Part shown: piece after piece, positions 1-64,000 of the stretch
Position numbering within the stretch: position 1 is the stretch's first letter
Layout of the letters: each line of letters starts with the position of its first letter
Virus record (IMG/VR): IMGVR_UViG_3300027792_000010
Length of the DNA stretch: 64,000 nt
Source of the DNA: a virus
Direction: 5' to 3' (one strand)
Translations under genes and position numbers: made by a program
Notes under the pieces: model-generated
The model's input: the letters and a program-made list of their open reading frames with translations, nothing else
What the model was told of the DNA's origin: nothing
Database searches by the model: none

Positions 1-397
1 ATCTGTTTTTTTTCAAGTAAAAAAAGAACCAATATATAAGGAATATTTTTTCCTTATATCTACTATAGAGGATAGTAGATTTTTTGGATCTATTTTTTTT
101 CAAGTAAAAAATAATAGTGATACTATTATTTGTAAAGAAGCTATAATTTGCCAAAAGTAAAGGAAACACCCCCCACCCCGTTTGAGGTCCGTGGAAATTT
201 TCTCCATTTTTGAATTTTCAAAAACCTTTTCCTAATTTAACCCCTTAAATAGAAAAATATGGGACCCACCCCTCAGCTACCGCTATCATCCTTATCCCCT
301 TACCTATCCTTATCCCCTTACCGCTCCCTATCCCCTTACTTATCCTTATACCCTTAGCTATCCTTCTCGCTCCTGCCCCCATCTTCACCCTTAGCTA

Positions 398-434
398 CCC
401 CCTTTAATTTTAAGGTGAACTTTAAAGGTATCCC
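398..434. repeat. 37-bp dispersed repeat, copy 1 (copy 2 at 1456-1492, partial copy 3 at 1889-1913)
   Basis: CCCCCTTTAATTTTAAGGTGAA(C/T)TTTAAAGGTATCCC; copies 1 and 2 differ at one base. Confidence 0.85.
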
Positions 435-574
435 TATATGTTTACTTAGCCCTTAGGATAGGAAAGTTGAAGTAGATAATAGATAAGATAGTCCTCTTTT
501 AATTTTCTATTAATAATATACAAACAAGTGATATTCTATAGACTATTATTAACTTAACTATTGAGTCTTCCCGA

Positions 575-1408
575 ATGAGAACAAATGTATCCTTATTTAT
601 AAGACAGTTATCGAGTCGAATAGCACTTAGCCGAGACGACTTGATAAAAGAGTACCATACACATTCTCCTCAGGTACATAGTATACGAGGTGAGCTTATA
701 GTATCGAACATCATAGATATAGGTGATAACAAGTATAAAGTAATAACTAGCTTAGAGACTAAGAAAATAGAAGATAAGAATATAATTAGGATAGATTTTT
801 CTACAATAGAATTGAATAAAAAGACAAAAAATATACAAGATTCTTATCAATTACATGACTACAATCTAATAGAGACCACAAAAGAGTATATAGGTTACTT
901 TAAAGACATAAAAAATATTGGACCATTTTATGAAGAGTTAATAAAGATAACAAAATTTGATCAGTTAGAGCCTACTTTTACTAAAGTATTAGATCGTTTG
1001 AAAATACTTAAAGATAGGGATTCTAACTATGAATTAGCCTACAAGAAGATAGATCAAGTATGGTCGTGGTTAGGTATTAGGATTAAAGAAATGGATGAAG
1101 ATTCTATGTCTCCTACGTTAAATGTTCCGGGATTATCTACTAGGGTATTTTCCTCAGTTATATTGAGTATTATGGAAGGGTTGAAGAGATTGCTTAAAAT
1201 TAAGTCTAATAATTCTATCGATGGTTTTGAGATAGATTCCAAGAAAGATAACCCAGGTGATAAAAGGCGAGAAAATATATATTCCAGATTATATGATAAG
1301 TTTTTTCCTATGCTATTAAGTTCTGAATTAAAATACACAAAGAAAATGGGACCAGATGGATATCTATATCTATTTGATAGACCTTTAGTATTAAAGGATT
1401 TAAAATAA
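575..1408 (+). CDS. hypothetical protein (277 aa)
   Basis: long ORF, no recognised motif. Confidence 0.7.
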   Translation: MRTNVSLFIRQLSSRIALSRDDLIKEYHTHSPQVHSIRGELIVSNIIDIGDNKYKVITSLETKKIEDKNIIRIDFSTIELNKKTKNIQDSYQLHDYNLIETTKEYIGYFKDIKNIGPFYEELIKITKFDQLEPTFTKVLDRLKILKDRDSNYELAYKKIDQVWSWLGIRIKEMDEDSMSPTLNVPGLSTRVFSSVILSIMEGLKRLLKIKSNNSIDGFEIDSKKDNPGDKRRENIYSRLYDKFFPMLLSSELKYTKKMGPDGYLYLFDRPLVLKDLK

Positions 1409-1515
1409 CTTTTATAGGTTATTTTTTTAGCAGCTTCCTAATGTTAGATACCTGACCCCCTTTAATTTTAAGGTGAATTTTAAAGGTATCCCCTTTATGG
1501 CCTTATAAGGTGATA

Positions 1516-1872
1516 TTACTTATTAGACTTGATATTATCCCAGAAGGCTTTTTCTCCAGCGGGGGAATTAGGAGGGAAGGCTTCTGGGTCATAGGGAGGT
1601 TGGTCTATGGAATCGAAGTCGGGTAGCGGTATGGTTTGACCTTTGAGGTTATGGAAGCAGTCATCGAGGAATTGGATATTACCATCGGTGACGAAGGAGT
1701 GGCATCTACGTTCTGGTTTGGAGTACCATACTAGGATGGAGTCTCTTACCGTTGGATTATTGAAGTCATTATTGAATGACCATATAGATGTATTGAAGTA
1801 GTGTCCGCAATTACATCCTGGGCAGAAGAATACGAATTTAGAGGGTTCATTAGTGGGGATGATTTTAGCCAT
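1516..1872 (-). CDS. DUF6527-like protein
   Basis: FxCPGC..H..W.FN....PT...SIL..RCHSFVTDG.IQFL.DC.H.L.GQT pattern. Confidence 0.7.
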   Translation of the reverse strand: MAKIIPTNEPSKFVFFCPGCNCGHYFNTSIWSFNNDFNNPTVRDSILVWYSKPERRCHSFVTDGNIQFLDDCFHNLKGQTIPLPDFDSIDQPPYDPEAFPPNSPAGEKAFWDNIKSNK

Positions 1873-1968
1873 AGGGTACCCGGTCTATTTTTAGGTGAAT
1901 TTCAAAGGTATCCTTATTAAGCTATAAGGGGATTAATTGTAATCCCCTTATCTACTCTATCACATAAT

Positions 1969-2304
1969 TTAGAAGCGTAAATGGATAGCCATATCAAAGC
2001 CTTTAGATTTGGAGTACGTCCAAGATACTTCTAAGAAGCGTATTACTTTATTTAGTTTAGCTTCAAAGAACTGTTTAGCATCTTCGGTATAGTTTTCCTT
2101 TTCGAGAAAGTCTGGTATATTACCTTCTTCAAGGTTGCAGTTGGGGTCACAGAAAGACAAAGAATAAAAACCTTTATCATCCTTATCTCTTTTAGATTCC
2201 CGAGATGTTGATATGCAGTATTCCCCGGATTCCGAGAAATAGGTTTTTTTGAAGAGTTCGACAGCTTCGACAATTTTTAGGGACTTGATACTTGCCGTTT
2301 TCAT
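1969..2304 (-). CDS. hypothetical protein
   Basis: ORF with AGGAGG RBS. Confidence 0.7.
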   Translation of the reverse strand: MKTASIKSLKIVEAVELFKKTYFSESGEYCISTSRESKRDKDDKGFYSLSFCDPNCNLEEGNIPDFLEKENYTEDAKQFFEAKLNKVIRFLEVSWTYSKSKGFDMAIHLRF

Positions 2305-2415
2305 ATTTTACCTCCTAATAGGGTTACGCCGAAAACCGAAGGGCGCGTGGTTAAAAGAACAGCAGTTATTTAACTGCCTATATAATATACTATAAGCGCT
2401 GTATTATTTAACATT

Positions 2416-2790
2416 TTATTTAGGACCTTCAGGTATATACATCCAGTGGGTAGGAGTTTCTATTTTTTGGTTACTATCAGAGAACCAATTCCCATCTGAG
2501 TAGTAAGCTACATATCCTACATAGGGGTCTTGGTGATAAATGATGACTCTTTTGCAGTGTCCCTCTGGTTTTTTAGAGGATACAGGTATCCATTGTTCAC
2601 TTAGTACTATTTTTTCATTTAAGTTTTGAAAGGCATCATTGACTATATCTTTGGCATCATTGAGGGCATCAGTTCGTCCGTTATGGAATATTCGTAGGAA
2701 GTCTGAGTTTTGTTCGGCTCGTTGTTGAGATTTATTGGAGGCATTTATGAGGTCATTAATTATTTTCATGTTGAGGTTTGTTAGAGTCAT
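2416..2790 (-). CDS. DUF551-domain phage protein
   Basis: WIPVSSKKPE...THWMYIPE.P C-terminal motif. Confidence 0.65.
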   Translation of the reverse strand: MTLTNLNMKIINDLINASNKSQQRAEQNSDFLRIFHNGRTDALNDAKDIVNDAFQNLNEKIVLSEQWIPVSSKKPEGHCKRVIIYHQDPYVGYVAYYSDGNWFSDSNQKIETPTHWMYIPEGPK

Positions 2791-2962
2791 CTATATCTCC
2801 TTTGAGGGTATCTGGGTCTATAAGCCAACCTTTAGTAACAGAGAAGGTACCATCATAGCAAGCGCATTCTATGGAGCAGTAGAGGTATTCTTCTTCACCT
2901 GGTTTGATTTCCCATGTTCTATTACAGTTTTTGTATCGGCATTTTTGTATAGAGTTTTCCAT
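2756..2962 (-). CDS. small Cys-rich (putative Zn-binding) protein
   Basis: CxxxxC and YCSxECA motifs. Confidence 0.5.
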   Translation of the reverse strand: MENSIQKCRYKNCNRTWEIKPGEEEYLYCSIECACYDGTFSVTKGWLIDPDTLKGDIDDSNKPQHENN

Positions 2963-3087
2963 ATTAGTCTTTCCAGCTTTTAGTCATCTATCTGGGATTA
3001 TTAGCACCACAGCAACAAATGAATATTACTAAGCCTATAAAGACTCCAACAGCTATTTGGGCAACAAGTTCCATGTTTTTTCCTTTT

Positions 3088-3774
3088 TTAGATTTTCTTT
3101 ACATTAGTTTGTATGACTCGTATTTTCTGCCAAATTTTTTGAGATATTCCTGTAGTAAGTCCCTCCAGGTCATTAGAGGCATTCAGGGCTTCATGGTCAT
3201 TGAAGTCTTGGGCATAGAGGAATCCTATTTTACTTATGATGGACAGCATATCAGAGCAGCTATCTAGATATCTGACTAATAGGTATTCATCATATGAGAC
3301 TTTAGTATCTATATCACTTATAGTAAGTGGATCTTTGGATATTTGGTGAGCATCTATGATATGAGCTATGCATCTAAGTTGGTTGATAGCTTTGATGATT
3401 CTTTTTCTTTTTTGTTTTACTTCGTATGATGTTAGAGCTAAGATAGTAGCTCCTATAAGTATGATGGTATTGAATCCAGCATCTATCATTTGAAAGAAAT
3501 CAGCTACATTAATATCCTTTGTTTGTATATTTAGGGATCTAAATGTTTGTATGATTGGTATAATCAGGAATAGTATAACCATATAGGAGGATATTCTTAT
3601 ATAATAATTAGGTTTCTTTATCCATGATACGATGATCTCAGATTCTCCTGCTACATCGCATAGTGATGAACATGTTTTAACCAGACCAGCATTAGGGAAC
3701 AATTTAAAAAGTCGGTCCCTAATGCTATTGAGGGTTTTATGCAGTTCTGTGTCTATAAGTCTTATATCATGCAC
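3088..3774 (-). CDS. membrane protein of unknown function
   Basis: two hydrophobic segments; AHIIDAHQISKDP resembles a conserved bacterial hypothetical family (from memory). Confidence 0.6.
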   Translation of the reverse strand: MHDIRLIDTELHKTLNSIRDRLFKLFPNAGLVKTCSSLCDVAGESEIIVSWIKKPNYYIRISSYMVILFLIIPIIQTFRSLNIQTKDINVADFFQMIDAGFNTIILIGATILALTSYEVKQKRKRIIKAINQLRCIAHIIDAHQISKDPLTISDIDTKVSYDEYLLVRYLDSCSDMLSIISKIGFLYAQDFNDHEALNASNDLEGLTTGISQKIWQKIRVIQTNVKKI

Positions 3775-4870
3775 AGGCTATAGGTTCCATGGAACGAGTG
3801 AATAGTTGTAATCCTTGTAGAGTATCTATGTGATAGGACTCGACTGTATTTTGAGAAGAAGCCCACTCTTTAGGATGCGGGCAGCCGCAGTGCCCAGCTA
3901 CTCTGACATATTTATTACCTTCGGGGTCATTATACATATTGATAGCTATATCTAAGGGTACGGGTCCTTCTACCATCCAGTATCTCCAGGCTCTCCTGAA
4001 CTTGAATTTCCCAAGGGTTCCGGCAAATTTGGTAGGGACTTCTCTATTTGGTTCTTGTAGTATTTTAGTTATGTTTGCCATTCTCAGTTCGGCTTCTACA
4101 TAGAGGTCAGCTTCCTCATTGCCAGCCAAATTGGGAAGATCGGTATAGGATAGTTCAGGATTCTTCATATGTTCAACGAGACGAGTGCTAATGACTTGTC
4201 TCATACATTCGGGATGGAAGTATTTCCACTCATTGATGTAGACTTCATCACCTTCTTCTATGATATGGTTTATAGTGATACCTTCATTTTTTCCTACCCA
4301 TCCTCGCTCATTTATTTTGAGGTATGTATATTCAGGATGAGGGGTAAGGTCTATATATTTATCATTACGGACGAGCATCCTATCATCGAATCTTACCATC
4401 CAGGCTTTATCTTTGATAGTTTTTGTCCAACTTATTACATCTTTGAAAGTTTTCCCGATAAAGTCTTTTAGTGGGTAGACTATCGAATCATTCTCTACTC
4501 GGATATTATAACAGGTATTTAGTGTCCATGGTTTCCCACAGTGGCTGCAGACGTTATTAGCTGGTGGTAGGTTGTTTTTGAAGTCCCATAAGATACGTTG
4601 TTTATCTTTTGGTAGGCATCTTATTATCGTCTCGAACTCACCCTTAGTAATTACCTTAGGTAAGGTAGGTACGATGTTTAGGGGTCTGCATTCTGGGGAT
4701 GCTTTTAGGCAATTTCCGCAGGTGTCGAGGTAGTAGCTTCCTAGCACCACGAATTCGTCCAAGCGCTTCTTATCTTCATACCCAGCTTTATGACGATCTT
4801 TGATCATCTCCATGAAGGATTCATAGCATAACAAGGAATTAGAGATGGACTGACAGGTGTTCATAGGCAC
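3767..4870 (-). CDS. hypothetical protein (367 aa)
   Basis: long ORF overlapping the next gene; CxxC motifs. Confidence 0.7.
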   Translation of the reverse strand: MPMNTCQSISNSLLCYESFMEMIKDRHKAGYEDKKRLDEFVVLGSYYLDTCGNCLKASPECRPLNIVPTLPKVITKGEFETIIRCLPKDKQRILWDFKNNLPPANNVCSHCGKPWTLNTCYNIRVENDSIVYPLKDFIGKTFKDVISWTKTIKDKAWMVRFDDRMLVRNDKYIDLTPHPEYTYLKINERGWVGKNEGITINHIIEEGDEVYINEWKYFHPECMRQVISTRLVEHMKNPELSYTDLPNLAGNEEADLYVEAELRMANITKILQEPNREVPTKFAGTLGKFKFRRAWRYWMVEGPVPLDIAINMYNDPEGNKYVRVAGHCGCPHPKEWASSQNTVESYHIDTLQGLQLFTRSMEPIACA

Positions 4871-4944
4871 TCCTTTTACTTTTTATCTACGTTTATTAGG
4901 CAGCAACAGCATGCATATTATTAAAATAATAGCAGCAATGACTA

Positions 4945-5292
4945 TTATCTGGTCCACAAAATTACTCCTTGCTTTATTAAAGCCACCCAACCCATTATCG
5001 CTATACCGCATAGGAAACCAGTATAGAAGCGTCTTGGGTTAGTGCTCATTAGTTTTAGCCTATACTGTCTGTATACATCTATAAGCATTGGTATGCATAG
5101 TATTGATAGAGGCAGCATTATCGATATCTTTGGACTTAAAGATAAATAGATTATATCTACCAATATGACTCCTACTAGGGCTCCCGTGCATCTCCAGCAT
5201 AAAGGAAAAACGTGTCCACATATATGCGGAGCACGTTCTGGTCGTTTGTTGCAAAGGGGGTATATCATTCTTTTCCTGATCCTTCTTTCCAT
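4945..5292 (-). CDS. DUF2085-like membrane protein
   Basis: CNKRPER....G..FPLCWRCTG, PMLID, RRFYTGFL.G. Confidence 0.65.
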   Translation of the reverse strand: MERRIRKRMIYPLCNKRPERAPHICGHVFPLCWRCTGALVGVILVDIIYLSLSPKISIMLPLSILCIPMLIDVYRQYRLKLMSTNPRRFYTGFLCGIAIMGWVALIKQGVILWTR

Positions 5293-5582
5293 AGCTCTGA
5301 TTTAAGTACTTTTCTACCGCATCGTTTGCACACATGTCCTATATAGGTACTTTCTACGTCTCTATATTTTTGAAGTGTAGTTTCCAGCTCTTTCTCCCTA
5401 CCTCTTACATTGGAATGGGGGTATTTAGTGGCAGACTCTTTTGTATCGCAGGCGGCCTCGTAGTTATGTCCAAATATCTTACCCATGATACCGTTACAAT
5501 CCGTGGGTCCGGTTGGAACATTTGAGGCTACCCATCCTAAGAAGCAGAATACTGTTAGAAGTATTATAACAAGGGCTACCAT
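5265..5582 (-). CDS. hypothetical protein with N-terminal TM helix
   Basis: hydrophobic N-terminus; C..FGH and C.RCG motifs. Confidence 0.55.
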   Translation of the reverse strand: MVALVIILLTVFCFLGWVASNVPTGPTDCNGIMGKIFGHNYEAACDTKESATKYPHSNVRGREKELETTLQKYRDVESTYIGHVCKRCGRKVLKSELWKEGSGKE

Positions 5583-5585
5583 AAG

Positions 5586-6167
5586 TTATCCTTTACGCTT
5601 TAGTGTTAAACGTAGGGACACTATTGTAATGATGATTGCCCCTACTAACCATAGATACATCCATATAGTAGGAGTTAGTCCCATTATATTTGAGAATGCT
5701 TTCAAATCAGAAGATGGTCCGACATTATAATCTTTTATGACATAGAGTACTGAATATGCCCCTGAGCCTATCATGAATACTCTTCCTGACCAAGCTATTT
5801 TCAGAAAGCATATAGCGAGGATAAGCCCTGTAATAAAGGTTATGACGAAGGAGGACAGCGTACTGAACCAAACTACAGAGACTACCACCATGATAACAGA
5901 TAGGGCAAGAGCTGCGGATTTTGAGAAGTCTTTGTGCTTGATACCGAAGTATAGCATAAGGTTTCCAAAGATGATACTTCCCAGATAACCTCCCGCGATT
6001 ATGATCAGGGGGTTCCCACCAGAGGTTATACATAGGCCGCTACCATTAGGATTGACCTGTAGGGATAGGACGTGGCCCCCGGTAATTAAGGAGGCGGAGG
6101 CATGACCTAACTCATGCAGGAAGGTGACTAATAAAGAGAGGATGGGTATATTTATCATATTAGTCAT
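5586..6167 (-). CDS. M50B-family membrane metallopeptidase
   Basis: TFLHELGHA, AGGYLGS, SDL motifs, several TM helices. Confidence 0.8.
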   Translation of the reverse strand: MTNMINIPILSLLVTFLHELGHASASLITGGHVLSLQVNPNGSGLCITSGGNPLIIIAGGYLGSIIFGNLMLYFGIKHKDFSKSAALALSVIMVVVSVVWFSTLSSFVITFITGLILAICFLKIAWSGRVFMIGSGAYSVLYVIKDYNVGPSSDLKAFSNIMGLTPTIWMYLWLVGAIIITIVSLRLTLKRKG

Positions 6168-6633
6168 GTGCTATAGATAAGAAATAGTATCCCATAGATC
6201 CTACATAATCAGGGGTCATTTCATAGGCATCTATAACGATTAGATAGGTACCTGATACGGTAGGTGTAAAAGCTATCTTAGCAACTGATTCTACAGCCTG
6301 GTCGCTAGCTACAAGTACTTGTTCTCCGTCATTAGTGATAAAAAAGACTTTGATATCGAGGTCTTTTATTCTGGAAGGAATTCCTACGGCTATTATAGCG
6401 TAATTAAATCCTACTGAGAATTTTTTTAAAGTTTGTTTGGGGTTCCCTTTTCCTACAAGGTCTATATCGATTTTCACTATCTCAAGATTATTTTCTTCAG
6501 CAGTTGATACAAAAACAGAGCCTAGTGCCATTATTTGACGAAACATAGCATAGGAATCCTTATACTGGGATTCGCTATATGTTTGTGTACAAAAAGCACA
6601 TAAGATTAGGATTGTGATTAGATGTTTAAGCAT
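6160..6633 (-). CDS. putative exported protein
   Basis: signal-peptide-like N-terminus; DLDIKV..SGTYLIVI beta-sandwich-like motifs. Confidence 0.55.
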   Translation of the reverse strand: MLKHLITILILCAFCTQTYSESQYKDSYAMFRQIMALGSVFVSTAEENNLEIVKIDIDLVGKGNPKQTLKKFSVGFNYAIIAVGIPSRIKDLDIKVFFITNDGEQVLVASDQAVESVAKIAFTPTVSGTYLIVIDAYEMTPDYVGSMGYYFLSIAHD

Positions 6634-6642
6634 GACTTCTCC

Positions 6643-7356
6643 TTAGTTATTATTAGGTGGCTCAGGTAGATACATCCAGTGTGTAATATTTTCTACATCT
6701 TCTCTACCATACATGACTACAAATACTCCATCTATGTAGGTACCTCTCATTCTATTCTTTCCATCCCACAATAGTAGTTCAAAACCTTCCGTTGGTTTTC
6801 TGCTCTGGACTTTATACCAGAAGTATTCTCTAAAAGGGCCTACATCCTCGAATGGTTTGGGGGTATCGGGACGGTTATCCATGATAGTTTTTATTTCATT
6901 GAAAGATACAGGGCAATAGTTGAATTCGTCCACCCCTACATCCAGGCTTTTTCCCCAGGGGGGAAGAGCAGCATGTGTGTGCCCATAGAGCATATAGGAG
7001 CCGTAGTGGGATGCATCCCAGGTACGCATAGAGTAATGGCAGAGTACTATAAATTGACCTTCTACTCTGATTTTATCAATAAATTTAATAGATTTAAAGA
7101 GGTCTTTCCTATTTATTGCTTCGTGGTCGTGGTTTCCGGCGATAAGATGGATTTCACCATTTAGTCTTTTGGTATATCTGGAAGGATTATGCCAGCAAAA
7201 GTCTCCAAGTACATAAATGGTATCTGTAGGTTTGACTCTACCATTCCAGTTAGCTATAAGTGTTTCGTCCATTTCTTCTACAGTAGAGAAGGGACGATTA
7301 CAATACTTCATTATGTTAGTGTGGCCAAAATGATTATCTGCGGTAAAGTAGACCAT
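6643..7356 (-). CDS. calcineurin-like metallophosphoesterase with C-terminal DUF551-like tail
   Basis: D.HFGH, LGDF, GNHD, HY, GH.H motifs; THWMYLPEPP tail. Confidence 0.85.
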   Translation of the reverse strand: MVYFTADNHFGHTNIMKYCNRPFSTVEEMDETLIANWNGRVKPTDTIYVLGDFCWHNPSRYTKRLNGEIHLIAGNHDHEAINRKDLFKSIKFIDKIRVEGQFIVLCHYSMRTWDASHYGSYMLYGHTHAALPPWGKSLDVGVDEFNYCPVSFNEIKTIMDNRPDTPKPFEDVGPFREYFWYKVQSRKPTEGFELLLWDGKNRMRGTYIDGVFVVMYGREDVENITHWMYLPEPPNNN

Positions 7357-7357
7357 A

Positions 7358-7747
7358 CTATAGGCTCTTTTCTATTTTCGGTAAGTTTTCGGTAGTAGAA
7401 GTTTTATATGCTGGATAGGCATCTACTACATAGTTTCGTTTTTGCTTAATATCCTCAGGTAAGTCATTATGTATTTGGTGTCTAGTAACCTGCTGTATAT
7501 CGCAAGCTATTCTATAGTCTTCTGATATTTCTGAGCTACTTATCCCCCATGATGCCCCCATCTCAAAACCTGTGAGTTCTTTCTTCAGGTCATCACACAG
7601 GCTTTTTACTTTTTTAGGATTATCCATTTTAGATAGATAGCATAGTTCTATAGCGGTATTTATCTGTCCCAAGCCCATTCGCACCAATACTTCAAGGGCA
7701 TGGTCAACAACTCTGAGTTGTTCTTTAGATAGTGTGATAGTATACAT
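7358..7747 (-). CDS. hypothetical protein
   Basis: ORF downstream of AAAAAGTATATT promoter motif. Confidence 0.65.
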   Translation of the reverse strand: MYTITLSKEQLRVVDHALEVLVRMGLGQINTAIELCYLSKMDNPKKVKSLCDDLKKELTGFEMGASWGISSSEISEDYRIACDIQQVTRHQIHNDLPEDIKQKRNYVVDAYPAYKTSTTENLPKIEKSL

Positions 7748-7844
7748 TAAAAACCTCTTTATATTTTTTTAAAGTACTCTCAACCTTCTATAATATACTT
7801 TTTGGCAAAAAATATTTAAAATCTTTCTCGATAAAAAGCAAATA

Positions 7845-7858
7845 ATAATCTTCTAATA
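7845..7858 (+). promoter_or_regulatory. putative late-promoter motif ATAATCTTYTAATA (also 19364-19377 + and 56163-56176 -)
   Basis: three near-identical 14-mers, each just upstream of a gene start on the same strand. Confidence 0.55.
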
Positions 7859-7929
7859 AACTCAGATATATAACTTGCCTCTTGGGACTAAGGGTATTTT
7901 ATTGTTATTTCTGCCTATGCGGAGCAAAT

Positions 7930-10713
7930 ATGATAAGTAATGTAACTTCAGCATTAATGTACAGGGTAGCCTCTCAATATTTGAAAGGGGCTGATAAGAT
8001 AGCATCAGAAGTTGTTTCCATGTATTTACAGGATTACAATCTTCTCCAGAATCTATTAGGAGAAGAGGGTATGATAAAACTTGCTGAGATGGAGCATGAG
8101 AGTTTCAGGATGCCCCAGGATAAGCAGCAATTTTTTAAAGCTCCAGAAAATTTGAAGAAGGGTTTTGCTGATTTAATAGTAATGACATTGGAAAAAGCAG
8201 GTATCCACGGTCATCATTTTACTCATGTTTCCGATAAAGAAGAGAATGAGTCAGATGAAGCCTTTGAAGATAGAAAGCGACTTAAAGCTAAAGTAGTAGA
8301 ATCTCTTAATAATTTTTATGAGATAGTATCTAATGATTTGAGTAAGAGACTTCCTAAAGTATTGGCTAAAAAATTCAATGATACTTTTGCTAATAAAAGA
8401 TATGAGTTATTTCAAAGCCCTAGTGAGGCTAAATCTCCAAAATCTAATCCACTATTAAGTGTAGACCTTCAAAGAAATGTTATTGGTAAAAGTGGTAAAT
8501 TAGCTCCAGTAGATGTAAGAGATGCTGTAGAAATTTTTCAAAGTCGGATTGAATTAAATCCTAGATTGAGCTATCTTTCGGACAAATTTAGCGGAAAGCC
8601 CCAGCAATCTGAAAATAATAATATGTATACTTTTCCTAGTGGGCTTTCGATTAGGACTAGGGAACTTCCTACGGTTACAGATTCTGACATATTCATAAAG
8701 GCTTCTGGTAGCAGGGAGGGTAATGAACAATTCCATGATGCTATGACGGCTCTTGTTGGAGATATGATTACGCATTATATAAAAGAGGATAATACGGGGC
8801 TCAAGAATATGATTCTTGATACTGTTTTGGGTGAAGTAAAAGAGACAAAAAGACCTACTAAAGGTAAGGGAGACACTAAGACTTTAAGTGAGCGTGAAGA
8901 GAGAAAATTGGAGCTTGGTGATGTTAAGTTTATACCAAGGATAGATCCTAAACGTAGAGAAGAGATACTTGAAAATTTAAGAAAAGAGCAGGGCATAACT
9001 AATTTAAAAGAATATGTTGCGGGTAGTGAAGACTATGAGGTAGGTATGGTAGATACCGAATTAGTGTCATTTATGAATAGAATGGTAATATCTTTTGATT
9101 GGAAAATGCATCATATAGAGCCAGGACAAAAAGGCGGGGCTGAGGATAAATATAAATCGGCACGTTTAGAATTTACAATTGAAGAGTCTGGGGATGAGTT
9201 CCCGGGTGTTAGACCAGATAGGATATTTAATGTAAATCTCCCATCTTATGTCTCCGGTATAGAGGGTGGAAAGAAATATACCTTTGAAGTAAATAAGTCT
9301 GATAGTAGGAAGGTATGTTCACTTAAGTTTAGAGAATTTTCTCAGGAGGAAGCTGAGTCTGAATTTGAGACCATAGCTGATAAAGGTCTTAATCCAGATG
9401 AGTTAAAGAAGTTAGCTCAGAAGATGGCTGTAAAATATGCGGATGTTATCAAAGCTGTTCCATTAGAAGAGCTTATTGAGAAACTTTCAGGTACTATTTT
9501 TGTTGGTAATAAGCAAGTATATGAGATAGGTGACTTATCAAGTGCTATGAGTGAAAAAGAATCCATAATACCTAGAGGACGAGAAGAAGCAGTAGAAGAG
9601 GCTAAACGTAGAGAAGAAGAGGAAGAAGAGGGAGAGGAGCAAGTAAAAGAATTTGCGGGTGGGATGCCAGAGCTAACTCAGTTCCTTTTAAACCAAGGGG
9701 TCAGAAAGCCTATTATTGTGAAGAAAATTTCGGATAAATTTCCTATCGTGCCTAAATTGAAAGGACAGGCGATTACACCTCTTCTAAGAACCAGAAAAAT
9801 GGTACACTGGGCTTTAGATTTGATCTCTCAAAGCAAAACTCCTCCTTCCACTAAAGGTACTGATCCTTGGATGAGTATTGCTGTAAATGATTTGGTAACC
9901 GGGAAAGCTTTCAAAAATAATAAGGATGCAGAGGACCTACTTATCAACATCATTAAAATGTTTGGGTGGGAAAAGGCTGCTAAAAAAGAGTTGGAGGAGA
10001 GGGTAGGCTACGATCCCCGTTTTGACAGGTCCGCCTTTATGAAACAAAAAAGTCTGGAGATATTAGAGAGAGCTAAACAGGTCGTAAGAAAGAATGAGAA
10101 TGAAATTCATATTTTCTACACAACTAAATTCAAAGATGAGATTAGGAGCGTAATACTTAGCATGCTCACAAAAGACAAAGATAAGAATTTGATGGAGATT
10201 CTTGATAATTCAGGATATAGGAAAATAGTTGAAGAAGTTATCCATGGTGAACCTATCTCGGATAAGCCAGCAGAGATTGATTCTAAGAAGCCTATAGCTC
10301 CCTCCCCAAAAGCTCCTGCACCTGTAAGTGAGGATGCTATCATAGATGCTATTCTTAGACGAGATTTTGAAAAACTAAGAAGCATGGGATTAAAAGTTAC
10401 AGATAAGACTGAAGCTTTGATTAAGACTATGAAAACTATGGGCAAAGACGGAAATCCTTTACCAAAAGAGCAATGGACATCAGCACTTACTAAGTTTGTT
10501 GAGAGAGCTTTGGTACAAGCTAAGAAGCGTACTGAAAAAGGTGAGATTGGTAAAAAGTTAAAGCAGTTAAAAGAAAAGCTAGAAAAGAAAGCATTTGATC
10601 ACGGAAGAGTGATATATGCATCATTAATGGATGGTATACCAGTAGAATCTTTCTCAAGAGATCATTATTCAAATATAATACATCTTATTCGTAAGACAAG
10701 AAAAGGAATCTAA
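7930..10713 (+). CDS. large Lys/Glu-rich protein, putative virion-internal protein
   Basis: ATG 7930 with GGAG RBS (ORF track starts 7882); charged helical composition. Confidence 0.75.
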   Translation: MISNVTSALMYRVASQYLKGADKIASEVVSMYLQDYNLLQNLLGEEGMIKLAEMEHESFRMPQDKQQFFKAPENLKKGFADLIVMTLEKAGIHGHHFTHVSDKEENESDEAFEDRKRLKAKVVESLNNFYEIVSNDLSKRLPKVLAKKFNDTFANKRYELFQSPSEAKSPKSNPLLSVDLQRNVIGKSGKLAPVDVRDAVEIFQSRIELNPRLSYLSDKFSGKPQQSENNNMYTFPSGLSIRTRELPTVTDSDIFIKASGSREGNEQFHDAMTALVGDMITHYIKEDNTGLKNMILDTVLGEVKETKRPTKGKGDTKTLSEREERKLELGDVKFIPRIDPKRREEILENLRKEQGITNLKEYVAGSEDYEVGMVDTELVSFMNRMVISFDWKMHHIEPGQKGGAEDKYKSARLEFTIEESGDEFPGVRPDRIFNVNLPSYVSGIEGGKKYTFEVNKSDSRKVCSLKFREFSQEEAESEFETIADKGLNPDELKKLAQKMAVKYADVIKAVPLEELIEKLSGTIFVGNKQVYEIGDLSSAMSEKESIIPRGREEAVEEAKRREEEEEEGEEQVKEFAGGMPELTQFLLNQGVRKPIIVKKISDKFPIVPKLKGQAITPLLRTRKMVHWALDLISQSKTPPSTKGTDPWMSIAVNDLVTGKAFKNNKDAEDLLINIIKMFGWEKAAKKELEERVGYDPRFDRSAFMKQKSLEILERAKQVVRKNENEIHIFYTTKFKDEIRSVILSMLTKDKDKNLMEILDNSGYRKIVEEVIHGEPISDKPAEIDSKKPIAPSPKAPAPVSEDAIIDAILRRDFEKLRSMGLKVTDKTEALIKTMKTMGKDGNPLPKEQWTSALTKFVERALVQAKKRTEKGEIGKKLKQLKEKLEKKAFDHGRVIYASLMDGIPVESFSRDHYSNIIHLIRKTRKGI

Positions 10714-10714
10714 T

Positions 10715-13700
10715 ATGCTTTATAGACATGCAGACGCTACAGGTAGTGCTATTGAGGAGAAGAAAGCCGCTGTAAATCCCTTTGATAGGCTTCGGAAGGA
10801 ATTTGGAATAAAGTCTGACCTTGATGAAAAAGATGTAAAGCTATTTTCATTAGATAGTCCTTTTGGGAAAAACATTATTGCGGATATATATAAAGCTAAC
10901 AGCGCTGATCAAATAGAACAACTTATTTTGAAGCTAATCAGTAATGCGTATGATGAAAGTCCTATTTTTCAAAATGCGGTACATAAAAGTAATCTGGGAC
11001 AGATACCCGATCCAGACAAGCTCAAGGCGGCTATTGCTGCCTCTCCTATTACGCAGAGTGTAAAAACACTGATTGAACATCTTTCTCAAAAAACCAAGGT
11101 ATTCTATGCTGGGGGTAATGCTCCTCGTTTAATAGGTAAGCTAGTTAAAGCTATTAGAGAAGATACTGAGGCTCCATTTGGTAAGACCCCCAATAAATTT
11201 GATCCTCTTTCTAATGATGAATTGAGGGGGTTCAATATATTTGAAAAAGACCTTGTACCAGAAATATCTGAGCGAGAAGTCAAAAAAGCGATAGCCTATT
11301 TTCTTGGGAAAGATATTGAGGGGCACATAGATGCTGAGAATAAGTTTATAAAAACTTTCAAAAATAAGCTTACGGATAATCTTACAGAGGATCAAAAAAA
11401 GGACCGTATATATAGGCTCCTTTCTATGGTAAGAGCAAAAAAGCCTGATTCCGTCTATTTAAAAGGAGACCTAAGAGCTAAAGCTGATGAGTACTATAAA
11501 GAGTTATCTGAGATAAAAGAGCCTACAGAAGTTATACCAAATGAAAAGATGAAGCTTCTTTTTGGTGTAACAGATAATGAACTTAGTAGTTTGAATGAGA
11601 ATAAAGCATCTAATGTTATAGCTTATTACTTTAATAAACAAGTATCCTATGAGGATGGTAAGCGTCAGGTATCCAGACTACCTAAAGGTGAGAAGGGTAT
11701 CAATGAAGACCATATAGACGCTATTGCTGAGCTTACTATATCTGAGCAGTTAAAACTTTTGCATAACTTTTTAGTTCAATTGAAAGCGGAGAGAACAAAA
11801 GTAGGTATCAAGGATGAGTGGTTAAATGACGACCTTAATAAGGTTGCTCAATCTTTTGTAAAAAGTTTGGTAATAGAAGATAAACAGAAACTTAGAGAAA
11901 GAGATACACAGCAGATTAAACAAGATTCTGAGCGTATGGTTATTATGATAGATCAAATCAATAGAATGATACATACTAAGGGATTTTCTGATGATGGAAA
12001 AGCCATAGATGAGATAACTAAAAAAGGGACTCTAACGGATGAGGAGATTTCTCCATATGTTGAAAAAATTAAAAAGTCTTATGAGGATCTAAAGATACCT
12101 GATGATATTAAGAAAAGATTAATAAATGTTAATTTAGAGCATCTTAGGTATACCCCCCTCGATCCTTTTATTATAGAAAAAGATATGAGTGCTGCGATGT
12201 CTTTTACAAAAGAGAAACAGAGTGAAGCAGCCATGATTCTTAAAAAATTAAAGGATAAACAAGAAAAAGGGACTCCATTATCAGATACTGAAAAAGTTAC
12301 ATTAGAGGAGAAGACAAAAGACTATGAAGAGGCAGAGGCTCGTATACAAGAGCTTAGGAGTAAGGAGGATAAATTATTGAAGTTGATAACTATCCCTGAA
12401 GTTGAAAACCTTACAGATAGCGTTAGCGATTATATAAATTTTATTAATAGCAAGAAATCTATTATAGATGGTCTTTTAAAATTCAGGGAGGCAGGGACTT
12501 TTGACGCTCTTATTGAAAGAGTTCAAAAATTTGCTAAAGAGTTTAATAGAGTAGTTGTATCTAATCCTACATTTATTACCCTCTTGGGAAAAGGACATCA
12601 TATATCTGAGTTTCCTAAAGGTGTAGGAGACGAAAATAATAATTCTACATCTAAAAGTGCAGACGAACAGGATCAGTATAAGTACAAGGAATTGGATGAA
12701 ACTAAGTTAAAAGATAAAAGTGAGCCTGAAATAGAAAAGCTTAGAAAAGAGCATGAGGCTCTTTATCACCCGCTTGTTAAGTATTTTGGTGAGAACAAAT
12801 ATGAAATAGATAAGATTAAAAAAGTACTTCAACTTATAGTGGATGGAAAAACATTATCTCATTTAGAAGCAGAACAGATAGCGGAGATGGTTAATCATAT
12901 GAGTGATAGAATAGAGGATATGAAAAAGGCTATGTATAAATATAAGCCTGATAAACTACATGATCGCTTGATTGATAGCCTTAGGAATAAAGCGGATATT
13001 GAAAAAATAGTAATGCCTAAGAAAGAAAGGACTAAAAAGAAAGCTTCTATATCTTATCTTATTAGGAAAATAGCTGGAGAAGTTAGAGAGAAAGAGAAAC
13101 CAAACTGGTTAGTCTATGGGGAAAAATATAGACCAGTCGGTGGTGAAGTTAAAAGACAATTTACAAAAAGTTTCTTTGATAAGCCTGATTATGTAAACTC
13201 TTTTATTGATGCTCTTGCAGCCAGAGGGTTTAAGTTCTTCAGTGAAAAAGGCCATGAGATATCTGATCCTACACAATATGATCCTAAGATAGATGATATT
13301 GTGGCAGAAGTTATTCTAAGAGGATCACGAAGTATAGAGGAAAAGATATTAAATAAGGTCGGTACAGATCGCATTCTTAACGATAATCGAAAAGAGGCTC
13401 AAGAAGAAGTTTTACGTGGTAATAAGGATCTTCAGAAATTTGAAGCGGCTATCGTAAAAGTTAAAGATCAATATCTACCGCAACTTGAAGATTACGCAAA
13501 ATTTTTTAATCGCCCAGAGGATGCTATTGCAGAAGCTGCAGAAAAGCAAGGGTTATCTGGAGTCCGTGAAGAACTAACTTTGAAAAAGAAGAGAGACTTA
13601 GGATTAGAAGATGGGCTAAGACAGCTTCAGGAAGCTATCATAAAAAAAGATGTAACTAAGATTAAGGAACTAGTTAATCTTGAAAAGAAGGATGACCAGG

Positions 13701-16700
13701 ACCCTAAAAAAGCTATTAATGATGAAGATGATATCATGAGGGCTAAGTTTAAACCATTGAATCAAGAACAGACTGACCCTCTTGCTAAGAAGGTTCTTAA
13801 AGAGCTTTCTGCTCGTTTCAGGGATGAATGGAAAGAAGAAATCGGAGAAGCAGAGCCTGATAGAGAAAAAGTTAGAGAAGAGATGAAAGAGAAGGAACGT
13901 GATGTCTCTGCAATTTTTGATCGCACTTCTGTGAGGAAGTTACTAATTAAGTTCTTTGATAACTATGTAGACTACAAGAAAAAGTTACCTGATGGTCTAA
14001 CTATGGAAGATATGGCTCCTGTTTCAGACCCTGTTAAGAATTTCTTAAGTGGACAAGGTAAGGCAGTTATTGATAGAAGGCTTACCATAGAAGAAATGAA
14101 GAACAGAGATGCAGCAATGGAGGCTTTGAAGGCTAAGTATGAAAAGGCTCAAAAATTATTCTTGTACTTAAGAGGTCAAGAAGTCTTTAAAGAGACCGAT
14201 ATAAGAGCTTTTAAGAGTATAGAAACTGAGATGGATTCAAATAAGGCTGCCACTGATGAAGCTTTAAAAGACCTTAATAAGTCTATAGAGGCTACAAAAA
14301 AGGATTTTAAGGTAGATGTAGAAACATATACTAAGGCTGTGGATTTTATAAAGAATAACAAAGATAACTTCAAAGAAGATAAAGACTATGAAGCTTCTAT
14401 AGATAGAGCCAGGGAAATAACTAAGAAAATCAATACTTATAAGTCTGAACTTGATTCTCTTGAAAATAAGTATGAGGAAGCTCGTAGCGCTCATGATAAA
14501 GCTATAGAAGATATTAAGAGGATAAGAGCTACTATATCTCCTGGAGGTACTAAAGAATTAGATAGAAAAATGGAAGAGGGACTAAAGCAGCTTCAAGAAG
14601 CTATTGTAAAGAAGGACATAGCTAAGGTTAAGGAACTAGTTAATCTCGAAAAGAAGGATGACCGGGACCCTAAAAAAGCTATTAATGATGAAGCAGATAT
14701 CATGAGGGCTAAATTCCAGCCTGTGACTCAGAAACAGACTGATCCCCTCGCTGAAAAGGTTCTCAAAAAGCTTTCTGAACGCTTTAGAGATGATTCTGAG
14801 AAGAAGAAGGCTGTGCCCCTTAGTGAAAAAGAAATAGAACTACCTGATGATAAAAAAGTAACGGTTTTAGAAAGTCCTATGGTAGAGGTAAGAGGTATTC
14901 GGAAAGATATTGATTTACTTCTGTACAAAAAGGGTCAGCTCCAGAGAGAGCTTGATGGTATGAGGTCTATGACGACTCCTCCTTCAACTAGGGTAGAGAC
15001 TGTTACGGACCAGTTAGAAGAACTTAAGAAAAAATTCTTTGATTTAATGGAAAGAGAATTGGAGGCTCTCAAGAAGGTAACTACTTATCTTGAAAAAGAG
15101 AGACAGAAACTGGAAGTTAAAAAAGATTCTATTCAGAATGACCCTACAAAGGATAAGGAACTTAAGAGTAGAGAAATTAAGGAATTAGATAATAAAATAA
15201 AGTCTATAAAGTCTAATGAGGTACAGATAAAGGTGCATATTGAGTATGTTAATAGAAACGATCTAACTGACATAAACAAGTATTTAATTGAGAAAGAAAA
15301 AGGGACACCACAGATGAGGCTGGCAGGTGCTGCTGATAACATGGGAGATAATACGCTACCTAGTATAGAAGATGAGGCTATGCCTATGCAGAAGGTAGGA
15401 CCTAGAGAAATGCCAGAATATAAAAAAGTTGAGCTACAGACTCAGATGCCGGAGCCTAAAGTTAAGGATTGGGATATAGTGCTTTACCTATTTGGTCAGG
15501 AAAAAGCAAGGTCAATAGCTGAAATAGCTAGGCTACAAAAAGGTATAGGGGACATAGCTGATGTAGAAGTACTAAAGCAAATAGTGAATGAAATTAATAG
15601 GAAACATACTGACCTTGAGAAGAGAGGAAAATTTCTCGATCTCAAAGTCAAAGTAGGGGATAGGACAGTAGCCGTAAAAGATGTAGGTCAGGAATTTAAA
15701 AAACTTCTTGAGAAGTACCAGAAGGATGTTAATGGCCCCCTTATTAAGAAGAAATCCCTAATACAAAAGATAAATAAAGCAAGGTCAGTATTGATAGATG
15801 TAAATAATTATGTAGATCAAAATACTGGTGAGTTCAGAGAGTTTAATAAGGAAGAAAAAGCAGTATTTGTAAGACTCTTCTACAAACAACTCTTTTGGGA
15901 CCTTATGGGATATTGGAAAACCAATGTTGGAAGAAATGCTTTGTTTGGTGGGCGTGAAATGGCTCCTTTTAGTCGTGTTTTTGATACATTCAAAAACATA
16001 GCAGGTGTAAAATCAAATCCTGTTATATCTGGTCAGCTAAATACAATCGCTAATGAATTCAGGGCTAAAGATACCACACATACCAAAAGTAGAGTTACTG
16101 AGCTAAAGAATGAAATTAAAGATATTATTGATGGTATGAAATTAATTACAAAAGGTAGTGCCAAGTATAATGAGTATGAGAAGGAAGTAATGGATAAGCA
16201 AAAAGAACTTGAGCAATTAAGTCATCTTAGAAAGCAAAAAGACATTCTTATGAGAAAAATGATGGATACTGCTGATACAGGATTCCAGGTATCGGTACTT
16301 AATGCTATAAGTAAAAAAATAGATACGGATAATGCTAAAGAAAAAGAGATGCTAGAAAAGAAGAAGAAGGAGTTAGAGGATAAGAAGGGTGAGACCTACG
16401 AAGTTATATCAGAGGTACAACCCGAGCCTATAGAAAAAGGAAAAGCTCCTACAAGACCTGAACTTAAATTGAAGGCCCCTAAACTAGATATGGATACTTT
16501 GAAGGGTAGGATGTCTGATAACTTATCCTATAAGCAAATCAATAAAATCCATACTATAATGTCTACTTATAAAAATGTTAAGACAAAAGAGGCTGTTCCT
16601 CAATCTACGGTAGAGAAGGCTAAAGATATTATGCTTGTTTCCTTGGATAAGATATTTAAGGAAGTAGACATGGAAAAGACTTTTGAGCAATATAAAGATA

Positions 16701-17173
16701 TTATATCTAAGGACCCTGAGTCTTTCCAGGAAGTTACGGAGGCTCTCTTTACTACTGAAAAGGATGTAGAGGACTCAATAGCTAAAGTAGTAGAAGATAT
16801 CCCTGATCCAGATAAAGCTATACGGTCTCTTGATAAAGCTATGCTTCAGATAGGTAGAGCCCCTGATGGCAGCGAAGAGAAGGATAAACTTGTTAATAAG
16901 CTTGTAGACAAGATAGAAGCACTTTTTGAGGCTTCTGAACAACATTTTACTTTCAGAAAAGTAAAAGAGTCGATACAGGAAGATCCAAATCTTTTCCTTA
17001 CAAAAATGAAGAAGAGACTGGAGAAGATGGAAGAGCTATCTAAGAAAGAAGCTTATTGGCAAGATAAAAATTTCAATCCTAAAATACTATACGGAAGAAA
17101 GATGCAGAGCGTAATAGCTACACTACTTGAGAGATATTTGTATGAAGATGAGACAAATAGCACTGATGCCTAA
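10715..17173 (+). CDS. giant 2152-aa coiled-coil Lys/Glu-rich protein, putative virion-internal protein
   Basis: uninterrupted ORF starting 1 nt after the previous stop; function is inference only. Confidence 0.8.
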   Translation: MLYRHADATGSAIEEKKAAVNPFDRLRKEFGIKSDLDEKDVKLFSLDSPFGKNIIADIYKANSADQIEQLILKLISNAYDESPIFQNAVHKSNLGQIPDPDKLKAAIAASPITQSVKTLIEHLSQKTKVFYAGGNAPRLIGKLVKAIREDTEAPFGKTPNKFDPLSNDELRGFNIFEKDLVPEISEREVKKAIAYFLGKDIEGHIDAENKFIKTFKNKLTDNLTEDQKKDRIYRLLSMVRAKKPDSVYLKGDLRAKADEYYKELSEIKEPTEVIPNEKMKLLFGVTDNELSSLNENKASNVIAYYFNKQVSYEDGKRQVSRLPKGEKGINEDHIDAIAELTISEQLKLLHNFLVQLKAERTKVGIKDEWLNDDLNKVAQSFVKSLVIEDKQKLRERDTQQIKQDSERMVIMIDQINRMIHTKGFSDDGKAIDEITKKGTLTDEEISPYVEKIKKSYEDLKIPDDIKKRLINVNLEHLRYTPLDPFIIEKDMSAAMSFTKEKQSEAAMILKKLKDKQEKGTPLSDTEKVTLEEKTKDYEEAEARIQELRSKEDKLLKLITIPEVENLTDSVSDYINFINSKKSIIDGLLKFREAGTFDALIERVQKFAKEFNRVVVSNPTFITLLGKGHHISEFPKGVGDENNNSTSKSADEQDQYKYKELDETKLKDKSEPEIEKLRKEHEALYHPLVKYFGENKYEIDKIKKVLQLIVDGKTLSHLEAEQIAEMVNHMSDRIEDMKKAMYKYKPDKLHDRLIDSLRNKADIEKIVMPKKERTKKKASISYLIRKIAGEVREKEKPNWLVYGEKYRPVGGEVKRQFTKSFFDKPDYVNSFIDALAARGFKFFSEKGHEISDPTQYDPKIDDIVAEVILRGSRSIEEKILNKVGTDRILNDNRKEAQEEVLRGNKDLQKFEAAIVKVKDQYLPQLEDYAKFFNRPEDAIAEAAEKQGLSGVREELTLKKKRDLGLEDGLRQLQEAIIKKDVTKIKELVNLEKKDDQDPKKAINDEDDIMRAKFKPLNQEQTDPLAKKVLKELSARFRDEWKEEIGEAEPDREKVREEMKEKERDVSAIFDRTSVRKLLIKFFDNYVDYKKKLPDGLTMEDMAPVSDPVKNFLSGQGKAVIDRRLTIEEMKNRDAAMEALKAKYEKAQKLFLYLRGQEVFKETDIRAFKSIETEMDSNKAATDEALKDLNKSIEATKKDFKVDVETYTKAVDFIKNNKDNFKEDKDYEASIDRAREITKKINTYKSELDSLENKYEEARSAHDKAIEDIKRIRATISPGGTKELDRKMEEGLKQLQEAIVKKDIAKVKELVNLEKKDDRDPKKAINDEADIMRAKFQPVTQKQTDPLAEKVLKKLSERFRDDSEKKKAVPLSEKEIELPDDKKVTVLESPMVEVRGIRKDIDLLLYKKGQLQRELDGMRSMTTPPSTRVETVTDQLEELKKKFFDLMERELEALKKVTTYLEKERQKLEVKKDSIQNDPTKDKELKSREIKELDNKIKSIKSNEVQIKVHIEYVNRNDLTDINKYLIEKEKGTPQMRLAGAADNMGDNTLPSIEDEAMPMQKVGPREMPEYKKVELQTQMPEPKVKDWDIVLYLFGQEKARSIAEIARLQKGIGDIADVEVLKQIVNEINRKHTDLEKRGKFLDLKVKVGDRTVAVKDVGQEFKKLLEKYQKDVNGPLIKKKSLIQKINKARSVLIDVNNYVDQNTGEFREFNKEEKAVFVRLFYKQLFWDLMGYWKTNVGRNALFGGREMAPFSRVFDTFKNIAGVKSNPVISGQLNTIANEFRAKDTTHTKSRVTELKNEIKDIIDGMKLITKGSAKYNEYEKEVMDKQKELEQLSHLRKQKDILMRKMMDTADTGFQVSVLNAISKKIDTDNAKEKEMLEKKKKELEDKKGETYEVISEVQPEPIEKGKAPTRPELKLKAPKLDMDTLKGRMSDNLSYKQINKIHTIMSTYKNVKTKEAVPQSTVEKAKDIMLVSLDKIFKEVDMEKTFEQYKDIISKDPESFQEVTEALFTTEKDVEDSIAKVVEDIPDPDKAIRSLDKAMLQIGRAPDGSEEKDKLVNKLVDKIEALFEASEQHFTFRKVKESIQEDPNLFLTKMKKRLEKMEELSKKEAYWQDKNFNPKILYGRKMQSVIATLLERYLYEDETNSTDA
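13607..14794 (+). repeat. 74-codon internal duplication (13607-13828 and 14573-14794)
   Basis: E(D/E)GL(R/K)QLQEAI.KKD..K.KELVNLEKKDD.DPKKAINDE.DIMRAKF..QTDPLA.KVLK.LS.RFRD twice, 966 nt apart. Confidence 0.95.
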
Positions 17174-17256
17174 GTTACGGCTTAAGGATACTATAAAAAG
17201 CCCTCCTAAGGTTGAAAGACCTAAGAAGGGCAAATACTCATATCGTAGGATAAAAG

Positions 17257-18246
17257 ATGTACAAAATTATATCGACTGTTAATATAGAAAAAAAGTTTTA
17301 TATTTATGAATTTTGGGACTCACTTAAAAATGAGCCTTTCTATGTAGGTAAAGGAACAAAAAGCGCTATTAAAGGAAGATACCAAAGGTTTAGAGATCAT
17401 ATTAATATTGCTTTAGGTATTAAAAAGCAAAGAGATCCTAATAATCATAAAATTAGACGTATATCAAAAATTGTAAGATTGGGTGGGCAAATATTAGTAA
17501 AATTTGTTTTCCAAACAGACATAGAATCAGAGGCTTTAGAAAAAGAAAAAGTTCTTATTAAACTATATGGGAGAAGAGATTTAGGTACAGGAACTCTTAC
17601 TAATATGACTAACGGTGGGGAAGGACAATCTGGTAGAATATTTACTGAAGAAGAAAAAAGAAAAATAAGTTTAAGAGTAGCTGGTATAGGAAATCCTATG
17701 TATGGAAGAACACATACAAAAGAGTCAAGGGAACTTATAGCTATAGGTCACAGAGGAAAACCAGGACATAAGCACACAGAGGAGTGGAAGCAACATCTAA
17801 GGGTGTGTAATGCTGGTGGGATATCAGTTTCTAATCCTATATATCAAATAGGGTTAGATGGTAAAGTTATTAACAGATTTGATTCCGCTAAAAAAGCGGC
17901 TGAAACTTTAAATCTAAAAACTTATGGAAATATATATTCTTCAATAAAATATAAATATAGAACATATGGAGGGTATTATTGGAGAAGTATAGATGATTCA
18001 AATATTGAAAATGGTAAACTTATAAACATAGATGAAATTAATAAAAAAAGACTCAAACCTCACCATACTAAAAATATAAACCAATATGACATGAATGGTA
18101 ATTTATTAAAAAGTTGGAAATCAGCTTTAGATATAAAAAGAGAATTAGGTATAAGTAATAGTATAATATCTAATATTATTAATGGTAAAAGAGTAACAGA
18201 TATATACTATGGGTATAGATGGGAGTCTTTATGTACCTGTTCATAG
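17257..18246 (+). CDS. free-standing GIY-YIG (LEM3-like) homing endonuclease with NUMOD3/NUMOD1-like repeats
   Basis: YIYEF..PFYVGKG..R..DH; LTNMTNGGEG; NPMYGRTHT; FDSAKKAA, WKSALDI. Confidence 0.85.
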   Translation: MYKIISTVNIEKKFYIYEFWDSLKNEPFYVGKGTKSAIKGRYQRFRDHINIALGIKKQRDPNNHKIRRISKIVRLGGQILVKFVFQTDIESEALEKEKVLIKLYGRRDLGTGTLTNMTNGGEGQSGRIFTEEEKRKISLRVAGIGNPMYGRTHTKESRELIAIGHRGKPGHKHTEEWKQHLRVCNAGGISVSNPIYQIGLDGKVINRFDSAKKAAETLNLKTYGNIYSSIKYKYRTYGGYYWRSIDDSNIENGKLINIDEINKKRLKPHHTKNINQYDMNGNLLKSWKSALDIKRELGISNSIISNIINGKRVTDIYYGYRWESLCTCS

Positions 18247-19367
18247 ATCTTGATAACACCCTTACTGACTTTACTAAACAGCTATCTAAAATATTAGGCT
18301 ATCCAGTAGACAAAGAATTTGGTAATGACCCAAAGATATGGAAAGCTATAGATAAAGCAGGGACTAAATTTTGGAGCACCATGGCTTGGCTACCTGGGTC
18401 GCGTAGGCTATGGGATGAGATTAGTAAATTTGATCCTATTATACTTTCATCTCCTTCTCGGCACGAATCTTCTATACAAGGTAAAAAAGAATGGTTAAGG
18501 GATAACCTACCTGGAGTGCCCTTCATCATAGAGCAAGAAAAAGAGAAGTATGCTGCCCCTGATGCTATACTTATTGATGACCGTGAGAAAAATATTAAGA
18601 AGTGGGAAGAGAAGGGTGGGATAGGGATACTTCATAAAAGTGTACCTGAGACCTTAATCAACCTTGCGGATGCTATACAAAATCTTGATAAAAATATCAA
18701 GAATGCATCTGATAGAGGGTATGTTAAGTTCTATAAGGATTCAAGTAATCCTATGGATCTATATGCTCTGGCTAATGATACGGTATTCTCTGTTAACTCT
18801 AACAAAGGATACCCTCTTTTTGAGGCATCAAAAACAAAACTGGATGACTTTAGAGGTAGCGTACAAAAAGGTAAATATTTAGAGGTCCCTTTCAGTAGAG
18901 TGATTGATTACCCAACTGAGGGAGAAGGTACTTCTTTCACGCCATATACTGCTTCTTCTAAGTACAAAATAGAGTGGAAGAAACCTGATGTATCTAAAGA
19001 GGCAGACGAATATTTTAATAATGCAATAACATCTTCGACGTTACTAAAAGCGAAGGTAAAGTTTAATAACCTTAAAGAGTTTGAAGATAAATTTAAAAAA
19101 GGCAAAGTAGAAGACCTCCCTGTTGCAGGCTTACAAAATATAACTACATCTCCTGATGATTTTAAAATAGAGCTTAATGTCCCAGAATATAGATATAGCT
19201 ATGAAAGTATGAAAAAAGAGTTAATAGATAAAGGATATATAGCTTTAGAAATGCCTATCATAGTTAAATTAAATGATGATAAGTACTGGGGATTTTCAGG
19301 TAACAGAAGAACTAACTTAGCTTTTGAATTTGGGATACCAGTAAAAGTATGGATGGTAGAATTATAA
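18231..19367 (+). CDS. HAD-family 5'(3')-deoxyribonucleotidase-like protein with C-terminal extension
   Basis: FIDLDNTLTDF, ILSSP, GKKEWL, LIDDREKN; GGGAG RBS before ATG 18231. Confidence 0.75.
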   Translation: MYLFIDLDNTLTDFTKQLSKILGYPVDKEFGNDPKIWKAIDKAGTKFWSTMAWLPGSRRLWDEISKFDPIILSSPSRHESSIQGKKEWLRDNLPGVPFIIEQEKEKYAAPDAILIDDREKNIKKWEEKGGIGILHKSVPETLINLADAIQNLDKNIKNASDRGYVKFYKDSSNPMDLYALANDTVFSVNSNKGYPLFEASKTKLDDFRGSVQKGKYLEVPFSRVIDYPTEGEGTSFTPYTASSKYKIEWKKPDVSKEADEYFNNAITSSTLLKAKVKFNNLKEFEDKFKKGKVEDLPVAGLQNITTSPDDFKIELNVPEYRYSYESMKKELIDKGYIALEMPIIVKLNDDKYWGFSGNRRTNLAFEFGIPVKVWMVEL

Positions 19368-19378
19368 TCTTTTAATAA

Positions 19379-20044
19379 GTGCCTCCATGTTATATACACA
19401 TGGAGACCTATATGATACAGACTCTCTTTTATAAGACCTATTATGCCTATCTGATGGGCGATAAAAATACTGCCTCTCTCTACTATGCTCTTCTGAAGGA
19501 AGAATTCAAGATATCTGGTAAATCAGATAGCTTAAAACCCTCTCAACTTAAAGAGCTAAAGAACATCAAGGAATCCCTCTCCTCCGGTAGTATAGCTACT
19601 ACAAGCTGGTTAGCTGAGCCTGTAGTATCAACAGAGGAACAGGATAAGTCTATAGGGCTTGAGAAAGAAGTGGTCAGAAAGATATACTATGAGGGTTTTG
19701 AAAAGCTCAAAGAGATACTTAACGCTAATGAAAATTTCTACCTATACAATTTGGAGCATCCTTGTGCGGACTACGGTAAGGCGGACATGGTTTATATGGA
19801 TGATAGAATAGTTTATATAGTAGAAGTAAAAAAAGGAATAGGTAAGCACGACTTACTAGGTCAAGTAATGAAATATACCCTGGCTATGAAAATGAAGCTT
19901 CATTACAAACTATATGATGAAGTACGAGCTATTACAATATGTAGTGGGTATAAGGACTATGCTGTGAAGGAATTAAAAAAGCATGGAATTATTACCTTAG
20001 TATACGAGTTTATAGAAGATAAATTTACATTGAAGTTAGTTTAG
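19379..20044 (+). CDS. PD-(D/E)XK nuclease, NucS C-terminal-like
   Basis: ADMVYMD...IVEVKKG...LGQVMKY. Confidence 0.6.
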   Translation: MPPCYIHMETYMIQTLFYKTYYAYLMGDKNTASLYYALLKEEFKISGKSDSLKPSQLKELKNIKESLSSGSIATTSWLAEPVVSTEEQDKSIGLEKEVVRKIYYEGFEKLKEILNANENFYLYNLEHPCADYGKADMVYMDDRIVYIVEVKKGIGKHDLLGQVMKYTLAMKMKLHYKLYDEVRAITICSGYKDYAVKELKKHGIITLVYEFIEDKFTLKLV

Positions 20045-20179
20045 CATTCTTTGATAAAAGCATACCATCATCACTTATCTCAATCTGATCTTTCGGTAGA
20101 TAGTAAATGCCCGTTTCGGAAGACATGTGATAATCAGAAATACGGTTTATTGGATGTATCTCTTTTATGGGTTCTACTC

Positions 20180-21196
20180 TCATAAATCTAATAGCTGCAC
20201 TTTCCCAGTGCCTGGTACGATTTCACCTATAACATAAGATGGAAGACCTATAAGGTCGAAGTGTCTCAATGTTTTTTCTACATCCTCTTTAGAACAAACT
20301 ATAGCCATACCTATGCCCATATTGAAAGTTCTGAACATTTCAGCATATGATAAATCCATTGCATTCTTTATCATAAAAAATATAGGAAGGATATCTATTT
20401 TATTTGTAGATACTATGGCATCTACATTACCTGGAAGGATACGATCAAGATTTTCTGCTATACCTCCTCCTGTAATATGAGCCATACCCTTTATAACTTT
20501 ATGTCTGAATAGTCCTTTTACATAAGGGTAATAGCACCTATGTATCTCTAAAGCCATGTTAATAAAAGTTTTATTACGTATTTTAGCATCCTGAAGCTCA
20601 GGGTACTCCTCTAGCATCTTTCTAATTAAACTATAACCGTTAGTGTGCGGCCCAGAGGATCGTAGCCCTATAACTACATCTCCTGGTAGGATGGTTGAAC
20701 CATCGATAATGTCATCCTTCTCTACAATGCCTACAATGCTTGATGTGAGGATGTAAGTCCCTTCAGGTATAACAGAGGGCTGTTCTGATATCTCACCTCC
20801 TGTAAGCACGCAGTCCTGGGCTATACAAGCCTCATTGATGCCTGTGATTATCCTGGTAACTTTATCTTTTTCAAGTTTTCCGCAGATTATGGCATCTTGT
20901 ACTGCAAGGGGTTTAGCGCCCATAACGATACAGTCATTAATAAGGTGATTGATCATATCCTTACCGATTGACTCATATCGATCATATTGAAATGCGAGAA
21001 GCTGTTTTGACCCTGGTTCTTCAGTTTTAGTAACAAGGACAGGATGCTTATACTCAGGAAAATGGAAGTCGAATAAAGAACCGAAAGCTCCTATACCATT
21101 AAGTACGCGAGGATTATTGGTTTTAAGAAGAGTCTTTAGTCCATTTTTAGTATCATTGGCGGTATCTATATCAACACCTGATTGTTTGTAATTCAT
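20180..21196 (-). CDS. purM: phosphoribosylformylglycinamidine cyclo-ligase (AIR synthetase)
   Basis: Y..SGVDI, GAFGSLF, GGEISEQP, SSGPHTNGYSLIR, AHITGGGI..N..R, RTFNMGIG. Confidence 0.95.
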   Translation of the reverse strand: MNYKQSGVDIDTANDTKNGLKTLLKTNNPRVLNGIGAFGSLFDFHFPEYKHPVLVTKTEEPGSKQLLAFQYDRYESIGKDMINHLINDCIVMGAKPLAVQDAIICGKLEKDKVTRIITGINEACIAQDCVLTGGEISEQPSVIPEGTYILTSSIVGIVEKDDIIDGSTILPGDVVIGLRSSGPHTNGYSLIRKMLEEYPELQDAKIRNKTFINMALEIHRCYYPYVKGLFRHKVIKGMAHITGGGIAENLDRILPGNVDAIVSTNKIDILPIFFMIKNAMDLSYAEMFRTFNMGIGMAIVCSKEDVEKTLRHFDLIGLPSYVIGEIVPGTGKVQLLDL

Positions 21197-21201
21197 ACTA
21201 T

Positions 21202-22218
21202 TTATACTCTTCTTTCTCTGAGGTCTTCCAAAAGGGTTTGCATCTCTCGCACGGTATATTGGTTAGCCCTATTAAAAAGAGCATTCAGACGCAACTCTGG
21301 AACACTGCAGTTTGGTATCTTACAAGCATCCTTACCGCAGCTATTATAATCTCCGCCTACTACAGTGTTTAATATATAACAAGTATCATGCAATGTAATA
21401 TTTTCATCTTCAAAGACTTCTTTAGCTATGTCATATCTTTCTAAATCATTGTAGGATGCCTTCAACCGTACACCGTATGACTTTAATTTTTCTTTGCGCT
21501 TTTCTAGTATAGATGAGGAATCATCTTTATATTTAAGTTGGAGGATAGTAAAAAATAAGCCAACCCCACCTACTATTCCAAGATTAAGGGTCTTGAGCAT
21601 AAAACCTCCAACCAAAAAGAGAGAAAAAAAACCAAGTGCTGCATAGAGTGCTATACTTGTTCCTTTCTTTTCTCCGTTACGCAACACCATCGTAGCTTTG
21701 AAGATTCTTCCACCATCCATAGGATACGCTGGAATCATATTGAAAAGGAATAGCCCTAAGTTAACAATAGCTATCCATTCAAAAGCGTGAATGTTGGTAA
21801 TCGCATAAATTATAATTGAAATTACACATATGACTATATTAGAAATAGGCCCTGCCCAAGCTACTTTAAGTTCATGGTGAGGGTTATCTATTTCCCTCTC
21901 TAAACTAGCTATACCACCAATAGGGGTGAGTAGAATGTCCTTTGTTGCTATTCCGTACTTCCTGGCAACCAAACAATGACAGTATTCATGTATAGTAACA
22001 CACCCAAAAAGTATGAGATACTTTGTAACATCTTTAAGAGCTAAGAAAGCTTCTCCATGGCAAGTAGCTGAGATAAGCATATAGAGAAGAAGAAAAGAAA
22101 AAGTCCAATGAAGCTTCAGTTCGATACCGAAGAACTTTCCTATACCACGGGATTTGAACATATTATCTTTTATTTTTTTTAACATAAAAATCTCCTTCAT
22201 AGGTACATTCAAATTCAT
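21202..22218 (-). CDS. site-2 protease (M50 family)
   Basis: HEYCH, PIGGIA, AGPISN, FNMIPAYPMDGGRI. Confidence 0.9.
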   Translation of the reverse strand: MNLNVPMKEIFMLKKIKDNMFKSRGIGKFFGIELKLHWTFSFLLLYMLISATCHGEAFLALKDVTKYLILFGCVTIHEYCHCLVARKYGIATKDILLTPIGGIASLEREIDNPHHELKVAWAGPISNIVICVISIIIYAITNIHAFEWIAIVNLGLFLFNMIPAYPMDGGRIFKATMVLRNGEKKGTSIALYAALGFFSLFLVGGFMLKTLNLGIVGGVGLFFTILQLKYKDDSSSILEKRKEKLKSYGVRLKASYNDLERYDIAKEVFEDENITLHDTCYILNTVVGGDYNSCGKDACKIPNCSVPELRLNALFNRANQYTVREMQTLLEDLRERRV

Positions 22219-22278
22219 GCTTAGTACTACCTTAACTTTCTAAAATAATATACTTTTTGGTAAAGTAAGATGAAAAAA

Positions 22279-22707
22279 TTAATTACTACATTTCCAGGAT
22301 GTTTTGGTACCACCATCGTATGATTTAGCATATCCTAATTTAATTAATTCTTTTGCAAGGTCTGATCCATCTACATAGATATCAGCATCTATTCTAAAGT
22401 ACTTATCTCTAGACATTCTTTTAAGTTCTATCTTTTTTGCATTTTTAAATTTAGCTATTACATAGTCACGTACTTCTATAGCTAAAATTTTTGAGCACTC
22501 TTTTCTTATTTCCGGGCAATCTACTCCTCTAAGTCTAATCCCAACATTAGTGCCTATAATAGGAGGAAAATCTTTTAAATTAACATAGTAGGTATCTCCA
22601 TCATAGACTCTTAAGATTCTCTCTATAACGGCATCCCCATAAAACACTTCTGCAGAATAGGCTGAATATAAAGCCAATAATATGACAATTGTGATAATTT
22701 TACGCAT
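22279..22707 (-). CDS. thermonuclease (SNase) family protein with signal/TM helix
   Basis: VYDGDT, IRLRGVDCPE, DKYFR. Confidence 0.9.
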   Translation of the reverse strand: MRKIITIVILLALYSAYSAEVFYGDAVIERILRVYDGDTYYVNLKDFPPIIGTNVGIRLRGVDCPEIRKECSKILAIEVRDYVIAKFKNAKKIELKRMSRDKYFRIDADIYVDGSDLAKELIKLGYAKSYDGGTKTSWKCSN

Positions 22708-22722
22708 AGCTAAAGTTCCTTA

Positions 22723-23616
22723 TTAAAAGTTGAAGTCATTAACTTGAAGTACTGTTATCCCTAACCCTCTAAAGAGTTTACAGACTTGTGGCCTATCATC
22801 CACTGCGAATAATACTTGATACTCAGGCTCTACTATGGTATGATACAGTTCTTCTTTTACGATAGAATCTTTTCTGGAATCCCCTGTAATTCTCATGATA
22901 AGTTTTTCATAGGGTACATTATGTTTCATTAACCAATTAGCTGTGGCATCCCTACAACTATCATCCCTACCAGACATAATTATAATCTCAAGCCCTGCCT
23001 CATAAAATAGATTAACAAGATATGCCACATACTCATCGAGGGTATCTTCCTCTACAAGGTCATAGGCATAGTAGTCCCTACCGCTGTAATTTAGGGCAAG
23101 AGTACCATCTAAGTCAATTATGACAGCATCTTTTTTTTCTGGATGGCTTATGAAAGCTTTTCTTACAGGGGGGAAATAAGCATCTCGTACTTCTACTTTT
23201 CTACCTCTGATATATTTATTAAACATATTCTCGATAATATGGGCGGGGACTATTTTTTCTCTTTTGGAGTTATTCTCCTGGGCCTCTTTAAGAGTAACTT
23301 CAAAGTATTTCTCAAATACCCGTACATCTCCCATTCTTTTCGCAATCTCACATATAGCCTCGTATGTTTTCTCACTCAGGTTAGTATCATCTATTATTAC
23401 ATCAAGACCTTTAGCTAAGCATTGCTCGATAAGAACATCTCTCACATTGGTGATGAAATTTTCATTAACTGTGTTATGCACATCATTATCAAGCATTACT
23501 CTAAGAAGGTCTTTATTTATCCTTTTATATTTCCCAGGATACTTCATTAGCATTTCTTTAGCCCAGGTACTCTTTCCTGATCCAGGTAATCCTCGTAATA
23601 ATATAATTATGCGCAT
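22723..23616 (-). CDS. T4 PseT-like polynucleotide kinase/3'-phosphatase
   Basis: RGLPGSGKST, INKD.LR; DLDGTLA, SGR, DDRPQV. Confidence 0.92.
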   Translation of the reverse strand: MRIIILLRGLPGSGKSTWAKEMLMKYPGKYKRINKDLLRVMLDNDVHNTVNENFITNVRDVLIEQCLAKGLDVIIDDTNLSEKTYEAICEIAKRMGDVRVFEKYFEVTLKEAQENNSKREKIVPAHIIENMFNKYIRGRKVEVRDAYFPPVRKAFISHPEKKDAVIIDLDGTLALNYSGRDYYAYDLVEEDTLDEYVAYLVNLFYEAGLEIIIMSGRDDSCRDATANWLMKHNVPYEKLIMRITGDSRKDSIVKEELYHTIVEPEYQVLFAVDDRPQVCKLFRGLGITVLQVNDFNF

Positions 23617-23618
23617 AT

Positions 23619-24254
23619 TTAATTCCTCAATTTATTAGGGACTACAGGTTTACTCATCCAATGTTCATCTGTTTGAACATGTCCTGAACGTACATATTTA
23701 ATATGATATTTACTAAAATCATTATACGGTATTTTGTCTGCTAACCTAACAACATACCCCTCTACCTCGTCTGTAGAATTTTTACAGTATTCTTCATATT
23801 TTTCATGTATAAGTTTTCTATCGTATATTCCTTTATAAAATACGTCTACTGTTTCTAACTCCAGTAAGCTTGCCCATGTGATTGTTTCATTCCATGATAC
23901 GGCTTCATTATATTCGTTAAATACAGTATAAAGATAAAAATAACTTTTTAAATTATTATAATGTATAGAGTGCGTTGCATATAGATTCTCACCGCACAGT
24001 CTGTGCCCCGGTGGTATTAAGTATCCTATTTTTCCATGTAACGACTTTATCCATACTCTCGAAGGATGCATCGCCGAATCTATAGATCTTGCATGTACCT
24101 TAGATGTGTACAAAGAAGATGATTCACCATCAACTTTTATACTACCTATTATTTCCTTTCCTTCAAAAACCGTTTCATTCTCATGCCTCCTGTCATCATT
24201 TTGTAGATTAGGAGAATCAGAAAAATGATATATACGTGGAAATTTATAATACAT
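23619..24254 (-). CDS. ATP-dependent RNA ligase family protein
   Basis: KFPRIYH, motif I KVDG, GENLYATHSI.Y, EGYVVR, KYVR. Confidence 0.85.
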   Translation of the reverse strand: MYYKFPRIYHFSDSPNLQNDDRRHENETVFEGKEIIGSIKVDGESSSLYTSKVHARSIDSAMHPSRVWIKSLHGKIGYLIPPGHRLCGENLYATHSIHYNNLKSYFYLYTVFNEYNEAVSWNETITWASLLELETVDVFYKGIYDRKLIHEKYEEYCKNSTDEVEGYVVRLADKIPYNDFSKYHIKYVRSGHVQTDEHWMSKPVVPNKLRN

Positions 24255-24299
24255 ATTTTTTTCTTTCCTGGGTTTTCCGTATTTTATTTCTATGCATCC

Positions 24300-24548
24300 T
24301 CAAAATGCATCCTCAAAAAACATAGCCACAAGTTGATCTGCTGGATTCATTTCCTCTATATCAGCTTGTACTAAACTAACTTTCATTTCCATATATGATT
24401 TAAGTTTTTCCATATATTCAGGTGTAACTTCTAAAAAATTATAATGGAATCCTGGGTGTATAACCACACTTTTTACTTTGTCCCCATTGTAGATTTTGTA
24501 ATCTAATTTCTGAAGAAACTCTTCAACAGTTTGCTTTTCTTTTTTCAT
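24300..24548 (-). CDS. hypothetical protein
   Basis: ORF with RBS. Confidence 0.55.
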   Translation of the reverse strand: MKKEKQTVEEFLQKLDYKIYNGDKVKSVVIHPGFHYNFLEVTPEYMEKLKSYMEMKVSLVQADIEEMNPADQLVAMFFEDAF

Positions 24549-24561
24549 TTAGTTACCTTTT

Positions 24562-25263
24562 TTAATCCTGTTGATAGCCTAATAAATCAAACAAAGCTCT
24601 ATGAGACCTCTTTTTTGGATTATAATTGAATCTCATAATAACCATATCACCTTTCCTTTGTGAAGGGGTGAAAGGTTTTCTGATAAGCCTTAGTCCTGCT
24701 TCCTCTGGAGTCTGGTTCTTTTTAATAACCACATTACAATGAAAACACGCAGTTACACAGTTATCAAAAGTGTTCTTACCGCCTCTTGATGTAGGCTGAA
24801 TATGATCGATAGTCCTATCTTCAGAAGTACACCTGTACTTATAAGGTTTGCATGGGGTCTCATACCCATTTTTATCAATTATATATTCATGATAGTACTG
24901 ACAAATATTATCATCTCTATTATAAATAGCAGTTTCACTAAAAGCCACAGTATCTGACTTAACCTTGTAACCGACGAACTCTATCAATCTAACAATAAGG
25001 GGCATCTTTAGCCTTACAACAAATTGATTATCCTGATCGAATATACACATCTTCTCAGAACCCCTAACATCAAGTATCCCATTGAGGAACTTATTGCGAG
25101 GATCTGAAGTTCCTATGATACGTTCATCATCGACTTTGATAATCTCTATTACTTTCCTGCTAAGAAGACTAAAGAATCTTTCAAGGTTAATCTCATCCCA
25201 GAAATGATAGCTCTGGTTTAGAACAACAATAGATGCACTCATATAGGCACCACTCCAATCCAC
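24562..25263 (-). CDS. HNH endonuclease (McrA-like)
   Basis: RD...CQY; TIDHIQPTSRGG.NTFDNCVTACFHCN. Confidence 0.9.
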   Translation of the reverse strand: MDWSGAYMSASIVVLNQSYHFWDEINLERFFSLLSRKVIEIIKVDDERIIGTSDPRNKFLNGILDVRGSEKMCIFDQDNQFVVRLKMPLIVRLIEFVGYKVKSDTVAFSETAIYNRDDNICQYYHEYIIDKNGYETPCKPYKYRCTSEDRTIDHIQPTSRGGKNTFDNCVTACFHCNVVIKKNQTPEEAGLRLIRKPFTPSQRKGDMVIMRFNYNPKKRSHRALFDLLGYQQD

Positions 25264-25356
25264 ATAAAAAAGACCTTCTTCCTATAGCACAGGTTTCGAT
25301 CTTTTATTATTAAATTAGTTGAATACAATATTACTTCCTCTCAAGCCACGGTTCGA

Positions 25357-26241
25357 TTAATAATCACCTTCTGCTACCTGAAACACTGGAAGTCCTAGCT
25401 CCCTATACATTTTAACGTTTCTCACTCGGTCCTCCCAGACGCTGAGGACATTGTACTTACCCTTAAAGTTCTGCTCATACAACTCCTGTTTGACTTCAAC
25501 ATCTGGTCTACGATCCCCAGTAGGTCTCATGTATATCTTATCAAACTGAATATTGTTCTTTATGAGCCACTCTTTTGTAACGTCATAGAATTTATCTTCC
25601 CTACCTGTAACAATAAATATTAAAAGATTAGGGTACATAACTTTTAGAGCATTAACAGCACATGCCACAGGCTCATTTCTCTTGTCTTTATATGAGCTAC
25701 CTGTGTCATATGGACTTCGCCCTTTGATTAGAGCTAATGTACCATCCATATCCACCAAAATACATACAGGGAGTCCGTCTATAGGCTTATATTCTGTCTT
25801 AGACTGCGCCTCCTCTGCTTTATCTGATTTGTACTGCTTCAGCATACGGTATATGACTGCGAGACCCACACGGGCTATCCCTGTGCGCATAGCATCTCTT
25901 GCTATGCACTCTTCAACTGGAATATCCATAAAGCTCTTGTACTCATACTCAGCCTTCCCAGCCAGAAACTCTTCCATTTTCCTTCTGGTATTTGCATTAC
26001 AGAAAGTCTCATCGACTATGACATTGAGATCTTTCGCCAATGCCTCCAGAATAAGTCTGTCCCTTTCGGCAAGTACTTGCTTCTCTACTTTGTTGTTGAA
26101 CTTGTAGTCTGGTCCTCCAAACTGGATACGGAGGTCATCGCGGTTCACACGGACCCAATTAGGGTTCTGTGCTATGAACTCTTTCGCCCAGGTGGATTTA
26201 CCACTTGCTGGAAGCCCTTGTAAAAGAAGTACTTTATTCAT
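25357..26241 (-). CDS. second T4 PseT-like polynucleotide kinase/3'-phosphatase
   Basis: GLPASGKST, VNRDDLR; DMDGTLA, TGR, EDR. Confidence 0.92.
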   Translation of the reverse strand: MNKVLLLQGLPASGKSTWAKEFIAQNPNWVRVNRDDLRIQFGGPDYKFNNKVEKQVLAERDRLILEALAKDLNVIVDETFCNANTRRKMEEFLAGKAEYEYKSFMDIPVEECIARDAMRTGIARVGLAVIYRMLKQYKSDKAEEAQSKTEYKPIDGLPVCILVDMDGTLALIKGRSPYDTGSSYKDKRNEPVACAVNALKVMYPNLLIFIVTGREDKFYDVTKEWLIKNNIQFDKIYMRPTGDRRPDVEVKQELYEQNFKGKYNVLSVWEDRVRNVKMYRELGLPVFQVAEGDY

Positions 26242-26342
26242 ATGTTCCTCGTTTAAATGATTATCGTATAATATACTTTTTTAAAGTTTGAGTTTCAAAT
26301 CTATTTAGGAAGCTGCGGAAGGGACACACTATCAGACGTTCA

Positions 26343-26888
26343 TTATAGATTGATATCAGCTACACTAGTGTAAATACTAGCTATAACTTTACCTTTTATA
26401 TCCCAGTTATAGCACGTATGACTACTGCTGACTATACATGTACGTATACCCATATTAGTAGAAGCTATTACATCCTTAGGATTGTCATCTATCCAAACAT
26501 CTATCTTTTCGGATTTGAATAAGGATTCTTTTGAATTTCCTATTCCAACAAAATGAATAGTATCTACCATTGGAAAATATTTCTTAACAGCTTCCCTTGT
26601 AACTTCCTCTACGCATAAATCCCTAGCAGTTATTATGACTATCTTATGCCCCTCTTGTTTCCACTGCTTGAGCTTGCTCGTTACTCCGGGAATAGGTACT
26701 ATTCTTTTCATGTATACGGGATCTTTAAATAATCTAAATATCTCTTTCCTCATCTCTTCTGGAAATTCAGAAAAGTTATAGTCAAATCTTTTAGGATAGC
26801 TTTTTGTCTTTGTATTAGTAGCTGCTATCTTAATAACAGACTCTTCCATATAAACTAATGTTTGGTCAAGATCTATTCCGATTATCAT
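26343..26888 (-). CDS. HAD-family 5'(3')-deoxyribonucleotidase-like protein
   Basis: IGIDLDQTL, ITAR, WIDDNP. Confidence 0.8.
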   Translation of the reverse strand: MIIGIDLDQTLVYMEESVIKIAATNTKTKSYPKRFDYNFSEFPEEMRKEIFRLFKDPVYMKRIVPIPGVTSKLKQWKQEGHKIVIITARDLCVEEVTREAVKKYFPMVDTIHFVGIGNSKESLFKSEKIDVWIDDNPKDVIASTNMGIRTCIVSSSHTCYNWDIKGKVIASIYTSVADINL

Positions 26889-27532
26889 TCTATCTCCTCT
26901 GATATAAAAGCAGTACCTGTCCCTGTCAAACCTTTATCTTTTTTGAGTATCTCTATTTTCTCTAATACTTGTAGGCACTCTTCTACTCTTTCTAAAAGAC
27001 CTGCAGATTCTATAGTAATGAAATGCTTTGGAGGAAATAGGTCAAAAACATATTTGATGCGCCAGTCAGCTTTCTCTCTCCAGGAATCTTTGAAATGGTC
27101 CTCGTGTCGTATTCCATCATTGACTGGTTTCAATACTGGAGGTAGATGAAAAACAATATCATATCTTTTTTCAGGACTGTTTATTTTATTCAATCTCTTG
27201 AAGATATCATTAAGGTACATTGTATCTTTAATAGTATTTTTTCTAAGTTCTAAAGCATATATGAATCCTAAATGAACCGGACTGTCTGTTAGGATAAGAT
27301 CCGTCTCGGGTGGTATAGCATCCTCCCATTCTAACTGCTTTTGCATAATCTTGTATTGGTCAGATAAGTCTATACCCTCACTGCCGTATTTATGTATGTA
27401 CCTACGAGCGTACTCAGCTATAAGTTCTACTCTTTTATACGATTCTATTCTTCTGCACATTGCAGCTAATGCGCGTGCTGTGCTAGTCTTACCTGTTCCG
27501 GGAGTTCCAGAGAAGCCTACTCTTACAGTCAT
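26885..27532 (-). CDS. AAA_28/NadR-like P-loop kinase
   Basis: GTPGTGKTS, EYARRYI, LTD. Confidence 0.75.
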   Translation of the reverse strand: MTVRVGFSGTPGTGKTSTARALAAMCRRIESYKRVELIAEYARRYIHKYGSEGIDLSDQYKIMQKQLEWEDAIPPETDLILTDSPVHLGFIYALELRKNTIKDTMYLNDIFKRLNKINSPEKRYDIVFHLPPVLKPVNDGIRHEDHFKDSWREKADWRIKYVFDLFPPKHFITIESAGLLERVEECLQVLEKIEILKKDKGLTGTGTAFISEEIE

Positions 27533-27540
27533 ATATCCTC

Positions 27541-28056
27541 CTACTTATTTATTGCTAGTCTCCAATGATAATACAATTCTATGTCTTTATTTGAAGAAAA
27601 CTCACTGATTTTATAATTAGGCAAGAAAAACAGAAATGTATGCAGGTCATGCTTTAAAAATGACGTACAATAATCAATAAACTTTATATAGTCGGTTTCT
27701 TTAATACTATCAAAATAGTCGGCAGCCATTTCCCACTTATCCGATATACTTTTAATAACTGATTTATAGTCATCATAGTTTCTACATACGTATCCTAAAT
27801 TATATAACTTCATACATTTAGTAACATAATCATTACTATAATCAATATATAATTTTTCTAGATTAGGATTACTTATATCTTTAAATATGTTATGAAGTGC
27901 TTCAATATCTTCCATATCATAAAAAATAAGAGACATATCTTCTCTTTTCAAGATATGTCCCCAAAGATTTATTTCGGGCATAGAAAATAAATAAGATTTA
28001 TTTTCCTGTATCATCCTATCAGCGTTATGTACCGCTGACTGTTGTGGGAACTCCAT
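27541..28056 (-). CDS. hypothetical protein
   Basis: ORF overlapping upstream gene. Confidence 0.6.
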   Translation of the reverse strand: MEFPQQSAVHNADRMIQENKSYLFSMPEINLWGHILKREDMSLIFYDMEDIEALHNIFKDISNPNLEKLYIDYSNDYVTKCMKLYNLGYVCRNYDDYKSVIKSISDKWEMAADYFDSIKETDYIKFIDYCTSFLKHDLHTFLFFLPNYKISEFSSNKDIELYYHWRLAINK

Positions 28057-28684
28057 CTTGAATACCTCTCTCCTTATGTATCACTTTAATCAAGTCTATT
28101 TGGCTAAGTAACACCAACTTTATATTCTCATAAATAGGTTCTTGTTCAATATATTTACGTCTAGCCGATTTCAACATAGGTATGATATACTTCTCTGTTT
28201 CTTCTATGTACCCTATTTGCCCGTTAACAGAAAAGACATTTACCATAGTTTGTATATTATGTATCCTGTCACATCCCTTACCAATAGAAGCTATACTATC
28301 TTCTCCTATATCCTGATAATAGTTCTCTATAGATTTTTTGATCCCGCGATATTGCTTAGTAAGAGCTACAACTGCCCTATATACCTTATCTCCAAATAGA
28401 CTTAAAATCTCTTGCGGAGATACATCATAGTCTTCCACTACATCATGTAGAAAAAGAGCAGCGAAGGTATCATCAGGGTTTAGGAGGTACCCCTCGAAGA
28501 CTCTCATATAGTGGGCAATAGAGAGCTGATGTTGAAACTCGGGGGTAACTCCATCCTTACGCCTGCCTATATGATACTTAAGGCCAAACTCCATTGCCTT
28601 TAGAGCCAGCATGTACTTTCTTCCAAGGAGCCAGTAGCGCATTGCTACTTTGTTCTTCTTAAAAAGCATCATTTCGTTGTTCAT
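28025..28684 (-). CDS. stand-alone RelA/SpoT-type HD-domain protein (Mesh1/SAH-like)
   Basis: H.GRRKDG..P..QH, LHDVVED, ALTK, K..DR.HN. Confidence 0.8.
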   Translation of the reverse strand: MNNEMMLFKKNKVAMRYWLLGRKYMLALKAMEFGLKYHIGRRKDGVTPEFQHQLSIAHYMRVFEGYLLNPDDTFAALFLHDVVEDYDVSPQEILSLFGDKVYRAVVALTKQYRGIKKSIENYYQDIGEDSIASIGKGCDRIHNIQTMVNVFSVNGQIGYIEETEKYIIPMLKSARRKYIEQEPIYENIKLVLLSQIDLIKVIHKERGIQDGVPTTVSGT

Positions 28685-28904
28685 TATGTAACTCCTCGAT
28701 TTTGTACCTATCGTTATAACTATTAAAAACTATATCGGGTATATTATTCTGTACGTAACCGCATGTTACACATTTCAACTTTACTTCATTATCATCTATG
28801 AATCCTATTAGTATCTCATGATTTGATTCTATACAAGTCATAGGGTGGAAATAATCAGTTGTCTGCCACCACTTAATTGCTTCTAACTTTGTTTCATTAT
28901 TCAT
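28659..28904 (-). CDS. hypothetical protein
   Basis: ORF; HPMTC and CxxC motifs. Confidence 0.55.
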   Translation of the reverse strand: MNNETKLEAIKWWQTTDYFHPMTCIESNHEILIGFIDDNEVKLKCVTCGYVQNNIPDIVFNSYNDRYKIEELHNEQRNDAF

Positions 28905-28913
28905 ATATTTTTA

Positions 28914-28995
28914 CGGAGGAAACAGGACTCGAACCTGCAAGGCCGATGAAAGCCTACACGCTTTCCAGGCGTACCACTTATCCAGTTAGTGTACC
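28914..28995 (-). tRNA. tRNA-Ser(GGA), interrupted: 5' acceptor strand GGAGG(G) displaced to 30314-30319 by the TnpB element
   Basis: D arm, TACGC-CTGGAAA-GCGTG anticodon arm, long V arm, T arm, TTCCTCC-G; 5' strand absent locally. Confidence 0.85.
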
Positions 28996-30313
28996 GTTCA
29001 TAAAAACTTGGACAAATCCAAATTAGTATGTCTTTGTTCTTGAGGGACGGTAGACTCCTCAATCGATCCAAAATGAAGTATATTTTTAGATGCATTATAA
29101 TCTGCATCACATGTATACCCACAAGATATACACTCATATACTTCTCCTTGTCTTGAATCTTTGTGGGTCTCCCCACAAGATGAACATCTCTGAGAAGTAT
29201 AAGCAGGAGATATTTTGATCAGATGAACACGGTTCTCTTCACAAATATCTTCGATCCTTCTATACACTTGTCTCAGGTTCCAATGAGCCTGTTCAGCTCT
29301 TTGAAATTTGTTCATACGTCTTTCTTGACGTGTTTTATGATTCATATTTATTAAATCCTCCATGACTACAGTTTTGTATTCATGGAGGTTAAGTTTCTTT
29401 ATCTCACAATCTATATAATCTTTCAAACTATTTAACGCTTGATTATAGTTCTTACTATGCTTCTTTTTTCTTAATAAATTCTGGATTTTAGAAGTTATCT
29501 CGGTACCGAGGAAACGACCATCAGAACATGAAAATAATTTATTTCTTCCAAGGTCTATTCCTAATGTTTTAAACTTAGCTATTGGGGTATCTTGAATATC
29601 TTTTTGAAAGAATAAGTTTGCATAGTACCTGTTTTGTTCTTTATTAAAATATAGTGTTAGGGATTTAGATAAGGAATAGCCACTATTACATAACTTATTA
29701 TACTGTCTATGCTTATGAGATGGAAGTATAAGTGAAAACCTGTTACCAAAAATGGAACCAAGTCTGATCCACAGGTCAAAACTTGAAGAAGTTTTTGACT
29801 CTTGTACATGGCATAGGTCAGAGTTTAGTTCTATAGTAGAACCATCAAATATAGGTTTATTTATTCTCGGTCTAAAAGTTTTACCTTTAGACCAAACAGA
29901 CCACGTTTTATTTACTATGGGATATTTTTTCTTCTTAGATTTAGCTTTAGCGTATATTTTTTTATATTTTGAATATATTCTTTTTTTATTATTAGTGTGA
30001 GCTGATTTAAGTATTTTCATAGCTTGATTACCTGCACACTTCATAGCTTTACCAAGTAACCAAGAGTATATTTGTTTATAGTGATTTGAGTTTATTTTAG
30101 AAGGTAGTTTTTCTTTTAACCAGTACAGGTCTATAAAGACATTAACGACTCTTTGATATTCTTCAAAGAATGATTTAAGTTTATCGATTTTAAAATTAGT
30201 AGCCTCATTCAAGGATACTTGAGATCGTTTAATAAGTTTCATAGTATTTATAGCCAAGTAAGAAATGTATAATATTATCTAAATATGTCTAAATTTTCTT
30301 TAAATAGTTTCAA
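28996..30313 (-). mobile_element. non-autonomous IS607-like element carrying only tnpB
   Basis: flanked by GG at both junctions (GGAGGG|TTGAAAC...AAGTTTTTATGAAC|GG); tnpB fills the element; no TnpA. Confidence 0.75.
28998..30242 (-). CDS. tnpB: RNA-guided endonuclease TnpB (Cas12f-like)
   Basis: RuvC GIDLG, VMEDL, PAYTSQRCSSCG, CISCG..DADYNASKNI; ATG 30242 (ORF track starts 30257). Confidence 0.9.
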   Translation of the reverse strand: MKLIKRSQVSLNEATNFKIDKLKSFFEEYQRVVNVFIDLYWLKEKLPSKINSNHYKQIYSWLLGKAMKCAGNQAMKILKSAHTNNKKRIYSKYKKIYAKAKSKKKKYPIVNKTWSVWSKGKTFRPRINKPIFDGSTIELNSDLCHVQESKTSSSFDLWIRLGSIFGNRFSLILPSHKHRQYNKLCNSGYSLSKSLTLYFNKEQNRYYANLFFQKDIQDTPIAKFKTLGIDLGRNKLFSCSDGRFLGTEITSKIQNLLRKKKHSKNYNQALNSLKDYIDCEIKKLNLHEYKTVVMEDLINMNHKTRQERRMNKFQRAEQAHWNLRQVYRRIEDICEENRVHLIKISPAYTSQRCSSCGETHKDSRQGEVYECISCGYTCDADYNASKNILHFGSIEESTVPQEQRHTNLDLSKFL

Positions 30314-30328
30314 CCCTCCAAAGTCCCC

Positions 30329-30622
30329 TTACCCAATTACCGCAAGAATCTGAGTATCGAGTGTAATATAATATTTAATACCTCCCATTTCGATCTCTAC
30401 TGCTCGTTTACTGTCAAAAATAACTTTATCCCCTACAGCGACCTGCATCGGGAGAAGAACCCCCTCAGAACTTATCAAGCCGGGACCAACCGCTACAGCT
30501 GTGCCTTTCTGCGTCACCTCTTCTTTCTCTCTTTGGGCTAAGAGGATACCTCCGTCGCTTACTGATGCAGCAGCATCAGGAAGAATAAAAACTTTGTTTG
30601 AAATTGGATTTAACTTTTCCAT
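30329..30622 (-). CDS. groES: co-chaperonin GroES
   Basis: LNP..NKV, GGILL, GT.VAVGPG, V.VGDKV.F, ILAVI. Confidence 0.92.
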   Translation of the reverse strand: MEKLNPISNKVFILPDAAASVSDGGILLAQREKEEVTQKGTAVAVGPGLISSEGVLLPMQVAVGDKVIFDSKRAVEIEMGGIKYYITLDTQILAVIG

Positions 30623-30694
30623 TTGAATCTCCTCATTTGAATGTAGATGTGAATATTATAATATACTTTTTATCTTAAGATTTTTAAAGCATCA

Positions 30695-31198
30695 TTAAAT
30701 AATCATTTTAAGCAGTTGATTAAACCACCCAGGATTAGATACCCCATTGTTATACTCTATAGCTTGGTATATCTTGTGACTTTTTATAGGACTAGGTAAT
30801 CTATTAGCTAATTTTGAGGCTAAAAAGTATATTCTATCTTTTTTATATGTTTTGGTCTTATACAAATCACATATTTCTTTCCACATATATTCTGCGACCC
30901 CATATAATTTCAGTAGTCGAGCTATTCTTACTCCCCATAGCTGAGCCTGTAGCTCATCTTTAGATTTACTTTTTGATATGCCAGTATAAATATGACCTAA
31001 CTCGTGAAGTACTACAGAATAGATTATTAGGGAGTTAAATTTGGTAATATCTTTAATGAAGCAGACTAGCCATTTGTAGGGTTCAGCATATGCAATAGAG
31101 TTCACTTTTCTTTTCTTCATCGTACCCTCAGTTACAAACTCTACTTTTATCTCTGGATCTATATACTTTATAAAATCTGTAATTTGCTGTTTAGTCAC
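30695..31198 (-). CDS. HExxH protein (putative Zn peptidase)
   Basis: VVLHELGH. Confidence 0.5.
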   Translation of the reverse strand: MTKQQITDFIKYIDPEIKVEFVTEGTMKKRKVNSIAYAEPYKWLVCFIKDITKFNSLIIYSVVLHELGHIYTGISKSKSKDELQAQLWGVRIARLLKLYGVAEYMWKEICDLYKTKTYKKDRIYFLASKLANRLPSPIKSHKIYQAIEYNNGVSNPGWFNQLLKMII

Positions 31199-31295
31199 CT
31201 TATCCCCACTTGATAAGACCTTAGCAATTTACGCGCATTAAGGGCCGCACCAATAATCGCCAGAGAAGAGGGTATCCAACCGAGGGCGGTTATCT

Positions 31296-31544
31296 TTAGC
31301 ATATTCTACCGTTCTTACTTTCCCACTCTTCCCGGTAAACATTTGCAAACTTCATAATCCAATCGATACAAGCTTCATCACCAAGGTCTCTTTTAGCTTT
31401 CTCACTCTCAAGCCACTTATACTTCAAGATTTCTTGTATCTGATCATGAATGAATCTAGTATACAAGTCTTTTTTGGTTTTATGATTCGGAGACTCAGAC
31501 TCTTCTATAACTAACCCTGTCTCTCCAAGGACACTAATAGTCAT
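31296..31544 (-). CDS. DUF4032-like small protein
   Basis: EILKYKWLESEKA.RDLG..AC.DW. Confidence 0.55.
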   Translation of the reverse strand: MTISVLGETGLVIEESESPNHKTKKDLYTRFIHDQIQEILKYKWLESEKAKRDLGDEACIDWIMKFANVYREEWESKNGRIC

Positions 31545-31564
31545 ATCTTCTCCCTGGTGATTAT

Positions 31565-31650
31565 TGGTGCGTCCGAGAGGATTTGAACCTCCACGAGATT
31601 ACTCTCACAAGATCCTGGGTCTTGCGTGTCTTCCATTCCACCACGAACGC
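31565..31650 (-). tRNA. tRNA-Leu(CAG), C at position 33
   Basis: CAAGA-CCCAGGA-TCTTG, long V arm, encoded CCA. Confidence 0.9.
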
Positions 31651-31713
31651 AAAAATAGTTCAAAGATAATATACTATTTATAATAATAATATTAAAAATA
31701 AAAAGACAATAAA

Positions 31714-31980
31714 TCAATACTGCAGAGTTTCAATTAGGTGGGCAATCGCTTCAGCGGCCTCGCACTCATCCGGGCCTGAGGCTCTGACTAAGAGGGTATC
31801 TCCCTCTTCAAAACAGCAACTTAACAGAGGAAGGACCTCTTTTGCATTAACATTATCTTTGATGCTATCCTTATGTATGAGGATAATAGATTTATACTCT
31901 CTAGCTTTGATAGCAATGCTCATCGAAGGTCGGGCATGTATTCCATTTGTACTTAAGACTATAGCCCTTATCTCCACCAC
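31714..31980 (-). CDS. ptsH: HPr family phosphocarrier protein
   Basis: GIHARP (His15), NAK, GD.L.V.ASGPDE.EA; Ser46 position is Glu. Confidence 0.88.
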   Translation of the reverse strand: MVEIRAIVLSTNGIHARPSMSIAIKAREYKSIILIHKDSIKDNVNAKEVLPLLSCCFEEGDTLLVRASGPDECEAAEAIAHLIETLQY

Positions 31981-32006
31981 AGCTTAATCTCCCTGAAAGA
32001 ATTTAA

Positions 32007-32079
32007 TGGAGCTAGGCGGATTCGAACCGCCGATCTTTTGAATGCCATTCAAACGCGATCCCAGCTTCGCTATAGCCCC
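32007..32079 (-). tRNA. tRNA-Ala(GGC)
   Basis: GGGGCTA acceptor with G3.U70; TTTGA-ATGGCAT-TCAAA. Confidence 0.93.
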
Positions 32080-32256
32080 TTAATCCTTTAGATACGTACT
32101 TATGAATACATTATTATTTTATTTCCATAGCAAAAGATGTGGCAAGTAACTCATAGGGCTCAGTTTCTATAAGTTCATAATATGTGTTCCGTGGTATATA
32201 CTGTATCGTTTTTCTATTAAATACTCCTACCTTTTTTGACTTCTTATATTTATCTT

Positions 32257-32448
32257 TTATCTTTTTAGATATACTTCATCTCTTATATCATAAAACGAAT
32301 GATATGAAAAAAATCGAGTCCCTTTTATTCTTATAGCCCCTTCTTCTTTTTCTACTGAAACATCCCTCAAGGTTACTTCAACTCTATACTCACTAACAAT
32401 AACAGCAGTTGATTCTTTAGTATTATACTTGATATGTAACATAGCCAT
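32257..32448 (-). CDS. hypothetical protein
   Basis: start at MAMLH with AAGGAG RBS; the longer ORF-track start overlaps tRNA-Ala. Confidence 0.5.
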   Translation of the reverse strand: MAMLHIKYNTKESTAVIVSEYRVEVTLRDVSVEKEEGAIRIKGTRFFSYHSFYDIRDEVYLKR

Positions 32449-32462
32449 CTCCTTATTTATAG

Positions 32463-32535
32463 TGGAGCCTGAGGGGATCGAACCCTCGACCTTTGGCTTG
32501 CAAAGCCAACGCTCTCCCAATTGAGCTAAGGCCCC
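32463..32535 (-). tRNA. tRNA-Ala(UGC)
   Basis: TTGGC-TTTGCAA-GCCAA, G3.U70. Confidence 0.95.
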
Positions 32536-32543
32536 ATAATCCA

Positions 32544-33083
32544 CTATCCTCTTTTAATATTTTTGTACGCCTTTTTTAGCTTATCTTTAAGTACCATATA
32601 CTCCCCGCATGATAACTTTTCAATAAAAAGTAAACCTTCAAGATGCTCGTACTCATGCTGTATGACCCTTGCCAAGAGTCCTGCGGCTTTCTCTATTACT
32701 ACTTCCTCACCGCTTTCATTAAGAGCTTTGATAGATACTGTGTCGGGTCTCTTGATCCTCAGTTGTAATCCTGGAAAACTTAGGCATCCCTCAAGGTCTT
32801 CAACCAGAGTATCTGACTGATAAGTTATCTCTGGGTTAACAAATACCTGAGGACTATCGTGAGCCTCTGAAATATCTATAATGAAGAATCTGGCAGGTAT
32901 GCCTATTTGAGGGGCTGCGATACCTATTCCTTTTTTGTCATACATTACTTTCAAAATCTCTGGGAGTACCTCTTTTAGGTCTTCTATATCAGTACTATTG
33001 AGAAGTCCTGCAGTTTTTCGTAAAACAGAAGAACCGTATATCTTAATAGAATAGGGCGGATCTGAAGGAAGCTCTGTTTCCAT
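32544..33083 (-). CDS. def: peptide deformylase
   Basis: GIGIAAPQIG, EGCLS, QHEYEHLEG (E in place of the usual D). Confidence 0.93.
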   Translation of the reverse strand: METELPSDPPYSIKIYGSSVLRKTAGLLNSTDIEDLKEVLPEILKVMYDKKGIGIAAPQIGIPARFFIIDISEAHDSPQVFVNPEITYQSDTLVEDLEGCLSFPGLQLRIKRPDTVSIKALNESGEEVVIEKAAGLLARVIQHEYEHLEGLLFIEKLSCGEYMVLKDKLKKAYKNIKRG

Positions 33084-33122
33084 ATTATCTCCTATGTATG
33101 TGTATATGTTTGTGTATATATA

Positions 33123-33203
33123 AGCCGGATGAGGGACTCGAACCCCCGATGCCTTGCGGCGCTTGATTACAAGTCAAGTGCAGTACCACTCTGCAAATCC
33201 GGC
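33123..33203 (-). tRNA. tRNA-Thr(UGU) with long variable arm
   Basis: CTTGA-CTTGTAA-TCAAG; V region CGCCGCAAGGCAT. Confidence 0.85.
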
Positions 33204-33217
33204 GTATTATTTAATAT

Positions 33218-33457
33218 TTAATATTCTCTGCGTTTGGACTTTCTACGGATACCACTCTGCTCTTCTCTTTCCCGAGTCTCATTCATCTGTACTTTACGAA
33301 TTGCAGCTTTTGTTTTAGCTCTCTTAATAACGCTAGGTTTATCATAGCGCTGTTTGTTTCTTACTTCTGATAGGACACCGGAATCATCCATTGTCCTTGA
33401 GAACCTTTTGAGAGCTTTCTCAATGTTTTCATTGTCTCTAATCTTTACGCCATTCAT
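33218..33457 (-). CDS. rpsU: ribosomal protein bS21
   Basis: V.IR.NE.IEKALKRF....SGVL.EVR...Y.KPS; ATG 33457 with AGGAG. Confidence 0.9.
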   Translation of the reverse strand: MNGVKIRDNENIEKALKRFSRTMDDSGVLSEVRNKQRYDKPSVIKRAKTKAAIRKVQMNETREREEQSGIRRKSKRREY

Positions 33458-33585
33458 CTTAAACTTACTCCTGAGGGTTTTCAACCCTCTGTTGTTTTTA
33501 TAAACATATAATTGGACTCGAACAGACGGCTTGATCCTTATTACCAGAATTTTAGCCCTTAACCATAATGGAGGTCTGATCTAAC

Positions 33586-33750
33586 CTATTTTACTACTAA
33601 CCACTTAAATAATCCATAAAAAATAGTAATTACAACTGCTCCCGCCAAGGGAGACTCACTCTTCAATCTCCAGGCTATTAGGGTCGAAAGAATCCAAATG
33701 CATATTAATAGAATATGCGCCCCGGTAATTTGTGAGACGATGTGATCCAT
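33586..33750 (-). CDS. 54-aa two-TM membrane protein (below ORF-track cut-off)
   Basis: AGGAG RBS, MDHIVSQITGAHILLICIWILSTLIAW... Confidence 0.5.
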   Translation of the reverse strand: MDHIVSQITGAHILLICIWILSTLIAWRLKSESPLAGAVVITIFYGLFKWLVVK

Positions 33751-33849
33751 AAAGCTCCTGTTTTTAATGTACTACTTGTTCATTTATATTCATAATAAAA
33801 CCTGCATGGTTGGTTCCCATAAGCATCATCAATAGCACCTATGATAAGT

Positions 33850-34047
33850 TTATGCATTTAATACCATATTTACCTTTATATGCTTTAGAGGAGTCGATAG
33901 AGCGACATACGTATGTAACTCTACTTCTCCTGTAAAAGAATTGGCATCTATATCATAGGAAAATCCTTGATTTTTAGTCGTAAAGAACCTTCCTAGTATA
34001 TGTGCTTGTTCTATTTCTTTTTCGAATTTTTTGAGAGCTTCACCCAT
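33850..34047 (-). CDS. hypothetical protein
   Basis: short ORF with AGGA RBS. Confidence 0.5.
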   Translation of the reverse strand: MGEALKKFEKEIEQAHILGRFFTTKNQGFSYDIDANSFTGEVELHTYVALSTPLKHIKVNMVLNA

Positions 34048-34288
34048 ATATCATTTCCTATTCTGATATTCAAAAGTGCATAGTGAAGACATATATAATT
34101 ATGCGTTCAAGCTTATTATGTTTCTAAGTCTATATCTCTAAAGTGTATAGATAGCTGATAAGTGCGCAGTATAAACACTCGTACAGCACTGACGTTTTTT
34201 ATGCTTGGCTTGTTGGTCGCAAGTCTCTTAGGACCCACTTGGTACTCCTATTACGGCGGCACCTACAAGTTGCCAGGGAATCGATTCT

Positions 34289-34432
34289 CCGATCTATAAA
34301 ACTTACTCAAAACCAACAGGAGTTAGTTTTGATGTTTATTTCTTGCTTCATAGAAACAGCTTTTAAGTTTTAGGTCCTTAAAAGTCTTACACTTTCTCCA
34401 CAAGCTTAAGTTCCGGTCGATCTGACCGTACC
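34289..34432 (-). ncRNA. orphan IS607/TnpB omegaRNA-like right end
   Basis: TACGGTCAGATCGACCG..GCTTGTGGAG..GTAAGAC..GCTGTTTCTATGAAGCAAGAA..hairpin..AAGTTTTATAGATCGG; shares GCTGTTTCTATGAAGCA with the end at 63931-64000. Confidence 0.65.
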
Positions 34433-34530
34433 GATAACTCATATCCCCGAAGGGAAAGGAGGTATCGTTATTCGAAAGGATAAACTCTTACGGTTAAACC
34501 TATTTGATTCTAACCAGCCCTTAAAGTCTA

Positions 34531-34542
34531 TGTCAAAGAACT
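34531..34542 (-). promoter_or_regulatory. boxA-like motif GTTCTTTGACA (copies 34531-34542, 34848-34859, 42680-42691)
   Basis: three exact copies, all on the transcribed strand of tRNA array 1; resembles rrn boxA. Confidence 0.55.
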
Positions 34543-34931
34543 AATACCTACTTGTTTTTCGTAGGCATACTTAATATACTTCTTGAATAATTAAAAATTA
34601 AATATTTTTATTAATAGCCTTGAGTAAATTTAATTATATTTTGTATAAATTTATGTGACTGTTAGATTCCCTACATATCTACCTTATAACCGTTGAGGCT
34701 ATAGACTGATACTCCTCTTATGCTCTATTAGCACCACTTCTCATCCGTTTGCATTGAAGCATAGATACATTTTCATAGATGAGATTTATTGCTTCATTTC
34801 CGGGTAGTGTATACCCATGCATCACTATGCACTTTTCAATACCAGAATGTCAAAGAACAGATACTGACTACAGATTCGAACTACCCTAATTTATTAGCCA
34901 ACTTAAGGGTATTCGTATCTTTAAAACTTAA

Positions 34932-35040
34932 CGGAGGGTGAGGGATTTGAACCCCCAAACCCGTAAGGGTGACGGTTTTCGCCGGAACATCTCATGGGTG
35001 TGCCGACAAGACCGTTGACTTACCATTAGCCTAACCCTCC
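34932..35040 (-). tRNA. tRNA-Ser(UGA) with 27-nt hairpin insertion in the anticodon (34980-35006)
   Basis: ACGGT-CTTG[27 nt]AAA-ACCGT, long V arm, G73. Confidence 0.88.
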
Positions 35041-35138
35041 GATTATTGAGTCGGAACCGACCACCGAGGTAAACCTCGCCACCAGGGAGTTGGTCCATTT
35101 CTGGAATGATAGCTTTTTTAACGCCCTGCCGACTCCTT

Positions 35139-35576
35139 TTAAACTTTCTCCCAACTCTCTACTACACCTTCAATAGATTTAAAGATAGGGTTTACATCAG
35201 GTACCCCTATATTTTGTATTTTTTGCAATCTATCTGGATCTCTTATCTTCAATTTACTTTTAAGATGGTCAAACTCATACAGAATTTGCCCAGTAGATAC
35301 GGTTATCACACTGCTTTCTTTCACTATCCTCTTTATAACTATTTTATCTACACTATATCTGTATCCCCTTTTTTTAGCTTCATCGTATATGGTATATAGG
35401 TAGTTACAGATAGTATACACAGGATCTGAAGTCTTTTTGAACCTCTCAAGCTGCGGGTGATTTTTATATCCCACGGTTCTACTCAGTAATACATCCTGAG
35501 CTAGAAGTCCCTCTCTCCAGCAAGCTGTTAATCCCTTAACATCCAGATACTTTGGGTGTATACTCCATAGCCTCAT
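35139..35576 (-). CDS. pyrimidine-dimer DNA glycosylase / endonuclease V family
   Basis: MRLWSIHPKYLD.KGL.A.WREGLLAQ, GYKNHPQL.RF, EA.KRGY. Confidence 0.88.
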   Translation of the reverse strand: MRLWSIHPKYLDVKGLTACWREGLLAQDVLLSRTVGYKNHPQLERFKKTSDPVYTICNYLYTIYDEAKKRGYRYSVDKIVIKRIVKESSVITVSTGQILYEFDHLKSKLKIRDPDRLQKIQNIGVPDVNPIFKSIEGVVESWEKV

Positions 35577-35957
35577 TTATTTTTCAATCTCCATGCGCCA
35601 GTAAACTATTGGAAGTAATTCTTTTTCTATAGTCCCTAATTCTTTTGGCAGCTGCTCCAAGGATATATCATACATAAGATACTTTAATTTTCTATGAAAG
35701 TCCACACTTGTTTTTGTACTTACTTGTATAGTCTGACCCCTGACTATAACTTTCGAAGTTTTACCAAAGTCAGAAAAGGTTACGTTATCATCAATGACTA
35801 TTTCTGAGATATCTATTAGATATCTCTGGAAGTCCTCATTATCGAACTGCACATGCGTGAGTACTTTTACAAGATTATTCAATTTACTTTCTTCAAGTAT
35901 AGGAATAAGTTTTTTAAAATTTTCTTTAGTGTAGTAAGTAGATATAACTATTTCCAT
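35577..35957 (-). CDS. hypothetical protein
   Basis: ORF with GAAGGAG RBS. Confidence 0.6.
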   Translation of the reverse strand: MEIVISTYYTKENFKKLIPILEESKLNNLVKVLTHVQFDNEDFQRYLIDISEIVIDDNVTFSDFGKTSKVIVRGQTIQVSTKTSVDFHRKLKYLMYDISLEQLPKELGTIEKELLPIVYWRMEIEK

Positions 35958-36037
35958 AACAACTCCTTCAGTGGTAACATATTATTAAGTACATAAATCT
36001 GTTGTATATAACAACTATACTGCATGCGCATTAATCT

Positions 36038-36247
36038 CTACCTTGTTACTGCCGAAGTAGCAGTCTCAGTTTTGATGTATTCTATTTCTTCAGGAACGTT
36101 AGTAGTTCCTGTTATAACTACGTTTTTGAGGCAGTTAGTACATTCAAAAACATAGGCTCGAACTCCTATTGCAGTAGGGTAACTTGCTGTTTTCTTCATA
36201 GTACCCTTTTTGCAGGTCATACATGAGTCATTGATCCTAATCGCCAT
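36038..36247 (-). CDS. small zinc-ribbon protein
   Basis: CxxC...CxxC. Confidence 0.55.
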   Translation of the reverse strand: MAIRINDSCMTCKKGTMKKTASYPTAIGVRAYVFECTNCLKNVVITGTTNVPEEIEYIKTETATSAVTR

Positions 36248-36250
36248 TAT

Positions 36251-36706
36251 TTACCCCTTGGAAAGCTTATCTCTGACTATTTGGTTTATTGTTTTTCCGT
36301 CTGCTCTACCTTTAACAATAGATAAAATCTTACTCATCACCATACCCATTTGTTTAATAGATACGGGCTCAGATATTGATATAACCGTATCAATAATTTG
36401 AGATAGTTCTTCTTCGGTAAGAGGAGTTGGTAGGTAGGACTTATATACCTTTACCTCGTATTCATTAATATCAACCAAATCTTGTCTTGATGCTTTCTTA
36501 AACATCTCTGAAGCATCTTCTCGTTGTTTAATACACCTGGAGATAACAGTAATAGCCATATCGTCTGAAACTTCTTTTCGATTTTTGATAACTTCATTCT
36601 GGATCTCTGAATCGAGAAGACGAAGACAAGAAACTTTAGATGATTCACGGGCTTTCATTGCAGCCTTAATGTCATCCCTAATTTTGATGTAAATATCTGA
36701 AGCCAT
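36251..36706 (-). CDS. GatB/YqeY domain protein
   Basis: D.KAAMKARE, LR.L.SEI, IKQRE.A..F..A.R.DL, MG.VM, G.ADGK. Confidence 0.9.
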   Translation of the reverse strand: MASDIYIKIRDDIKAAMKARESSKVSCLRLLDSEIQNEVIKNRKEVSDDMAITVISRCIKQREDASEMFKKASRQDLVDINEYEVKVYKSYLPTPLTEEELSQIIDTVISISEPVSIKQMGMVMSKILSIVKGRADGKTINQIVRDKLSKG

Positions 36707-36867
36707 AAAAGTCCCTTTCTGTAATTAATTATAATATACTTTTTACCAATTTAATTTTAAAGAAAATTATTATGAATTACTTTTAATAATAAATATTTGA
36801 TAATCTACTAATTAAAGCGGTAAAATATGGGTAAATCTATAACTGCAACTATAGGAGTACAGGCATC

Positions 36868-37677
36868 ATGTGGGTCTTCTTAGCAAATCTCAATCCGTGG
36901 CTTTCTTACAGTCTTCTTGTCTTATGTTTAATAGCACTAGTAGTTATCTCTTTAAGAGGTAAACTTTTTGTGCAGTGGGATAAAGACAAGGTTATAGGAG
37001 TAGGTAGAGGCAGTAAAAAGGATGAAAAAGAATTAGAATCCTCGAATAAAAAGGGGGACCCTGTTAGTAGACACCCAGATACGTATATAGTCCCTAGCTG
37101 CTCTGATTGTATACTCCTTGTATTAGGGATGAGGGAGAAGGCTCAGATGGCTATGGATAAAGTAGAAAATCATATATTGAAAAATCAGATGAACTTTTGT
37201 GAACAAAAGCTTGCCGAATTAACATCTCTAATACTTAATGAATTTTCTAAAGTCATTGGTAATAAGGAGGCTATAATAAGTGAAGCTCTCCGATATGAGA
37301 TTGTTAGGGCATTACTGTCAGAGATCATAGAAAGACTTAAATCTGAGATAAGAAGGTCATTTAAAGAGAATGGCTTCTATGAGTTCGGGGATGGAGAATT
37401 CTCTAATTACGTAAATAATAGATATGACTATCTGGCTACAATCTCTGACCAGCACTATAGCAACAGGTATCTTGCCTATAGTTCTATCCTACCCTTTGAT
37501 TTGATAAGTGGAATTTTTGATAATAATAAGGACAAAATATACTCTATAGTAAGGGAAATATATACAATATCTAAGAGTATAAAAGCAAAAGCTAACGAAG
37601 ATATGGAAGAAGAAAAGAAAGCTTTTGCTGAAGAAGTTAGATCATTCGTAAAATCAAGAGGAGCACCAATATACTAA
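36868..37677 (+). CDS. membrane-anchored hypothetical protein
   Basis: AGGAG RBS, N-terminal TM helix; only plus-strand gene in this block. Confidence 0.7.
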   Translation: MWVFLANLNPWLSYSLLVLCLIALVVISLRGKLFVQWDKDKVIGVGRGSKKDEKELESSNKKGDPVSRHPDTYIVPSCSDCILLVLGMREKAQMAMDKVENHILKNQMNFCEQKLAELTSLILNEFSKVIGNKEAIISEALRYEIVRALLSEIIERLKSEIRRSFKENGFYEFGDGEFSNYVNNRYDYLATISDQHYSNRYLAYSSILPFDLISGIFDNNKDKIYSIVREIYTISKSIKAKANEDMEEEKKAFAEEVRSFVKSRGAPIY

Positions 37678-37730
37678 GCCTATGAAAGGGTTATTTTTCC
37701 ATCTTAGATACATAATAAAAATAACCCAAT

Positions 37731-38360
37731 TTAATCTTTTCCAGCAATAAGATTTTCCCAGTTTGGAAGGCGCTCAGTAAACTTGAAGAATGTAGCCCAC
37801 TCTTCTGACTTCTGAGTCTTTCTGGCAAGGTACATACCTCGGATAGCTTGATAAGACACCATAACAGTAGCTCCTAGTAATCTACCAGAAGGCATTCTTT
37901 TTTTTATTCGACGAAGTATCTTAGTCTTTGTACTGGTATCAGCTTTTTGGTACTGACCGATAAGACTATTTAGGTCTGAGATAATATTTTGAAAACTTTC
38001 TCGGTCATCATCGTCTTCATCTACAAAATCTTTTATAGTCAAAGGTCTATCAAAAGACTCCTCATCTACAGGATCTGTTATAACCTCTACACCAGTTCTA
38101 TAGGATTTGAACTCTAACCACCAATGCCTTGGACCTATGATATCTGCATAGACCAGAATAAAACGATTGAATTTACTCTTATCAGGGCCTGCTTTCACAA
38201 AGGTCTTCATGATAGCAAGTTCATTTTTGGTGGGTTGGTATCCTTCAGCAAATGATAAAGCTTGGTTGTCATCCCCTAAATTAGAGTTATGAAATCTACG
38301 AAGACCTCTAAGCGCATGCTGAGTACCGTACACAGCTACATTTGTAATTAATAGTGACAT
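37731..38360 (-). CDS. phage hypothetical protein (possibly distant ThyX-like)
   Basis: I.GPRHWWLEF.SYR.G; resemblance from memory only. Confidence 0.5.
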   Translation of the reverse strand: MSLLITNVAVYGTQHALRGLRRFHNSNLGDDNQALSFAEGYQPTKNELAIMKTFVKAGPDKSKFNRFILVYADIIGPRHWWLEFKSYRTGVEVITDPVDEESFDRPLTIKDFVDEDDDDRESFQNIISDLNSLIGQYQKADTSTKTKILRRIKKRMPSGRLLGATVMVSYQAIRGMYLARKTQKSEEWATFFKFTERLPNWENLIAGKD

Positions 38361-38434
38361 TTCATCCTCTGGTGTATTAGTTCTTTCATGTCCCTTAATA
38401 ACTTAATATACTTTTTGGAAGATAGAATTGAAAG

Positions 38435-40456
38435 CTAATCCTTCTTTTTAGAGTAAGATTTCTTTTTGAACTCCATAGGAGTCCCGTCTATGTTGAACAT
38501 CTGGCGACAGGCCGGGAATTTTGAGCAACCTCCAAACTCTTTACCCGTCTTTGTACTTACTCGTATAGCTATCTTAGCTCCGCATTTATTACACTTTACT
38601 CCATCCAGATATCTTACTTCTTTTTTAGCTATAGGTTGTTTATCCTCACCTATCTGGAACATTGCTTTACATTGGTCTTTTCCTTTAAGGATAAAACCCG
38701 AGCATCCGTAAAATTCTCCAAATTTACTTCTTTTTATAGATAGCTTGTTTCTACCGCAGGTAGGACATACTATGTCTGTTTCAACATTATGTTTGGAACT
38801 TTTACTACTACTTGCCGTATCTAACCTCTTTTTTAGTTCCGTATAAAAGTCACCTACAGTATCGTACCATACCAATTTTCCTTCTGCTATCTCATCTAAC
38901 TTATCTTCTATACGAGCTGTGTATCCTATATCCATAAGCTCTGGAAAAGCACCAACAAGATACTCACATACTATATTACCTAGGTCTGTAGGTTTAAAAG
39001 CCTTACCTTCCCTTGTAACATATGTCCGTAGCGTAAGAGTGTCTATGATACTAGCGTAAGTAGAAGGACGACCTACTCCAGACTCTTCAAGAGTTTTCAC
39101 TAATGAAGCGTCATTAAAAGCCGCTGGAGGTTTGGTAAAGTGCTGTTCCGGGACTACCTCAGTTAGATTAGTATTCTCTTTTTCATGCATCTCCGGCAAT
39201 TCCTCATCTTTCGTATTAGCATAAGGCCATGCTTTAAGGAATCCATCAAATACTATCTTCTGACCGTTAGCCACAAAAAGATGCTTTCCGCTGTTAGATT
39301 GTACTGTTACTTTCCCTGCATCAAATATGGCATCTGCCATCTGACACGAAACAAACTTATAGTATATCGCCTCATAGAGCTTATACTGGTCAGTATCCAA
39401 AGAATTTCTATAGTTAGATAGAGGTTCATCTATATGAGATGGCCTTATACCTTCATGAGCTTCTTGGGCTGACTTATTTTTAGTTTTGTAGAATCGAGGT
39501 TGTGCAGGAAGGTACTTCTGTCCAAAAGCTGATGGGATAAAAGCCCTCACGGAGTCCATGGCTTCCTTACTGATATTTGTGGAGTCCGTTCTGTGGTATG
39601 TAATACACCCTGCCTCATAGAGACTCTGAGCCACGCTCATTGTCTTCTTCCCAGGCCATCCAAAGTTAGTAGCGCAGAATTGCTGCATTGTTGAGGTAGT
39701 AAATAAAGGAGTTGGTTTGCGTATCTTCTCATTCTTTTCGAGAGAGGCGATCTTCCATCCTGATTCTTTATTTATACTCTGTACAAGATTCTCTGATTGA
39801 GTACTATTAGTTATCTTATCTTTAGAACTATACATAGCAGTAAATGGTTTATTTCTTACTGTTTTAAATAGTCCTGTTATATCCCAGTATTCCTCTGGTA
39901 CAAAAGAATCTATTTCCTTCTGCCTATCTACTATAAGTTTCAAGCCTATAGACTGAACTCTACCAGCACTAGTACCTTTCATTACTTTACGCCATAGTAT
40001 CGGTGATACACTATACCCGACTAGTCTATCAAGTACGGCTCTAGCTTGCTGAGAGTGGTACATAGGTTCATTTAGAGTTGTGGCGTTATTGAATGCCCCT
40101 AAGACAGCCGATTTGGTAATTTCATGGAAGGTTACTCTTTTTATCGGAGCACCATTCTTAACAATAAACTTTGCAATATGCCATCCTATGGCCTCTCCCT
40201 CTCTGTCTGGGTCGGAAGCTATATATACTGTTGAACAGGATTTCACAGCATCCTTGAGTTCTTGGATTACTTTTGACTTTTTTAAAGCCGGAACATACTT
40301 AGGTTCAAAGTTATTATCGATATCGATAGAGGTACCTTTTGGGTCTATTTGGAAACAGTGCCCGAAAGAAGCTTTCACTATATAGCCAGAACCTAAAAAA
40401 CCTTGTATCTTATTTACTTTTGCTGGACTTTCGACTATTACTAGACTTTTTCCCAT
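38435..40456 (-). CDS. topA: DNA topoisomerase I (type IA)
   Basis: LVIVESPAK, ASDPDREGEAI, SAGRVQS, ITYHRTDS, GVGRPSTYA, zinc ribbons. Confidence 0.97.
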   Translation of the reverse strand: MGKSLVIVESPAKVNKIQGFLGSGYIVKASFGHCFQIDPKGTSIDIDNNFEPKYVPALKKSKVIQELKDAVKSCSTVYIASDPDREGEAIGWHIAKFIVKNGAPIKRVTFHEITKSAVLGAFNNATTLNEPMYHSQQARAVLDRLVGYSVSPILWRKVMKGTSAGRVQSIGLKLIVDRQKEIDSFVPEEYWDITGLFKTVRNKPFTAMYSSKDKITNSTQSENLVQSINKESGWKIASLEKNEKIRKPTPLFTTSTMQQFCATNFGWPGKKTMSVAQSLYEAGCITYHRTDSTNISKEAMDSVRAFIPSAFGQKYLPAQPRFYKTKNKSAQEAHEGIRPSHIDEPLSNYRNSLDTDQYKLYEAIYYKFVSCQMADAIFDAGKVTVQSNSGKHLFVANGQKIVFDGFLKAWPYANTKDEELPEMHEKENTNLTEVVPEQHFTKPPAAFNDASLVKTLEESGVGRPSTYASIIDTLTLRTYVTREGKAFKPTDLGNIVCEYLVGAFPELMDIGYTARIEDKLDEIAEGKLVWYDTVGDFYTELKKRLDTASSSKSSKHNVETDIVCPTCGRNKLSIKRSKFGEFYGCSGFILKGKDQCKAMFQIGEDKQPIAKKEVRYLDGVKCNKCGAKIAIRVSTKTGKEFGGCSKFPACRQMFNIDGTPMEFKKKSYSKKKD

Positions 40457-40520
40457 ATTTCTCTTTTCTCAAAGGTGTCCTTAAATATACCTTCTGGGCA
40501 AATAAAATTAAAGAAAGAAT

Positions 40521-40595
40521 TGGGGTGAGTAGTCGGTATCGACCCGGCTCTAATGGTTTCACAGACCATCGTGCTACCTTTACACTATACTCACC
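40521..40595 (-). tRNA. tRNA-His(GUG)
   Basis: ATGGT-CTGTGAA-ACCAT, G-1:C73, CCA. Confidence 0.92.
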
Positions 40596-40806
40596 GTAAT
40601 CTGTTTTTATTACCCCATGTATCTGTTTGAGTATGGCAGTTAGGGCATAACATTATTATGTTTTCCAATTTATTATTTTTTTATTTCCATCTTTATGATG
40701 CAGCTGAATAGCTATTTCTATACCATTCCACGAAACTATATTACAATTTTCACACTTATTTGATTTGTAACCATATTCTATAAGTTTATTCTTAAATTTA
40801 TAATTA

Positions 40807-41037
40807 TTACTTATTTGAATACCTATCCGAATACCAATCTAATCTCTTAATAACTTCATCTCTATACTCTGGTCCATAAATATCTCCGACCGAGGTGCTG
40901 ACTCGTTCTCTGGTAGTTTTATATTTCCACTTATGTTTTACTGAAGCATCGTAGAAATGGGTCCAACTTACCATCATGTTATTTTTCTTCAATATCTCCA
41001 GGATATACTCAAGAGGTATACCTAAAATTGAAGACAT
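40807..41037 (-). CDS. hypothetical protein
   Basis: short ORF. Confidence 0.5.
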   Translation of the reverse strand: MSSILGIPLEYILEILKKNNMMVSWTHFYDASVKHKWKYKTTRERVSTSVGDIYGPEYRDEVIKRLDWYSDRYSNK

Positions 41038-41187
41038 AGGCTCAAAGACTCCTGATACGATCAGCTTACCATCATCAGTTTCACCTACAACTGTTAAGGT
41101 AACAGTACTCCGTTTGCTTTTAGCATGGGGGTGTCTCCTTTTCTATTTATATTACAAGTTTTTCATATGGATTACAATTATTTTAAA

Positions 41188-41271
41188 CAAGTGCGGAGGG
41201 ACTCGAACCCCCACAGACTCAAAGAGTCACGGTTTTGGAGACCGCTGAACTACCTATTATTCTACGCACTT
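41188..41271 (-). tRNA. tRNA-Trp(CCA) with long variable arm
   Basis: GCGGT-CTCCAAA-ACCGT; V region GACTCTTTGAGTCT; A1-U72, G73. Confidence 0.85.
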
Positions 41272-41463
41272 ATGTTTATTTTCATGTATGTCATGTACAC
41301 TATAGACAATTGTGGTAATTTTTTCTGCTTGATTCAATATTGATATTAATCTTTGTTTTATCTTTTCGTCAGTGGCAGATAGAAGTAATAGTTCAGCATT
41401 TCCGATGATACAGCATAGAGCGTTACAGATATCATGATGTTCTTTCATGATTAACCCCCTCAT
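41257..41463 (-). CDS. stand-alone HisKA-like phosphoacceptor fragment
   Basis: HDICNALCCIIGNAELL resembles H-box HD.NN.L..I.G.AEL. Confidence 0.55.
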   Translation of the reverse strand: MRGLIMKEHHDICNALCCIIGNAELLLLSATDEKIKQRLISILNQAEKITTIVYSVHDIHENKHKCVE

Positions 41464-41552
41464 TAGATGTTAGTAGAGTCACATAGGGGTATTATATGGG
41501 TCTGCGTATAATAGTATTAAATAAATTAATGTATTATTATAAAGTAAAGAAA

Positions 41553-41636
41553 TGGTGTCCGAGGAGGGACTCCAACCCCCATGCCATAAGCGGCAGGGCT
41601 TAAACCTGCTGTGTCTAGCAATTCCACCACTCGGAC
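41553..41636 (-). tRNA. tRNA-Leu(UAA)
   Basis: GCAGG-TTTAAGC-CCTGC, long V arm, CCA; C19/G56 swap. Confidence 0.88.
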
Positions 41637-41643
41637 AAATATA

Positions 41644-41755
41644 TGGTGGTAGAGAGAGGATTTGAACCTCTGTACCCCGAAGGGAGCGGATTTGCTAAGT
41701 TCACCGCTCGGATGAACTTAACAGTCCGCCGCTTTTTCCACTCAGCCACTCTACC
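41644..41755 (-). tRNA. tRNA-Tyr(GUA) with 27-nt hairpin insertion in the anticodon (41694-41720)
   Basis: GCGGA-CTGT[27 nt]AAA-TCCGC, long V arm, G1-C72, A73, CCA. Confidence 0.88.
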
Positions 41756-41770
41756 GTTAATTTAAAAAAT

Positions 41771-41856
41771 TGGTGCGTTCGAGAGGACTTGAACCTCCAC
41801 GGGTATATGCCCAGTAGCTTTTGAGGCTACTGTGTCTACCGTTCCACCACGAACGC
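41771..41856 (-). tRNA. tRNA-Leu(CAA)
   Basis: GTAGC-CTCAAAA-GCTAC, CCA. Confidence 0.93.
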
Positions 41857-41868
41857 AAAAAAGGTTAG

Positions 41869-41951
41869 TGCGGATGATAGGATTCGAACCTACACAGGAT
41901 GACTCCCAATAGAACCTCATTCTATCGTGGCTACCATTACACCACATCCGC
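41869..41951 (-). tRNA. tRNA-Leu(GAG)
   Basis: ATAGA-ATGAGGT-TCTAT, long V arm, A73. Confidence 0.88.
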
Positions 41952-41970
41952 ATATAAAATATTTTCTAAT

Positions 41971-42195
41971 TTAGAATCCTCTATTAGTTCCTTCTCCAGG
42001 AGGTACAAACATCATCCCCGGCATCCATCCAACATTCTTAGGGGTTTTATTTGTGCCTTTAGGAGCTAAGTCACTATAGGAGGAATGAATAGCTTTAGTG
42101 TTTTGAGTAGGAACTATATCGCTACTCTCAATATTATCTCTTGTTGTTATATTCTGTTTTTGAACCAAATTCATTAATTCCTGTACTTTAGACAT
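41971..42195 (-). CDS. hypothetical protein
   Basis: start MSKVQ with AAGGAG; the longer start overlaps tRNA-Leu. Confidence 0.55.
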   Translation of the reverse strand: MSKVQELMNLVQKQNITTRDNIESSDIVPTQNTKAIHSSYSDLAPKGTNKTPKNVGWMPGMMFVPPGEGTNRGF

Positions 42196-42210
42196 CTTAT
42201 ACTCCTTAAT

Positions 42211-42295
42211 TGCTAGTAGAGGGGCTCGAACCCACACGGGGAAAATCCCCACAAACTTCTAAGGCTTGCGCGGCTACCAGTTACGCCATACTAGC
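42211..42295 (-). tRNA. tRNA-Leu(UAG)
   Basis: CAAGC-CTTAGAA-GTTTG, long V arm, A73. Confidence 0.9.
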
Positions 42296-42308
42296 ATAAA
42301 AGATATTA

Positions 42309-42481
42309 ATCGAAAATTAAGAGGGTCTTATACGAGTTATCAGAGCGTTAATGAAAGCTTATAGGCTTTTGCGGTTACCATTTCGCCATCCCTGCGTAAA
42401 GATGCAGGGACCAGGATTCGAACCTGGAAATTTTAATGTATGCTCGTAAAGTTAGAGTATAAAACCCACTTAATACTCGAT
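42309..42481 (-). ncRNA. circularly permuted tRNA-like RNA (or Y-RNA-like)
   Basis: order T arm, TCCCTGC-A, 7-nt linker, GCAGGGA, D arm, anticodon-like hairpin; flanks pair (42457-42467 with 42323-42333). Confidence 0.75.
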
Positions 42482-42487
42482 TATTTT

Positions 42488-42563
42488 TGGAGGCGGTGAT
42501 GGGCCTCGAACCCACATACTCGGTTTTGCAGACCGATGCATGAACCTATTCTGCTACACCGCC
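42488..42563 (-). tRNA. tRNA-Cys(GCA)
   Basis: TCGGT-CTGCAAA-ACCGA, U73, CCA. Confidence 0.95.
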
Positions 42564-42576
42564 CTATTTATAGATG

Positions 42577-42621
42577 GGCTATATTCCTGCGGAGCAATAC
42601 TGCTCGTACAGGAATGTAGCC
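42577..42621 (-). other. long hairpin upstream of tRNA-Cys
   Basis: GGCTA-C-ATTCCTG..GAGCA-GTAT-TGCTC..CAGGAAT-A-TAGCC. Confidence 0.6.
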
Positions 42622-42779
42622 ATTTATTTAGAAACAGTTATTTCCGTTTCACAAAGTGCTTATTACATCGAACCATGACTGTCAAAGAACTTAAAAACAA
42701 CCTACCAGATCATATAGCACCTTGGCGTAACCTCGCCTACCACAACTCCGATCTGGCCCAGGGGCACTGCCGGGCTATG

Positions 42780-42965
42780 TTATTTCATAGTTTCTGGTTG
42801 TATTTTAATTACTCGTACCCTATCAAGTCTTTTACGTATCTTATCTTCAGGGAGCATAGAAACTAATCTTCGTGCCTCCGCTTTACTCAGACAAATACGT
42901 TTCTCTATAATTCCATCTATCAATTCTTTAGCTTTCTTATCTTCTATATCCATATTATCCTCCAA
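42780..42965 (-). CDS. small S4-like RNA-binding-domain protein
   Basis: ICLSKAEARRLV resembles the S4 motif SxSEARRLI. Confidence 0.5.
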   Translation of the reverse strand: MEDNMDIEDKKAKELIDGIIEKRICLSKAEARRLVSMLPEDKIRKRLDRVRVIKIQPETMK

Positions 42966-42970
42966 GTACT

Positions 42971-43009
42971 AAAACAAAAAACCCCGCTTCAGTTTCCTGG
43001 GCGGGGTTT
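42971..43009 (-). terminator. intrinsic terminator of attenuator 1
   Basis: AAACCCCGC...GCGGGGTTTTTT; 5' arm can instead pair with TGGGTGGG (43047-43054). Confidence 0.85.
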
Positions 43010-43037
43010 CGTATTTTTTCTGGTTTACCAGTTTACG

Positions 43038-43151
43038 TCAAGTTTTCCCACCCACCACTATATTATTACAGAGTAAATATGACAATAACCATGCGGCTGC
43101 TGTATGCAGCTTGGTCATTGTCGAACATAGTGTAGAATGGACTTTTTTCAT
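43038..43151 (-). CDS. 37-aa leader peptide of tRNA array 1 (MKKVHSTLCSTMTKLHTAAAWLLSYLLCNNIVVGGKT)
   Basis: between promoter and terminator; 21 of codons 5-28 are cognate to downstream tRNAs. Confidence 0.85.
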   Translation of the reverse strand: MKKVHSTLCSTMTKLHTAAAWLLSYLLCNNIVVGGKT

Positions 43152-43179
43152 TTTAAATACCTATTACCTTTCAATTTAT

Positions 43180-43208
43180 AATATACCATTTTGTAGAACC
43201 AAGATCAA
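43180..43208 (-). promoter_or_regulatory. sigma70-type promoter TTGATC-N17-TATATT for leader 1
   Basis: 25/29 identical to the leader-2 promoter; extended -10 TG. Confidence 0.8.
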
Positions 43209-43393
43209 GAAAATATTTCAGAATCTTTTTTGAGCCACATTTCCTTTAGGCTTTTTATGGCTTCCGTGCATATAGTGTTGTTTACTGAATTTTTCTCCAT
43301 AAGGGATATGAAATTCCAGGTTGTTTTTAATTCTTCCCTGGTTTTGCTACCAAGGACCATCCGTGCGGCTTTATCGTATAGGTCCTGTTCCAT
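43205..43393 (-). CDS. hypothetical protein
   Basis: short ORF. Confidence 0.5.
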   Translation of the reverse strand: MEQDLYDKAARMVLGSKTREELKTTWNFISLMEKNSVNNTICTEAIKSLKEMWLKKDSEIFS

Positions 43394-43641
43394 AATGGCT
43401 GTAATTACTCCTCAACTTTTAGATACTTCCTCAGCTTATTTGCTGCCAGGATGTATTGCTCTCTTAACTCATGAAATATTTTATCATTGATTTCTTCGAA
43501 TCTTGAGTAGTGTATAAAGGTATAGTCAAAACCTTCCTGGCCTACTCTCTGTGCTACTTTTTTTCTATCCTCTTCTTTCATAACAGCTCCTTTTAATTTT
43601 AAAATAGGGCTTTAATAATATACTTTTTTAAATGATAGAGA

Positions 43642-45063
43642 TCAAATTTTGTTTTTTATAGTTTCTACTAAATACTTTATCCTTTTCTCCTGAATGTCTC
43701 TAACTTTTGGGTCTGACTCCACTACCGTATTATGTATATAGCAAAACCAAAATAACTCTTCGTGGAACTTCTCCAAGTCTTTATACCACTTTTCTACTTT
43801 TGGATCAACATACTCATGATGTCTTTCCCATTTCAAATCAACATATGAAACCCAGTCATTTAACGATGAAGGCTTTGGCATCCCTCTTTTTACGCATTCA
43901 GTGTATACATCGGTATTGGGAGTAGGTATCAATTTTTTTATATTTACCTGGGCCATCCCATTCTCTAATAACAAATTAATCATTGTAATATACGTGCATT
44001 TTATGTCTTGTAAGGTTTCTTCTGGAAATCCCGCTATGAAATTGTAATTTACTATGATATCAAAATCTCTTAGTCTACGATTGATTGTAAGAACCATATC
44101 TGTTTTGTGCTTCTTACCAATTATTTTTAGCATCCTATCAGAACCAGTTTCAGCACTTATCCCTATAGTTTTTATTCCGCATTTTTGTAAAAGTTCTATA
44201 TGGATAGGTAACATATTATATAGTATCGTAACGGGAATAGATACATATACTTCAAACTTAAGATTAGATGCTATTATTGCTCTAATGTAATTCATAGCAT
44301 TTGTATTAACAAAAAAGTTATCATCAGCTATAACTAATGCTCTAAATCCTATATCCCATATATTCCTTAGATGCCTAATCATATTGTCTATACTCATGCA
44401 TCTGAATTTTGTTCTAAAGTTGTTCTGTACGCAATAGTAGCAGGAGAGGGGACATCCTCTCGTTATTTCTATGGTGGCTACTTTGTCTGAGCTAAATTTG
44501 TAAAAAGGATTTGTAGTAGGATTCTGAAATTTATCTAATGATAAGTCTTCGTAAGACAAAAGTGGTAATTCATCTAAATCAAAGTTCTCTGGATCTGCCT
44601 CTGTCTTTTGTACTTTTCCTTTTACTTTGTAGTAGATACCTGGAATTTTACTCAAATCTTCTTTATGCTGTATACTTAGTACTAACTTTGTTATCGTTCT
44701 TTCAAACTCACCAACACAAACTATATCTATATATTCATTCTCAATAGTTTGTTCTGGGGTGAGTGTCGGATGTATTCCTCCCCAGATTATAGTAATTCCT
44801 GGGTGCTTTTCTCTTATTTGTTTTGAAAGAGTGAGGGCCTCAGATATTTGAGGCCCTGTCATAACGCTAAACCCGCAACATACCGTATCATCTTTTATAT
44901 GGTCCTCAATATCATCTACAAGATCGATATTTGCGAAACCACTTGAAGTACAGTAAATCTCTGAAGATATGTTGCTCTTCTTAAGTATCGAGCTTAGGTG
45001 TAGTAATCCTAATGGAGGAGAACTTAGAGGATTATCTTTACAGGGGTAAATAAATAGTACCAT
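43642..45063 (-). CDS. B12-binding radical SAM protein
   Basis: PPLGLL.L, WGGIHPT, VGEFE, RGCPLSCYYC, ETGS, FIAGFPEET. Confidence 0.9.
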   Translation of the reverse strand: MVLFIYPCKDNPLSSPPLGLLHLSSILKKSNISSEIYCTSSGFANIDLVDDIEDHIKDDTVCCGFSVMTGPQISEALTLSKQIREKHPGITIIWGGIHPTLTPEQTIENEYIDIVCVGEFERTITKLVLSIQHKEDLSKIPGIYYKVKGKVQKTEADPENFDLDELPLLSYEDLSLDKFQNPTTNPFYKFSSDKVATIEITRGCPLSCYYCVQNNFRTKFRCMSIDNMIRHLRNIWDIGFRALVIADDNFFVNTNAMNYIRAIIASNLKFEVYVSIPVTILYNMLPIHIELLQKCGIKTIGISAETGSDRMLKIIGKKHKTDMVLTINRRLRDFDIIVNYNFIAGFPEETLQDIKCTYITMINLLLENGMAQVNIKKLIPTPNTDVYTECVKRGMPKPSSLNDWVSYVDLKWERHHEYVDPKVEKWYKDLEKFHEELFWFCYIHNTVVESDPKVRDIQEKRIKYLVETIKNKI

Positions 45064-45066
45064 TAA

Positions 45067-45510
45067 CTATCTCCACCAAGTTAATAAAATAGGCCCTATA
45101 TGGATGCCCTCACACCATTTGTACACTGTGCCTATATTTTTTCCATCTATAGGGCGTGTTACTATATGACAGCCGAATCCCCAATCAAACGGGGTGAAAT
45201 GGATTCCAACATCATTTATCTTATCATATACCTTATACCACCACTTTTTTTCTTTCTCTTTCCTCTTATTCTCAAACTCTGTATACTTTTTGTCTTCTAC
45301 ATATACATCGGGCTCTGCAGCTTTCATCTTGTCTAGTAACTTAATGATGTCCTCAAGATGGCTGTCAGAGAAGTCAAAACAAATCCCAGTACCCTCATCA
45401 TCCGCATTTCCCTCATCTACTTTAAAAGGCTCCCAGATTGTATATCCAATTCCATCAGGATACTTAACTTTCTCTCCACGCATTTTTCCAGATTTATGTA
45501 TATTTCTCAT
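45067..45510 (-). CDS. hypothetical protein
   Basis: ORF with overlapping start/stop. Confidence 0.6.
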   Translation of the reverse strand: MRNIHKSGKMRGEKVKYPDGIGYTIWEPFKVDEGNADDEGTGICFDFSDSHLEDIIKLLDKMKAAEPDVYVEDKKYTEFENKRKEKEKKWWYKVYDKINDVGIHFTPFDWGFGCHIVTRPIDGKNIGTVYKWCEGIHIGPILLTWWR

Positions 45511-45734
45511 TTCATCCTAGCTTTATAATAAGGCCAAAAACTCTCATCAGAGGGATTCCACAATCCTTTGTAGTCGCTGATATTCCAGGATTCAAAATAC
45601 TTCCTGTAGGTTTTTCCGTTTGGAATATCGTGAGTATGACGAATAATACGGTTGGCATAGTTTTTAATAAAACGCTTGTAGGAACTCCCTTCATTGCAGG
45701 ATTCCCAGAGATGCTTTTTGTATGAACGAGACAT
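45507..45734 (-). CDS. small basic phage protein
   Basis: MSRSYKK..K..ANR.IR. Confidence 0.6.
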   Translation of the reverse strand: MSRSYKKHLWESCNEGSSYKRFIKNYANRIIRHTHDIPNGKTYRKYFESWNISDYKGLWNPSDESFWPYYKARMK

Positions 45735-45772
45735 ATGAAACTCCTTGTTAAGGTGCTACATATAGTCCTCCT

Positions 45773-46054
45773 TTAGTCAGTTAATGATGTATCTACTTCA
45801 ACACTATGAATAAACCAATTCATATATATATTTAATTCATAAATCATTCTTTCTGTTACCGACGGTACCTTCTCCCGTATTTTGTTAAAGCACTGTTCTT
45901 TATTAATCTTTAACTCCAAATAAGAAAAATGGACCTCGGTATTCGGGTCCTTACATTTAATACAAAATAATTGATTTCTTCTTCTTAGAGAATTATCGAC
46001 GCTTCTATCGTAGTAGGTAAACCAAAAACTTCTATCCCACCGACTGTAGGCCAT
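45773..46054 (-). CDS. hypothetical protein
   Basis: MAYSRW start, AGGA RBS. Confidence 0.55.
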   Translation of the reverse strand: MAYSRWDRSFWFTYYDRSVDNSLRRRNQLFCIKCKDPNTEVHFSYLELKINKEQCFNKIREKVPSVTERMIYELNIYMNWFIHSVEVDTSLTD

Positions 46055-46324
46055 GTCAATCCTTTTTGTATTTTATCTTGATAATATTCATTATGTAGTC
46101 ATATCCGTCTTCTGTATGAGGCAAATTACATTCCGAACAATATTTTATTCCATTATCCAAGGTCTTGTAATTTCCTCCACAATCTGAAAACGGATAACAT
46201 GGACAAAAACAAAATAAACAATTGATTTCTTTAAACTTATGACATGGGTAGTATCCGCATCCCAGATTAGTGAAAAACTAGTAACTACTCATAGTCCTGA
46301 TTCATAGTCCATATGAATAGATCA

Positions 46325-47191
46325 TTAAAATAGAATACTCCCCTCATTATCCCATCTTGTGTATAGTTTACAGTTCGGTCTAAGGACCAGATATTTGACG
46401 GGTCCTACTGCCAACCCTGTACTCATACTATTTGAGTCTATTACCGTTGAGATACCTTTATAGCTATATCTAACAGCCCCAAAAGGCAACTTCTCCAGGG
46501 GTTCACCATTTCTTAGAATAAAGTCATCCAATTCTTTTTTATTTTTATACTGGTGCTCATTGATCCATATATTCTGAGGAAGAGTCTCATCTCCCGAAGT
46601 ATATAGACATCGGAAAGTTATTTGATCTGCTCCTAATCTTTTTGCCCTGTTAAAGAATTCTTCGAAACCCACATAATCATAGACACTACTCATGTTCAGA
46701 GATAGTCTGAGCATAAATCCGTTAGTCTTAATTATGCGACATAAATCTTCCATATCGAATCTAAACGATTGCAGTGTGCCCTCAATCTCGGCATTGCTGT
46801 AACTATCAAATAGGTCAGCTACACTCAAACTGATCGTAGAAACTCCTATATCTTTAAGAAACATGAGCTTTTTTTCATCAAGACCCACACCACTGGTTTG
46901 CAGTTCTATCAAGCGGAAGGGAGATGTAAGCTTATTATTCAGTTGAGAAAACTTATTAAGAAAAGCGGCATTCAAAGCGGCTTCACCCTCTCCTGTGAGT
47001 ATTGCACAGTTACAATGATTGTCACGGGCAAAAGCTAACCTGTACATATACGCTTGTTCATATCTTGCTTGTTCAAGGTGGTGTCCGGTAAGAAGATTAG
47101 TATAAGGACTATCGTGCATCTGACTCACACAGAATTTGCATTTGTTGGGACATTTACCAGGGACACAGATCGACAGACTTTGAATTTCCAT
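46325..47191 (-). CDS. radical SAM protein
   Basis: CPNKCKFC (CxxxCxxC), LTGEGEA. Confidence 0.85.
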   Translation of the reverse strand: MEIQSLSICVPGKCPNKCKFCVSQMHDSPYTNLLTGHHLEQARYEQAYMYRLAFARDNHCNCAILTGEGEAALNAAFLNKFSQLNNKLTSPFRLIELQTSGVGLDEKKLMFLKDIGVSTISLSVADLFDSYSNAEIEGTLQSFRFDMEDLCRIIKTNGFMLRLSLNMSSVYDYVGFEEFFNRAKRLGADQITFRCLYTSGDETLPQNIWINEHQYKNKKELDDFILRNGEPLEKLPFGAVRYSYKGISTVIDSNSMSTGLAVGPVKYLVLRPNCKLYTRWDNEGSILF

Positions 47192-47254
47192 TAAGTACTC
47201 CTTAGTTTAATTCCCAGTAATATACTTTTTTGGAATAGGGATATCAAATTTTTG

Positions 47255-49303
47255 TTAAATTTTGTAAGAAGTATAACTGTTCTTCTCTGTTACCACTATG
47301 TGGTCTGTTTTTCCAGCTATCTTCAAGAACTTCTTCCTGCACCTCTCACAAGTGTTGAATCTCACAAAAATTGCGGGTTGATCATCACATCGGATGTTGT
47401 ACCCACTCCAGGCATCCTCTGAATTCAGAAGCTCAGGATCATGTTTTTTTGCAGTCCACCAAGGGTTTACTACCATCTTTAAAGGATCTACATCATTAAG
47501 TATAGAATTTCCATGATATAATGTCCTGTTCTGATTAAGATAGAGTAGCATCTGTTTAGGTATCTCTTTATCTGATACCCCAAAGAAAGCCATAAACTGC
47601 ATAGCATCTATAAATTGCAAATAGTATTTATTCTTAGACTTGAATGGGCACCATCCGCATGTGTCATAGTTTACAGCATAGTTAATTATACGTATATCAT
47701 TATATCTATTACTTAGACCATTAACTTTTCCTATTCTTGTACACTTAGTCCCGCTGGGAAATTTATCAGTAGCCCAAAATAAAATGTTTTCTTCACTGGA
47801 TGGACTTTCATCCTCGCAAAATCCTCCACCTTTTACACCATAGTTTCCCAGAGGGTAGGCAAGGTCTTCAAAAGCTTTTACTATGAATTTGTCTTTATCT
47901 GGTGCCCTATCTCTTACAATCTCTTCTATCCTTTTTATCACACTCGGAAAGTTCTTACCAAAATCCTCCCACAACTCTTTCTCTAAATTTTTCGATTCTT
48001 GTTTCCTCTTCTGATATACCAGATGACCTTGGGCCTGCTTTAGAGAGGAAAGACTTTCTACAGGGAAAACAGTAAGGTCAAGCTTCTCAATGGGTAGCTT
48101 TTGAACGAGAGTCGCTAAGTAGGCTCCAGACCCTTCTGTATAGCTATCATAAGAATCGATAAAGTTTGGACTCCAGGATAGGTCCAAACTGTGAACTGAA
48201 GGTATATGAGGTTTATACTCTGCAGGAAGATTATCATTCACATGTTCAGATAGCTGCGGCAGCAGAAAACCCAAAGATACTGCGGGGGATACTTCATCAA
48301 GTACCCCATCATCTCTGAACTGTCGTATACACTCATCAGCAAAATACTGACTCCATAGTTTTACTATATCTTTTTCATCATCGAACTTCGCTATTACTCT
48401 GAAAGGAAATTCTTTATCCTTAACAGCCACGTCTTTATCTTCTGACTCTTTATTGAAAAACTCTAATACAGTTTCCGCAGGAAGAAAAATGTTCTCAATG
48501 GACATCCACAACCACCTGGCTCTTCCTTCTTCTCCTTTTGAGGAATTACGATATATCTGTTCACGATAGCTGTGTTTACCAAAATCTATCAGGTATCCAT
48601 CTTCTTCTGTTCTAAAAAGAAGATACATGGATAGCTCTTCCATTTTTCCATAGGGGACATTCGCTACGAAATAAACTCCAGGCTTTGCTACATGTGCCAT
48701 CTGTATGATCTTGTCAGGGGAGTTTGTATAGATGATGCGGTTATCAAAGCTCAAAGTCTGCATACGGAAGGGTTTATTCTGTATCGGTATCTTTGAGACT
48801 ATGAAAGCATTTTCCCCAAAATGCTGTAGCTCATAACTCTTAGTATGAGACAGTATCTTAAGGACTTCTAATAAATCTTTATCATCTTCTATAAACTTTG
48901 TATCCTTAACACCTATACTTTCAAGCAATGACTTTGCATGTCCTTTGAGTACATCTCCTGCTTGATACAGTTTATAGAGTTGATCTACTGTTTCTTTCAA
49001 AGCATGGTCATCACTGCCTTTGTAGGTTCTGATGTCTATTTCATATTTAACAGTTTGTGAGAAATGAAGGAGAAAGAGGGATAGGAACAAATCCTCGAAG
49101 ACTTCAGTACAGAATCCCTTATTTAGAAACTCTGATAACTTTTTATAATCATACTCATAGGAACCAATATGAGTAGAAAAAGAGCCAGTAATTTTACTAT
49201 TTTCAATCTTCTTAAGTAGATCTTTGTAGGAGTTTTGAAAATCCTCTTGCACTATTCTTTTTGCTTCCTCAAGGTTCATAACTAATTTATTTATAACTTT
49301 CAT
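47255..49303 (-). CDS. hypothetical protein (682 aa)
   Basis: long ORF, no recognised motif. Confidence 0.75.
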   Translation of the reverse strand: MKVINKLVMNLEEAKRIVQEDFQNSYKDLLKKIENSKITGSFSTHIGSYEYDYKKLSEFLNKGFCTEVFEDLFLSLFLLHFSQTVKYEIDIRTYKGSDDHALKETVDQLYKLYQAGDVLKGHAKSLLESIGVKDTKFIEDDKDLLEVLKILSHTKSYELQHFGENAFIVSKIPIQNKPFRMQTLSFDNRIIYTNSPDKIIQMAHVAKPGVYFVANVPYGKMEELSMYLLFRTEEDGYLIDFGKHSYREQIYRNSSKGEEGRARWLWMSIENIFLPAETVLEFFNKESEDKDVAVKDKEFPFRVIAKFDDEKDIVKLWSQYFADECIRQFRDDGVLDEVSPAVSLGFLLPQLSEHVNDNLPAEYKPHIPSVHSLDLSWSPNFIDSYDSYTEGSGAYLATLVQKLPIEKLDLTVFPVESLSSLKQAQGHLVYQKRKQESKNLEKELWEDFGKNFPSVIKRIEEIVRDRAPDKDKFIVKAFEDLAYPLGNYGVKGGGFCEDESPSSEENILFWATDKFPSGTKCTRIGKVNGLSNRYNDIRIINYAVNYDTCGWCPFKSKNKYYLQFIDAMQFMAFFGVSDKEIPKQMLLYLNQNRTLYHGNSILNDVDPLKMVVNPWWTAKKHDPELLNSEDAWSGYNIRCDDQPAIFVRFNTCERCRKKFLKIAGKTDHIVVTEKNSYTSYKI

Positions 49304-49472
49304 TGTATCTCTTTAATCTCCTAAAATATAAGTATAATTATCCAAGACCTCATTTACTTCTTCTATGCTCATGCATACATAGTGAGATATCTCAGCTACT
49401 GAAGCACTCTGTAAGTACATAGTAAGTATTTCCTCTATACGCTCTCTGGTATAGAAAGTGCCATAATATATC

Positions 49473-49661
49473 TCACTCATTGTTGCTCACAACTATTCTG
49501 TTTGGTCCATCGAAACACGACCGTTGTAGTAGCACGTTAATATGCGAGTGCTTAAATCCGCGCTCTTGTTCGATAGCTCGTTTTAGCTCATCCAAGTCTA
49601 ATACAACGCGATCTTGGTTGGCATCAACAGAAAGCTTAATAGAAATTGTTTTGTCACTCAT
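49473..49661 (-). CDS. hypothetical protein
   Basis: short ORF with overlapping start. Confidence 0.45.
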   Translation of the reverse strand: MSDKTISIKLSVDANQDRVVLDLDELKRAIEQERGFKHSHINVLLQRSCFDGPNRIVVSNNE

Positions 49662-50631
49662 CTTTTTCCATCATGCTGTAAAAGTTATAAATGCCCTCCG
49701 CTGTCGGATATTCGTCTTCTTCCAGTTCGCGATCTTCACTCACTTCTTTTATAACCTCTTCAGTTTTCTTTAATATACCTTTTGCTAGTATAGCGTGTAA
49801 ATCATATTCTCCAAACTGGGAACCTTTACCGCATTGAGGAGCGTACATTACCCGCATAAGGCGAAGTGCCGTGTTAAAAGCGAAAAGGTCTATTACATCT
49901 TTGATAAGCACCACATTACTCATATCTTTCAGTACTGCTTCAAGATACAATATCCCGTCTAAGAACTGATTATTTCTCACTCCTGCTTCTCCGTTAAAGA
50001 AGCTGAATACCTCGTTGTCTTTGGATTCTATCTCTATACTTCTCATTGTCCTTTTTCTGATTATTTCTTCTTCTGTTGAATCAGACCTATCTATTTTATA
50101 GATCACTTCTAATATATCCTTATTTTTCTTAGCCTTTTTAAGGCACTCCTCAATTTCATTTTTAAAAGTGTTATTGTTAGGGATCAGCTTTCTTTTCAGT
50201 ATCCTGTCAGTAATCGCATCATAAAATTCCTCGTGCATAGCCATAAATCCTATGGCTCTTTTACCACCATAAAAAAGCCTTTCGCGCTCTATTAGTTCCT
50301 GCAGACTATATATATCTTTTATCTCAGTGGGACCATCGCTGTCCTTCCAATCTTCTATAGTAAGCTTTTTATCTTCTAATAGCTTTTGAAAGCACTTAAC
50401 AGTCAGGGCCATACTTGAAGTATCATCAACTTTTTCCAGGGTGCCATAGTCATTATAGGTTCCTCGAATGGGAAGCCCTGAGACCTGGAACATATCACTA
50501 GGGTAGTAATAACATATTGGAATTTTGTAATTGCCATAGTGAGCTACTTCTGCAATAGGTAAGTATACGGCTCTATCACCATAAGTAATTGGTAGATGAG
50601 TAAGAGCACAAGTTTCATTCCAGCACCCCAT
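49654..50631 (-). CDS. phage hypothetical protein
   Basis: MGCWNETC..T.LPI..GD start; GAGGA RBS. Confidence 0.7.
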   Translation of the reverse strand: MGCWNETCALTHLPITYGDRAVYLPIAEVAHYGNYKIPICYYYPSDMFQVSGLPIRGTYNDYGTLEKVDDTSSMALTVKCFQKLLEDKKLTIEDWKDSDGPTEIKDIYSLQELIERERLFYGGKRAIGFMAMHEEFYDAITDRILKRKLIPNNNTFKNEIEECLKKAKKNKDILEVIYKIDRSDSTEEEIIRKRTMRSIEIESKDNEVFSFFNGEAGVRNNQFLDGILYLEAVLKDMSNVVLIKDVIDLFAFNTALRLMRVMYAPQCGKGSQFGEYDLHAILAKGILKKTEEVIKEVSEDRELEEDEYPTAEGIYNFYSMMEKDE

Positions 50632-50641
50632 ACGATCCTCC

Positions 50642-51400
50642 TTAAATAGATTTCATTCTTTTGAAACTAAAAGTATCCAATAATTCTTGCCACTTATTTT
50701 TGTACTTTAAACTATATCCTTCATAGAATTTGAAAGGTACACTTTTGTCAGGATCAATTGGTATACCAGAAGCTGCATCTATCCTATATGAATCTTTTGG
50801 TATGTGAGTGTTAAAACCAATGGGACTTCCATGAATGGTATATTTCTGATTGTATTTATACAAAGGGACTATCTCTGCATTAATATCAGGAGTCTGACTT
50901 TGTAAGTGTTGCTCTAATGGGGTATCTCTTAAATCCCCAAAAGGAGCAGGATATAAAATATCTTTTCTATAATAGGCTGTATCTGCAAATCCTTGATCTA
51001 TCTCCGATATGAAGTATTCAAATGGAGATATTAATGTTATATTGCTATGGACACAATTAGCTTTAATAGCATAGTATTGTAAAAAGGGTTTAGTATATAA
51101 CCAGTAACTATATCCTTCAGCCCAAAGAAGATGTTTTCTACTATTTGTGTACCAACATAACTTCTTTATCAAAGAAAGAATTTTATCAGTATATTTATAG
51201 TAATTATTACTATAATCGATAAGAACATAGTGTCGAATAACTAGATTACCTGGGACTAACCTACTGGCTAACTTAACCCAAAGATTATCTTTTAATCTTC
51301 TAATCTCAGATTTTTCGAAAGGTTTCCCTTTCAAAACTTTATTTTCAAATAATTCCTGCTGAAAGCCCGCAAGAGAGTCTCCAGTTTCGAAGTTAATCAT
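50642..51400 (-). CDS. hypothetical protein (weak heparinase/alginate-lyase-like EGYSYW, PFGD)
   Basis: ORF; motif resemblance weak. Confidence 0.55.
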   Translation of the reverse strand: MINFETGDSLAGFQQELFENKVLKGKPFEKSEIRRLKDNLWVKLASRLVPGNLVIRHYVLIDYSNNYYKYTDKILSLIKKLCWYTNSRKHLLWAEGYSYWLYTKPFLQYYAIKANCVHSNITLISPFEYFISEIDQGFADTAYYRKDILYPAPFGDLRDTPLEQHLQSQTPDINAEIVPLYKYNQKYTIHGSPIGFNTHIPKDSYRIDAASGIPIDPDKSVPFKFYEGYSLKYKNKWQELLDTFSFKRMKSI

Positions 51401-51410
51401 CTTTTTTCCC

Positions 51411-51767
51411 CTACACTTTCCAGCTAAATATTTTTTCGGGCTCTCCTAAGAACTCTGTCTCATATTCCCATTCAGAACCTTCATAACTATGACTCAACCA
51501 ACTTCTGCAGTATATTTTACACTTATAGATCCCATGCTCAAATTTGAAGTCGTCATATTCAAAAAAGTATATCAACTCATCCTTCCAAAAAGACATATCT
51601 ACTTGGTCTTTATTTAAGATATCAAGTAGAAAGCACTCACATTCTCCGTTGCACCCGAACACAACAAAAGGGTCTTCATAACTGGGATGATTTTCTTCTT
51701 TAGCATTATCCATAGCTAATATCCCATCTAAATTTAATATGTCACTCATTTTTGATAATCCTCCCAT
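51411..51767 (-). CDS. hypothetical acidic protein
   Basis: ORF. Confidence 0.55.
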   Translation of the reverse strand: MGGLSKMSDILNLDGILAMDNAKEENHPSYEDPFVVFGCNGECECFLLDILNKDQVDMSFWKDELIYFFEYDDFKFEHGIYKCKIYCRSWLSHSYEGSEWEYETEFLGEPEKIFSWKV

Positions 51768-52573
51768 TCTTTAATGGCTAACCTATTAGCTGTTTCTACT
51801 ATAGGTACCAAATCAAGTGCATAGAGCCCACCACAGCTAAAACTATTAATCTCCATGAGGTAGTAGCTACCCCTGCTGAGGCATATATCAACTATGTACA
51901 TAGGATCAGGTTTGTACTCTTCCGCAGCTATTACATCAGCAAGCTCTTTAGCTTTAGGATCATAGCCTTCTTGAAAAGATAGTTTTCCATCCCTTTCATA
52001 CTGACACCCAGTTATTACTTTACCTTCAGCGCAGACGAATCTCCATTCCCCATCGATAATCTTAGGAGTAGAGATAATAACCATACTGTCGGGATCAGAG
52101 AACTCTTCTACCCAACGCCACAAGGAAGGCACATTATATTTGCTATATACTCCAGCTGTCCATGGTTTTAGTCCTGAACTCGGTCTAAAGAAAAGCTCTT
52201 CACGAACGAAACATTTGTCATAAAGCCAATCAAGTCTTCTTAGAACATCGGCTCTTGGGAGCATGACATACTCCCAGTTGAAGAGATATTTCCCGAAGTG
52301 AGCATAGTATCTGGTACATTCATAGTTTTTTGCTGTGAGCCAGGGTCCAGGAATCCATTGTTTTTCACGCTGAAGCTGCTGTGCAAGATTGATTGATCCT
52401 TGGAAGAGAACGCAATCGTTTCCCCCGAATATATCATAGGAGCCAGCCTGGAATGGAGTGTAGGTGATAACTTCAACATCACATCCTTGCCGTCTACATT
52501 CATCGGCAAGAGGACCGAATTTGTTGTCCGGTTCGAAATCTTCGATGACCCATTTTGGTCGTATACTAGACAT
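51746..52573 (-). CDS. ATP-grasp (DUF4343/R2K-like) protein
   Basis: FFRP..G.K.W.AG, EWRF, YIVDI, MEINSFSCGGLY. Confidence 0.8.
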   Translation of the reverse strand: MSSIRPKWVIEDFEPDNKFGPLADECRRQGCDVEVITYTPFQAGSYDIFGGNDCVLFQGSINLAQQLQREKQWIPGPWLTAKNYECTRYYAHFGKYLFNWEYVMLPRADVLRRLDWLYDKCFVREELFFRPSSGLKPWTAGVYSKYNVPSLWRWVEEFSDPDSMVIISTPKIIDGEWRFVCAEGKVITGCQYERDGKLSFQEGYDPKAKELADVIAAEEYKPDPMYIVDICLSRGSYYLMEINSFSCGGLYALDLVPIVETANRLAIKEWEDYQK

Positions 52574-52705
52574 CCTATGCTCCTACAGTTAAATGATTTT
52601 CTTAGATAATGAGTTTGATATACAGGTTGTACACCACTTGATAAAAAACGGATAATAGGTTTTTCCCAGGGGTCATCTGCTAACCACAGATTACTTCTCG
52701 GAGTT

Positions 52706-52918
52706 TCAAAAAAGTCTTTTATCATTACTTTGTTCATGTAATTTTTTATCCTCTAAAGATTTTAAATACTCCAGATATAGAAAGGATTTCCCAATGATCG
52801 GTGATCCATAAATAGCGTTAAAAGGTGGTACATACCAAGGATCATCTGAACGCCAGGAACGAGCACTCTCTCGATCCATTATAACTAATTGCCTACCTTC
52901 AGTATCTACATAGACCAT
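52706..52918 (-). CDS. WxxDDPW-family small protein
   Basis: WRSDDPW; AGGAG RBS. Confidence 0.65.
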   Translation of the reverse strand: MVYVDTEGRQLVIMDRESARSWRSDDPWYVPPFNAIYGSPIIGKSFLYLEYLKSLEDKKLHEQSNDKRLF

Positions 52919-53001
52919 TCGTAATCTCCTATATGATGGATATTTTCGTAGTGTTCCATTAATTCTTCTATTGTTTTTTTATATCATAGGAATCTATTAT
53001 C

Positions 53002-53061
53002 CTATTCAAAATCTTTCCTATCCCCCCAAGGATCATCGCTGTCCCAGGTTTCTTGAAGCAT
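53002..53061 (-). CDS. 19-aa WxxDDPW micropeptide MLQETWDSDDPWGDRKDFE
   Basis: AGGAGG and GGAG upstream of ATG; below ORF-track cut-off. Confidence 0.6.
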   Translation of the reverse strand: MLQETWDSDDPWGDRKDFE

Positions 53062-53329
53062 CTCTCCAGCCTCCTAAAGCCTCTACTAACTTTTTGGCTT
53101 CTTGATTTGATACTGACATCTCAAAAGTACTTGTATGCCCCCCATGAAAGTATCTAAAATCTACCAAGAACCAAGGATCGTCAGAGTACCACGGGGTCGA
53201 TAAATTGACAGTCATCGGAAAGGTGCTGAACCCATGATACTTCGAAAAATGAGGGACCTGTGCCACACCTGTGCCACAATCTACTCTTATAATCAACCAG
53301 GGGTCATCTGCTAACCACACTTGATCCAT
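53033..53329 (-). CDS. WxxDDPW-family protein with two motifs
   Basis: WLADDPW and WYSDDPW. Confidence 0.7.
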   Translation of the reverse strand: MDQVWLADDPWLIIRVDCGTGVAQVPHFSKYHGFSTFPMTVNLSTPWYSDDPWFLVDFRYFHGGHTSTFEMSVSNQEAKKLVEALGGWRDASRNLGQR

Positions 53330-53507
53330 ACTTACTCTCTAATATTAAGGGATCTTTCCTTAACTCCTCCATAGTAACATTTATTTCTTCCATCGAAGGC
53401 ATAGGAGGAACAATAATTGGCTTAAACCATCCCCAAGGATCATCAGAAAACCAAATATCGTGATTATAAACACATAAGGTTGGTTTAGATAACTTAATAG
53501 AACTCAT
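53304..53507 (-). CDS. WxxDDPW-family small protein
   Basis: WFSDDPW. Confidence 0.65.
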   Translation of the reverse strand: MSSIKLSKPTLCVYNHDIWFSDDPWGWFKPIIVPPMPSMEEINVTMEELRKDPLILESKYGSSVVSR

Positions 53508-53558
53508 AAAACTAATATACTATTTGGAAAACTCAAATTAAATAAGTTTCCAAAAGTC

Positions 53559-53852
53559 TTAGTTAGGGATACGAAATTTAGGAGGGCAATCTTGCTGGGA
53601 GGCACATAACTTTTTTTCAAACTCTTCTGCTTCTTTATCCCAATCTCTACCATCATATTGATGAAGTTTATCATAGGCACATGAAGCACAATAATATTCG
53701 AACTCATCCTCTCCTGTTGGAGAAGCCCATATCGGCTCCCCAATTACTGCTTCCTTGCACATACAATCGTAAGGATCTTCTACCTTGAAATTACACCTTA
53801 GAAAGTGCTCATCTAATTCTTCTTCCCTCGTGGTCATAATCCTTTCCTCCAC
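53559..53852 (-). CDS. hypothetical protein
   Basis: ORF; Cys pairs. Confidence 0.5.
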   Translation of the reverse strand: MEERIMTTREEELDEHFLRCNFKVEDPYDCMCKEAVIGEPIWASPTGEDEFEYYCASCAYDKLHQYDGRDWDKEAEEFEKKLCASQQDCPPKFRIPN

Positions 53853-53860
53853 ATCTTTGC

Positions 53861-54073
53861 TCAGCCTCCTGAAGTCTCAAAGTACATAGCTAACATAGCT
53901 TCTTCAGTTATCCAAGGATCGTCAGAAATCCAGATAACTTTAGTACTACCTAATAGATCTATAACTTTTGCTACCGCAGGATCTACTGAGCTATACATTT
54001 TTCTATAGTACCTTCTCTTCTTTAGCTCCTCTGATATCAAAGAATCGTCAGAATCCTGTAGTTTCATTAGCAA
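53861..54073 (-). CDS. WxxDDPW-family small protein
   Basis: WISDDPW. Confidence 0.6.
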   Translation of the reverse strand: MLMKLQDSDDSLISEELKKRRYYRKMYSSVDPAVAKVIDLLGSTKVIWISDDPWITEEAMLAMYFETSGG

Positions 54074-54389
54074 AAGCCTTTATATCATTATATGTTTCTT
54101 CATCTAAATATATAGTATTAGGTACTAAAGGAAAATTAGTAATACGATCAAAAGCTTCCATAATGTCGTTTATAACCCAAGGGTCATCTGAGTACCATAT
54201 CTTACCACATAGCGTATCTACTTTTATCAAATCACGATCTTTTAATAGGTCGTGATAAGAACCGTCATTAGACTTTGCTGTATCTAAGTTCCAATCAGCA
54301 TTTACGCCATATACAGAATAATCGCTAGGGCAGTTTCGCTTTGCTTCCTCATAGTTGTCCCACACTGTCCCTCCAGCATAATCTTTCAT
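54048..54389 (-). CDS. WxxDDPW-family protein
   Basis: WYSDDPW. Confidence 0.65.
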   Translation of the reverse strand: MKDYAGGTVWDNYEEAKRNCPSDYSVYGVNADWNLDTAKSNDGSYHDLLKDRDLIKVDTLCGKIWYSDDPWVINDIMEAFDRITNFPLVPNTIYLDEETYNDIKAFANETTGF

Positions 54390-54516
54390 GCGTCATGCGC
54401 CCCTTTTTCTTTGGTGTGCCTTGCTCTTTAAAGTAGGTTTCATAGTTTGTAGTGTGACCGATAGTGTAAATCATAGCAATAATATACTAATTAGGAAGGA
54501 AGTTTTAAATATAAAA

Positions 54517-54605
54517 CGGAAGGTACAGGATTTGAACCTGTGAAGGTATTTAAACTCCCTGACGGTTTAGCAAACCGTTGCAATAGGCCGCTCTGCCAAC
54601 CTTCC
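54517..54605 (-). tRNA. tRNA-Ser(GCU)
   Basis: ACGGT-TTGCTAA-ACCGT, long V arm, G73. Confidence 0.94.
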
Positions 54606-54645
54606 ATTATTTTTTCTTTATGTTTCTTTTGTCCATAATCGAAAA

Positions 54646-54722
54646 TGGTGGGAGTATCACGAATTGAACGTGAGACCTTTCGGTTATCAGCCGAACGCTC
54701 TAACCATCTGAGCTATACTCCC
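54646..54722 (-). tRNA. tRNA-Ile(GAU)
   Basis: TTCGG-CTGATAA-CCGAA, CCA. Confidence 0.95.
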
Positions 54723-54737
54723 TATAAGCTATTAGGT

Positions 54738-54813
54738 TGGTAGCGGAATGTTGGAGTTGAACCAACTTAACCAAGTTTATGAGACTCGGTGAGATGCCGA
54801 CCTCCCACCCGCG
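54738..54813 (-). tRNA. tRNA-Met(CAU), initiator-like
   Basis: CGCGGG start with C1 mismatch, loop CTCATAA, CCA; lacks the three G-C anticodon pairs. Confidence 0.8.
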
Positions 54814-54825
54814 ATGTATTTAAAA

Positions 54826-54896
54826 TAGTGAGAATCAGAATCGAACTGATCTAAACAGGATATGAGCCTGTTGAGGGGCCACTCCTCAATCTCACT
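54826..54896 (-). tRNA. tRNA-Met(CAU) (elongator Met or Ile2)
   Basis: ACAGG-CTCATAT-CCTGT. Confidence 0.85.
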
Positions 54897-54905
54897 GTAT
54901 GTTTA

Positions 54906-54981
54906 TGGCGGGGACGACGGGTTACGATCCCGCTCTCTTTGGCTTGACAAGCCAATGCTTTCCCGATTAAGCTACGTCCCC
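54906..54981 (-). tRNA. tRNA-Asp(GUC)
   Basis: TTGGC-TTGTCAA-GCCAA, G73, CCA; T loop ATCGTAA. Confidence 0.92.
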
Positions 54982-54991
54982 TAATATTTAA

Positions 54992-55474
54992 TTAATCCTC
55001 ACCTTCATAATCTATGATAGGTACTATTCTTACGTTCCTATCCTTATTGCCCCTAAGTATACGCTCAGCCTCTTTGTAACTATCGAATACTGTACTATCT
55101 ACAGTTCCTATTAAGGGGTCCAAAAATACATACCCTACTTTAAGACCTTGTTTCTTTAGATTCTCCAAAGCTGTATCTAAGTATTCTATCTTCTGCTTCT
55201 GTAATACAAATCCTATATTCAAATCAAAGACACGAACTAATTCATCATACTCTTTGTCTGGTAGGAATCCCTTCAAAAGGCATAAAGAACCTACGCAGCT
55301 TTCTAAGTATTTTCCGATTTTCAGAGAATGAAGTACATAGTAATAGCCATCCTCGTCTTCATCGAATCCTACTAATCTCACAACTTCGTGGAAGTCTATA
55401 AGTAGTTCTCCTTTATGTTTCTCTATAAACTCTAAAATCTCTGGCTTAGGATCTTTAAACTCTGATATGTCCAC
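54992..55474 (-). CDS. hypothetical protein inside tRNA array 2
   Basis: AGGAG RBS, GTG start. Confidence 0.65.
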   Translation of the reverse strand: MDISEFKDPKPEILEFIEKHKGELLIDFHEVVRLVGFDEDEDGYYYVLHSLKIGKYLESCVGSLCLLKGFLPDKEYDELVRVFDLNIGFVLQKQKIEYLDTALENLKKQGLKVGYVFLDPLIGTVDSTVFDSYKEAERILRGNKDRNVRIVPIIDYEGED

Positions 55475-55495
55475 TATATACTCCTAAGAAAAATA

Positions 55496-55571
55496 TGGTG
55501 CCGCCTTTCGGAGTTGAACCGAATTCTTTAGCTCTTCAGGCTAACGCAATCACCGGACTTGCTCAAGCGGC
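55496..55571 (-). tRNA. tRNA-Phe(GAA)
   Basis: TTAGC-CTGAAGA-GCTAA, CCA. Confidence 0.94.
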
Positions 55572-55621
55572 ATATAATTTGCCTTTGTAATTCTCTTACA
55601 TCAGATAGGCTATATTAAAAT

Positions 55622-55657
55622 AAAAAAGCCCCCGAACTTCTCAGTCCGGGGGCTTTT
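55622..55657 (-). terminator. intrinsic terminator of attenuator 2
   Basis: GCCCCCGGAC-TGAGAA-GTTCGGGGGC-TTTTTT; 5' arm can instead pair with GGTCCGGG (55674-55681). Confidence 0.88.
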
Positions 55658-55680
55658 ATAAGCTACTTGTTTACCCGGAC

Positions 55681-55758
55681 CTATACAATACTATCAAACA
55701 TACTATCAAAACTGATAGTATCGCTGTTGATGATAATGCTGAAAGTAGAGGTACACAT
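55681..55758 (-). CDS. 25-aa leader peptide of tRNA array 2 (MCTSTFSIIINSDTISFDSMFDSIV)
   Basis: 17 of codons 6-24 are cognate to the downstream Phe/Asp/Met/Ile/Ser(GCU) tRNAs. Confidence 0.85.
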   Translation of the reverse strand: MCTSTFSIIINSDTISFDSMFDSIV

Positions 55759-55798
55759 TGAAAATAGTTTTCCTTGAAAAAGTTTTTGTTCTGTCTTT

Positions 55799-55827
55799 AA
55801 TATACCACTTTGTAATACAAAGATCAA
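55799..55827 (-). promoter_or_regulatory. sigma70-type promoter TTGATC-N17-TATATT for leader 2
   Basis: near-copy of the leader-1 promoter. Confidence 0.8.
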
Positions 55828-55834
55828 ATAAATT

Positions 55835-56110
55835 TTAAGAATACATCAAAGTATCTGAAAGAGACTTAGGCATAGACATACTCCTCAGGTACCCACCACC
55901 ACCTGTCCCCTGGTGCTGAGTAGGCTTAATCGGGGCGTGAGTGCTATCACCCTGCACAACTGGATTGTAGTTCTGAGAGTTGTCTACAACGTTACCGCTA
56001 GTATTACCCATCTTTTGATCTCTTGGACTAGTTGTCCCCCGTCCTGTATTATTCTGCGTAAAACTTGCCATACCAGCAAAGACTACATCTACTGATTTAT
56101 CTGCTGCCAT
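55835..56110 (-). CDS. small low-complexity protein, putative late gene
   Basis: AAGGAG RBS; ATAATCTTTTAATA motif upstream. Confidence 0.6.
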   Translation of the reverse strand: MAADKSVDVVFAGMASFTQNNTGRGTTSPRDQKMGNTSGNVVDNSQNYNPVVQGDSTHAPIKPTQHQGTGGGGYLRSMSMPKSLSDTLMYS

Positions 56111-56279
56111 AATTATACTCCTTTACTAAACAAAAATTCAATACAATCACTTATATAATATATATTAAAAGATTATATGATTCAATTTATTTTGCTATAT
56201 CTAAAACTTTATTAACATCCTCATATGGAGTATCTTGACCTTATATTTCATCAGAGAACAAATTATTAGATAGGTCTTA

Positions 56280-56474
56280 TTAAACTAAAGGTTGAGGCTT
56301 GTTAATAGGCTCAATTAAAACGTAGGTACTATCCTCTTCAGTATTGTACCAAAAAATGAGTTTGCCATGATGCTCCGTAAAACAATCTAAAAGAGATGCC
56401 TTATTTCCACAAGGTTTTATCTTCTGATGCTTTTTTAAAGCCCTTTCAATTAACTCTTGTTTCAATTTATCCAT
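56280..56474 (-). CDS. small phage protein
   Basis: I.PCG.K..L.DCFT......FWYNT..DST. Confidence 0.55.
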   Translation of the reverse strand: MDKLKQELIERALKKHQKIKPCGNKASLLDCFTEHHGKLIFWYNTEEDSTYVLIEPINKPQPLV

Positions 56475-56566
56475 CTTGGTATCCTTACATAGTATACTTA
56501 AAAATTATCTGTATAAGTAGATAATTATAGTATTAGTCTAATTCTACCATTATCATCTCTAATATC

Positions 56567-57088
56567 TTATTGCCAACATTTTTCATAGTCTTTATTTATA
56601 CCAGAGATATATGCAAGTATATCATAAATATAGCTGTTAGGATTAATATATCTATTTACTTTTCTAAACTCTTTTTCGTCTAATCCTAAAAGTCTATTTA
56701 TGAATAAACCAACGGCACCACTTCTTGAAGTACCTGCGTCACAATGTACTACTAGTACACCTACATGTTCATCATTAAGTAACTTTACGAAATCTAGTAT
56801 CTTATGAGCATCTGTTTCATCAAACAAACGTAACCCAGAATCTAATTTTTTTGGGGTAATAGATTTTATTCTTTCAAACTGTTCTTTAGATATATCACCA
56901 AAACAAAGATTTAAAATGCTTTTGCAATTCATCCTATGCATGAGTTCTACTTTATCATCTGTAATTAGTTTCTCTGCAGGGGTGCTATATATAGAGATGA
57001 GCGCCCAACTTAGAGATGATATAGTCTCCTGATTCGTTATCACATCCGTAATAACTTTCCTCGGAAAAACACGTATATGCCTTATCAT
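56567..57088 (-). CDS. protein-tyrosine-phosphatase-like protein
   Basis: VHCDAGTSRSGA (CX5R), NPN. Confidence 0.85.
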   Translation of the reverse strand: MIRHIRVFPRKVITDVITNQETISSLSWALISIYSTPAEKLITDDKVELMHRMNCKSILNLCFGDISKEQFERIKSITPKKLDSGLRLFDETDAHKILDFVKLLNDEHVGVLVVHCDAGTSRSGAVGLFINRLLGLDEKEFRKVNRYINPNSYIYDILAYISGINKDYEKCWQ

Positions 57089-57870
57089 ACTGTTTTTACT
57101 TTCACTTTATAGGTTTTGTAGAAATCTCTGGTGATATTATGAAACTCTTCCGGTAGTAATTCTACAGTTTTTTGAGCAATATCTTTAGGGATTTCTTTAT
57201 AGAAAGCCTGAGCTATACCTCCGGCAATACATGCCATAGTATCCGCATCGCCATTAAGTCTTATAGCTTTTTTGATCGCGTCTATAAAGGAATCGGACTC
57301 AAGAAAACAAATGATAGATTCAGGTACTGACCCCTGACACGTCGCATCGAATTTGTAGGTCGGTGCGATATCTACCAGAGTACGATTAAGGTCATATCCA
57401 AAACTTTTTGATATGACTCTCTTAATCTCTTCTTTGGATTTCCCAATGCGTGCCATATAAACTGCTAAAGCTGTAGCTTGAGCACCTTTGATACCTTCTG
57501 GATGACTATGAGTACACTCTGCGCTTTTTTTAGCCTCTTCTAAGACCTTCCTAGGGTTATCAAAAGCATACCCTATAGGACTTACCCTCATGGCAGAACC
57601 ATTGCCAAAACTATTAAAAGGGGCATTAGAAGAAGAATCTAACCAATCTTGAAACATCCCGCCATATCCCCGACCTGGGTATCTATTACCGAAGTCTTTG
57701 TAACACTCACCATAGCTCTTCCCCGTTAGGATGGCTGAGCAGGTAGCGAAAGACATTACAGAGTCATCCGTGTAATCAGTCCCATCTGCAAACAATTCAA
57801 AATCATATACTTCTGTTTTCTTCCATTCATATGCACTCCCGATCACGTCACCTATGCAGGCACCCAGCAT
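57085..57870 (-). CDS. ADP-ribosylglycohydrolase (DraG/ARH family)
   Basis: G..IGD..GS.YE, TDDS, GNGSAMRVSP, THSHPEG, GDADT; ATG 57870. Confidence 0.92.
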   Translation of the reverse strand: MLGACIGDVIGSAYEWKKTEVYDFELFADGTDYTDDSVMSFATCSAILTGKSYGECYKDFGNRYPGRGYGGMFQDWLDSSSNAPFNSFGNGSAMRVSPIGYAFDNPRKVLEEAKKSAECTHSHPEGIKGAQATALAVYMARIGKSKEEIKRVISKSFGYDLNRTLVDIAPTYKFDATCQGSVPESIICFLESDSFIDAIKKAIRLNGDADTMACIAGGIAQAFYKEIPKDIAQKTVELLPEEFHNITRDFYKTYKVKVKTV

Positions 57871-58802
57871 GATATACCGCCTTTCACTCTTTCTTTTTCG
57901 TATCCCAACCATTCTTTCCACGATATCCAACCTTTATTTAGATATGTACGGCTAGGAAAAGAAGGTATAGTGATTGGTCTACTACCACTTTTACAAAAAC
58001 ATTCCCATTCGGTTTTACTTTGTATATTAAATTTTTTAATATATTCTTTAGCTTCTGAATAGGGCATAAAACCTGTTTTTAAGACTATTATACCTTTTAT
58101 TTTATAAAATTTATTATATTTTCTTAACAATTTTAAGCTACTATCTCTATACATGAAATCTCTTAATAGTATTGAATTATTGTTAGAAAACCTTGTGCTA
58201 TAATAAATGCTGTCTTTAGGTCTTGTATAGTCAAATAACTTTTCACCCTTTTTTCTAACTTTTATGTAAATAATACCGTGTATACCTTTTATGCTACTTT
58301 CTATTGCTTCTAATAATTTATATGCTAACTCTTTGCTCCCTGAAGTGAAATCTGTTTCAAGATTATTATTATCTTTTAGAATGCTCACGCTCCCATCTCC
58401 GTCAAAGTACCCTCTAATAAAGTCTGGTAAATATTCCTGAGGGACTGTTGGAAATCCAATATCTAAACTTTTTCTTTCTTTTCCTCCAAGATTTTTTATA
58501 TCTTCAATTATTTCTTTTGAGTAAATACATATAAAATAATTATTTTTACAAGTTTTCTTTATAGGATGATTAGATTCCATAACTTTTAAAATATTTTCTA
58601 ATATATATTTGTCATTTTTATGCTGGCTTATTCCAAAGCATTCTTTATCTATAAATCCATCGGCCCACCAAAATCCTAAAACATAGGCCATATCTTTAGT
58701 CCAAATTTTAAAAAAATCTTGATTAACGTTATATCTTCTTGCCCCCTGATTCCACTTATTTTTCCAACGTTCCAATTTTTCTGATTGTGCTTCTTTGCTC
58801 AT
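57852..58802 (-). CDS. LAGLIDADG homing endonuclease with C-terminal DNA-binding repeat
   Basis: AYVLGFWWADG, FIRGYFDGDG; PY.EAKEY...IP..P...Y..KGW.SW..WLG. Confidence 0.88.
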   Translation of the reverse strand: MSKEAQSEKLERWKNKWNQGARRYNVNQDFFKIWTKDMAYVLGFWWADGFIDKECFGISQHKNDKYILENILKVMESNHPIKKTCKNNYFICIYSKEIIEDIKNLGGKERKSLDIGFPTVPQEYLPDFIRGYFDGDGSVSILKDNNNLETDFTSGSKELAYKLLEAIESSIKGIHGIIYIKVRKKGEKLFDYTRPKDSIYYSTRFSNNNSILLRDFMYRDSSLKLLRKYNKFYKIKGIIVLKTGFMPYSEAKEYIKKFNIQSKTEWECFCKSGSRPITIPSFPSRTYLNKGWISWKEWLGYEKERVKGGISCWVPA

Positions 58803-58947
58803 CTTTCCCTCTATTTTCTTCCTCTATATAGCTATCAATTATCCTTCTTAAAAATTCTGCTTTAGAGATTCCCATCTCTTCAGATTTGTTTTTAAGAAAC
58901 TCTTGCTCTTTATCTGATAGACATATTTGAGTCCTGTTAAGTTTCAT
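58756..58947 (-). CDS. ribbon-helix-helix (CopG-like) protein
   Basis: RTQICLS....L...S...GISKAE.LRR.ID. Confidence 0.8.
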   Translation of the reverse strand: MKLNRTQICLSDKEQEFLKNKSEEMGISKAEFLRRIIDSYIEEENRGKDEQRSTIRKIGTLEK

Positions 58948-58989
58948 CTTACATCTCCATTACATCAAGTAGATGTTATTAATAGGTTA

Positions 58990-59691
58990 TTAAAGTTTAA
59001 CTATATTTTCATATAACATGTGGTATTTTCCAAAATCTATATTATCGTGCCAATGCCCACACCACAGGCTATTGAATGTAGTGTTTTGACAGACATGTTC
59101 TAAATATTTCTCGGTAGGATCAACCCTACCAATTTCACGACATAATCCTATAGACTTCAGGTATGTTTCGGCTATACTTGATGGAGCGGTATGAGCCAAA
59201 ATATAATCTACAGAATATTGGTGCTGCTCCAGATTCTGTAGCCCTAAATCCATCTCAGACCAACTTGGTATTTCTTCAGGCCACCATGACTTTCCTTCTG
59301 TCCTTGTAGCTTTATCTATACTTTGCGCGCCACCCATAACAAAGAATTTTTTACCCTCTATGGTATAGATGTGCCCTCTTTTAAGGTGAAAGATACTATC
59401 TGAGACCTTACCTACTTTACTCCCAAACATATCTATTTGTTCGAGGGCATATAGTCTGGGATGGTTCTCATGGTTACCACAAACAAATAATGTTGTAAAA
59501 GGTTTATTAGATAGCCACCAAGTCCAATAACTCTCTGTAGGGCTAGGGGTATTATCCCACACCAGCCCAAAGTCACCGAGAATGATTAGATAATCATTCT
59601 TGGTGAGCTTTACTCCTTCAGGCCACCTCTTTGCTGATAGCTTATGTATGTCGGTGTCACCGTGAGTGTCACCAGTTAAAAACGTCGCCAT
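58990..59691 (-). CDS. calcineurin-like metallophosphoesterase
   Basis: GDTHG, LGDFG, GNHENH, HT.P, CGHWH. Confidence 0.9.
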   Translation of the reverse strand: MATFLTGDTHGDTDIHKLSAKRWPEGVKLTKNDYLIILGDFGLVWDNTPSPTESYWTWWLSNKPFTTLFVCGNHENHPRLYALEQIDMFGSKVGKVSDSIFHLKRGHIYTIEGKKFFVMGGAQSIDKATRTEGKSWWPEEIPSWSEMDLGLQNLEQHQYSVDYILAHTAPSSIAETYLKSIGLCREIGRVDPTEKYLEHVCQNTTFNSLWCGHWHDNIDFGKYHMLYENIVKL

Positions 59692-59794
59692 TTTTATATA
59701 CCGCCTTAAGTATCATAGGATAAGGAGAACTTATTTTAATCACGTCACGCCAGGGGTCGTCTGCTTCCCTCACATCATCAGATAATATACTTTT

Positions 59795-59992
59795 TTACAA
59801 ATTAGTTCTACAAAGATTATAAGAGCGCTGGATAAAGTCAAAACGTCTTTCCTTAACCTGAGTCAAAGGGATCATTGGATTTTTACAGATTTCAAACAAA
59901 GGAGGTTTAAATCTATACAGCCTATTACCAAATAAATCATATATCCCATCAAACCAAGGGTCATCTACTTCCCAGACTTTATTATCTTTCAT
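59795..59992 (-). CDS. WxxDDPW-family small protein
   Basis: WEVDDPW. Confidence 0.6.
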   Translation of the reverse strand: MKDNKVWEVDDPWFDGIYDLFGNRLYRFKPPLFEICKNPMIPLTQVKERRFDFIQRSYNLCRTNL

Positions 59993-60150
59993 TTATACTT
60001 TAACTCTAATGAGAATATACTACTATGTTCTATACGCATAGGTACACACTACATCACCTATAATAAATAAAGGAACTTTATCTCGTATAAAACCATGATC
60101 ACTACACCAGGGGTCATCTGCTAACCATACTTTATTCGCTAATAGTTCAT

Positions 60151-60357
60151 CTATTGTTTTGATATATGACTCCTAGTAGTATTATCTTTATTATACATAG
60201 GTATCATTCCTTCAGGCAACTGTTGCACTAAAAAACATTTTCTGGCTATGGAACTATAGTCCATACGATTCATGAGAGGGGCTACCATTGCTTGTGCCAA
60301 CTTTGAAAAGTCTGGCATAGCCCAGGGATCATCAGCAAACCACAAATTTGTTTTCAT
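60151..60357 (-). CDS. WxxDDPW-family small protein
   Basis: WFADDPW; AGAGGA RBS. Confidence 0.65.
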   Translation of the reverse strand: MKTNLWFADDPWAMPDFSKLAQAMVAPLMNRMDYSSIARKCFLVQQLPEGMIPMYNKDNTTRSHISKQ

Positions 60358-60630
60358 ACATCCTCTTTATTATCTTTACAATTATCCGGCTTAGCAACAC
60401 TAGCTAACGCGATTAGATATCGATACAATTCATCGGGTGTTCGATTTGGTAAAGATTCTTGCAATCGAGTTAATTCTTTTGTAAAGTAGGCGACATCGAC
60501 ACCGAATCGATTTTTCATTGCTCAAGCTCCCGCAGCCGTTGCTGCATTTCCCGATATTTTCGTAGTTTTCGTTTTAGTATTATCAATCGAATAACTGAGA
60601 TAATGGATCTGATCATATGATACCTTCGAA

Positions 60631-61119
60631 TTATTTTGTTAGAAAAATAGCAGTTTTACAATCTTTTGTTATCGATTTTATGGTATCCAGCACATCACTA
60701 GGACAGTGTAAGAAGATTGCTGTATTTATTGAACCTGATGTTAACCATTCTTCTGCTTTATCTAAGGTAGCTGTTTGCAACGCAATAGTTTCGGATTCTT
60801 TGATAGGAACAATACATTGTTCAAAATCCCTTATAGAAAACCAATGAATATCTGAAGGGGAGATATCCAAACAAATACCGATGAGTCTATCTGCAAAATG
60901 CTCTACAATTCTTCCCCGTTCCCATAAAGGTGCGTTTGCAGGTACACCATTAACGATGCATGCTATAGGCTGGATAATTTTAACAGCGGTTCCTATTGGA
61001 TACTGTAAGGGAGCTACTCGAATATTAGGTTTGGATATTTTGATTTTGATATAGACTATACAGACAAGAATACTAATAATACCTAAGCTTACTACCAATG
61101 GATACGAAAAACTCAGCAT
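60631..61119 (-). CDS. membrane-anchored hypothetical protein
   Basis: N-terminal TM helix, AGGAG RBS. Confidence 0.6.
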   Translation of the reverse strand: MLSFSYPLVVSLGIISILVCIVYIKIKISKPNIRVAPLQYPIGTAVKIIQPIACIVNGVPANAPLWERGRIVEHFADRLIGICLDISPSDIHWFSIRDFEQCIVPIKESETIALQTATLDKAEEWLTSGSINTAIFLHCPSDVLDTIKSITKDCKTAIFLTK

Positions 61120-61128
61120 ACGATCTCC

Positions 61129-61641
61129 TTATTTATAACTATTTACATTTTCAGACACGTAAGTAACAGGAATACCTGCTTGTTTGAGCATTTCTTCGCT
61201 TTCTTGTGCGCATTGGTATTTCGATTCACAATGTACTGCAACTATACCAACAGAGATAATAAACATTGTGCATACCCGACAAGGTGTCATGCTGCAATAT
61301 AATGTACTGCCTGCTAAGCTAATACCAAGTTTGGCTGCTTGTAATATTGCGTTCTGTTCTGCATGAATTGTTCGGATACAATGCACAGTATATTCATCCG
61401 GCTCTAGCCGCAAAGAAACTTTTTGCTTAGTTAAAGGTGTAAGGTCGCCGTGAAATCTACCTTCATATCGATGACCTACCTCATCGCAATGACTTAATCC
61501 AGGAGGAGCACCAGCATATCCCGTTACTAAAATACGATTATCCCGAATGATTACACATCCTACTTTCCCTCGATCACATGATGACCTATCAGATATTGCT
61601 CGCATTACGGAAAAGAAATATTCATGCCATGTCGGTCGCAT
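61129..61641 (-). CDS. dCMP deaminase (ComEB-like)
   Basis: RP.W.EYF, RS.C.R..VG, TGY.G.P, HAEQNA, PC..C. Confidence 0.92.
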   Translation of the reverse strand: MRPTWHEYFFSVMRAISDRSSCDRGKVGCVIIRDNRILVTGYAGAPPGLSHCDEVGHRYEGRFHGDLTPLTKQKVSLRLEPDEYTVHCIRTIHAEQNAILQAAKLGISLAGSTLYCSMTPCRVCTMFIISVGIVAVHCESKYQCAQESEEMLKQAGIPVTYVSENVNSYK

Positions 61642-61695
61642 ACATACTCCTGGAGGTTAACCAAGGTAGCTAGCAGATGCCAGCTACCCATTTTG

Positions 61696-63546
61696 TTACG
61701 GTAAATAGACAATTGATTCTTTAACAGTAAATCGATTATTTAGATTTTCCGTCCAAACTACTTTAGCATAATCAGAGTACCTACCAACTTTAGGGTACTG
61801 ATAAGCAAAACCTGGGGACGTACCTAATGTTTGGGTAACCCAGCCACTTGTTTTATAGTATCCGAATTTAATACTGATGCTAGAATCTGGGTTCATCTTT
61901 TCCCAAGTAGCATTAAGGGATACACCAAAATTATTAATCGCATTAATAGAGCATGATTCTGTATCGATAGTATCCCGAAAGGATTTCCAGGAATTATTTA
62001 CATATTTTCTATGCACTAAGTACCCACGCTCGTCACCCACACCCATATTTTCCTTACCAGTCCAATATAAAAGATGAAGGGTATCAGATACCCGATTAAC
62101 GCTTACACCCATTACCCGAGTATTAGCATCTAGGGTTGTCACTGCTCCCCACGAAGTACCATTAAATATTCGATATCTAATAGGTTGCTTCCACTCACTG
62201 CAATCTTGGTTTATATACACCAACATCAGACTCTTTGTTGCAGGAGTTTGGCATACACTGAAAATGTATTGATTAGTTTTTCGAATATTATCGTATGCAG
62301 GATCTAATGTAATGTTGTCACCCGCTTGCTGTAATTCTAAGACTGGGCTAAATACACCATTCTTGTAAAACGTAGTCTGTATTTTAACTCCTACTTGTGA
62401 CTGAGATGCCCAAAAAACATGTGGAATACCCGAGGTCAAAATAACTTGACCTTGTTTTATGGAAGTATTTGGGGTGTTATATTCATAGACAAGAAGTCGG
62501 TTAGTCACAGTTAAAGAAAGAGAATCAATAGTAGTTAAATATAACTGTATGTTAGGAGGTGCATCAGTTTTCCAGAGCACATAAACAGTCGATGCCACTT
62601 TTATTGAATGTAAAAAAGTACTAGCCTTACCTGAATCGTAGCATAACGGACCATACCATAAAGAATTGTACCCATCTACTGACTTCCCTCGGTAGGAGTA
62701 GAATGTTAAGTCTGTTCGATTAGTTACAGAAGGATCATAGGTATTGGTAAAATTACAAACAGGGGTAGTTGGGGTGGGAGGTTTAATTAAGTCCAGCCTT
62801 TCAATTGATTGAATGGATGGAACACAATTATTTACTGCAAATGTTACAAGGGGGCCTGCTTGGTTTGTGGCATACCCACCAAATATAATTCTGCCTATGT
62901 TTGATAGCATTAGAGTGGAATTACAAGGTATAGACCAATGCATACCTATGATGATAATACTATTCGATTGGGGCTCAATAAAAATCCAATTATTTACGAG
63001 CGTAGGGTCGTCCCCAACAAGAATGGCATTTATACTATGATAAAATCCTTGTGAAGCCAAAGACACGGGATAAACAGGTAAATTAAATCGATTTGTTCCG
63101 TAATATGGCTCTGATAGGTCATTATAGTATCCGGTAAAATTGACATAAAACTGAATAGCAAAATTCCCACAAACATAATAAGGAAGATAAGGGTGATACT
63201 GTGTAAGGGATAGACATTTACTGACCCAAGATATCTTTTGCGCCTTGGTTAAATTATCCCAATCTCCTGGTAAATTACCTGATTGTAGTATTTGAATATC
63301 GGTTGAGGTAAGATAGTTATCAGCATCTACATCACCAAACCGATTAAACATCCCAAGATTAATTAATGATACGGCGGAATCAATGTCTAACTGATTAACT
63401 GACCCATCTTGATTAACATCACCCGATCCCCAATATGCTGTAGTTGGGTAAGGTCGATGAAAGGGATCATTTCCTTGCCATAAATCGTAGGCAATCGAAT
63501 AGCTCATTACTGGTAACAGGCATAAAAAGATAAGCACATTTTTCAT
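61696..63546 (-). CDS. exported protein with dockerin-like EF-hand repeats
   Basis: signal peptide; GDVNQDGSVNQLD and GDVDADNYLTSTD. Confidence 0.7.
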   Translation of the reverse strand: MKNVLIFLCLLPVMSYSIAYDLWQGNDPFHRPYPTTAYWGSGDVNQDGSVNQLDIDSAVSLINLGMFNRFGDVDADNYLTSTDIQILQSGNLPGDWDNLTKAQKISWVSKCLSLTQYHPYLPYYVCGNFAIQFYVNFTGYYNDLSEPYYGTNRFNLPVYPVSLASQGFYHSINAILVGDDPTLVNNWIFIEPQSNSIIIIGMHWSIPCNSTLMLSNIGRIIFGGYATNQAGPLVTFAVNNCVPSIQSIERLDLIKPPTPTTPVCNFTNTYDPSVTNRTDLTFYSYRGKSVDGYNSLWYGPLCYDSGKASTFLHSIKVASTVYVLWKTDAPPNIQLYLTTIDSLSLTVTNRLLVYEYNTPNTSIKQGQVILTSGIPHVFWASQSQVGVKIQTTFYKNGVFSPVLELQQAGDNITLDPAYDNIRKTNQYIFSVCQTPATKSLMLVYINQDCSEWKQPIRYRIFNGTSWGAVTTLDANTRVMGVSVNRVSDTLHLLYWTGKENMGVGDERGYLVHRKYVNNSWKSFRDTIDTESCSINAINNFGVSLNATWEKMNPDSSISIKFGYYKTSGWVTQTLGTSPGFAYQYPKVGRYSDYAKVVWTENLNNRFTVKESIVYLP

Positions 63547-63686
63547 TGTTGGCTCCTTGATTGTGGTTTAGAGGTGTTATCTTGCGCTCATAATTGAAAA
63601 TTTTTAGTCATTTGTCGGTCTCCTTTTTAATAGTATTTCGTATGCCCTTTATTACTATCAGCATAAAAATTATATGGTTTCTAATA

Positions 63687-63800
63687 TTATAACCTTATTG
63701 TTTTTATAATAGCTAAGGGATTAACTATACCAATACCTATGTTATCTCTAATAACAAATCCAATCGGTCTACCCCAAGGATCATCAGCTTGCCATATCAT
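63687..63800 (-). CDS. 37-aa WxxDDPW peptide MIWQADDPWGRPIG...
   Basis: motif at residues 3-9; below ORF-track cut-off. Confidence 0.55.
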   Translation of the reverse strand: MIWQADDPWGRPIGFVIRDNIGIGIVNPLAIIKTIRL

Positions 63801-63930
63801 GAACGTAGTTGCCTTTTTTTGAAGAAGCCCTCAAAAGAAGTATCTTTTTCTTCTAATAAACGAACATATCGGCTAGTATAGTTGTTATTTATTTTGAAAG
63901 GTTCGTTGTTTATATTAGTCACTATCATCT

Positions 63931-64000
63931 CCGTTCTGAAAAACTTATAAAATCTTTGCAAGACTCATGTTTTCTTCCTGCTTCATAGAAACAGCTTCTT
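63931..64000 (-). mobile_element. right end of an IS607-like element running off the window
   Basis: GCTGTTTCTATGAAGCAGGAA...AAGTTTTTCAGAACGG. Confidence 0.65.

Follow-up and report, generated by a model that had tools for sequence, protein, structure and literature searches.

Short shared peptides and expanded families of small proteins have both been described in large phages. In T4, the short CTS peptide is the sole common feature of the diverse, fast-evolving proteins IPI-III and Alt and is read by one partner (PMC3012670). Phage G carries about 35 copies of a zinc ribbon, a lineage-specific expansion of a small protein (PMC7824862). The locus described here resembles both. As with the T4 CTS, diverse small phage proteins encoded in a plastic region share only a short peptide, and as in the jumbo-phage expansions, many diverged copies of a small module are found in one giant phage. 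The CTS, however, is found only at the N-terminus, where its roughly 10 aa lead up to a prohead-protease site, and bears no relation to the capsid protein, whereas the tag reported here comes from a capsid hairpin and may also occur internally or twice in one ORF. No K/R-x-A|S or L/I-x-E site follows the tag consistently, and the tagged ORFs, unlike the CTS genes, have the same promoter type as the neighbouring tRNA and metabolic genes. The jumbo-phage expansions in turn involve whole small domains, while only 7-9 residues, taken from a structural protein, are kept here. The TolB-binding epitope of colicin E9, W-S-S-E-N-N-P-W, is a disordered mimic ligand that competes with the native partner. 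It shares with the tag a Trp-x-Ser-acidic/amide-Pro-Trp stretch, but the spacing differs by one residue, and its target is periplasmic whereas the tagged ORFs lack signal peptides. Orphan cassettes of polymorphic toxins (CDI VENN, Rhs DPxGL) were considered and rejected, since the 82 kb examined contain no large motif-carrying gene and the cargos correspond to distinct segments of a single protein rather than to alternative C-termini. Our searches returned no literature on a WxxDDPW tag array, no second genome with such an array and no relative of this phage.

The window, meaning the whole 64-kb stretch of DNA that was analysed, contains DDPW 13 times in a six-frame scan, always on the minus strand and between 52666 and 63785; 12 of the 13 have a W three residues before. 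The variants are WLADDPW (three copies), WRSDDPW, WDSDDPW, WYSDDPW (two), WFSDDPW, WISDDPW, WEVDDPW, WFADDPW, WQADDPW and READDPW, so that all 13 copies listed in an earlier note on this DNA were recovered, each in its place and with exactly the variant given. At the nucleotide level, 13 matches to GAYGAYCCNTGG fall on the minus strand of the window and none on the plus strand. The expectation from base composition is 0.02 per strand, and the sequence shuffled 200 times held 0.035 matches on average and never more than 1 (about 0.04 expected overall). A search for variants found none of the near-misses DEPW, W..DD.W and W...DPW. Three further copies lie beyond the window end on contig JGI Ga0105099_10000004 (190,913 bp; L083 positions 3580, 5325 and 7274), which brings the total to at least 16, and the 8.8 kb that follow them hold no tag. 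When sites were ranked by a position-weight scan, the 16 copies reached 25-37 bits and the next site 8.9. An assembly artefact is ruled out because the array sequence is 100% identical in assemblies from two other runs. The gene callers of JGI and Logan also predicted most tagged ORFs. Nine ORFs have the tag start at residue 3-22 and three at residue 47-64, and one ORF carries two. The features of the window are given below, with MCP' denoting a putative second copy of the capsid gene.

63687-63800, minus strand: ORF Z, 37 aa; tag WQADDPW at 63774-63794, the remainder matching the last two strands, at the C-terminus, of the capsid protein (MCP' about 249-291).
60151-60357, minus strand: ORF A, 68 aa, starting at an ATG with a good SD; tag WFADDPW at 60322-60342, then MCP' about 19-73, ending in TAG.
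60026-60172, minus strand: open frame B of 49 codons, flanked by pieces A and C; tag WLADDPW at 60107-60127.
59795-59992, minus strand: ORF C, 65 aa; tag WEVDDPW at 59954-59974, then MCP' about 74-130, ending in TAA.
59783-59797, minus strand: promoter-like motif AAAAAGTATATTAT between C and D, repeat family D9.
59669-59773, minus strand: ORF D, 34 aa, GTG start; tag READDPW at 59750-59770.
54048-54389, minus strand: ORF E, 113 aa; an unrelated N-terminal part of 63 aa, tag WYSDDPW at 54177-54197, then MCP' about 158-203.
53861-54073, minus strand: ORF F, 70 aa, TTG start; tag WISDDPW at 53912-53932, repeat D18.
53304-53507, minus strand: ORF G, 67 aa; tag WFSDDPW at 53433-53453, its ATG 5 nt past a GTATATTA promoter-like motif (53513-53527).
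53033-53329, minus strand: ORF H, 98 aa; two tagged units of about 42 aa, WLADDPW at 53297-53317 and WYSDDPW at 53171-53191.
53002-53061, minus strand: ORF I, 19 aa (MLQETWDSDDPWGDRKDFE); tag at 53026-53046, GGAGG/GGAGAG ahead of the ATG.
52706-52918, minus strand: ORF J, 70 aa; tag WRSDDPW at 52835-52855.
52573-52737, minus strand: ORF K, the first ~55 codons of the frame 52240-52737; tag WLADDPW at 52666-52686.

The coding strand has 22 copies of the promoter-like motif GTATATTA and the other strand four, mostly upstream of genes, and the promoter-like GTATATTAT stands 5-8 nt ahead of the ATG in three tagged ORFs; SD sites precede others. Several stops are supplied by neighbouring elements: the TAA of ORF C comes from the A-tract of the promoter-like AAAAAGTATATTAT, and ORFs G and H each end at a TGA within the following tag (GA-TGA-C for G). 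The copies at 59750 and 60107 indeed lack an ATG, as had been remarked. The former, in which R replaces the first W, has an in-frame GTG and belongs to ORF D, which overlaps the start of a metallophosphatase gene. The latter, in frame B, has no ATG, GTG or TTG; an AGGAG lies 6 nt ahead of an in-frame ATC, and the codon-usage score of frame B, 0.36 per codon, is that of real genes. The proposed host range of 19 to about 165 aa holds at its lower end only, since the 19-aa ORF is confirmed but the 165-aa frame (52240-52737) is genuine just for its first ~55 codons, our ORF K. This ORF lies directly upstream of, and runs into, an R2K ATP-grasp gene (51746-52573), and the whole frame scores just 0.04 per codon because most of it overlaps the ATP-grasp gene out of frame. 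Atlas structure predictions for two tagged ORFs were of low confidence.

The carrier proteins had been called otherwise unrelated, which proved wrong: no fewer than three of them, and probably four, represent one HK97-type capsid gene in ordered segments. Judged by sequence homology, ORFs A, C, Z and probably E are pieces of an HK97-fold major capsid protein of the phage G gp27 type (PF25209, phrog_2522, PDB 6WKK). They are homologous to consecutive parts of that protein, and the collinear pieces cover capsid residues ~19-73, 74-130, 158-203 and 249-291 (Pfam PF25209). When an HMM built from 105 close capsid proteins was searched against 3886 fragments, the four best of the 3886 in two capsid HMM searches were all tagged ORFs. 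ORF A, whose segment extends from the N-arm to the first E-loop strand, matches the major head protein phrog_2522 (E 7e-6) and HMM positions 25-70 (E 5e-14), and tblastn pairs it with phage G gp27, the Tunturi_5 MCP and a huge uncultured phage. ORF C, comprising the second E-loop strand, the P-domain strand and the start of the spine helix, matches phrog_2522 (E 0.004) and HMM positions 88-125 (E 2e-13). Removal of the stop-to-tag insert makes the A-C junction seamless: joined, the two give a single unbroken match to HMM 25-125 (102 residues over 101 positions, 102 bits), with 59-70% identity to the nearest full-length relatives. Frame B sits where the E-loop tip would be, and placing it between A and C splits the capsid match and lowers its score. 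ORF E, collinear with A and C, ranks fourth of the 3886 fragments in both capsid HMM searches, and hhalign puts MCP 158-199 onto its residues 68-109 (P 0.0027). In ORF Z (HMM positions 251-286, E 1e-6 among the 3886 fragments; tblastn match with phage G gp27 residues 250-278) the homology begins upstream of the ATG and continues through the tag, TTFMIWQADDPWGRPIGF aligning with teltvlsaddpkartigf.

The native capsid site reads LSADDP[KR] in 91 of the 120 closest relatives and DDPW in none of the 120, it forms a strand-turn-strand in the AF2 model of a relative, and the native S-A-D-x-P turn of the gp27-type protein aligns with the tag. The tag is this strand-turn of the capsid protein, V-L-S-A-D-D-P-K/R, with two positions occupied by Trp. 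Several other copies keep the strand that follows the turn (by alignment, partly by eye). Capsid similarity is detectable in only four of the 15 tagged frames; ORF D resembles the capsid protein only from tag to native site (VREADDPWRDVIKI vs VLSADDPRNRTIGF), and none was detected in ORFs F and J. We found no continuous capsid ORF of ~290 aa. The pieces, 28-57 residues each, lie in separate frames over 9.7 kb; compared with the gp27 type, an ORF holds at most ~57 of ~290 residues and stops, promoters and unrelated genes intervene. HMM positions 1-24, 131-157 and 204-250 were not found in the region, leaving ~40% of the capsid protein undetectable.

Across the copies, identity is 1.00 at the non-wobble positions of the core, 0.48 at its wobble positions and 0.30 in the flanks (random 0.27). 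All nine non-wobble core positions and the final TGG are unchanged in 16 of 16 copies. Core variation is confined to wobble positions, proline is encoded by CCT, CCC, CCA and CCG, and the small residue of the tag by GCN, TCN and AGY, serine thus coming from both codon families; this bears out the earlier proposal that selection acts on the peptide and not on a DNA site. The tag copies must be old, because their synonymous sites and flanks are saturated, and the invariance of the non-synonymous core positions despite this saturation points to strong purifying selection on the peptide itself. Tag frames have codon-usage scores of 0.14-0.64 against 0.28±0.07 for real genes, and off-frame open stretches score -0.03±0.14. 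On the evidence of the sequence, the tagged ORFs are translated now or were until very recently. A DNA or RNA site (an operator, a recombination site, or a target of a nuclease or guide RNA) that is readable as peptide by coincidence could account for the single orientation of all copies, for the 21-mer that is identical in three of them and for the end of a TnpB gene 150 nt upstream of copy Z. It is nevertheless extremely improbable, and we reject it on the strict 3-nt periodicity of the variation, the use of all four Pro codons with TCN, AGY and GCN alternating at one position, and the lack of any common RNA structure among 16 folds of 121 nt (z-scores -2.5 to +1.0); moreover, the two TnpB loci have no flanking sequence in common. 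The array might also be decaying debris, a redundant capsid copy broken by duplicative insertion of its own hairpin segment, with functionless ORFs and a motif that only appears conserved through copying or gene conversion. Some copying or conversion at the DNA level is indeed indicated by the three identical 21-mers, whose identity ends exactly at the motif edges. The break points are arbitrary, one falling in the middle of the spine helix, copies B and D have no ATG, and ORF F contains a decayed copy, DSDDSLISEE, 42 codons upstream of its tag. We still regard debris as unlikely: nine non-wobble positions and the TGG are invariant although wobble sites and flanks are saturated, and gene conversion is a poor explanation since it would homogenise the wobble sites too. 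The position-weight scan found no intermediate copies besides the one in ORF F, and every tagged frame has gene-like codon usage.

The seamless fit of A and C could mean that the fragments are a working capsid gene or variant in pieces, rejoined by bypassing, frameshifting, read-through, splicing or ligation with the tag as joining signal. The inserts start at a stop codon and five of them, at 35-72 nt, fall in the size range of the T4 gene 60 and mitochondrial bypass elements, in which likewise an in-frame stop comes first and coding resumes right after the insert; an amber suppressor tRNA and an RNA ligase are encoded nearby. Bypassing was rejected, however, because the codons before the gaps (CAA, ACA, TTG) differ from the terminal TGG on which translation would land; nor is there a conserved hairpin, it is the peptide that is kept at the 3' end of the insert, and other gaps span kilobases. 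Amber read-through was rejected as well: reading TAG as Q fails to join the capsid pieces despite the suppressor tRNA(CUA), as TAA and TGA stops remain, and long genes of the window contain no internal in-frame TAG. We reject a self-splicing intron or other known ribozyme too, since an Rfam scan of 21.8 kb (E<=1) returned only tRNAs and chance matches and RNA folding gave no stable or shared structure. With fragments separated by up to 5.5 kb containing promoters and unrelated genes, the C-terminal piece upstream of the N-terminal ones and ~40% of the protein undetectable, a gene in pieces is very improbable. Ribosome arrest, or a leader peptide regulating downstream genes, had been suggested too and would suit a short invariant peptide that often falls in the first 25 codons, in one case of a 19-codon ORF. 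The suggestion gained no support, and we rate it as highly improbable: the motif lies 7-90 codons from the ORF end and at very variable distances from the next gene, it occurs twice in one ORF and within the native capsid segment, and no conserved RNA switch structure follows it. The tag and its leader could instead form a pro-sequence that a protease cuts right after the second Trp, releasing peptides of 7-59 aa. All conserved residues are N-terminal of a fixed boundary, the residue after W is free (A, C, F, R, V, I, G, L, Y, E, N), the capsid pieces restart immediately past W, piece A begins near the KTAG/KLAA sites of relatives, and ORF H would yield two peptides like a multi-core precursor. 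Processing is nonetheless improbable, for no protease with Trp at P1 is evident in the 82 kb examined and in Z the tag is simply one of the internal hairpins of a structural protein. The R2K.2 and R2K.3 enzymes, whose targets are unknown, are predicted to act as protein-modifying peptide ligases, and some genomes link them to ADP-ribosylglycohydrolase (PMC4431377). The two Trp-framed Asp carboxylates of the tag might be ligated to an amino acid or peptide by the R2K ATP-grasp enzyme encoded after the G-K cluster, given that seven tags lie within 900 nt immediately upstream of, and running into, its gene and that an ADP-ribosylglycohydrolase gene is 5 kb away. This is decidedly improbable, gene adjacency being its sole basis and nine tags lying 7-18 kb from the enzyme gene.

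In summary, we tentatively favour a translated tag that would imitate a capsid hairpin and serve as the recognition element for one common partner. The tag would descend from one P-domain beta-hairpin turn (V-L-S, A-D-D-P-K/R) of a phage-G-type HK97-fold capsid protein, a second gene copy of which, MCP', would once have lain in this accessory region. Inserts that start at a stop codon or close to one, and whose far end is the tag in the frame of the piece that follows, would have divided MCP' into small ORFs, each with a frame of its own. About a dozen other small ORFs also have the tag at their head or in their interior, often together with the strand that comes after it. Its partner may be a factor that recognises the hairpin on the real capsid, such as a phage assembly factor or a host defence protein that senses capsids, or else the R2K ATP-grasp peptide ligase encoded just after the densest tag cluster. 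A docking, decoy or adaptor function appears the most plausible, in which the tag would let many different small peptides, capsid pieces included, present one capsid-like hairpin.

The motif array described in the earlier note is real: DDPW occurs 13 times in the six-frame translation of the window, on the minus strand only and always between 52666 and 63785, and 12 of these copies have a Trp three residues upstream. The DNA pattern GAYGAYCCNTGG gives 13 minus-strand matches and no plus-strand match in the window, while shuffling gives a mean of 0.035. Past position 64000 we traced the array on locus L083, which covers the end of the window, reverse-complemented, and a further 9.5 kb, and found three further copies (L083 3580, 5325 and 7274), giving 16 in total; the next 8.8 kb contain none. 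A weight-matrix scan places the 16 copies at 25–37 bits and all other sites at or below 8.9 bits, and a search for near-miss variants found none. The extended consensus of this tag is [L/V/I]-W-x-[A/S]-D-D-P-W, and one 19-codon ORF encodes little beyond it, the 19-aa peptide MLQETWDSDDPWGDRKDFE. Two tagged ORFs, L083 3511-3771 and 7214-7393, are clear paralogues, each directly following a tRNA-Gln gene and a promoter motif; the former carries the internal tandem duplication YLWEAE-YLWEADDPW.

The source is an uncultured giant phage. Over 12.3 kb the sequence matches the JGI metagenome contig Ga0105099_10000004 (190,913 bp) at 100% identity and is found, again 100% identical, in Logan assemblies from two sequencing runs; it is therefore not an assembly artefact. 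A close relative was not found in the phage GenBank collection. Within the window there are 17 tRNA genes and many auxiliary genes, among them purM, an R2K ATP-grasp, an ADP-ribosylglycohydrolase, a LAGLIDADG nuclease, a dCMP deaminase, two TnpB genes and one for a dockerin-bearing 616-aa protein. The R2K-clade ATP-grasp gene (51746-52573) and the ADP-ribosylglycohydrolase gene (57085-57930) share a 6-kb stretch, and an operonic linkage of these two is reported in some Firmicutes (PMC4431377). The LAGLIDADG nuclease ORF is free-standing (57852-58802) and shares about 80 nt with the 5' end of the ADP-ribosylglycohydrolase ORF. Just upstream of the array lie a ClpS homologue (L083 1229-1516), a PRPP synthetase (L083 123-1064) and an ABC transporter set (L085 4961-8846) of a substrate-binding protein with an OmpA domain, a permease and an ATPase.

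What is selected in the copies is the peptide rather than a DNA site, as had been proposed. The nine non-wobble core positions and the final TGG do not vary among the 16 copies. At the three core wobble positions pairwise identity averages 0.48, a value near saturation for two states; in the 30-nt flanks it is 0.30, against 0.27 for random sequence. All four Pro codons (CCT, CCC, CCA, CCG) are used, and the small residue is encoded by GCN, TCN, AGT or AGC. Saturated wobble positions and flanks around an invariant core indicate that the copies are old and their amino-acid sequence under strong purifying selection, which argues against recent copying or general gene conversion. The exception is an identical 21-mer common to three copies, with identity stopping exactly at the motif edges, so that some short-patch copying occurs as well. 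The folds of the sixteen 121-nt stretches around the copies have ordinary z-scores and no common structure, and an Rfam scan returned tRNAs only, with no intron or ribozyme. With core variation confined to wobble positions and no shared RNA fold, the idea that the motif is a DNA or RNA site is hardly credible. The tagged frames have gene-like codon usage (0.14–0.64 log-odds per codon, compared with 0.28±0.07 for real genes and −0.03±0.14 for off-frame open stretches), and two gene-calling pipelines predict most of them as genes. At 52240-52573 (minus) the frame of tagged ORF K continues without a stop for about 110 codons, out of frame over the R2K ATP-grasp gene, which is unusually long for this AT-rich genome; since its codon score there is about zero, this overlap is probably not coding.

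The view that the tagged proteins are otherwise unrelated did not hold, because ORFs A, C, Z and, weakly, E match ordered parts of one capsid protein. In PHROGs, two adjacent tagged ORFs match consecutive parts of one major head protein family, with one further weak match only among the tagged ORFs, while a Pfam search of ten tagged ORFs returned nothing. By tblastn the two adjacent ORFs are tied to phage G gp27, the major capsid protein of Tunturiibacter phage Tunturi_5 and a huge uncultured phage, and the reverse search of those capsid proteins against the window added a 37-aa ORF (63687-63800) as the C-terminus. With each of two capsid HMMs that we made, one on 122 and one on 105 members of the family (Pfam PF25209; solved relative 6WKK), the top four among 3886 stop-to-stop fragments are all tagged ORFs. 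The matches are as follows.

Tagged ORFs matching the capsid family (window coordinates)
60151-60357, minus strand: piece A, HMM positions 25-70, E 5e-14
59795-59992, minus strand: piece C, HMM positions 88-125, E 2e-13
54048-54389, minus strand: piece E, HMM positions 164-200, weak match, hhalign P 0.0027
63687-63800, minus strand: piece Z, HMM positions 251-286, E 1e-6

In all four the capsid segment begins directly after the tag. When A (tag to stop) and C (tag onward) are joined, they give an unbroken match to positions 25-125 (102 residues over 101 positions, 102 bits); with unit B kept between them the match breaks in two and scores lower. A once-continuous capsid gene has thus been cut by inserts, each of which starts at an in-frame stop, or no more than a few codons from one, and ends in the tag, in frame with the piece that follows. 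Mapped onto the AF2 model of a close relative, the A/C junction falls between the two E-loop strands and C ends inside the long spine helix, so that, judged on this model, the break points do not look designed. The remaining eleven tagged frames have no capsid similarity detectable by HMM or hhalign. Further segments assigned by eye to D, F, G, J, K and the ORF upstream of Z were supported by neither method and were dropped. Fragments of the capsid gene's neighbours, such as the decoration protein, are not present. An alignment of the family shows the N-terminal signature IKTAxGRAKLAAS. Comparison with the 120 full-length capsid proteins closest to piece C suggests that the fragments have a closer relative than the capsid protein of the phage itself; we treat them as a putative second copy of the gene, MCP'.

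The tag itself can be traced to the same protein. In piece Z the homology continues through the tag, with TTFMIWQADDPWGRPIGF aligned to teltvlsaddpkartigf. This native site reads LSADDP[KR] in 91 of the 120 closest relatives, MSADRPD in the Tunturi group and ADKPE in phage G, and forms a strand end, a turn and the next strand in the AF2 model; DDPW occurs in none of 240 family members. The tag is thus a copy of the capsid P-domain hairpin turn in which Leu and Lys/Arg were replaced by Trp. Copy D aligns to the family over the tag and native site only, and by eye a strand-like h-h-I-R-x-D is retained after the tag in B, K, G and H.

That the gene is merely in pieces and rejoined upon expression is highly unlikely, with bypassing, TAG read-through, introns and RNA structure all rejected. 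Five inserts (35–72 nt, stop to tag end) recall T4 gene 60 by their size, but the codons preceding the stops (CAA, ACA, TTG) do not match the terminal TGG. Reading TAG as Gln leaves the pieces separate, because TAA and TGA remain, and splicing lacks an Rfam intron or ribozyme and a common fold. The other gaps between capsid pieces span 3.5–5.5 kb with promoters, tRNAs and unrelated genes, and the piece from the C-terminus is found upstream of those from the N-terminus. A tRNA with anticodon CUA, an amber suppressor labelled Pyl by ARAGORN, is encoded on the array strand about 2.5 kb past the window end (L083 6938-7010), 85 nt upstream of tRNA-Gln(CUG), and TAG may be translated as an amino acid in some of the phage's genes. 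No internal TAG interrupts a long gene of the window; TAG is the stop codon in 7 of 45. At 43642-45510 (minus) a 147-aa ORF stops at TAG and the in-frame ATG of a 473-aa radical-SAM-like ORF follows immediately; amber suppression would join the two. The TnpB (IS605 OrfB) genes at 28998-30257 and at L083 8346-9602, the latter ending 150 nt upstream of piece Z, are 23% identical and have no accompanying TnpA. A TnpB/IS605 link is unsupported, because the two loci share no DNA by which element ends and any guide could be defined.

A heptapeptide that stays invariant while its 16 contexts, one of them a 19-codon ORF, are otherwise saturated is best accounted for by a recognition tag bound by one partner, a reading we hold tentatively. 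Since the tag reproduces a hairpin of the capsid protein and has real capsid pieces among its cargos, the partner may be a recogniser of capsid protein, either a defence protein by which the host senses capsids or a factor in phage assembly. In logic, the nearest known analogue is the T4 capsid targeting sequence, which is all that a diverse set of internal proteins has in common (PMC3012670); its defining features, a strictly N-terminal position and a protease site thereafter, are not shared by the tag. Another candidate partner is the R2K ATP-grasp ligase encoded right after the densest tag cluster, from a clade of predicted protein-modifying ligases without known targets (PMC4431377); that the tag is its substrate seems very improbable. 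We consider it unlikely that the tagged ORFs are non-functional debris of a dismantled capsid gene, doubtful that the tag is a processing signal, and scarcely probable that it is a ribosome-arrest peptide, as the earlier note had offered beside docking, decoy and adaptor roles. ESM Atlas structures of two tagged ORFs gave no usable lead.

A more far-reaching version of the recognition tag, and a rather improbable one, is that hairpin tag and real capsid pieces form a capsid-mimic set that occupies a capsid-recognising protein, as trigger-mimic decoys or dominant-negative fragments. The target could be, for example, an abortive-infection sensor with which the host detects capsids, or the machinery by which a rival phage-G-like phage is assembled, and the ORFs would be transcribed from the promoter type of the neighbouring tRNA and metabolic genes. 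We know of no description of such a principle of counter-defence or interference. On their coding strand the whole window and L083 carry 22 copies of the promoter-like motif CCAAAAAGTATATTAT, against 4 on the opposite strand. Examples are found at window positions 59790, 54487, 53520, 47225, 43623, 38411 and 22253, and one copy lies between pieces C and D. In four cases, three of them tagged ORFs, ATG follows after only 5–8 nt, a leaderless-type arrangement.

A second genome with the array was not found in IMG/VR, among 5.8 billion proteins or among the JGI/ENA metagenome matches listed. Scans of IMG/VR with the DNA pattern gave 82 single matches, which is chance level, and no arrays, and ORF A matched only itself among the 5.8 billion proteins. 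Scans of metagenome and viral contigs for two motifs 124–154 nt apart returned, among the metagenome matches listed, only unrelated DDPW-containing proteins, the phage's own contig not being among them.

Unrelated matches of the paired-motif scans
Q/P-rich gut-bacterial protein: DDPWNQPQ repeats
Marine lipoproteins: HDDPWDxI repeats
Prophage tail protein; DNA repeats

Three marine metagenome contigs (L148, L150, L137) encode lipoprotein-like proteins with 9–14 tandem repeats of G-K-x-x-H-D-D-P-W-D-x-I, and Y/H-DDPWT-x-INEGAVG is the repeat in a small membrane protein of a phage (L217), so that (D/E)DPW repeats are met in other settings too. Searching the literature for DDPW gave nothing relevant, nor did we find an account of a tag at the head of successive pieces from a second capsid gene. 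The array is seen in a single uncultured phage genotype, which is the main limit, and the finding is thus a well-supported oddity of that genotype.

It is rare for small phage proteins that are otherwise diverse to carry a short tag in common, and those tags that are understood have been useful; the T4 capsid targeting sequence, for example, was turned into a tool for packaging foreign proteins. The tag belongs to this theme, with an unusual yet traceable origin. Should the tag be a ligand, it could bind an immune protein that senses capsids or a factor in the assembly of phage-G-like giant phages. If the pieces are instead debris, the locus would be a clear record of a structural gene that was dismantled and its parts reused as small ORFs.

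Follow-up and report, generated by a model that had tools for sequence, protein, structure and literature searches.

An uncultured phage with a genome of ~200 kb carries, ahead of a block of tRNA genes, a compact unit made up of a promoter, a 25-codon leader ORF, an antiterminator and an intrinsic terminator. The feature, termed unit 2, is real, conserved and statistically extreme. The genome has at least three such units, and each leader draws on the codons that its own block of tRNAs reads. We consider it likely that unit 2 acts as a transcription attenuator of the ribosome-mediated, leader-peptide kind and in this way gates a phage tRNA operon. The phage probably makes the tRNAs of block 2 only when ribosomes read the matching codons slowly, a mechanism that is inferred. 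The attenuator reading is drawn from sequence and has no experimental or transcript-end evidence behind it.

Organization of the unit 2 locus

Positions are those of the 64-kb stretch of DNA that was analysed as a whole, referred to as the window. The features of unit 2 and its surroundings are as follows.

Ends at 55835, minus strand: upstream gene encoding a 91-aa protein
55827 down to 54516, minus strand: unit 2 (promoter, leader ORF, antiterminator and terminator) together with the tRNA block behind it
55799..55827, minus strand: promoter, TTGATC-N17-TATATT plus a TG extension (extended -10)
55771..55775, minus strand: Shine-Dalgarno-like AAGGA, 12 nt 5' of the leader ATG
55681..55758, minus strand: leader ORF 2, MCTSTFSIIINSDTISFDSMFDSIV, 25 codons, with ATG at 55758 and TAG at 55683-55681
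Codons 6-24 of leader ORF 2, minus strand: control zone, with F, S (AGY), I (ATY), D and M
55743..55757, minus strand: region 1, ORF codons 1-5, pairing with the stop-codon/region-2 segment in untranslated RNA
55685..55739, minus strand: inner hairpin within leader ORF 2, 22 bp, apex at codons 16-17
55674..55681, minus strand: region 2, GGTCCGGG, 5' strand of the antiterminator, sharing the G of the TAG stop
55643..55650, minus strand: region 3, CCCGGACT, common to the antiterminator and the terminator 5' arm
55617..55657, minus strand: intrinsic terminator, with hairpin 55657-55624 (15-bp stem, 4-nt loop) and U tract to 55617
55496..55571, minus strand: tRNA-Phe(GAA), the first gene after the terminator
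54992..55474, minus strand: 160-aa ORF of unknown function, within the tRNA block between tRNA-Phe and tRNA-Asp
54516..54981, minus strand: tRNA-Asp(GUC), tRNA(CAU), tRNA(CAU), tRNA-Ile(GAU) and tRNA-Ser(GCU)

The exact promoter pattern has three matches in the window against 0.02 expected, and 2/3 of them head leader units. The AAGGA motif of leader 2 is weaker and farther from the start codon than the Shine-Dalgarno motifs of neighbouring genes; translation of the ORF is inferred. A first-pass annotation of this DNA had described a 25-codon leader in which 17 of codons 6-24 are TTY, GAT, ATG, ATY or AGY, and such a leader is present. It had also proposed that 55674-55681 pairs with 55643-55650 over 8 bp. 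These segments are regions 2 and 3, and they do form 8 bp, one of them G-U. The terminator, at -25.7 kcal/mol, is the top hairpin-plus-U-tract of the 64-kb window, and a scan of the window between it and tRNA-Phe found no promoter-like site. In the full-length minimum-energy fold region 1 forms a helix with region 2 (1:2 pairing). The inner hairpin may serve as an RNA polymerase pause hairpin.

The six tRNA genes that had been noted from 55571 onward (Phe, Asp, CAU, CAU, Ile and Ser(GCU)) are all there and extend down to 54516; the gene for the 160-aa protein among them had gone unmentioned. Past tRNA-Ser(GCU), ~11 kb of protein genes precede the next unit. Given the protein gene inside the block and the protein genes after it, unit 2 may gate more than tRNAs.

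These parts were compared with those expected of an attenuator. There is a short ORF with a Shine-Dalgarno-like motif between the promoter and the first gene, the control codons are far above background, a terminator lies between the leader ORF and the gated genes, and an antiterminator shares a strand with that terminator. The expected geometry, in which region 2 is masked by a ribosome at the stop codon but left free by one stalled at a control codon, is found in the folding model for all three units. Behind an attenuator one would also expect genes for making the sensed amino acid or for charging it; here they are tRNA genes plus the 160-aa ORF instead.

The 160-aa ORF is kept between tRNA-Phe and tRNA-Asp in relatives, and from this constant place the protein is presumably co-regulated with the flanking tRNAs. 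The ORF had no match in Pfam. Its AlphaFold model has a mean pLDDT of 59.7, which was too poor for a structural fold search. Sequencing runs were examined as contigs only. The sole RNA library, X11, yielded one exact 151-nt contig, 54874-55024, reaching from the end of the 160-aa ORF across tRNA-Asp into tRNA(CAU); no X11 contig matched leader 2. The contig does no more than hint weakly at a precursor across the ORF end, tRNA-Asp and tRNA(CAU), and DNA carry-over is possible. Run X2, from a 2024 soil study, contains exact pieces of the unit 2 locus, so the phage occurs beyond its source sample.

Other genes near the locus are recorded here in their own right. At least seven small ORFs lie in a row on the minus strand of the window at 52240-54389, each with the motif [AS]DDPW (for example LWLADDPW, RSDDPWYVPP, WFSDDPWGWF and WYSDDPWVIND). 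They form a paralogous family, and a Pfam match was absent for the one member tested. Genes resembling IS605 OrfB/TnpB (Cas12f-like TNB domain) occur at 28998-30257 of the window, at 8346-9602 of contig L052 and at 16104-17246 of the relative L011.

Codon match between leader 2 and its tRNA block

The cognate set was defined by strict wobble rules, under which the five anticodons read TTY, GAY, ATG, ATY and AGY (nine codons). Cognate codons account for 17/24 of the leader 2 codons after the start, compared with 19.3% in long ORFs (binomial P ~6e-8). All 17 fall in codons 6-24 (17/19). A six-frame scan covered 38,568 24-codon windows in the 64-kb window and 51,071 20-codon windows across 73.5 kb, and among all stop-free windows scored leader 2 was the maximum for its codon set.

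Synonymous codon choice was examined for Ser and Ile. Of the Ser codons, 34% are AGY in long ORFs as against 5/5 in the leader 2 control zone. For the whole leader the figure is 5/6, the count from which a match to Ser(GCU) had first been drawn, and it is correct. ATA is the main Ile codon of the phage (54%) vs 0/5 in leader 2. We caution that the cognate codons are not fully independent, because 12 of them sit in the hairpin and a tandem repeat of GATAGTAT. Also, block 2 has two tRNA(CAU) genes, yet leader 2 has a single internal ATG. If one tRNA(CAU) were a lysidine-modified Ile2 species, the absence of ATA from the leader would not fit.

Sibling units

Unit 2 has two siblings in the same genome, one inside the window and one outside it.

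42975..43208, minus strand: sibling unit 1, comprising a promoter of the same class, a leader of 37 codons, a terminator and the antiterminator TGGGTGGG/CCCGCCCA
tRNA block of unit 1: Cys, five Leu, Tyr, Trp, His, Ser(UGA), Thr and two Ala
Contig L052, 6 kb past the window end: sibling unit 3, with the same promoter class, a 28-codon leader, an antiterminator and a terminator

The terminator of unit 1 ranks third strongest in the window, and the first gene after it is a 58-aa ORF, not a tRNA. Leader 1 holds a cognate codon for each of the 13 tRNA species, including the five Leu isoacceptors. Coverage of 13/13 species is reached by ~1e-4 of random peptides, and leader 1 is likewise the global maximum for its own codon set. 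Unit 1 is kept in contigs L005/L010. Unit 3 was located on L052, a 190,913-bp contig found by protein look-up and identical to the window over a 12.3-kb overlap. Its leader contains the run N-Q-N-N-P-N-P-N-P-Q-Q-P-N, and the unit is followed by exactly tRNA-Asn(GUU), Pro(UGG) and Gln(UUG).

The first-pass annotation held that each leader fits its own array and not the other. Each leader was scored against each codon set. In leader 2, 17 codons belong to its own set and 1 to that of block 1, while leader 1 has 20/36 in its own set and 1 in the block 2 set. The result is diagonal and extends to the third unit outside the window: in the 3x3 comparison own-set scores were 11/27 (unit 3), 17/24 (unit 2) and 20/36 (unit 1), and all other scores were 1-4. 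In 3/3 units tRNA genes lie downstream with no promoter of their own found; unit 1 alone has another gene before them.

Several further features of the tRNA blocks were noted. Two 109-nt tRNA genes on the minus strand of the window, at 41647-41755 and 34932-35040, were detected by Rfam and missed by ARAGORN. Both have an intron-like insertion of ~27 nt in the anticodon loop, and by eye they read as tRNA-Tyr(GUA) and tRNA-Ser(UGA); the insertion in tRNA-Tyr(GUA) holds a perfect 7-bp hairpin. Short introns of such a kind in tRNA genes are unusual for a phage. Between the 58-aa gene of unit 1 and tRNA-Cys there are ~225 nt without an ORF (42565-42790 of the window), the 3' half of which is kept in L010; this stretch may be a structured RNA or a processing signal. 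About 2.5 kb past the window end, a tRNA with anticodon CUA adjoins tRNA-Gln(CUG) (L052:6938-7010 and 7095-7170). The CUA tRNA is of the amber suppressor type, labelled 'Pyl' by ARAGORN, has no leader unit ahead of it and also occurs at L010:3381-3455. Leaders 2 and 3 end in TAG, and the relatives of leader 2 in TGA. If TAG were suppressed late in infection, the stop of these leaders would be read through.

Conservation in relatives

Relatives were reached through homologues of the 160-aa protein, which together with the window gave only five sequence variants. Unit 2 lies before tRNA-Phe(GAA) in four distinct, diverged variants (L010, L016, L017 and L018), and its promoter is kept. The order of the tRNA genes is the same as far as the contigs reach; L010 has three tRNA(CAU) genes vs two in the window. 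ARAGORN reported no tRNA in L016 and no tRNA-Phe in L018, and there the GAA anticodon was read by eye. A "Tyr(AUA)" call by ARAGORN in L010 was rejected, as the gene was re-read by eye as a further tRNA(CAU), of initiator type.

The leader ORF is kept in relatives and stops at the same codon despite a change from TAG to TGA and a 1-nt indel. The first codons, and with them the N-terminal residues, are free to vary. Control-zone replacements remain in or enter the cognate set (F to I, T to I and N to D), and L018 has an in-frame 12-nt insertion that adds an extra M-F-D-S. The cognate scores of the relatives are 19/24 to 22/28. Against the distant variants L016 and L017 the control zone is 89% identical and is the best-conserved stretch; the untranslated spacer is 54-65% and neighbouring genes are 70-82% identical (flanking genes 70-88% overall). 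The AAGG core is kept in 5/5 variants although the surrounding spacer is only 54-65% identical (80% in L010). L010, the closest relative, differs in that other parts are conserved as well as the control zone or better, with 100% identity in the stop-terminator segment, 90% in the terminator, 88% in the 160-aa gene and 80% in the spacer.

Base pairing is conserved to different degrees. The 22-bp inner hairpin is 100% paired in the five variants, with two compensatory pairs, and the terminator also has two compensatory pairs in relatives, so covariation is observed for both helices. The antiterminator is paired in 5/5 variants, and AGTCCGGG of the relatives pairs perfectly. As the antiterminator is invariant, it gains no support from covariation. 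The 1:2 pairing is conserved at only 60-85% across the five variants, the helix formed by region 1 (codons 1-5) being paired at 85%. In L010-L015, which are one lineage and identical here, tRNA-Phe begins 10 nt after the U tract and can therefore be transcribed only through the terminator. L020 has tRNA-Phe without the unit.

Several other searches gave no relative. A blastn search of GenBank phages matched only tRNA genes and returned no relative. A comparison of ten large proteins with PHROGs offered no clue to taxonomy. Neither the 160-aa protein nor a 27-mer of the leader found a relative in IMG/VR, nor did two promoter patterns, for which all 28 matches were unrelated. Contigs L021 and L051, walked upstream of the locus of a relative, had no further units and no tRNA blocks. 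L055, the sole relative reached via a neighbour gene of unit 3, lacks a unit and differs in the genes around it.

The insertion sites of homing-endonuclease-like genes differ among the relatives. A LAGLIDADG gene adjoins an ADP-ribosylglycohydrolase gene in the window (57852-58802), an HNH gene lies between tRNA genes at L010:10762-11268, and in L017 (1128-1934) tRNA-Phe and the 160-aa gene are separated by an HTH/HNH-like gene.

Folding with a masked ribosome and the proposed mechanism

The transcript was folded up to region 3 with the footprint of a ribosome masked, from -15 to +12 nt around the A-site codon. In this model calculation the unit 2 antiterminator forms for stalls at codons 2-22, is weaker for one at codon 23 and no longer forms with the ribosome at codons 24-25 or the stop. 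For unit 1 the antiterminator forms for stalls at codons 2-29, and for unit 3 at codons 2-17. The run of cognate codons ends at the fold boundary in each unit (29-30 in unit 1 and 17-18 in unit 3). When the transcript was cut after region 3 and folded without a ribosome, units 2 and 1 still formed the antiterminator at minimum energy, and 1:2 pairing was not favoured in these truncated folds. The behaviour without translation is unclear in view of these ribosome-free folds and the partly conserved 1:2 pairing.

From these parts the following sequence of events is proposed. Host RNA polymerase would start at the promoter at 55827-55799 and transcribe the 25-codon ORF. Fast decoding of the Phe, Asp, Met, Ile(AUY) and Ser(AGY) codons would bring the ribosome to the stop codon, where it would cover GGUCCGGG (region 2). 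Regions 3 and 4 would then form the terminator, and the transcript would end at ~55617-55623. A ribosome that stalls in codons 6-22 for want of a cognate charged tRNA would leave region 2 free, and region 2 would pair with region 3 as it emerges; no terminator would form and the polymerase would continue. Read-through is predicted to transcribe tRNA-Phe, the 160-aa gene and tRNA-Asp/CAU/CAU/Ile/Ser(GCU). The unit would thus be a supply controller for exactly its own tRNAs, and one with negative feedback, because the products of the operon would relieve the stall. The attenuator interpretation offered by the first-pass annotation is supported by the parts, the geometry and the conservation in relatives; its mechanism, including conditional termination, remains inferred.

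Comparison with known attenuators

A full-text literature search found no description of a leader-peptide attenuator of tRNA genes. What it returned were attenuators of amino-acid, synthetase, resistance and conjugation operons together with papers on phage tRNAs. By analogy with these systems, unit 2 is inferred to act like a multivalent leader-peptide attenuator that differs in the kind of genes it gates. The enterobacterial attenuators (thrL, the ilvGMEDA leader, hisL, trpL and pheL) and unit 2 have in common a short promoter-proximal ORF with control codons, mutually exclusive antiterminator (2:3) and terminator (3:4) structures, and a stop codon sited so that a terminating ribosome masks region 2. 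Some enterobacterial leaders also read several amino acids, as the phage units do: Thr and Ile in thrL, and Ile, Leu and Val in the ilvGMEDA leader. The differences are that the phage units gate tRNA genes whereas the enterobacterial leaders gate biosynthetic enzymes, that the phage control codons are picked at the level of synonymous codons and isoacceptors, that up to 13 tRNA species are sampled per leader, and that the module is repeated ahead of each tRNA block.

In E. coli the Phe-codon-rich pheM leader of pheST senses the supply of Phe-tRNA and gates phenylalanyl-tRNA synthetase. Unit 2 resembles pheST in that a gene of the translation apparatus is gated rather than biosynthesis. It differs in that pheST is a host gene in which a synthetase is gated and not a tRNA, and a single amino acid is sensed.

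Rfam leader families were also considered. The scores of unit 2 against the family thresholds were 36.1/49 bits for His_leader (RF00514), 32.9/55 for Thr_leader (RF00506) and 19.7/55 for Phe_leader (RF01859). Membership was rejected because the scores are below the gathering threshold and the alignments are mostly terminator-borne. The His and Thr leader alignments are full-length though sub-threshold, and indicate similar architecture only.

T-boxes resemble unit 2 as terminator/antiterminator switches that read a specific tRNA state and gate translation-related genes. They differ in that they bind the tRNA directly via one specifier codon and do not need translation. No match of unit 2 to the T-box covariance model was listed in Rfam searches with E up to 1, and identity as a T-box riboswitch was rejected on this basis.

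Alternative explanations and the signal that is sensed

Classical attenuators such as trp, his, phe and thr respond to charging level. The same machinery could therefore be sensing amino-acid starvation, with the leader detecting uncharged tRNA in a starving host and the real targets being the 160-aa protein or downstream protein genes. The conserved 160-aa ORF within the block and the ~11 kb of protein genes after it would suit such targets. We nevertheless regard starvation as an unlikely signal. The leaders match at the level of anticodons: Ser is AGY in one and TCN in the other, Ile is ATY with ATA absent, and each of the five Leu tRNAs has its own Leu codon. All three units follow the tRNA set of their own block and have tRNA genes downstream for which no separate promoter was found, and added tRNA would not relieve an amino-acid shortage.

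The same points lead us to infer that tRNA supply is a better reading than amino-acid supply, although the nature of the signal is not directly shown. The match is to anticodons and not to amino acids, the genes that each unit precedes are tRNA genes with no other promoter found, more tRNA cannot cure starvation for an amino acid, and the stall would be relieved by what the operon itself makes. The tRNAs might be depleted through a poor fit of host tRNAs to phage codon usage, through tRNA decay at the time of infection or by host anticodon nucleases. Two further genes were seen, an RNA ligase gene (PF09414; L052:3909-4895) that immediately follows tRNA block 3 and, in a relative, an RNA 2'-phosphotransferase-like (Tpt1-like) gene (PF01885; L051:6430-7059). 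They suggest tRNA repair and fit a setting of tRNA damage but prove nothing.

A second explanation dispenses with regulation. The ORF could encode a small protein, or the region a small RNA, behind a fixed leaky terminator with constitutive read-through, and the codon match would be a by-product, for example of the repeat GATAGTAT. The non-independence of the 12 cognate codons in the hairpin and tandem repeat leaves room for this, as do the weak Shine-Dalgarno motif and the precedent that attenuator RNAs, once released, can act in trans (PMC6614838). It is nonetheless improbable, since the codon-to-tRNA match is repeated in two unrelated leader sequences, the replacements in relatives hold the cognate set and not the peptide, and a 1-nt indel has not uncoupled the stop codon from region 2.

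That the leader RNA senses tRNAs directly by codon-anticodon pairing, untranslated and in the manner of a T-box, is very improbable. Many cognate codons do lie near a terminator/antiterminator switch, but they fall in one frame with AAGG and ATG before them and a stop on region 2, they number 13 to 20 for 3 to 13 tRNA species, unlike a single specifier codon, and the Rfam searches described above, with E up to 1, gave no T-box match. Finally, it is scarcely tenable that the terminator, ~180 nt past the stop codon of the 91-aa gene, merely ends the transcript of that gene and that the small ORF is due to chance, because a conserved promoter separates that gene from the terminator, the ORF stands out from the whole window as the extreme for its codon set and is better conserved than the 91-aa gene (89% vs 70-78%), and tRNA-Phe would be left without a promoter.

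Significance

The reason for tRNA genes in phages and the way in which they are expressed have been debated for decades, with codon compensation set against escape from tRNA-targeting defences (PMC10264068). If the attenuator reading of unit 2 is right, a leader that reads the codons of its own downstream tRNAs implies on-demand synthesis of phage tRNAs under product feedback. The regulated quantity would be decoding capacity and not amino-acid supply.

A broader proposal, which we put forward tentatively and would not yet back, is a modular tRNA homeostat. Giant phages would autoregulate every tRNA block by its own codon-barcoded leader, measuring host decoding for each codon set and switching on only the tRNAs that are missing, for example when host tRNAs have been removed by anticodon nucleases or phage-induced decay. 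If this were true, the units would be inducible sensors for counter-defence. On the attenuator reading, the units would form a natural set of orthogonal, codon-specific sensors of tRNA availability, and classical attenuation would reach a new class of target and the resolution of single isoacceptors.
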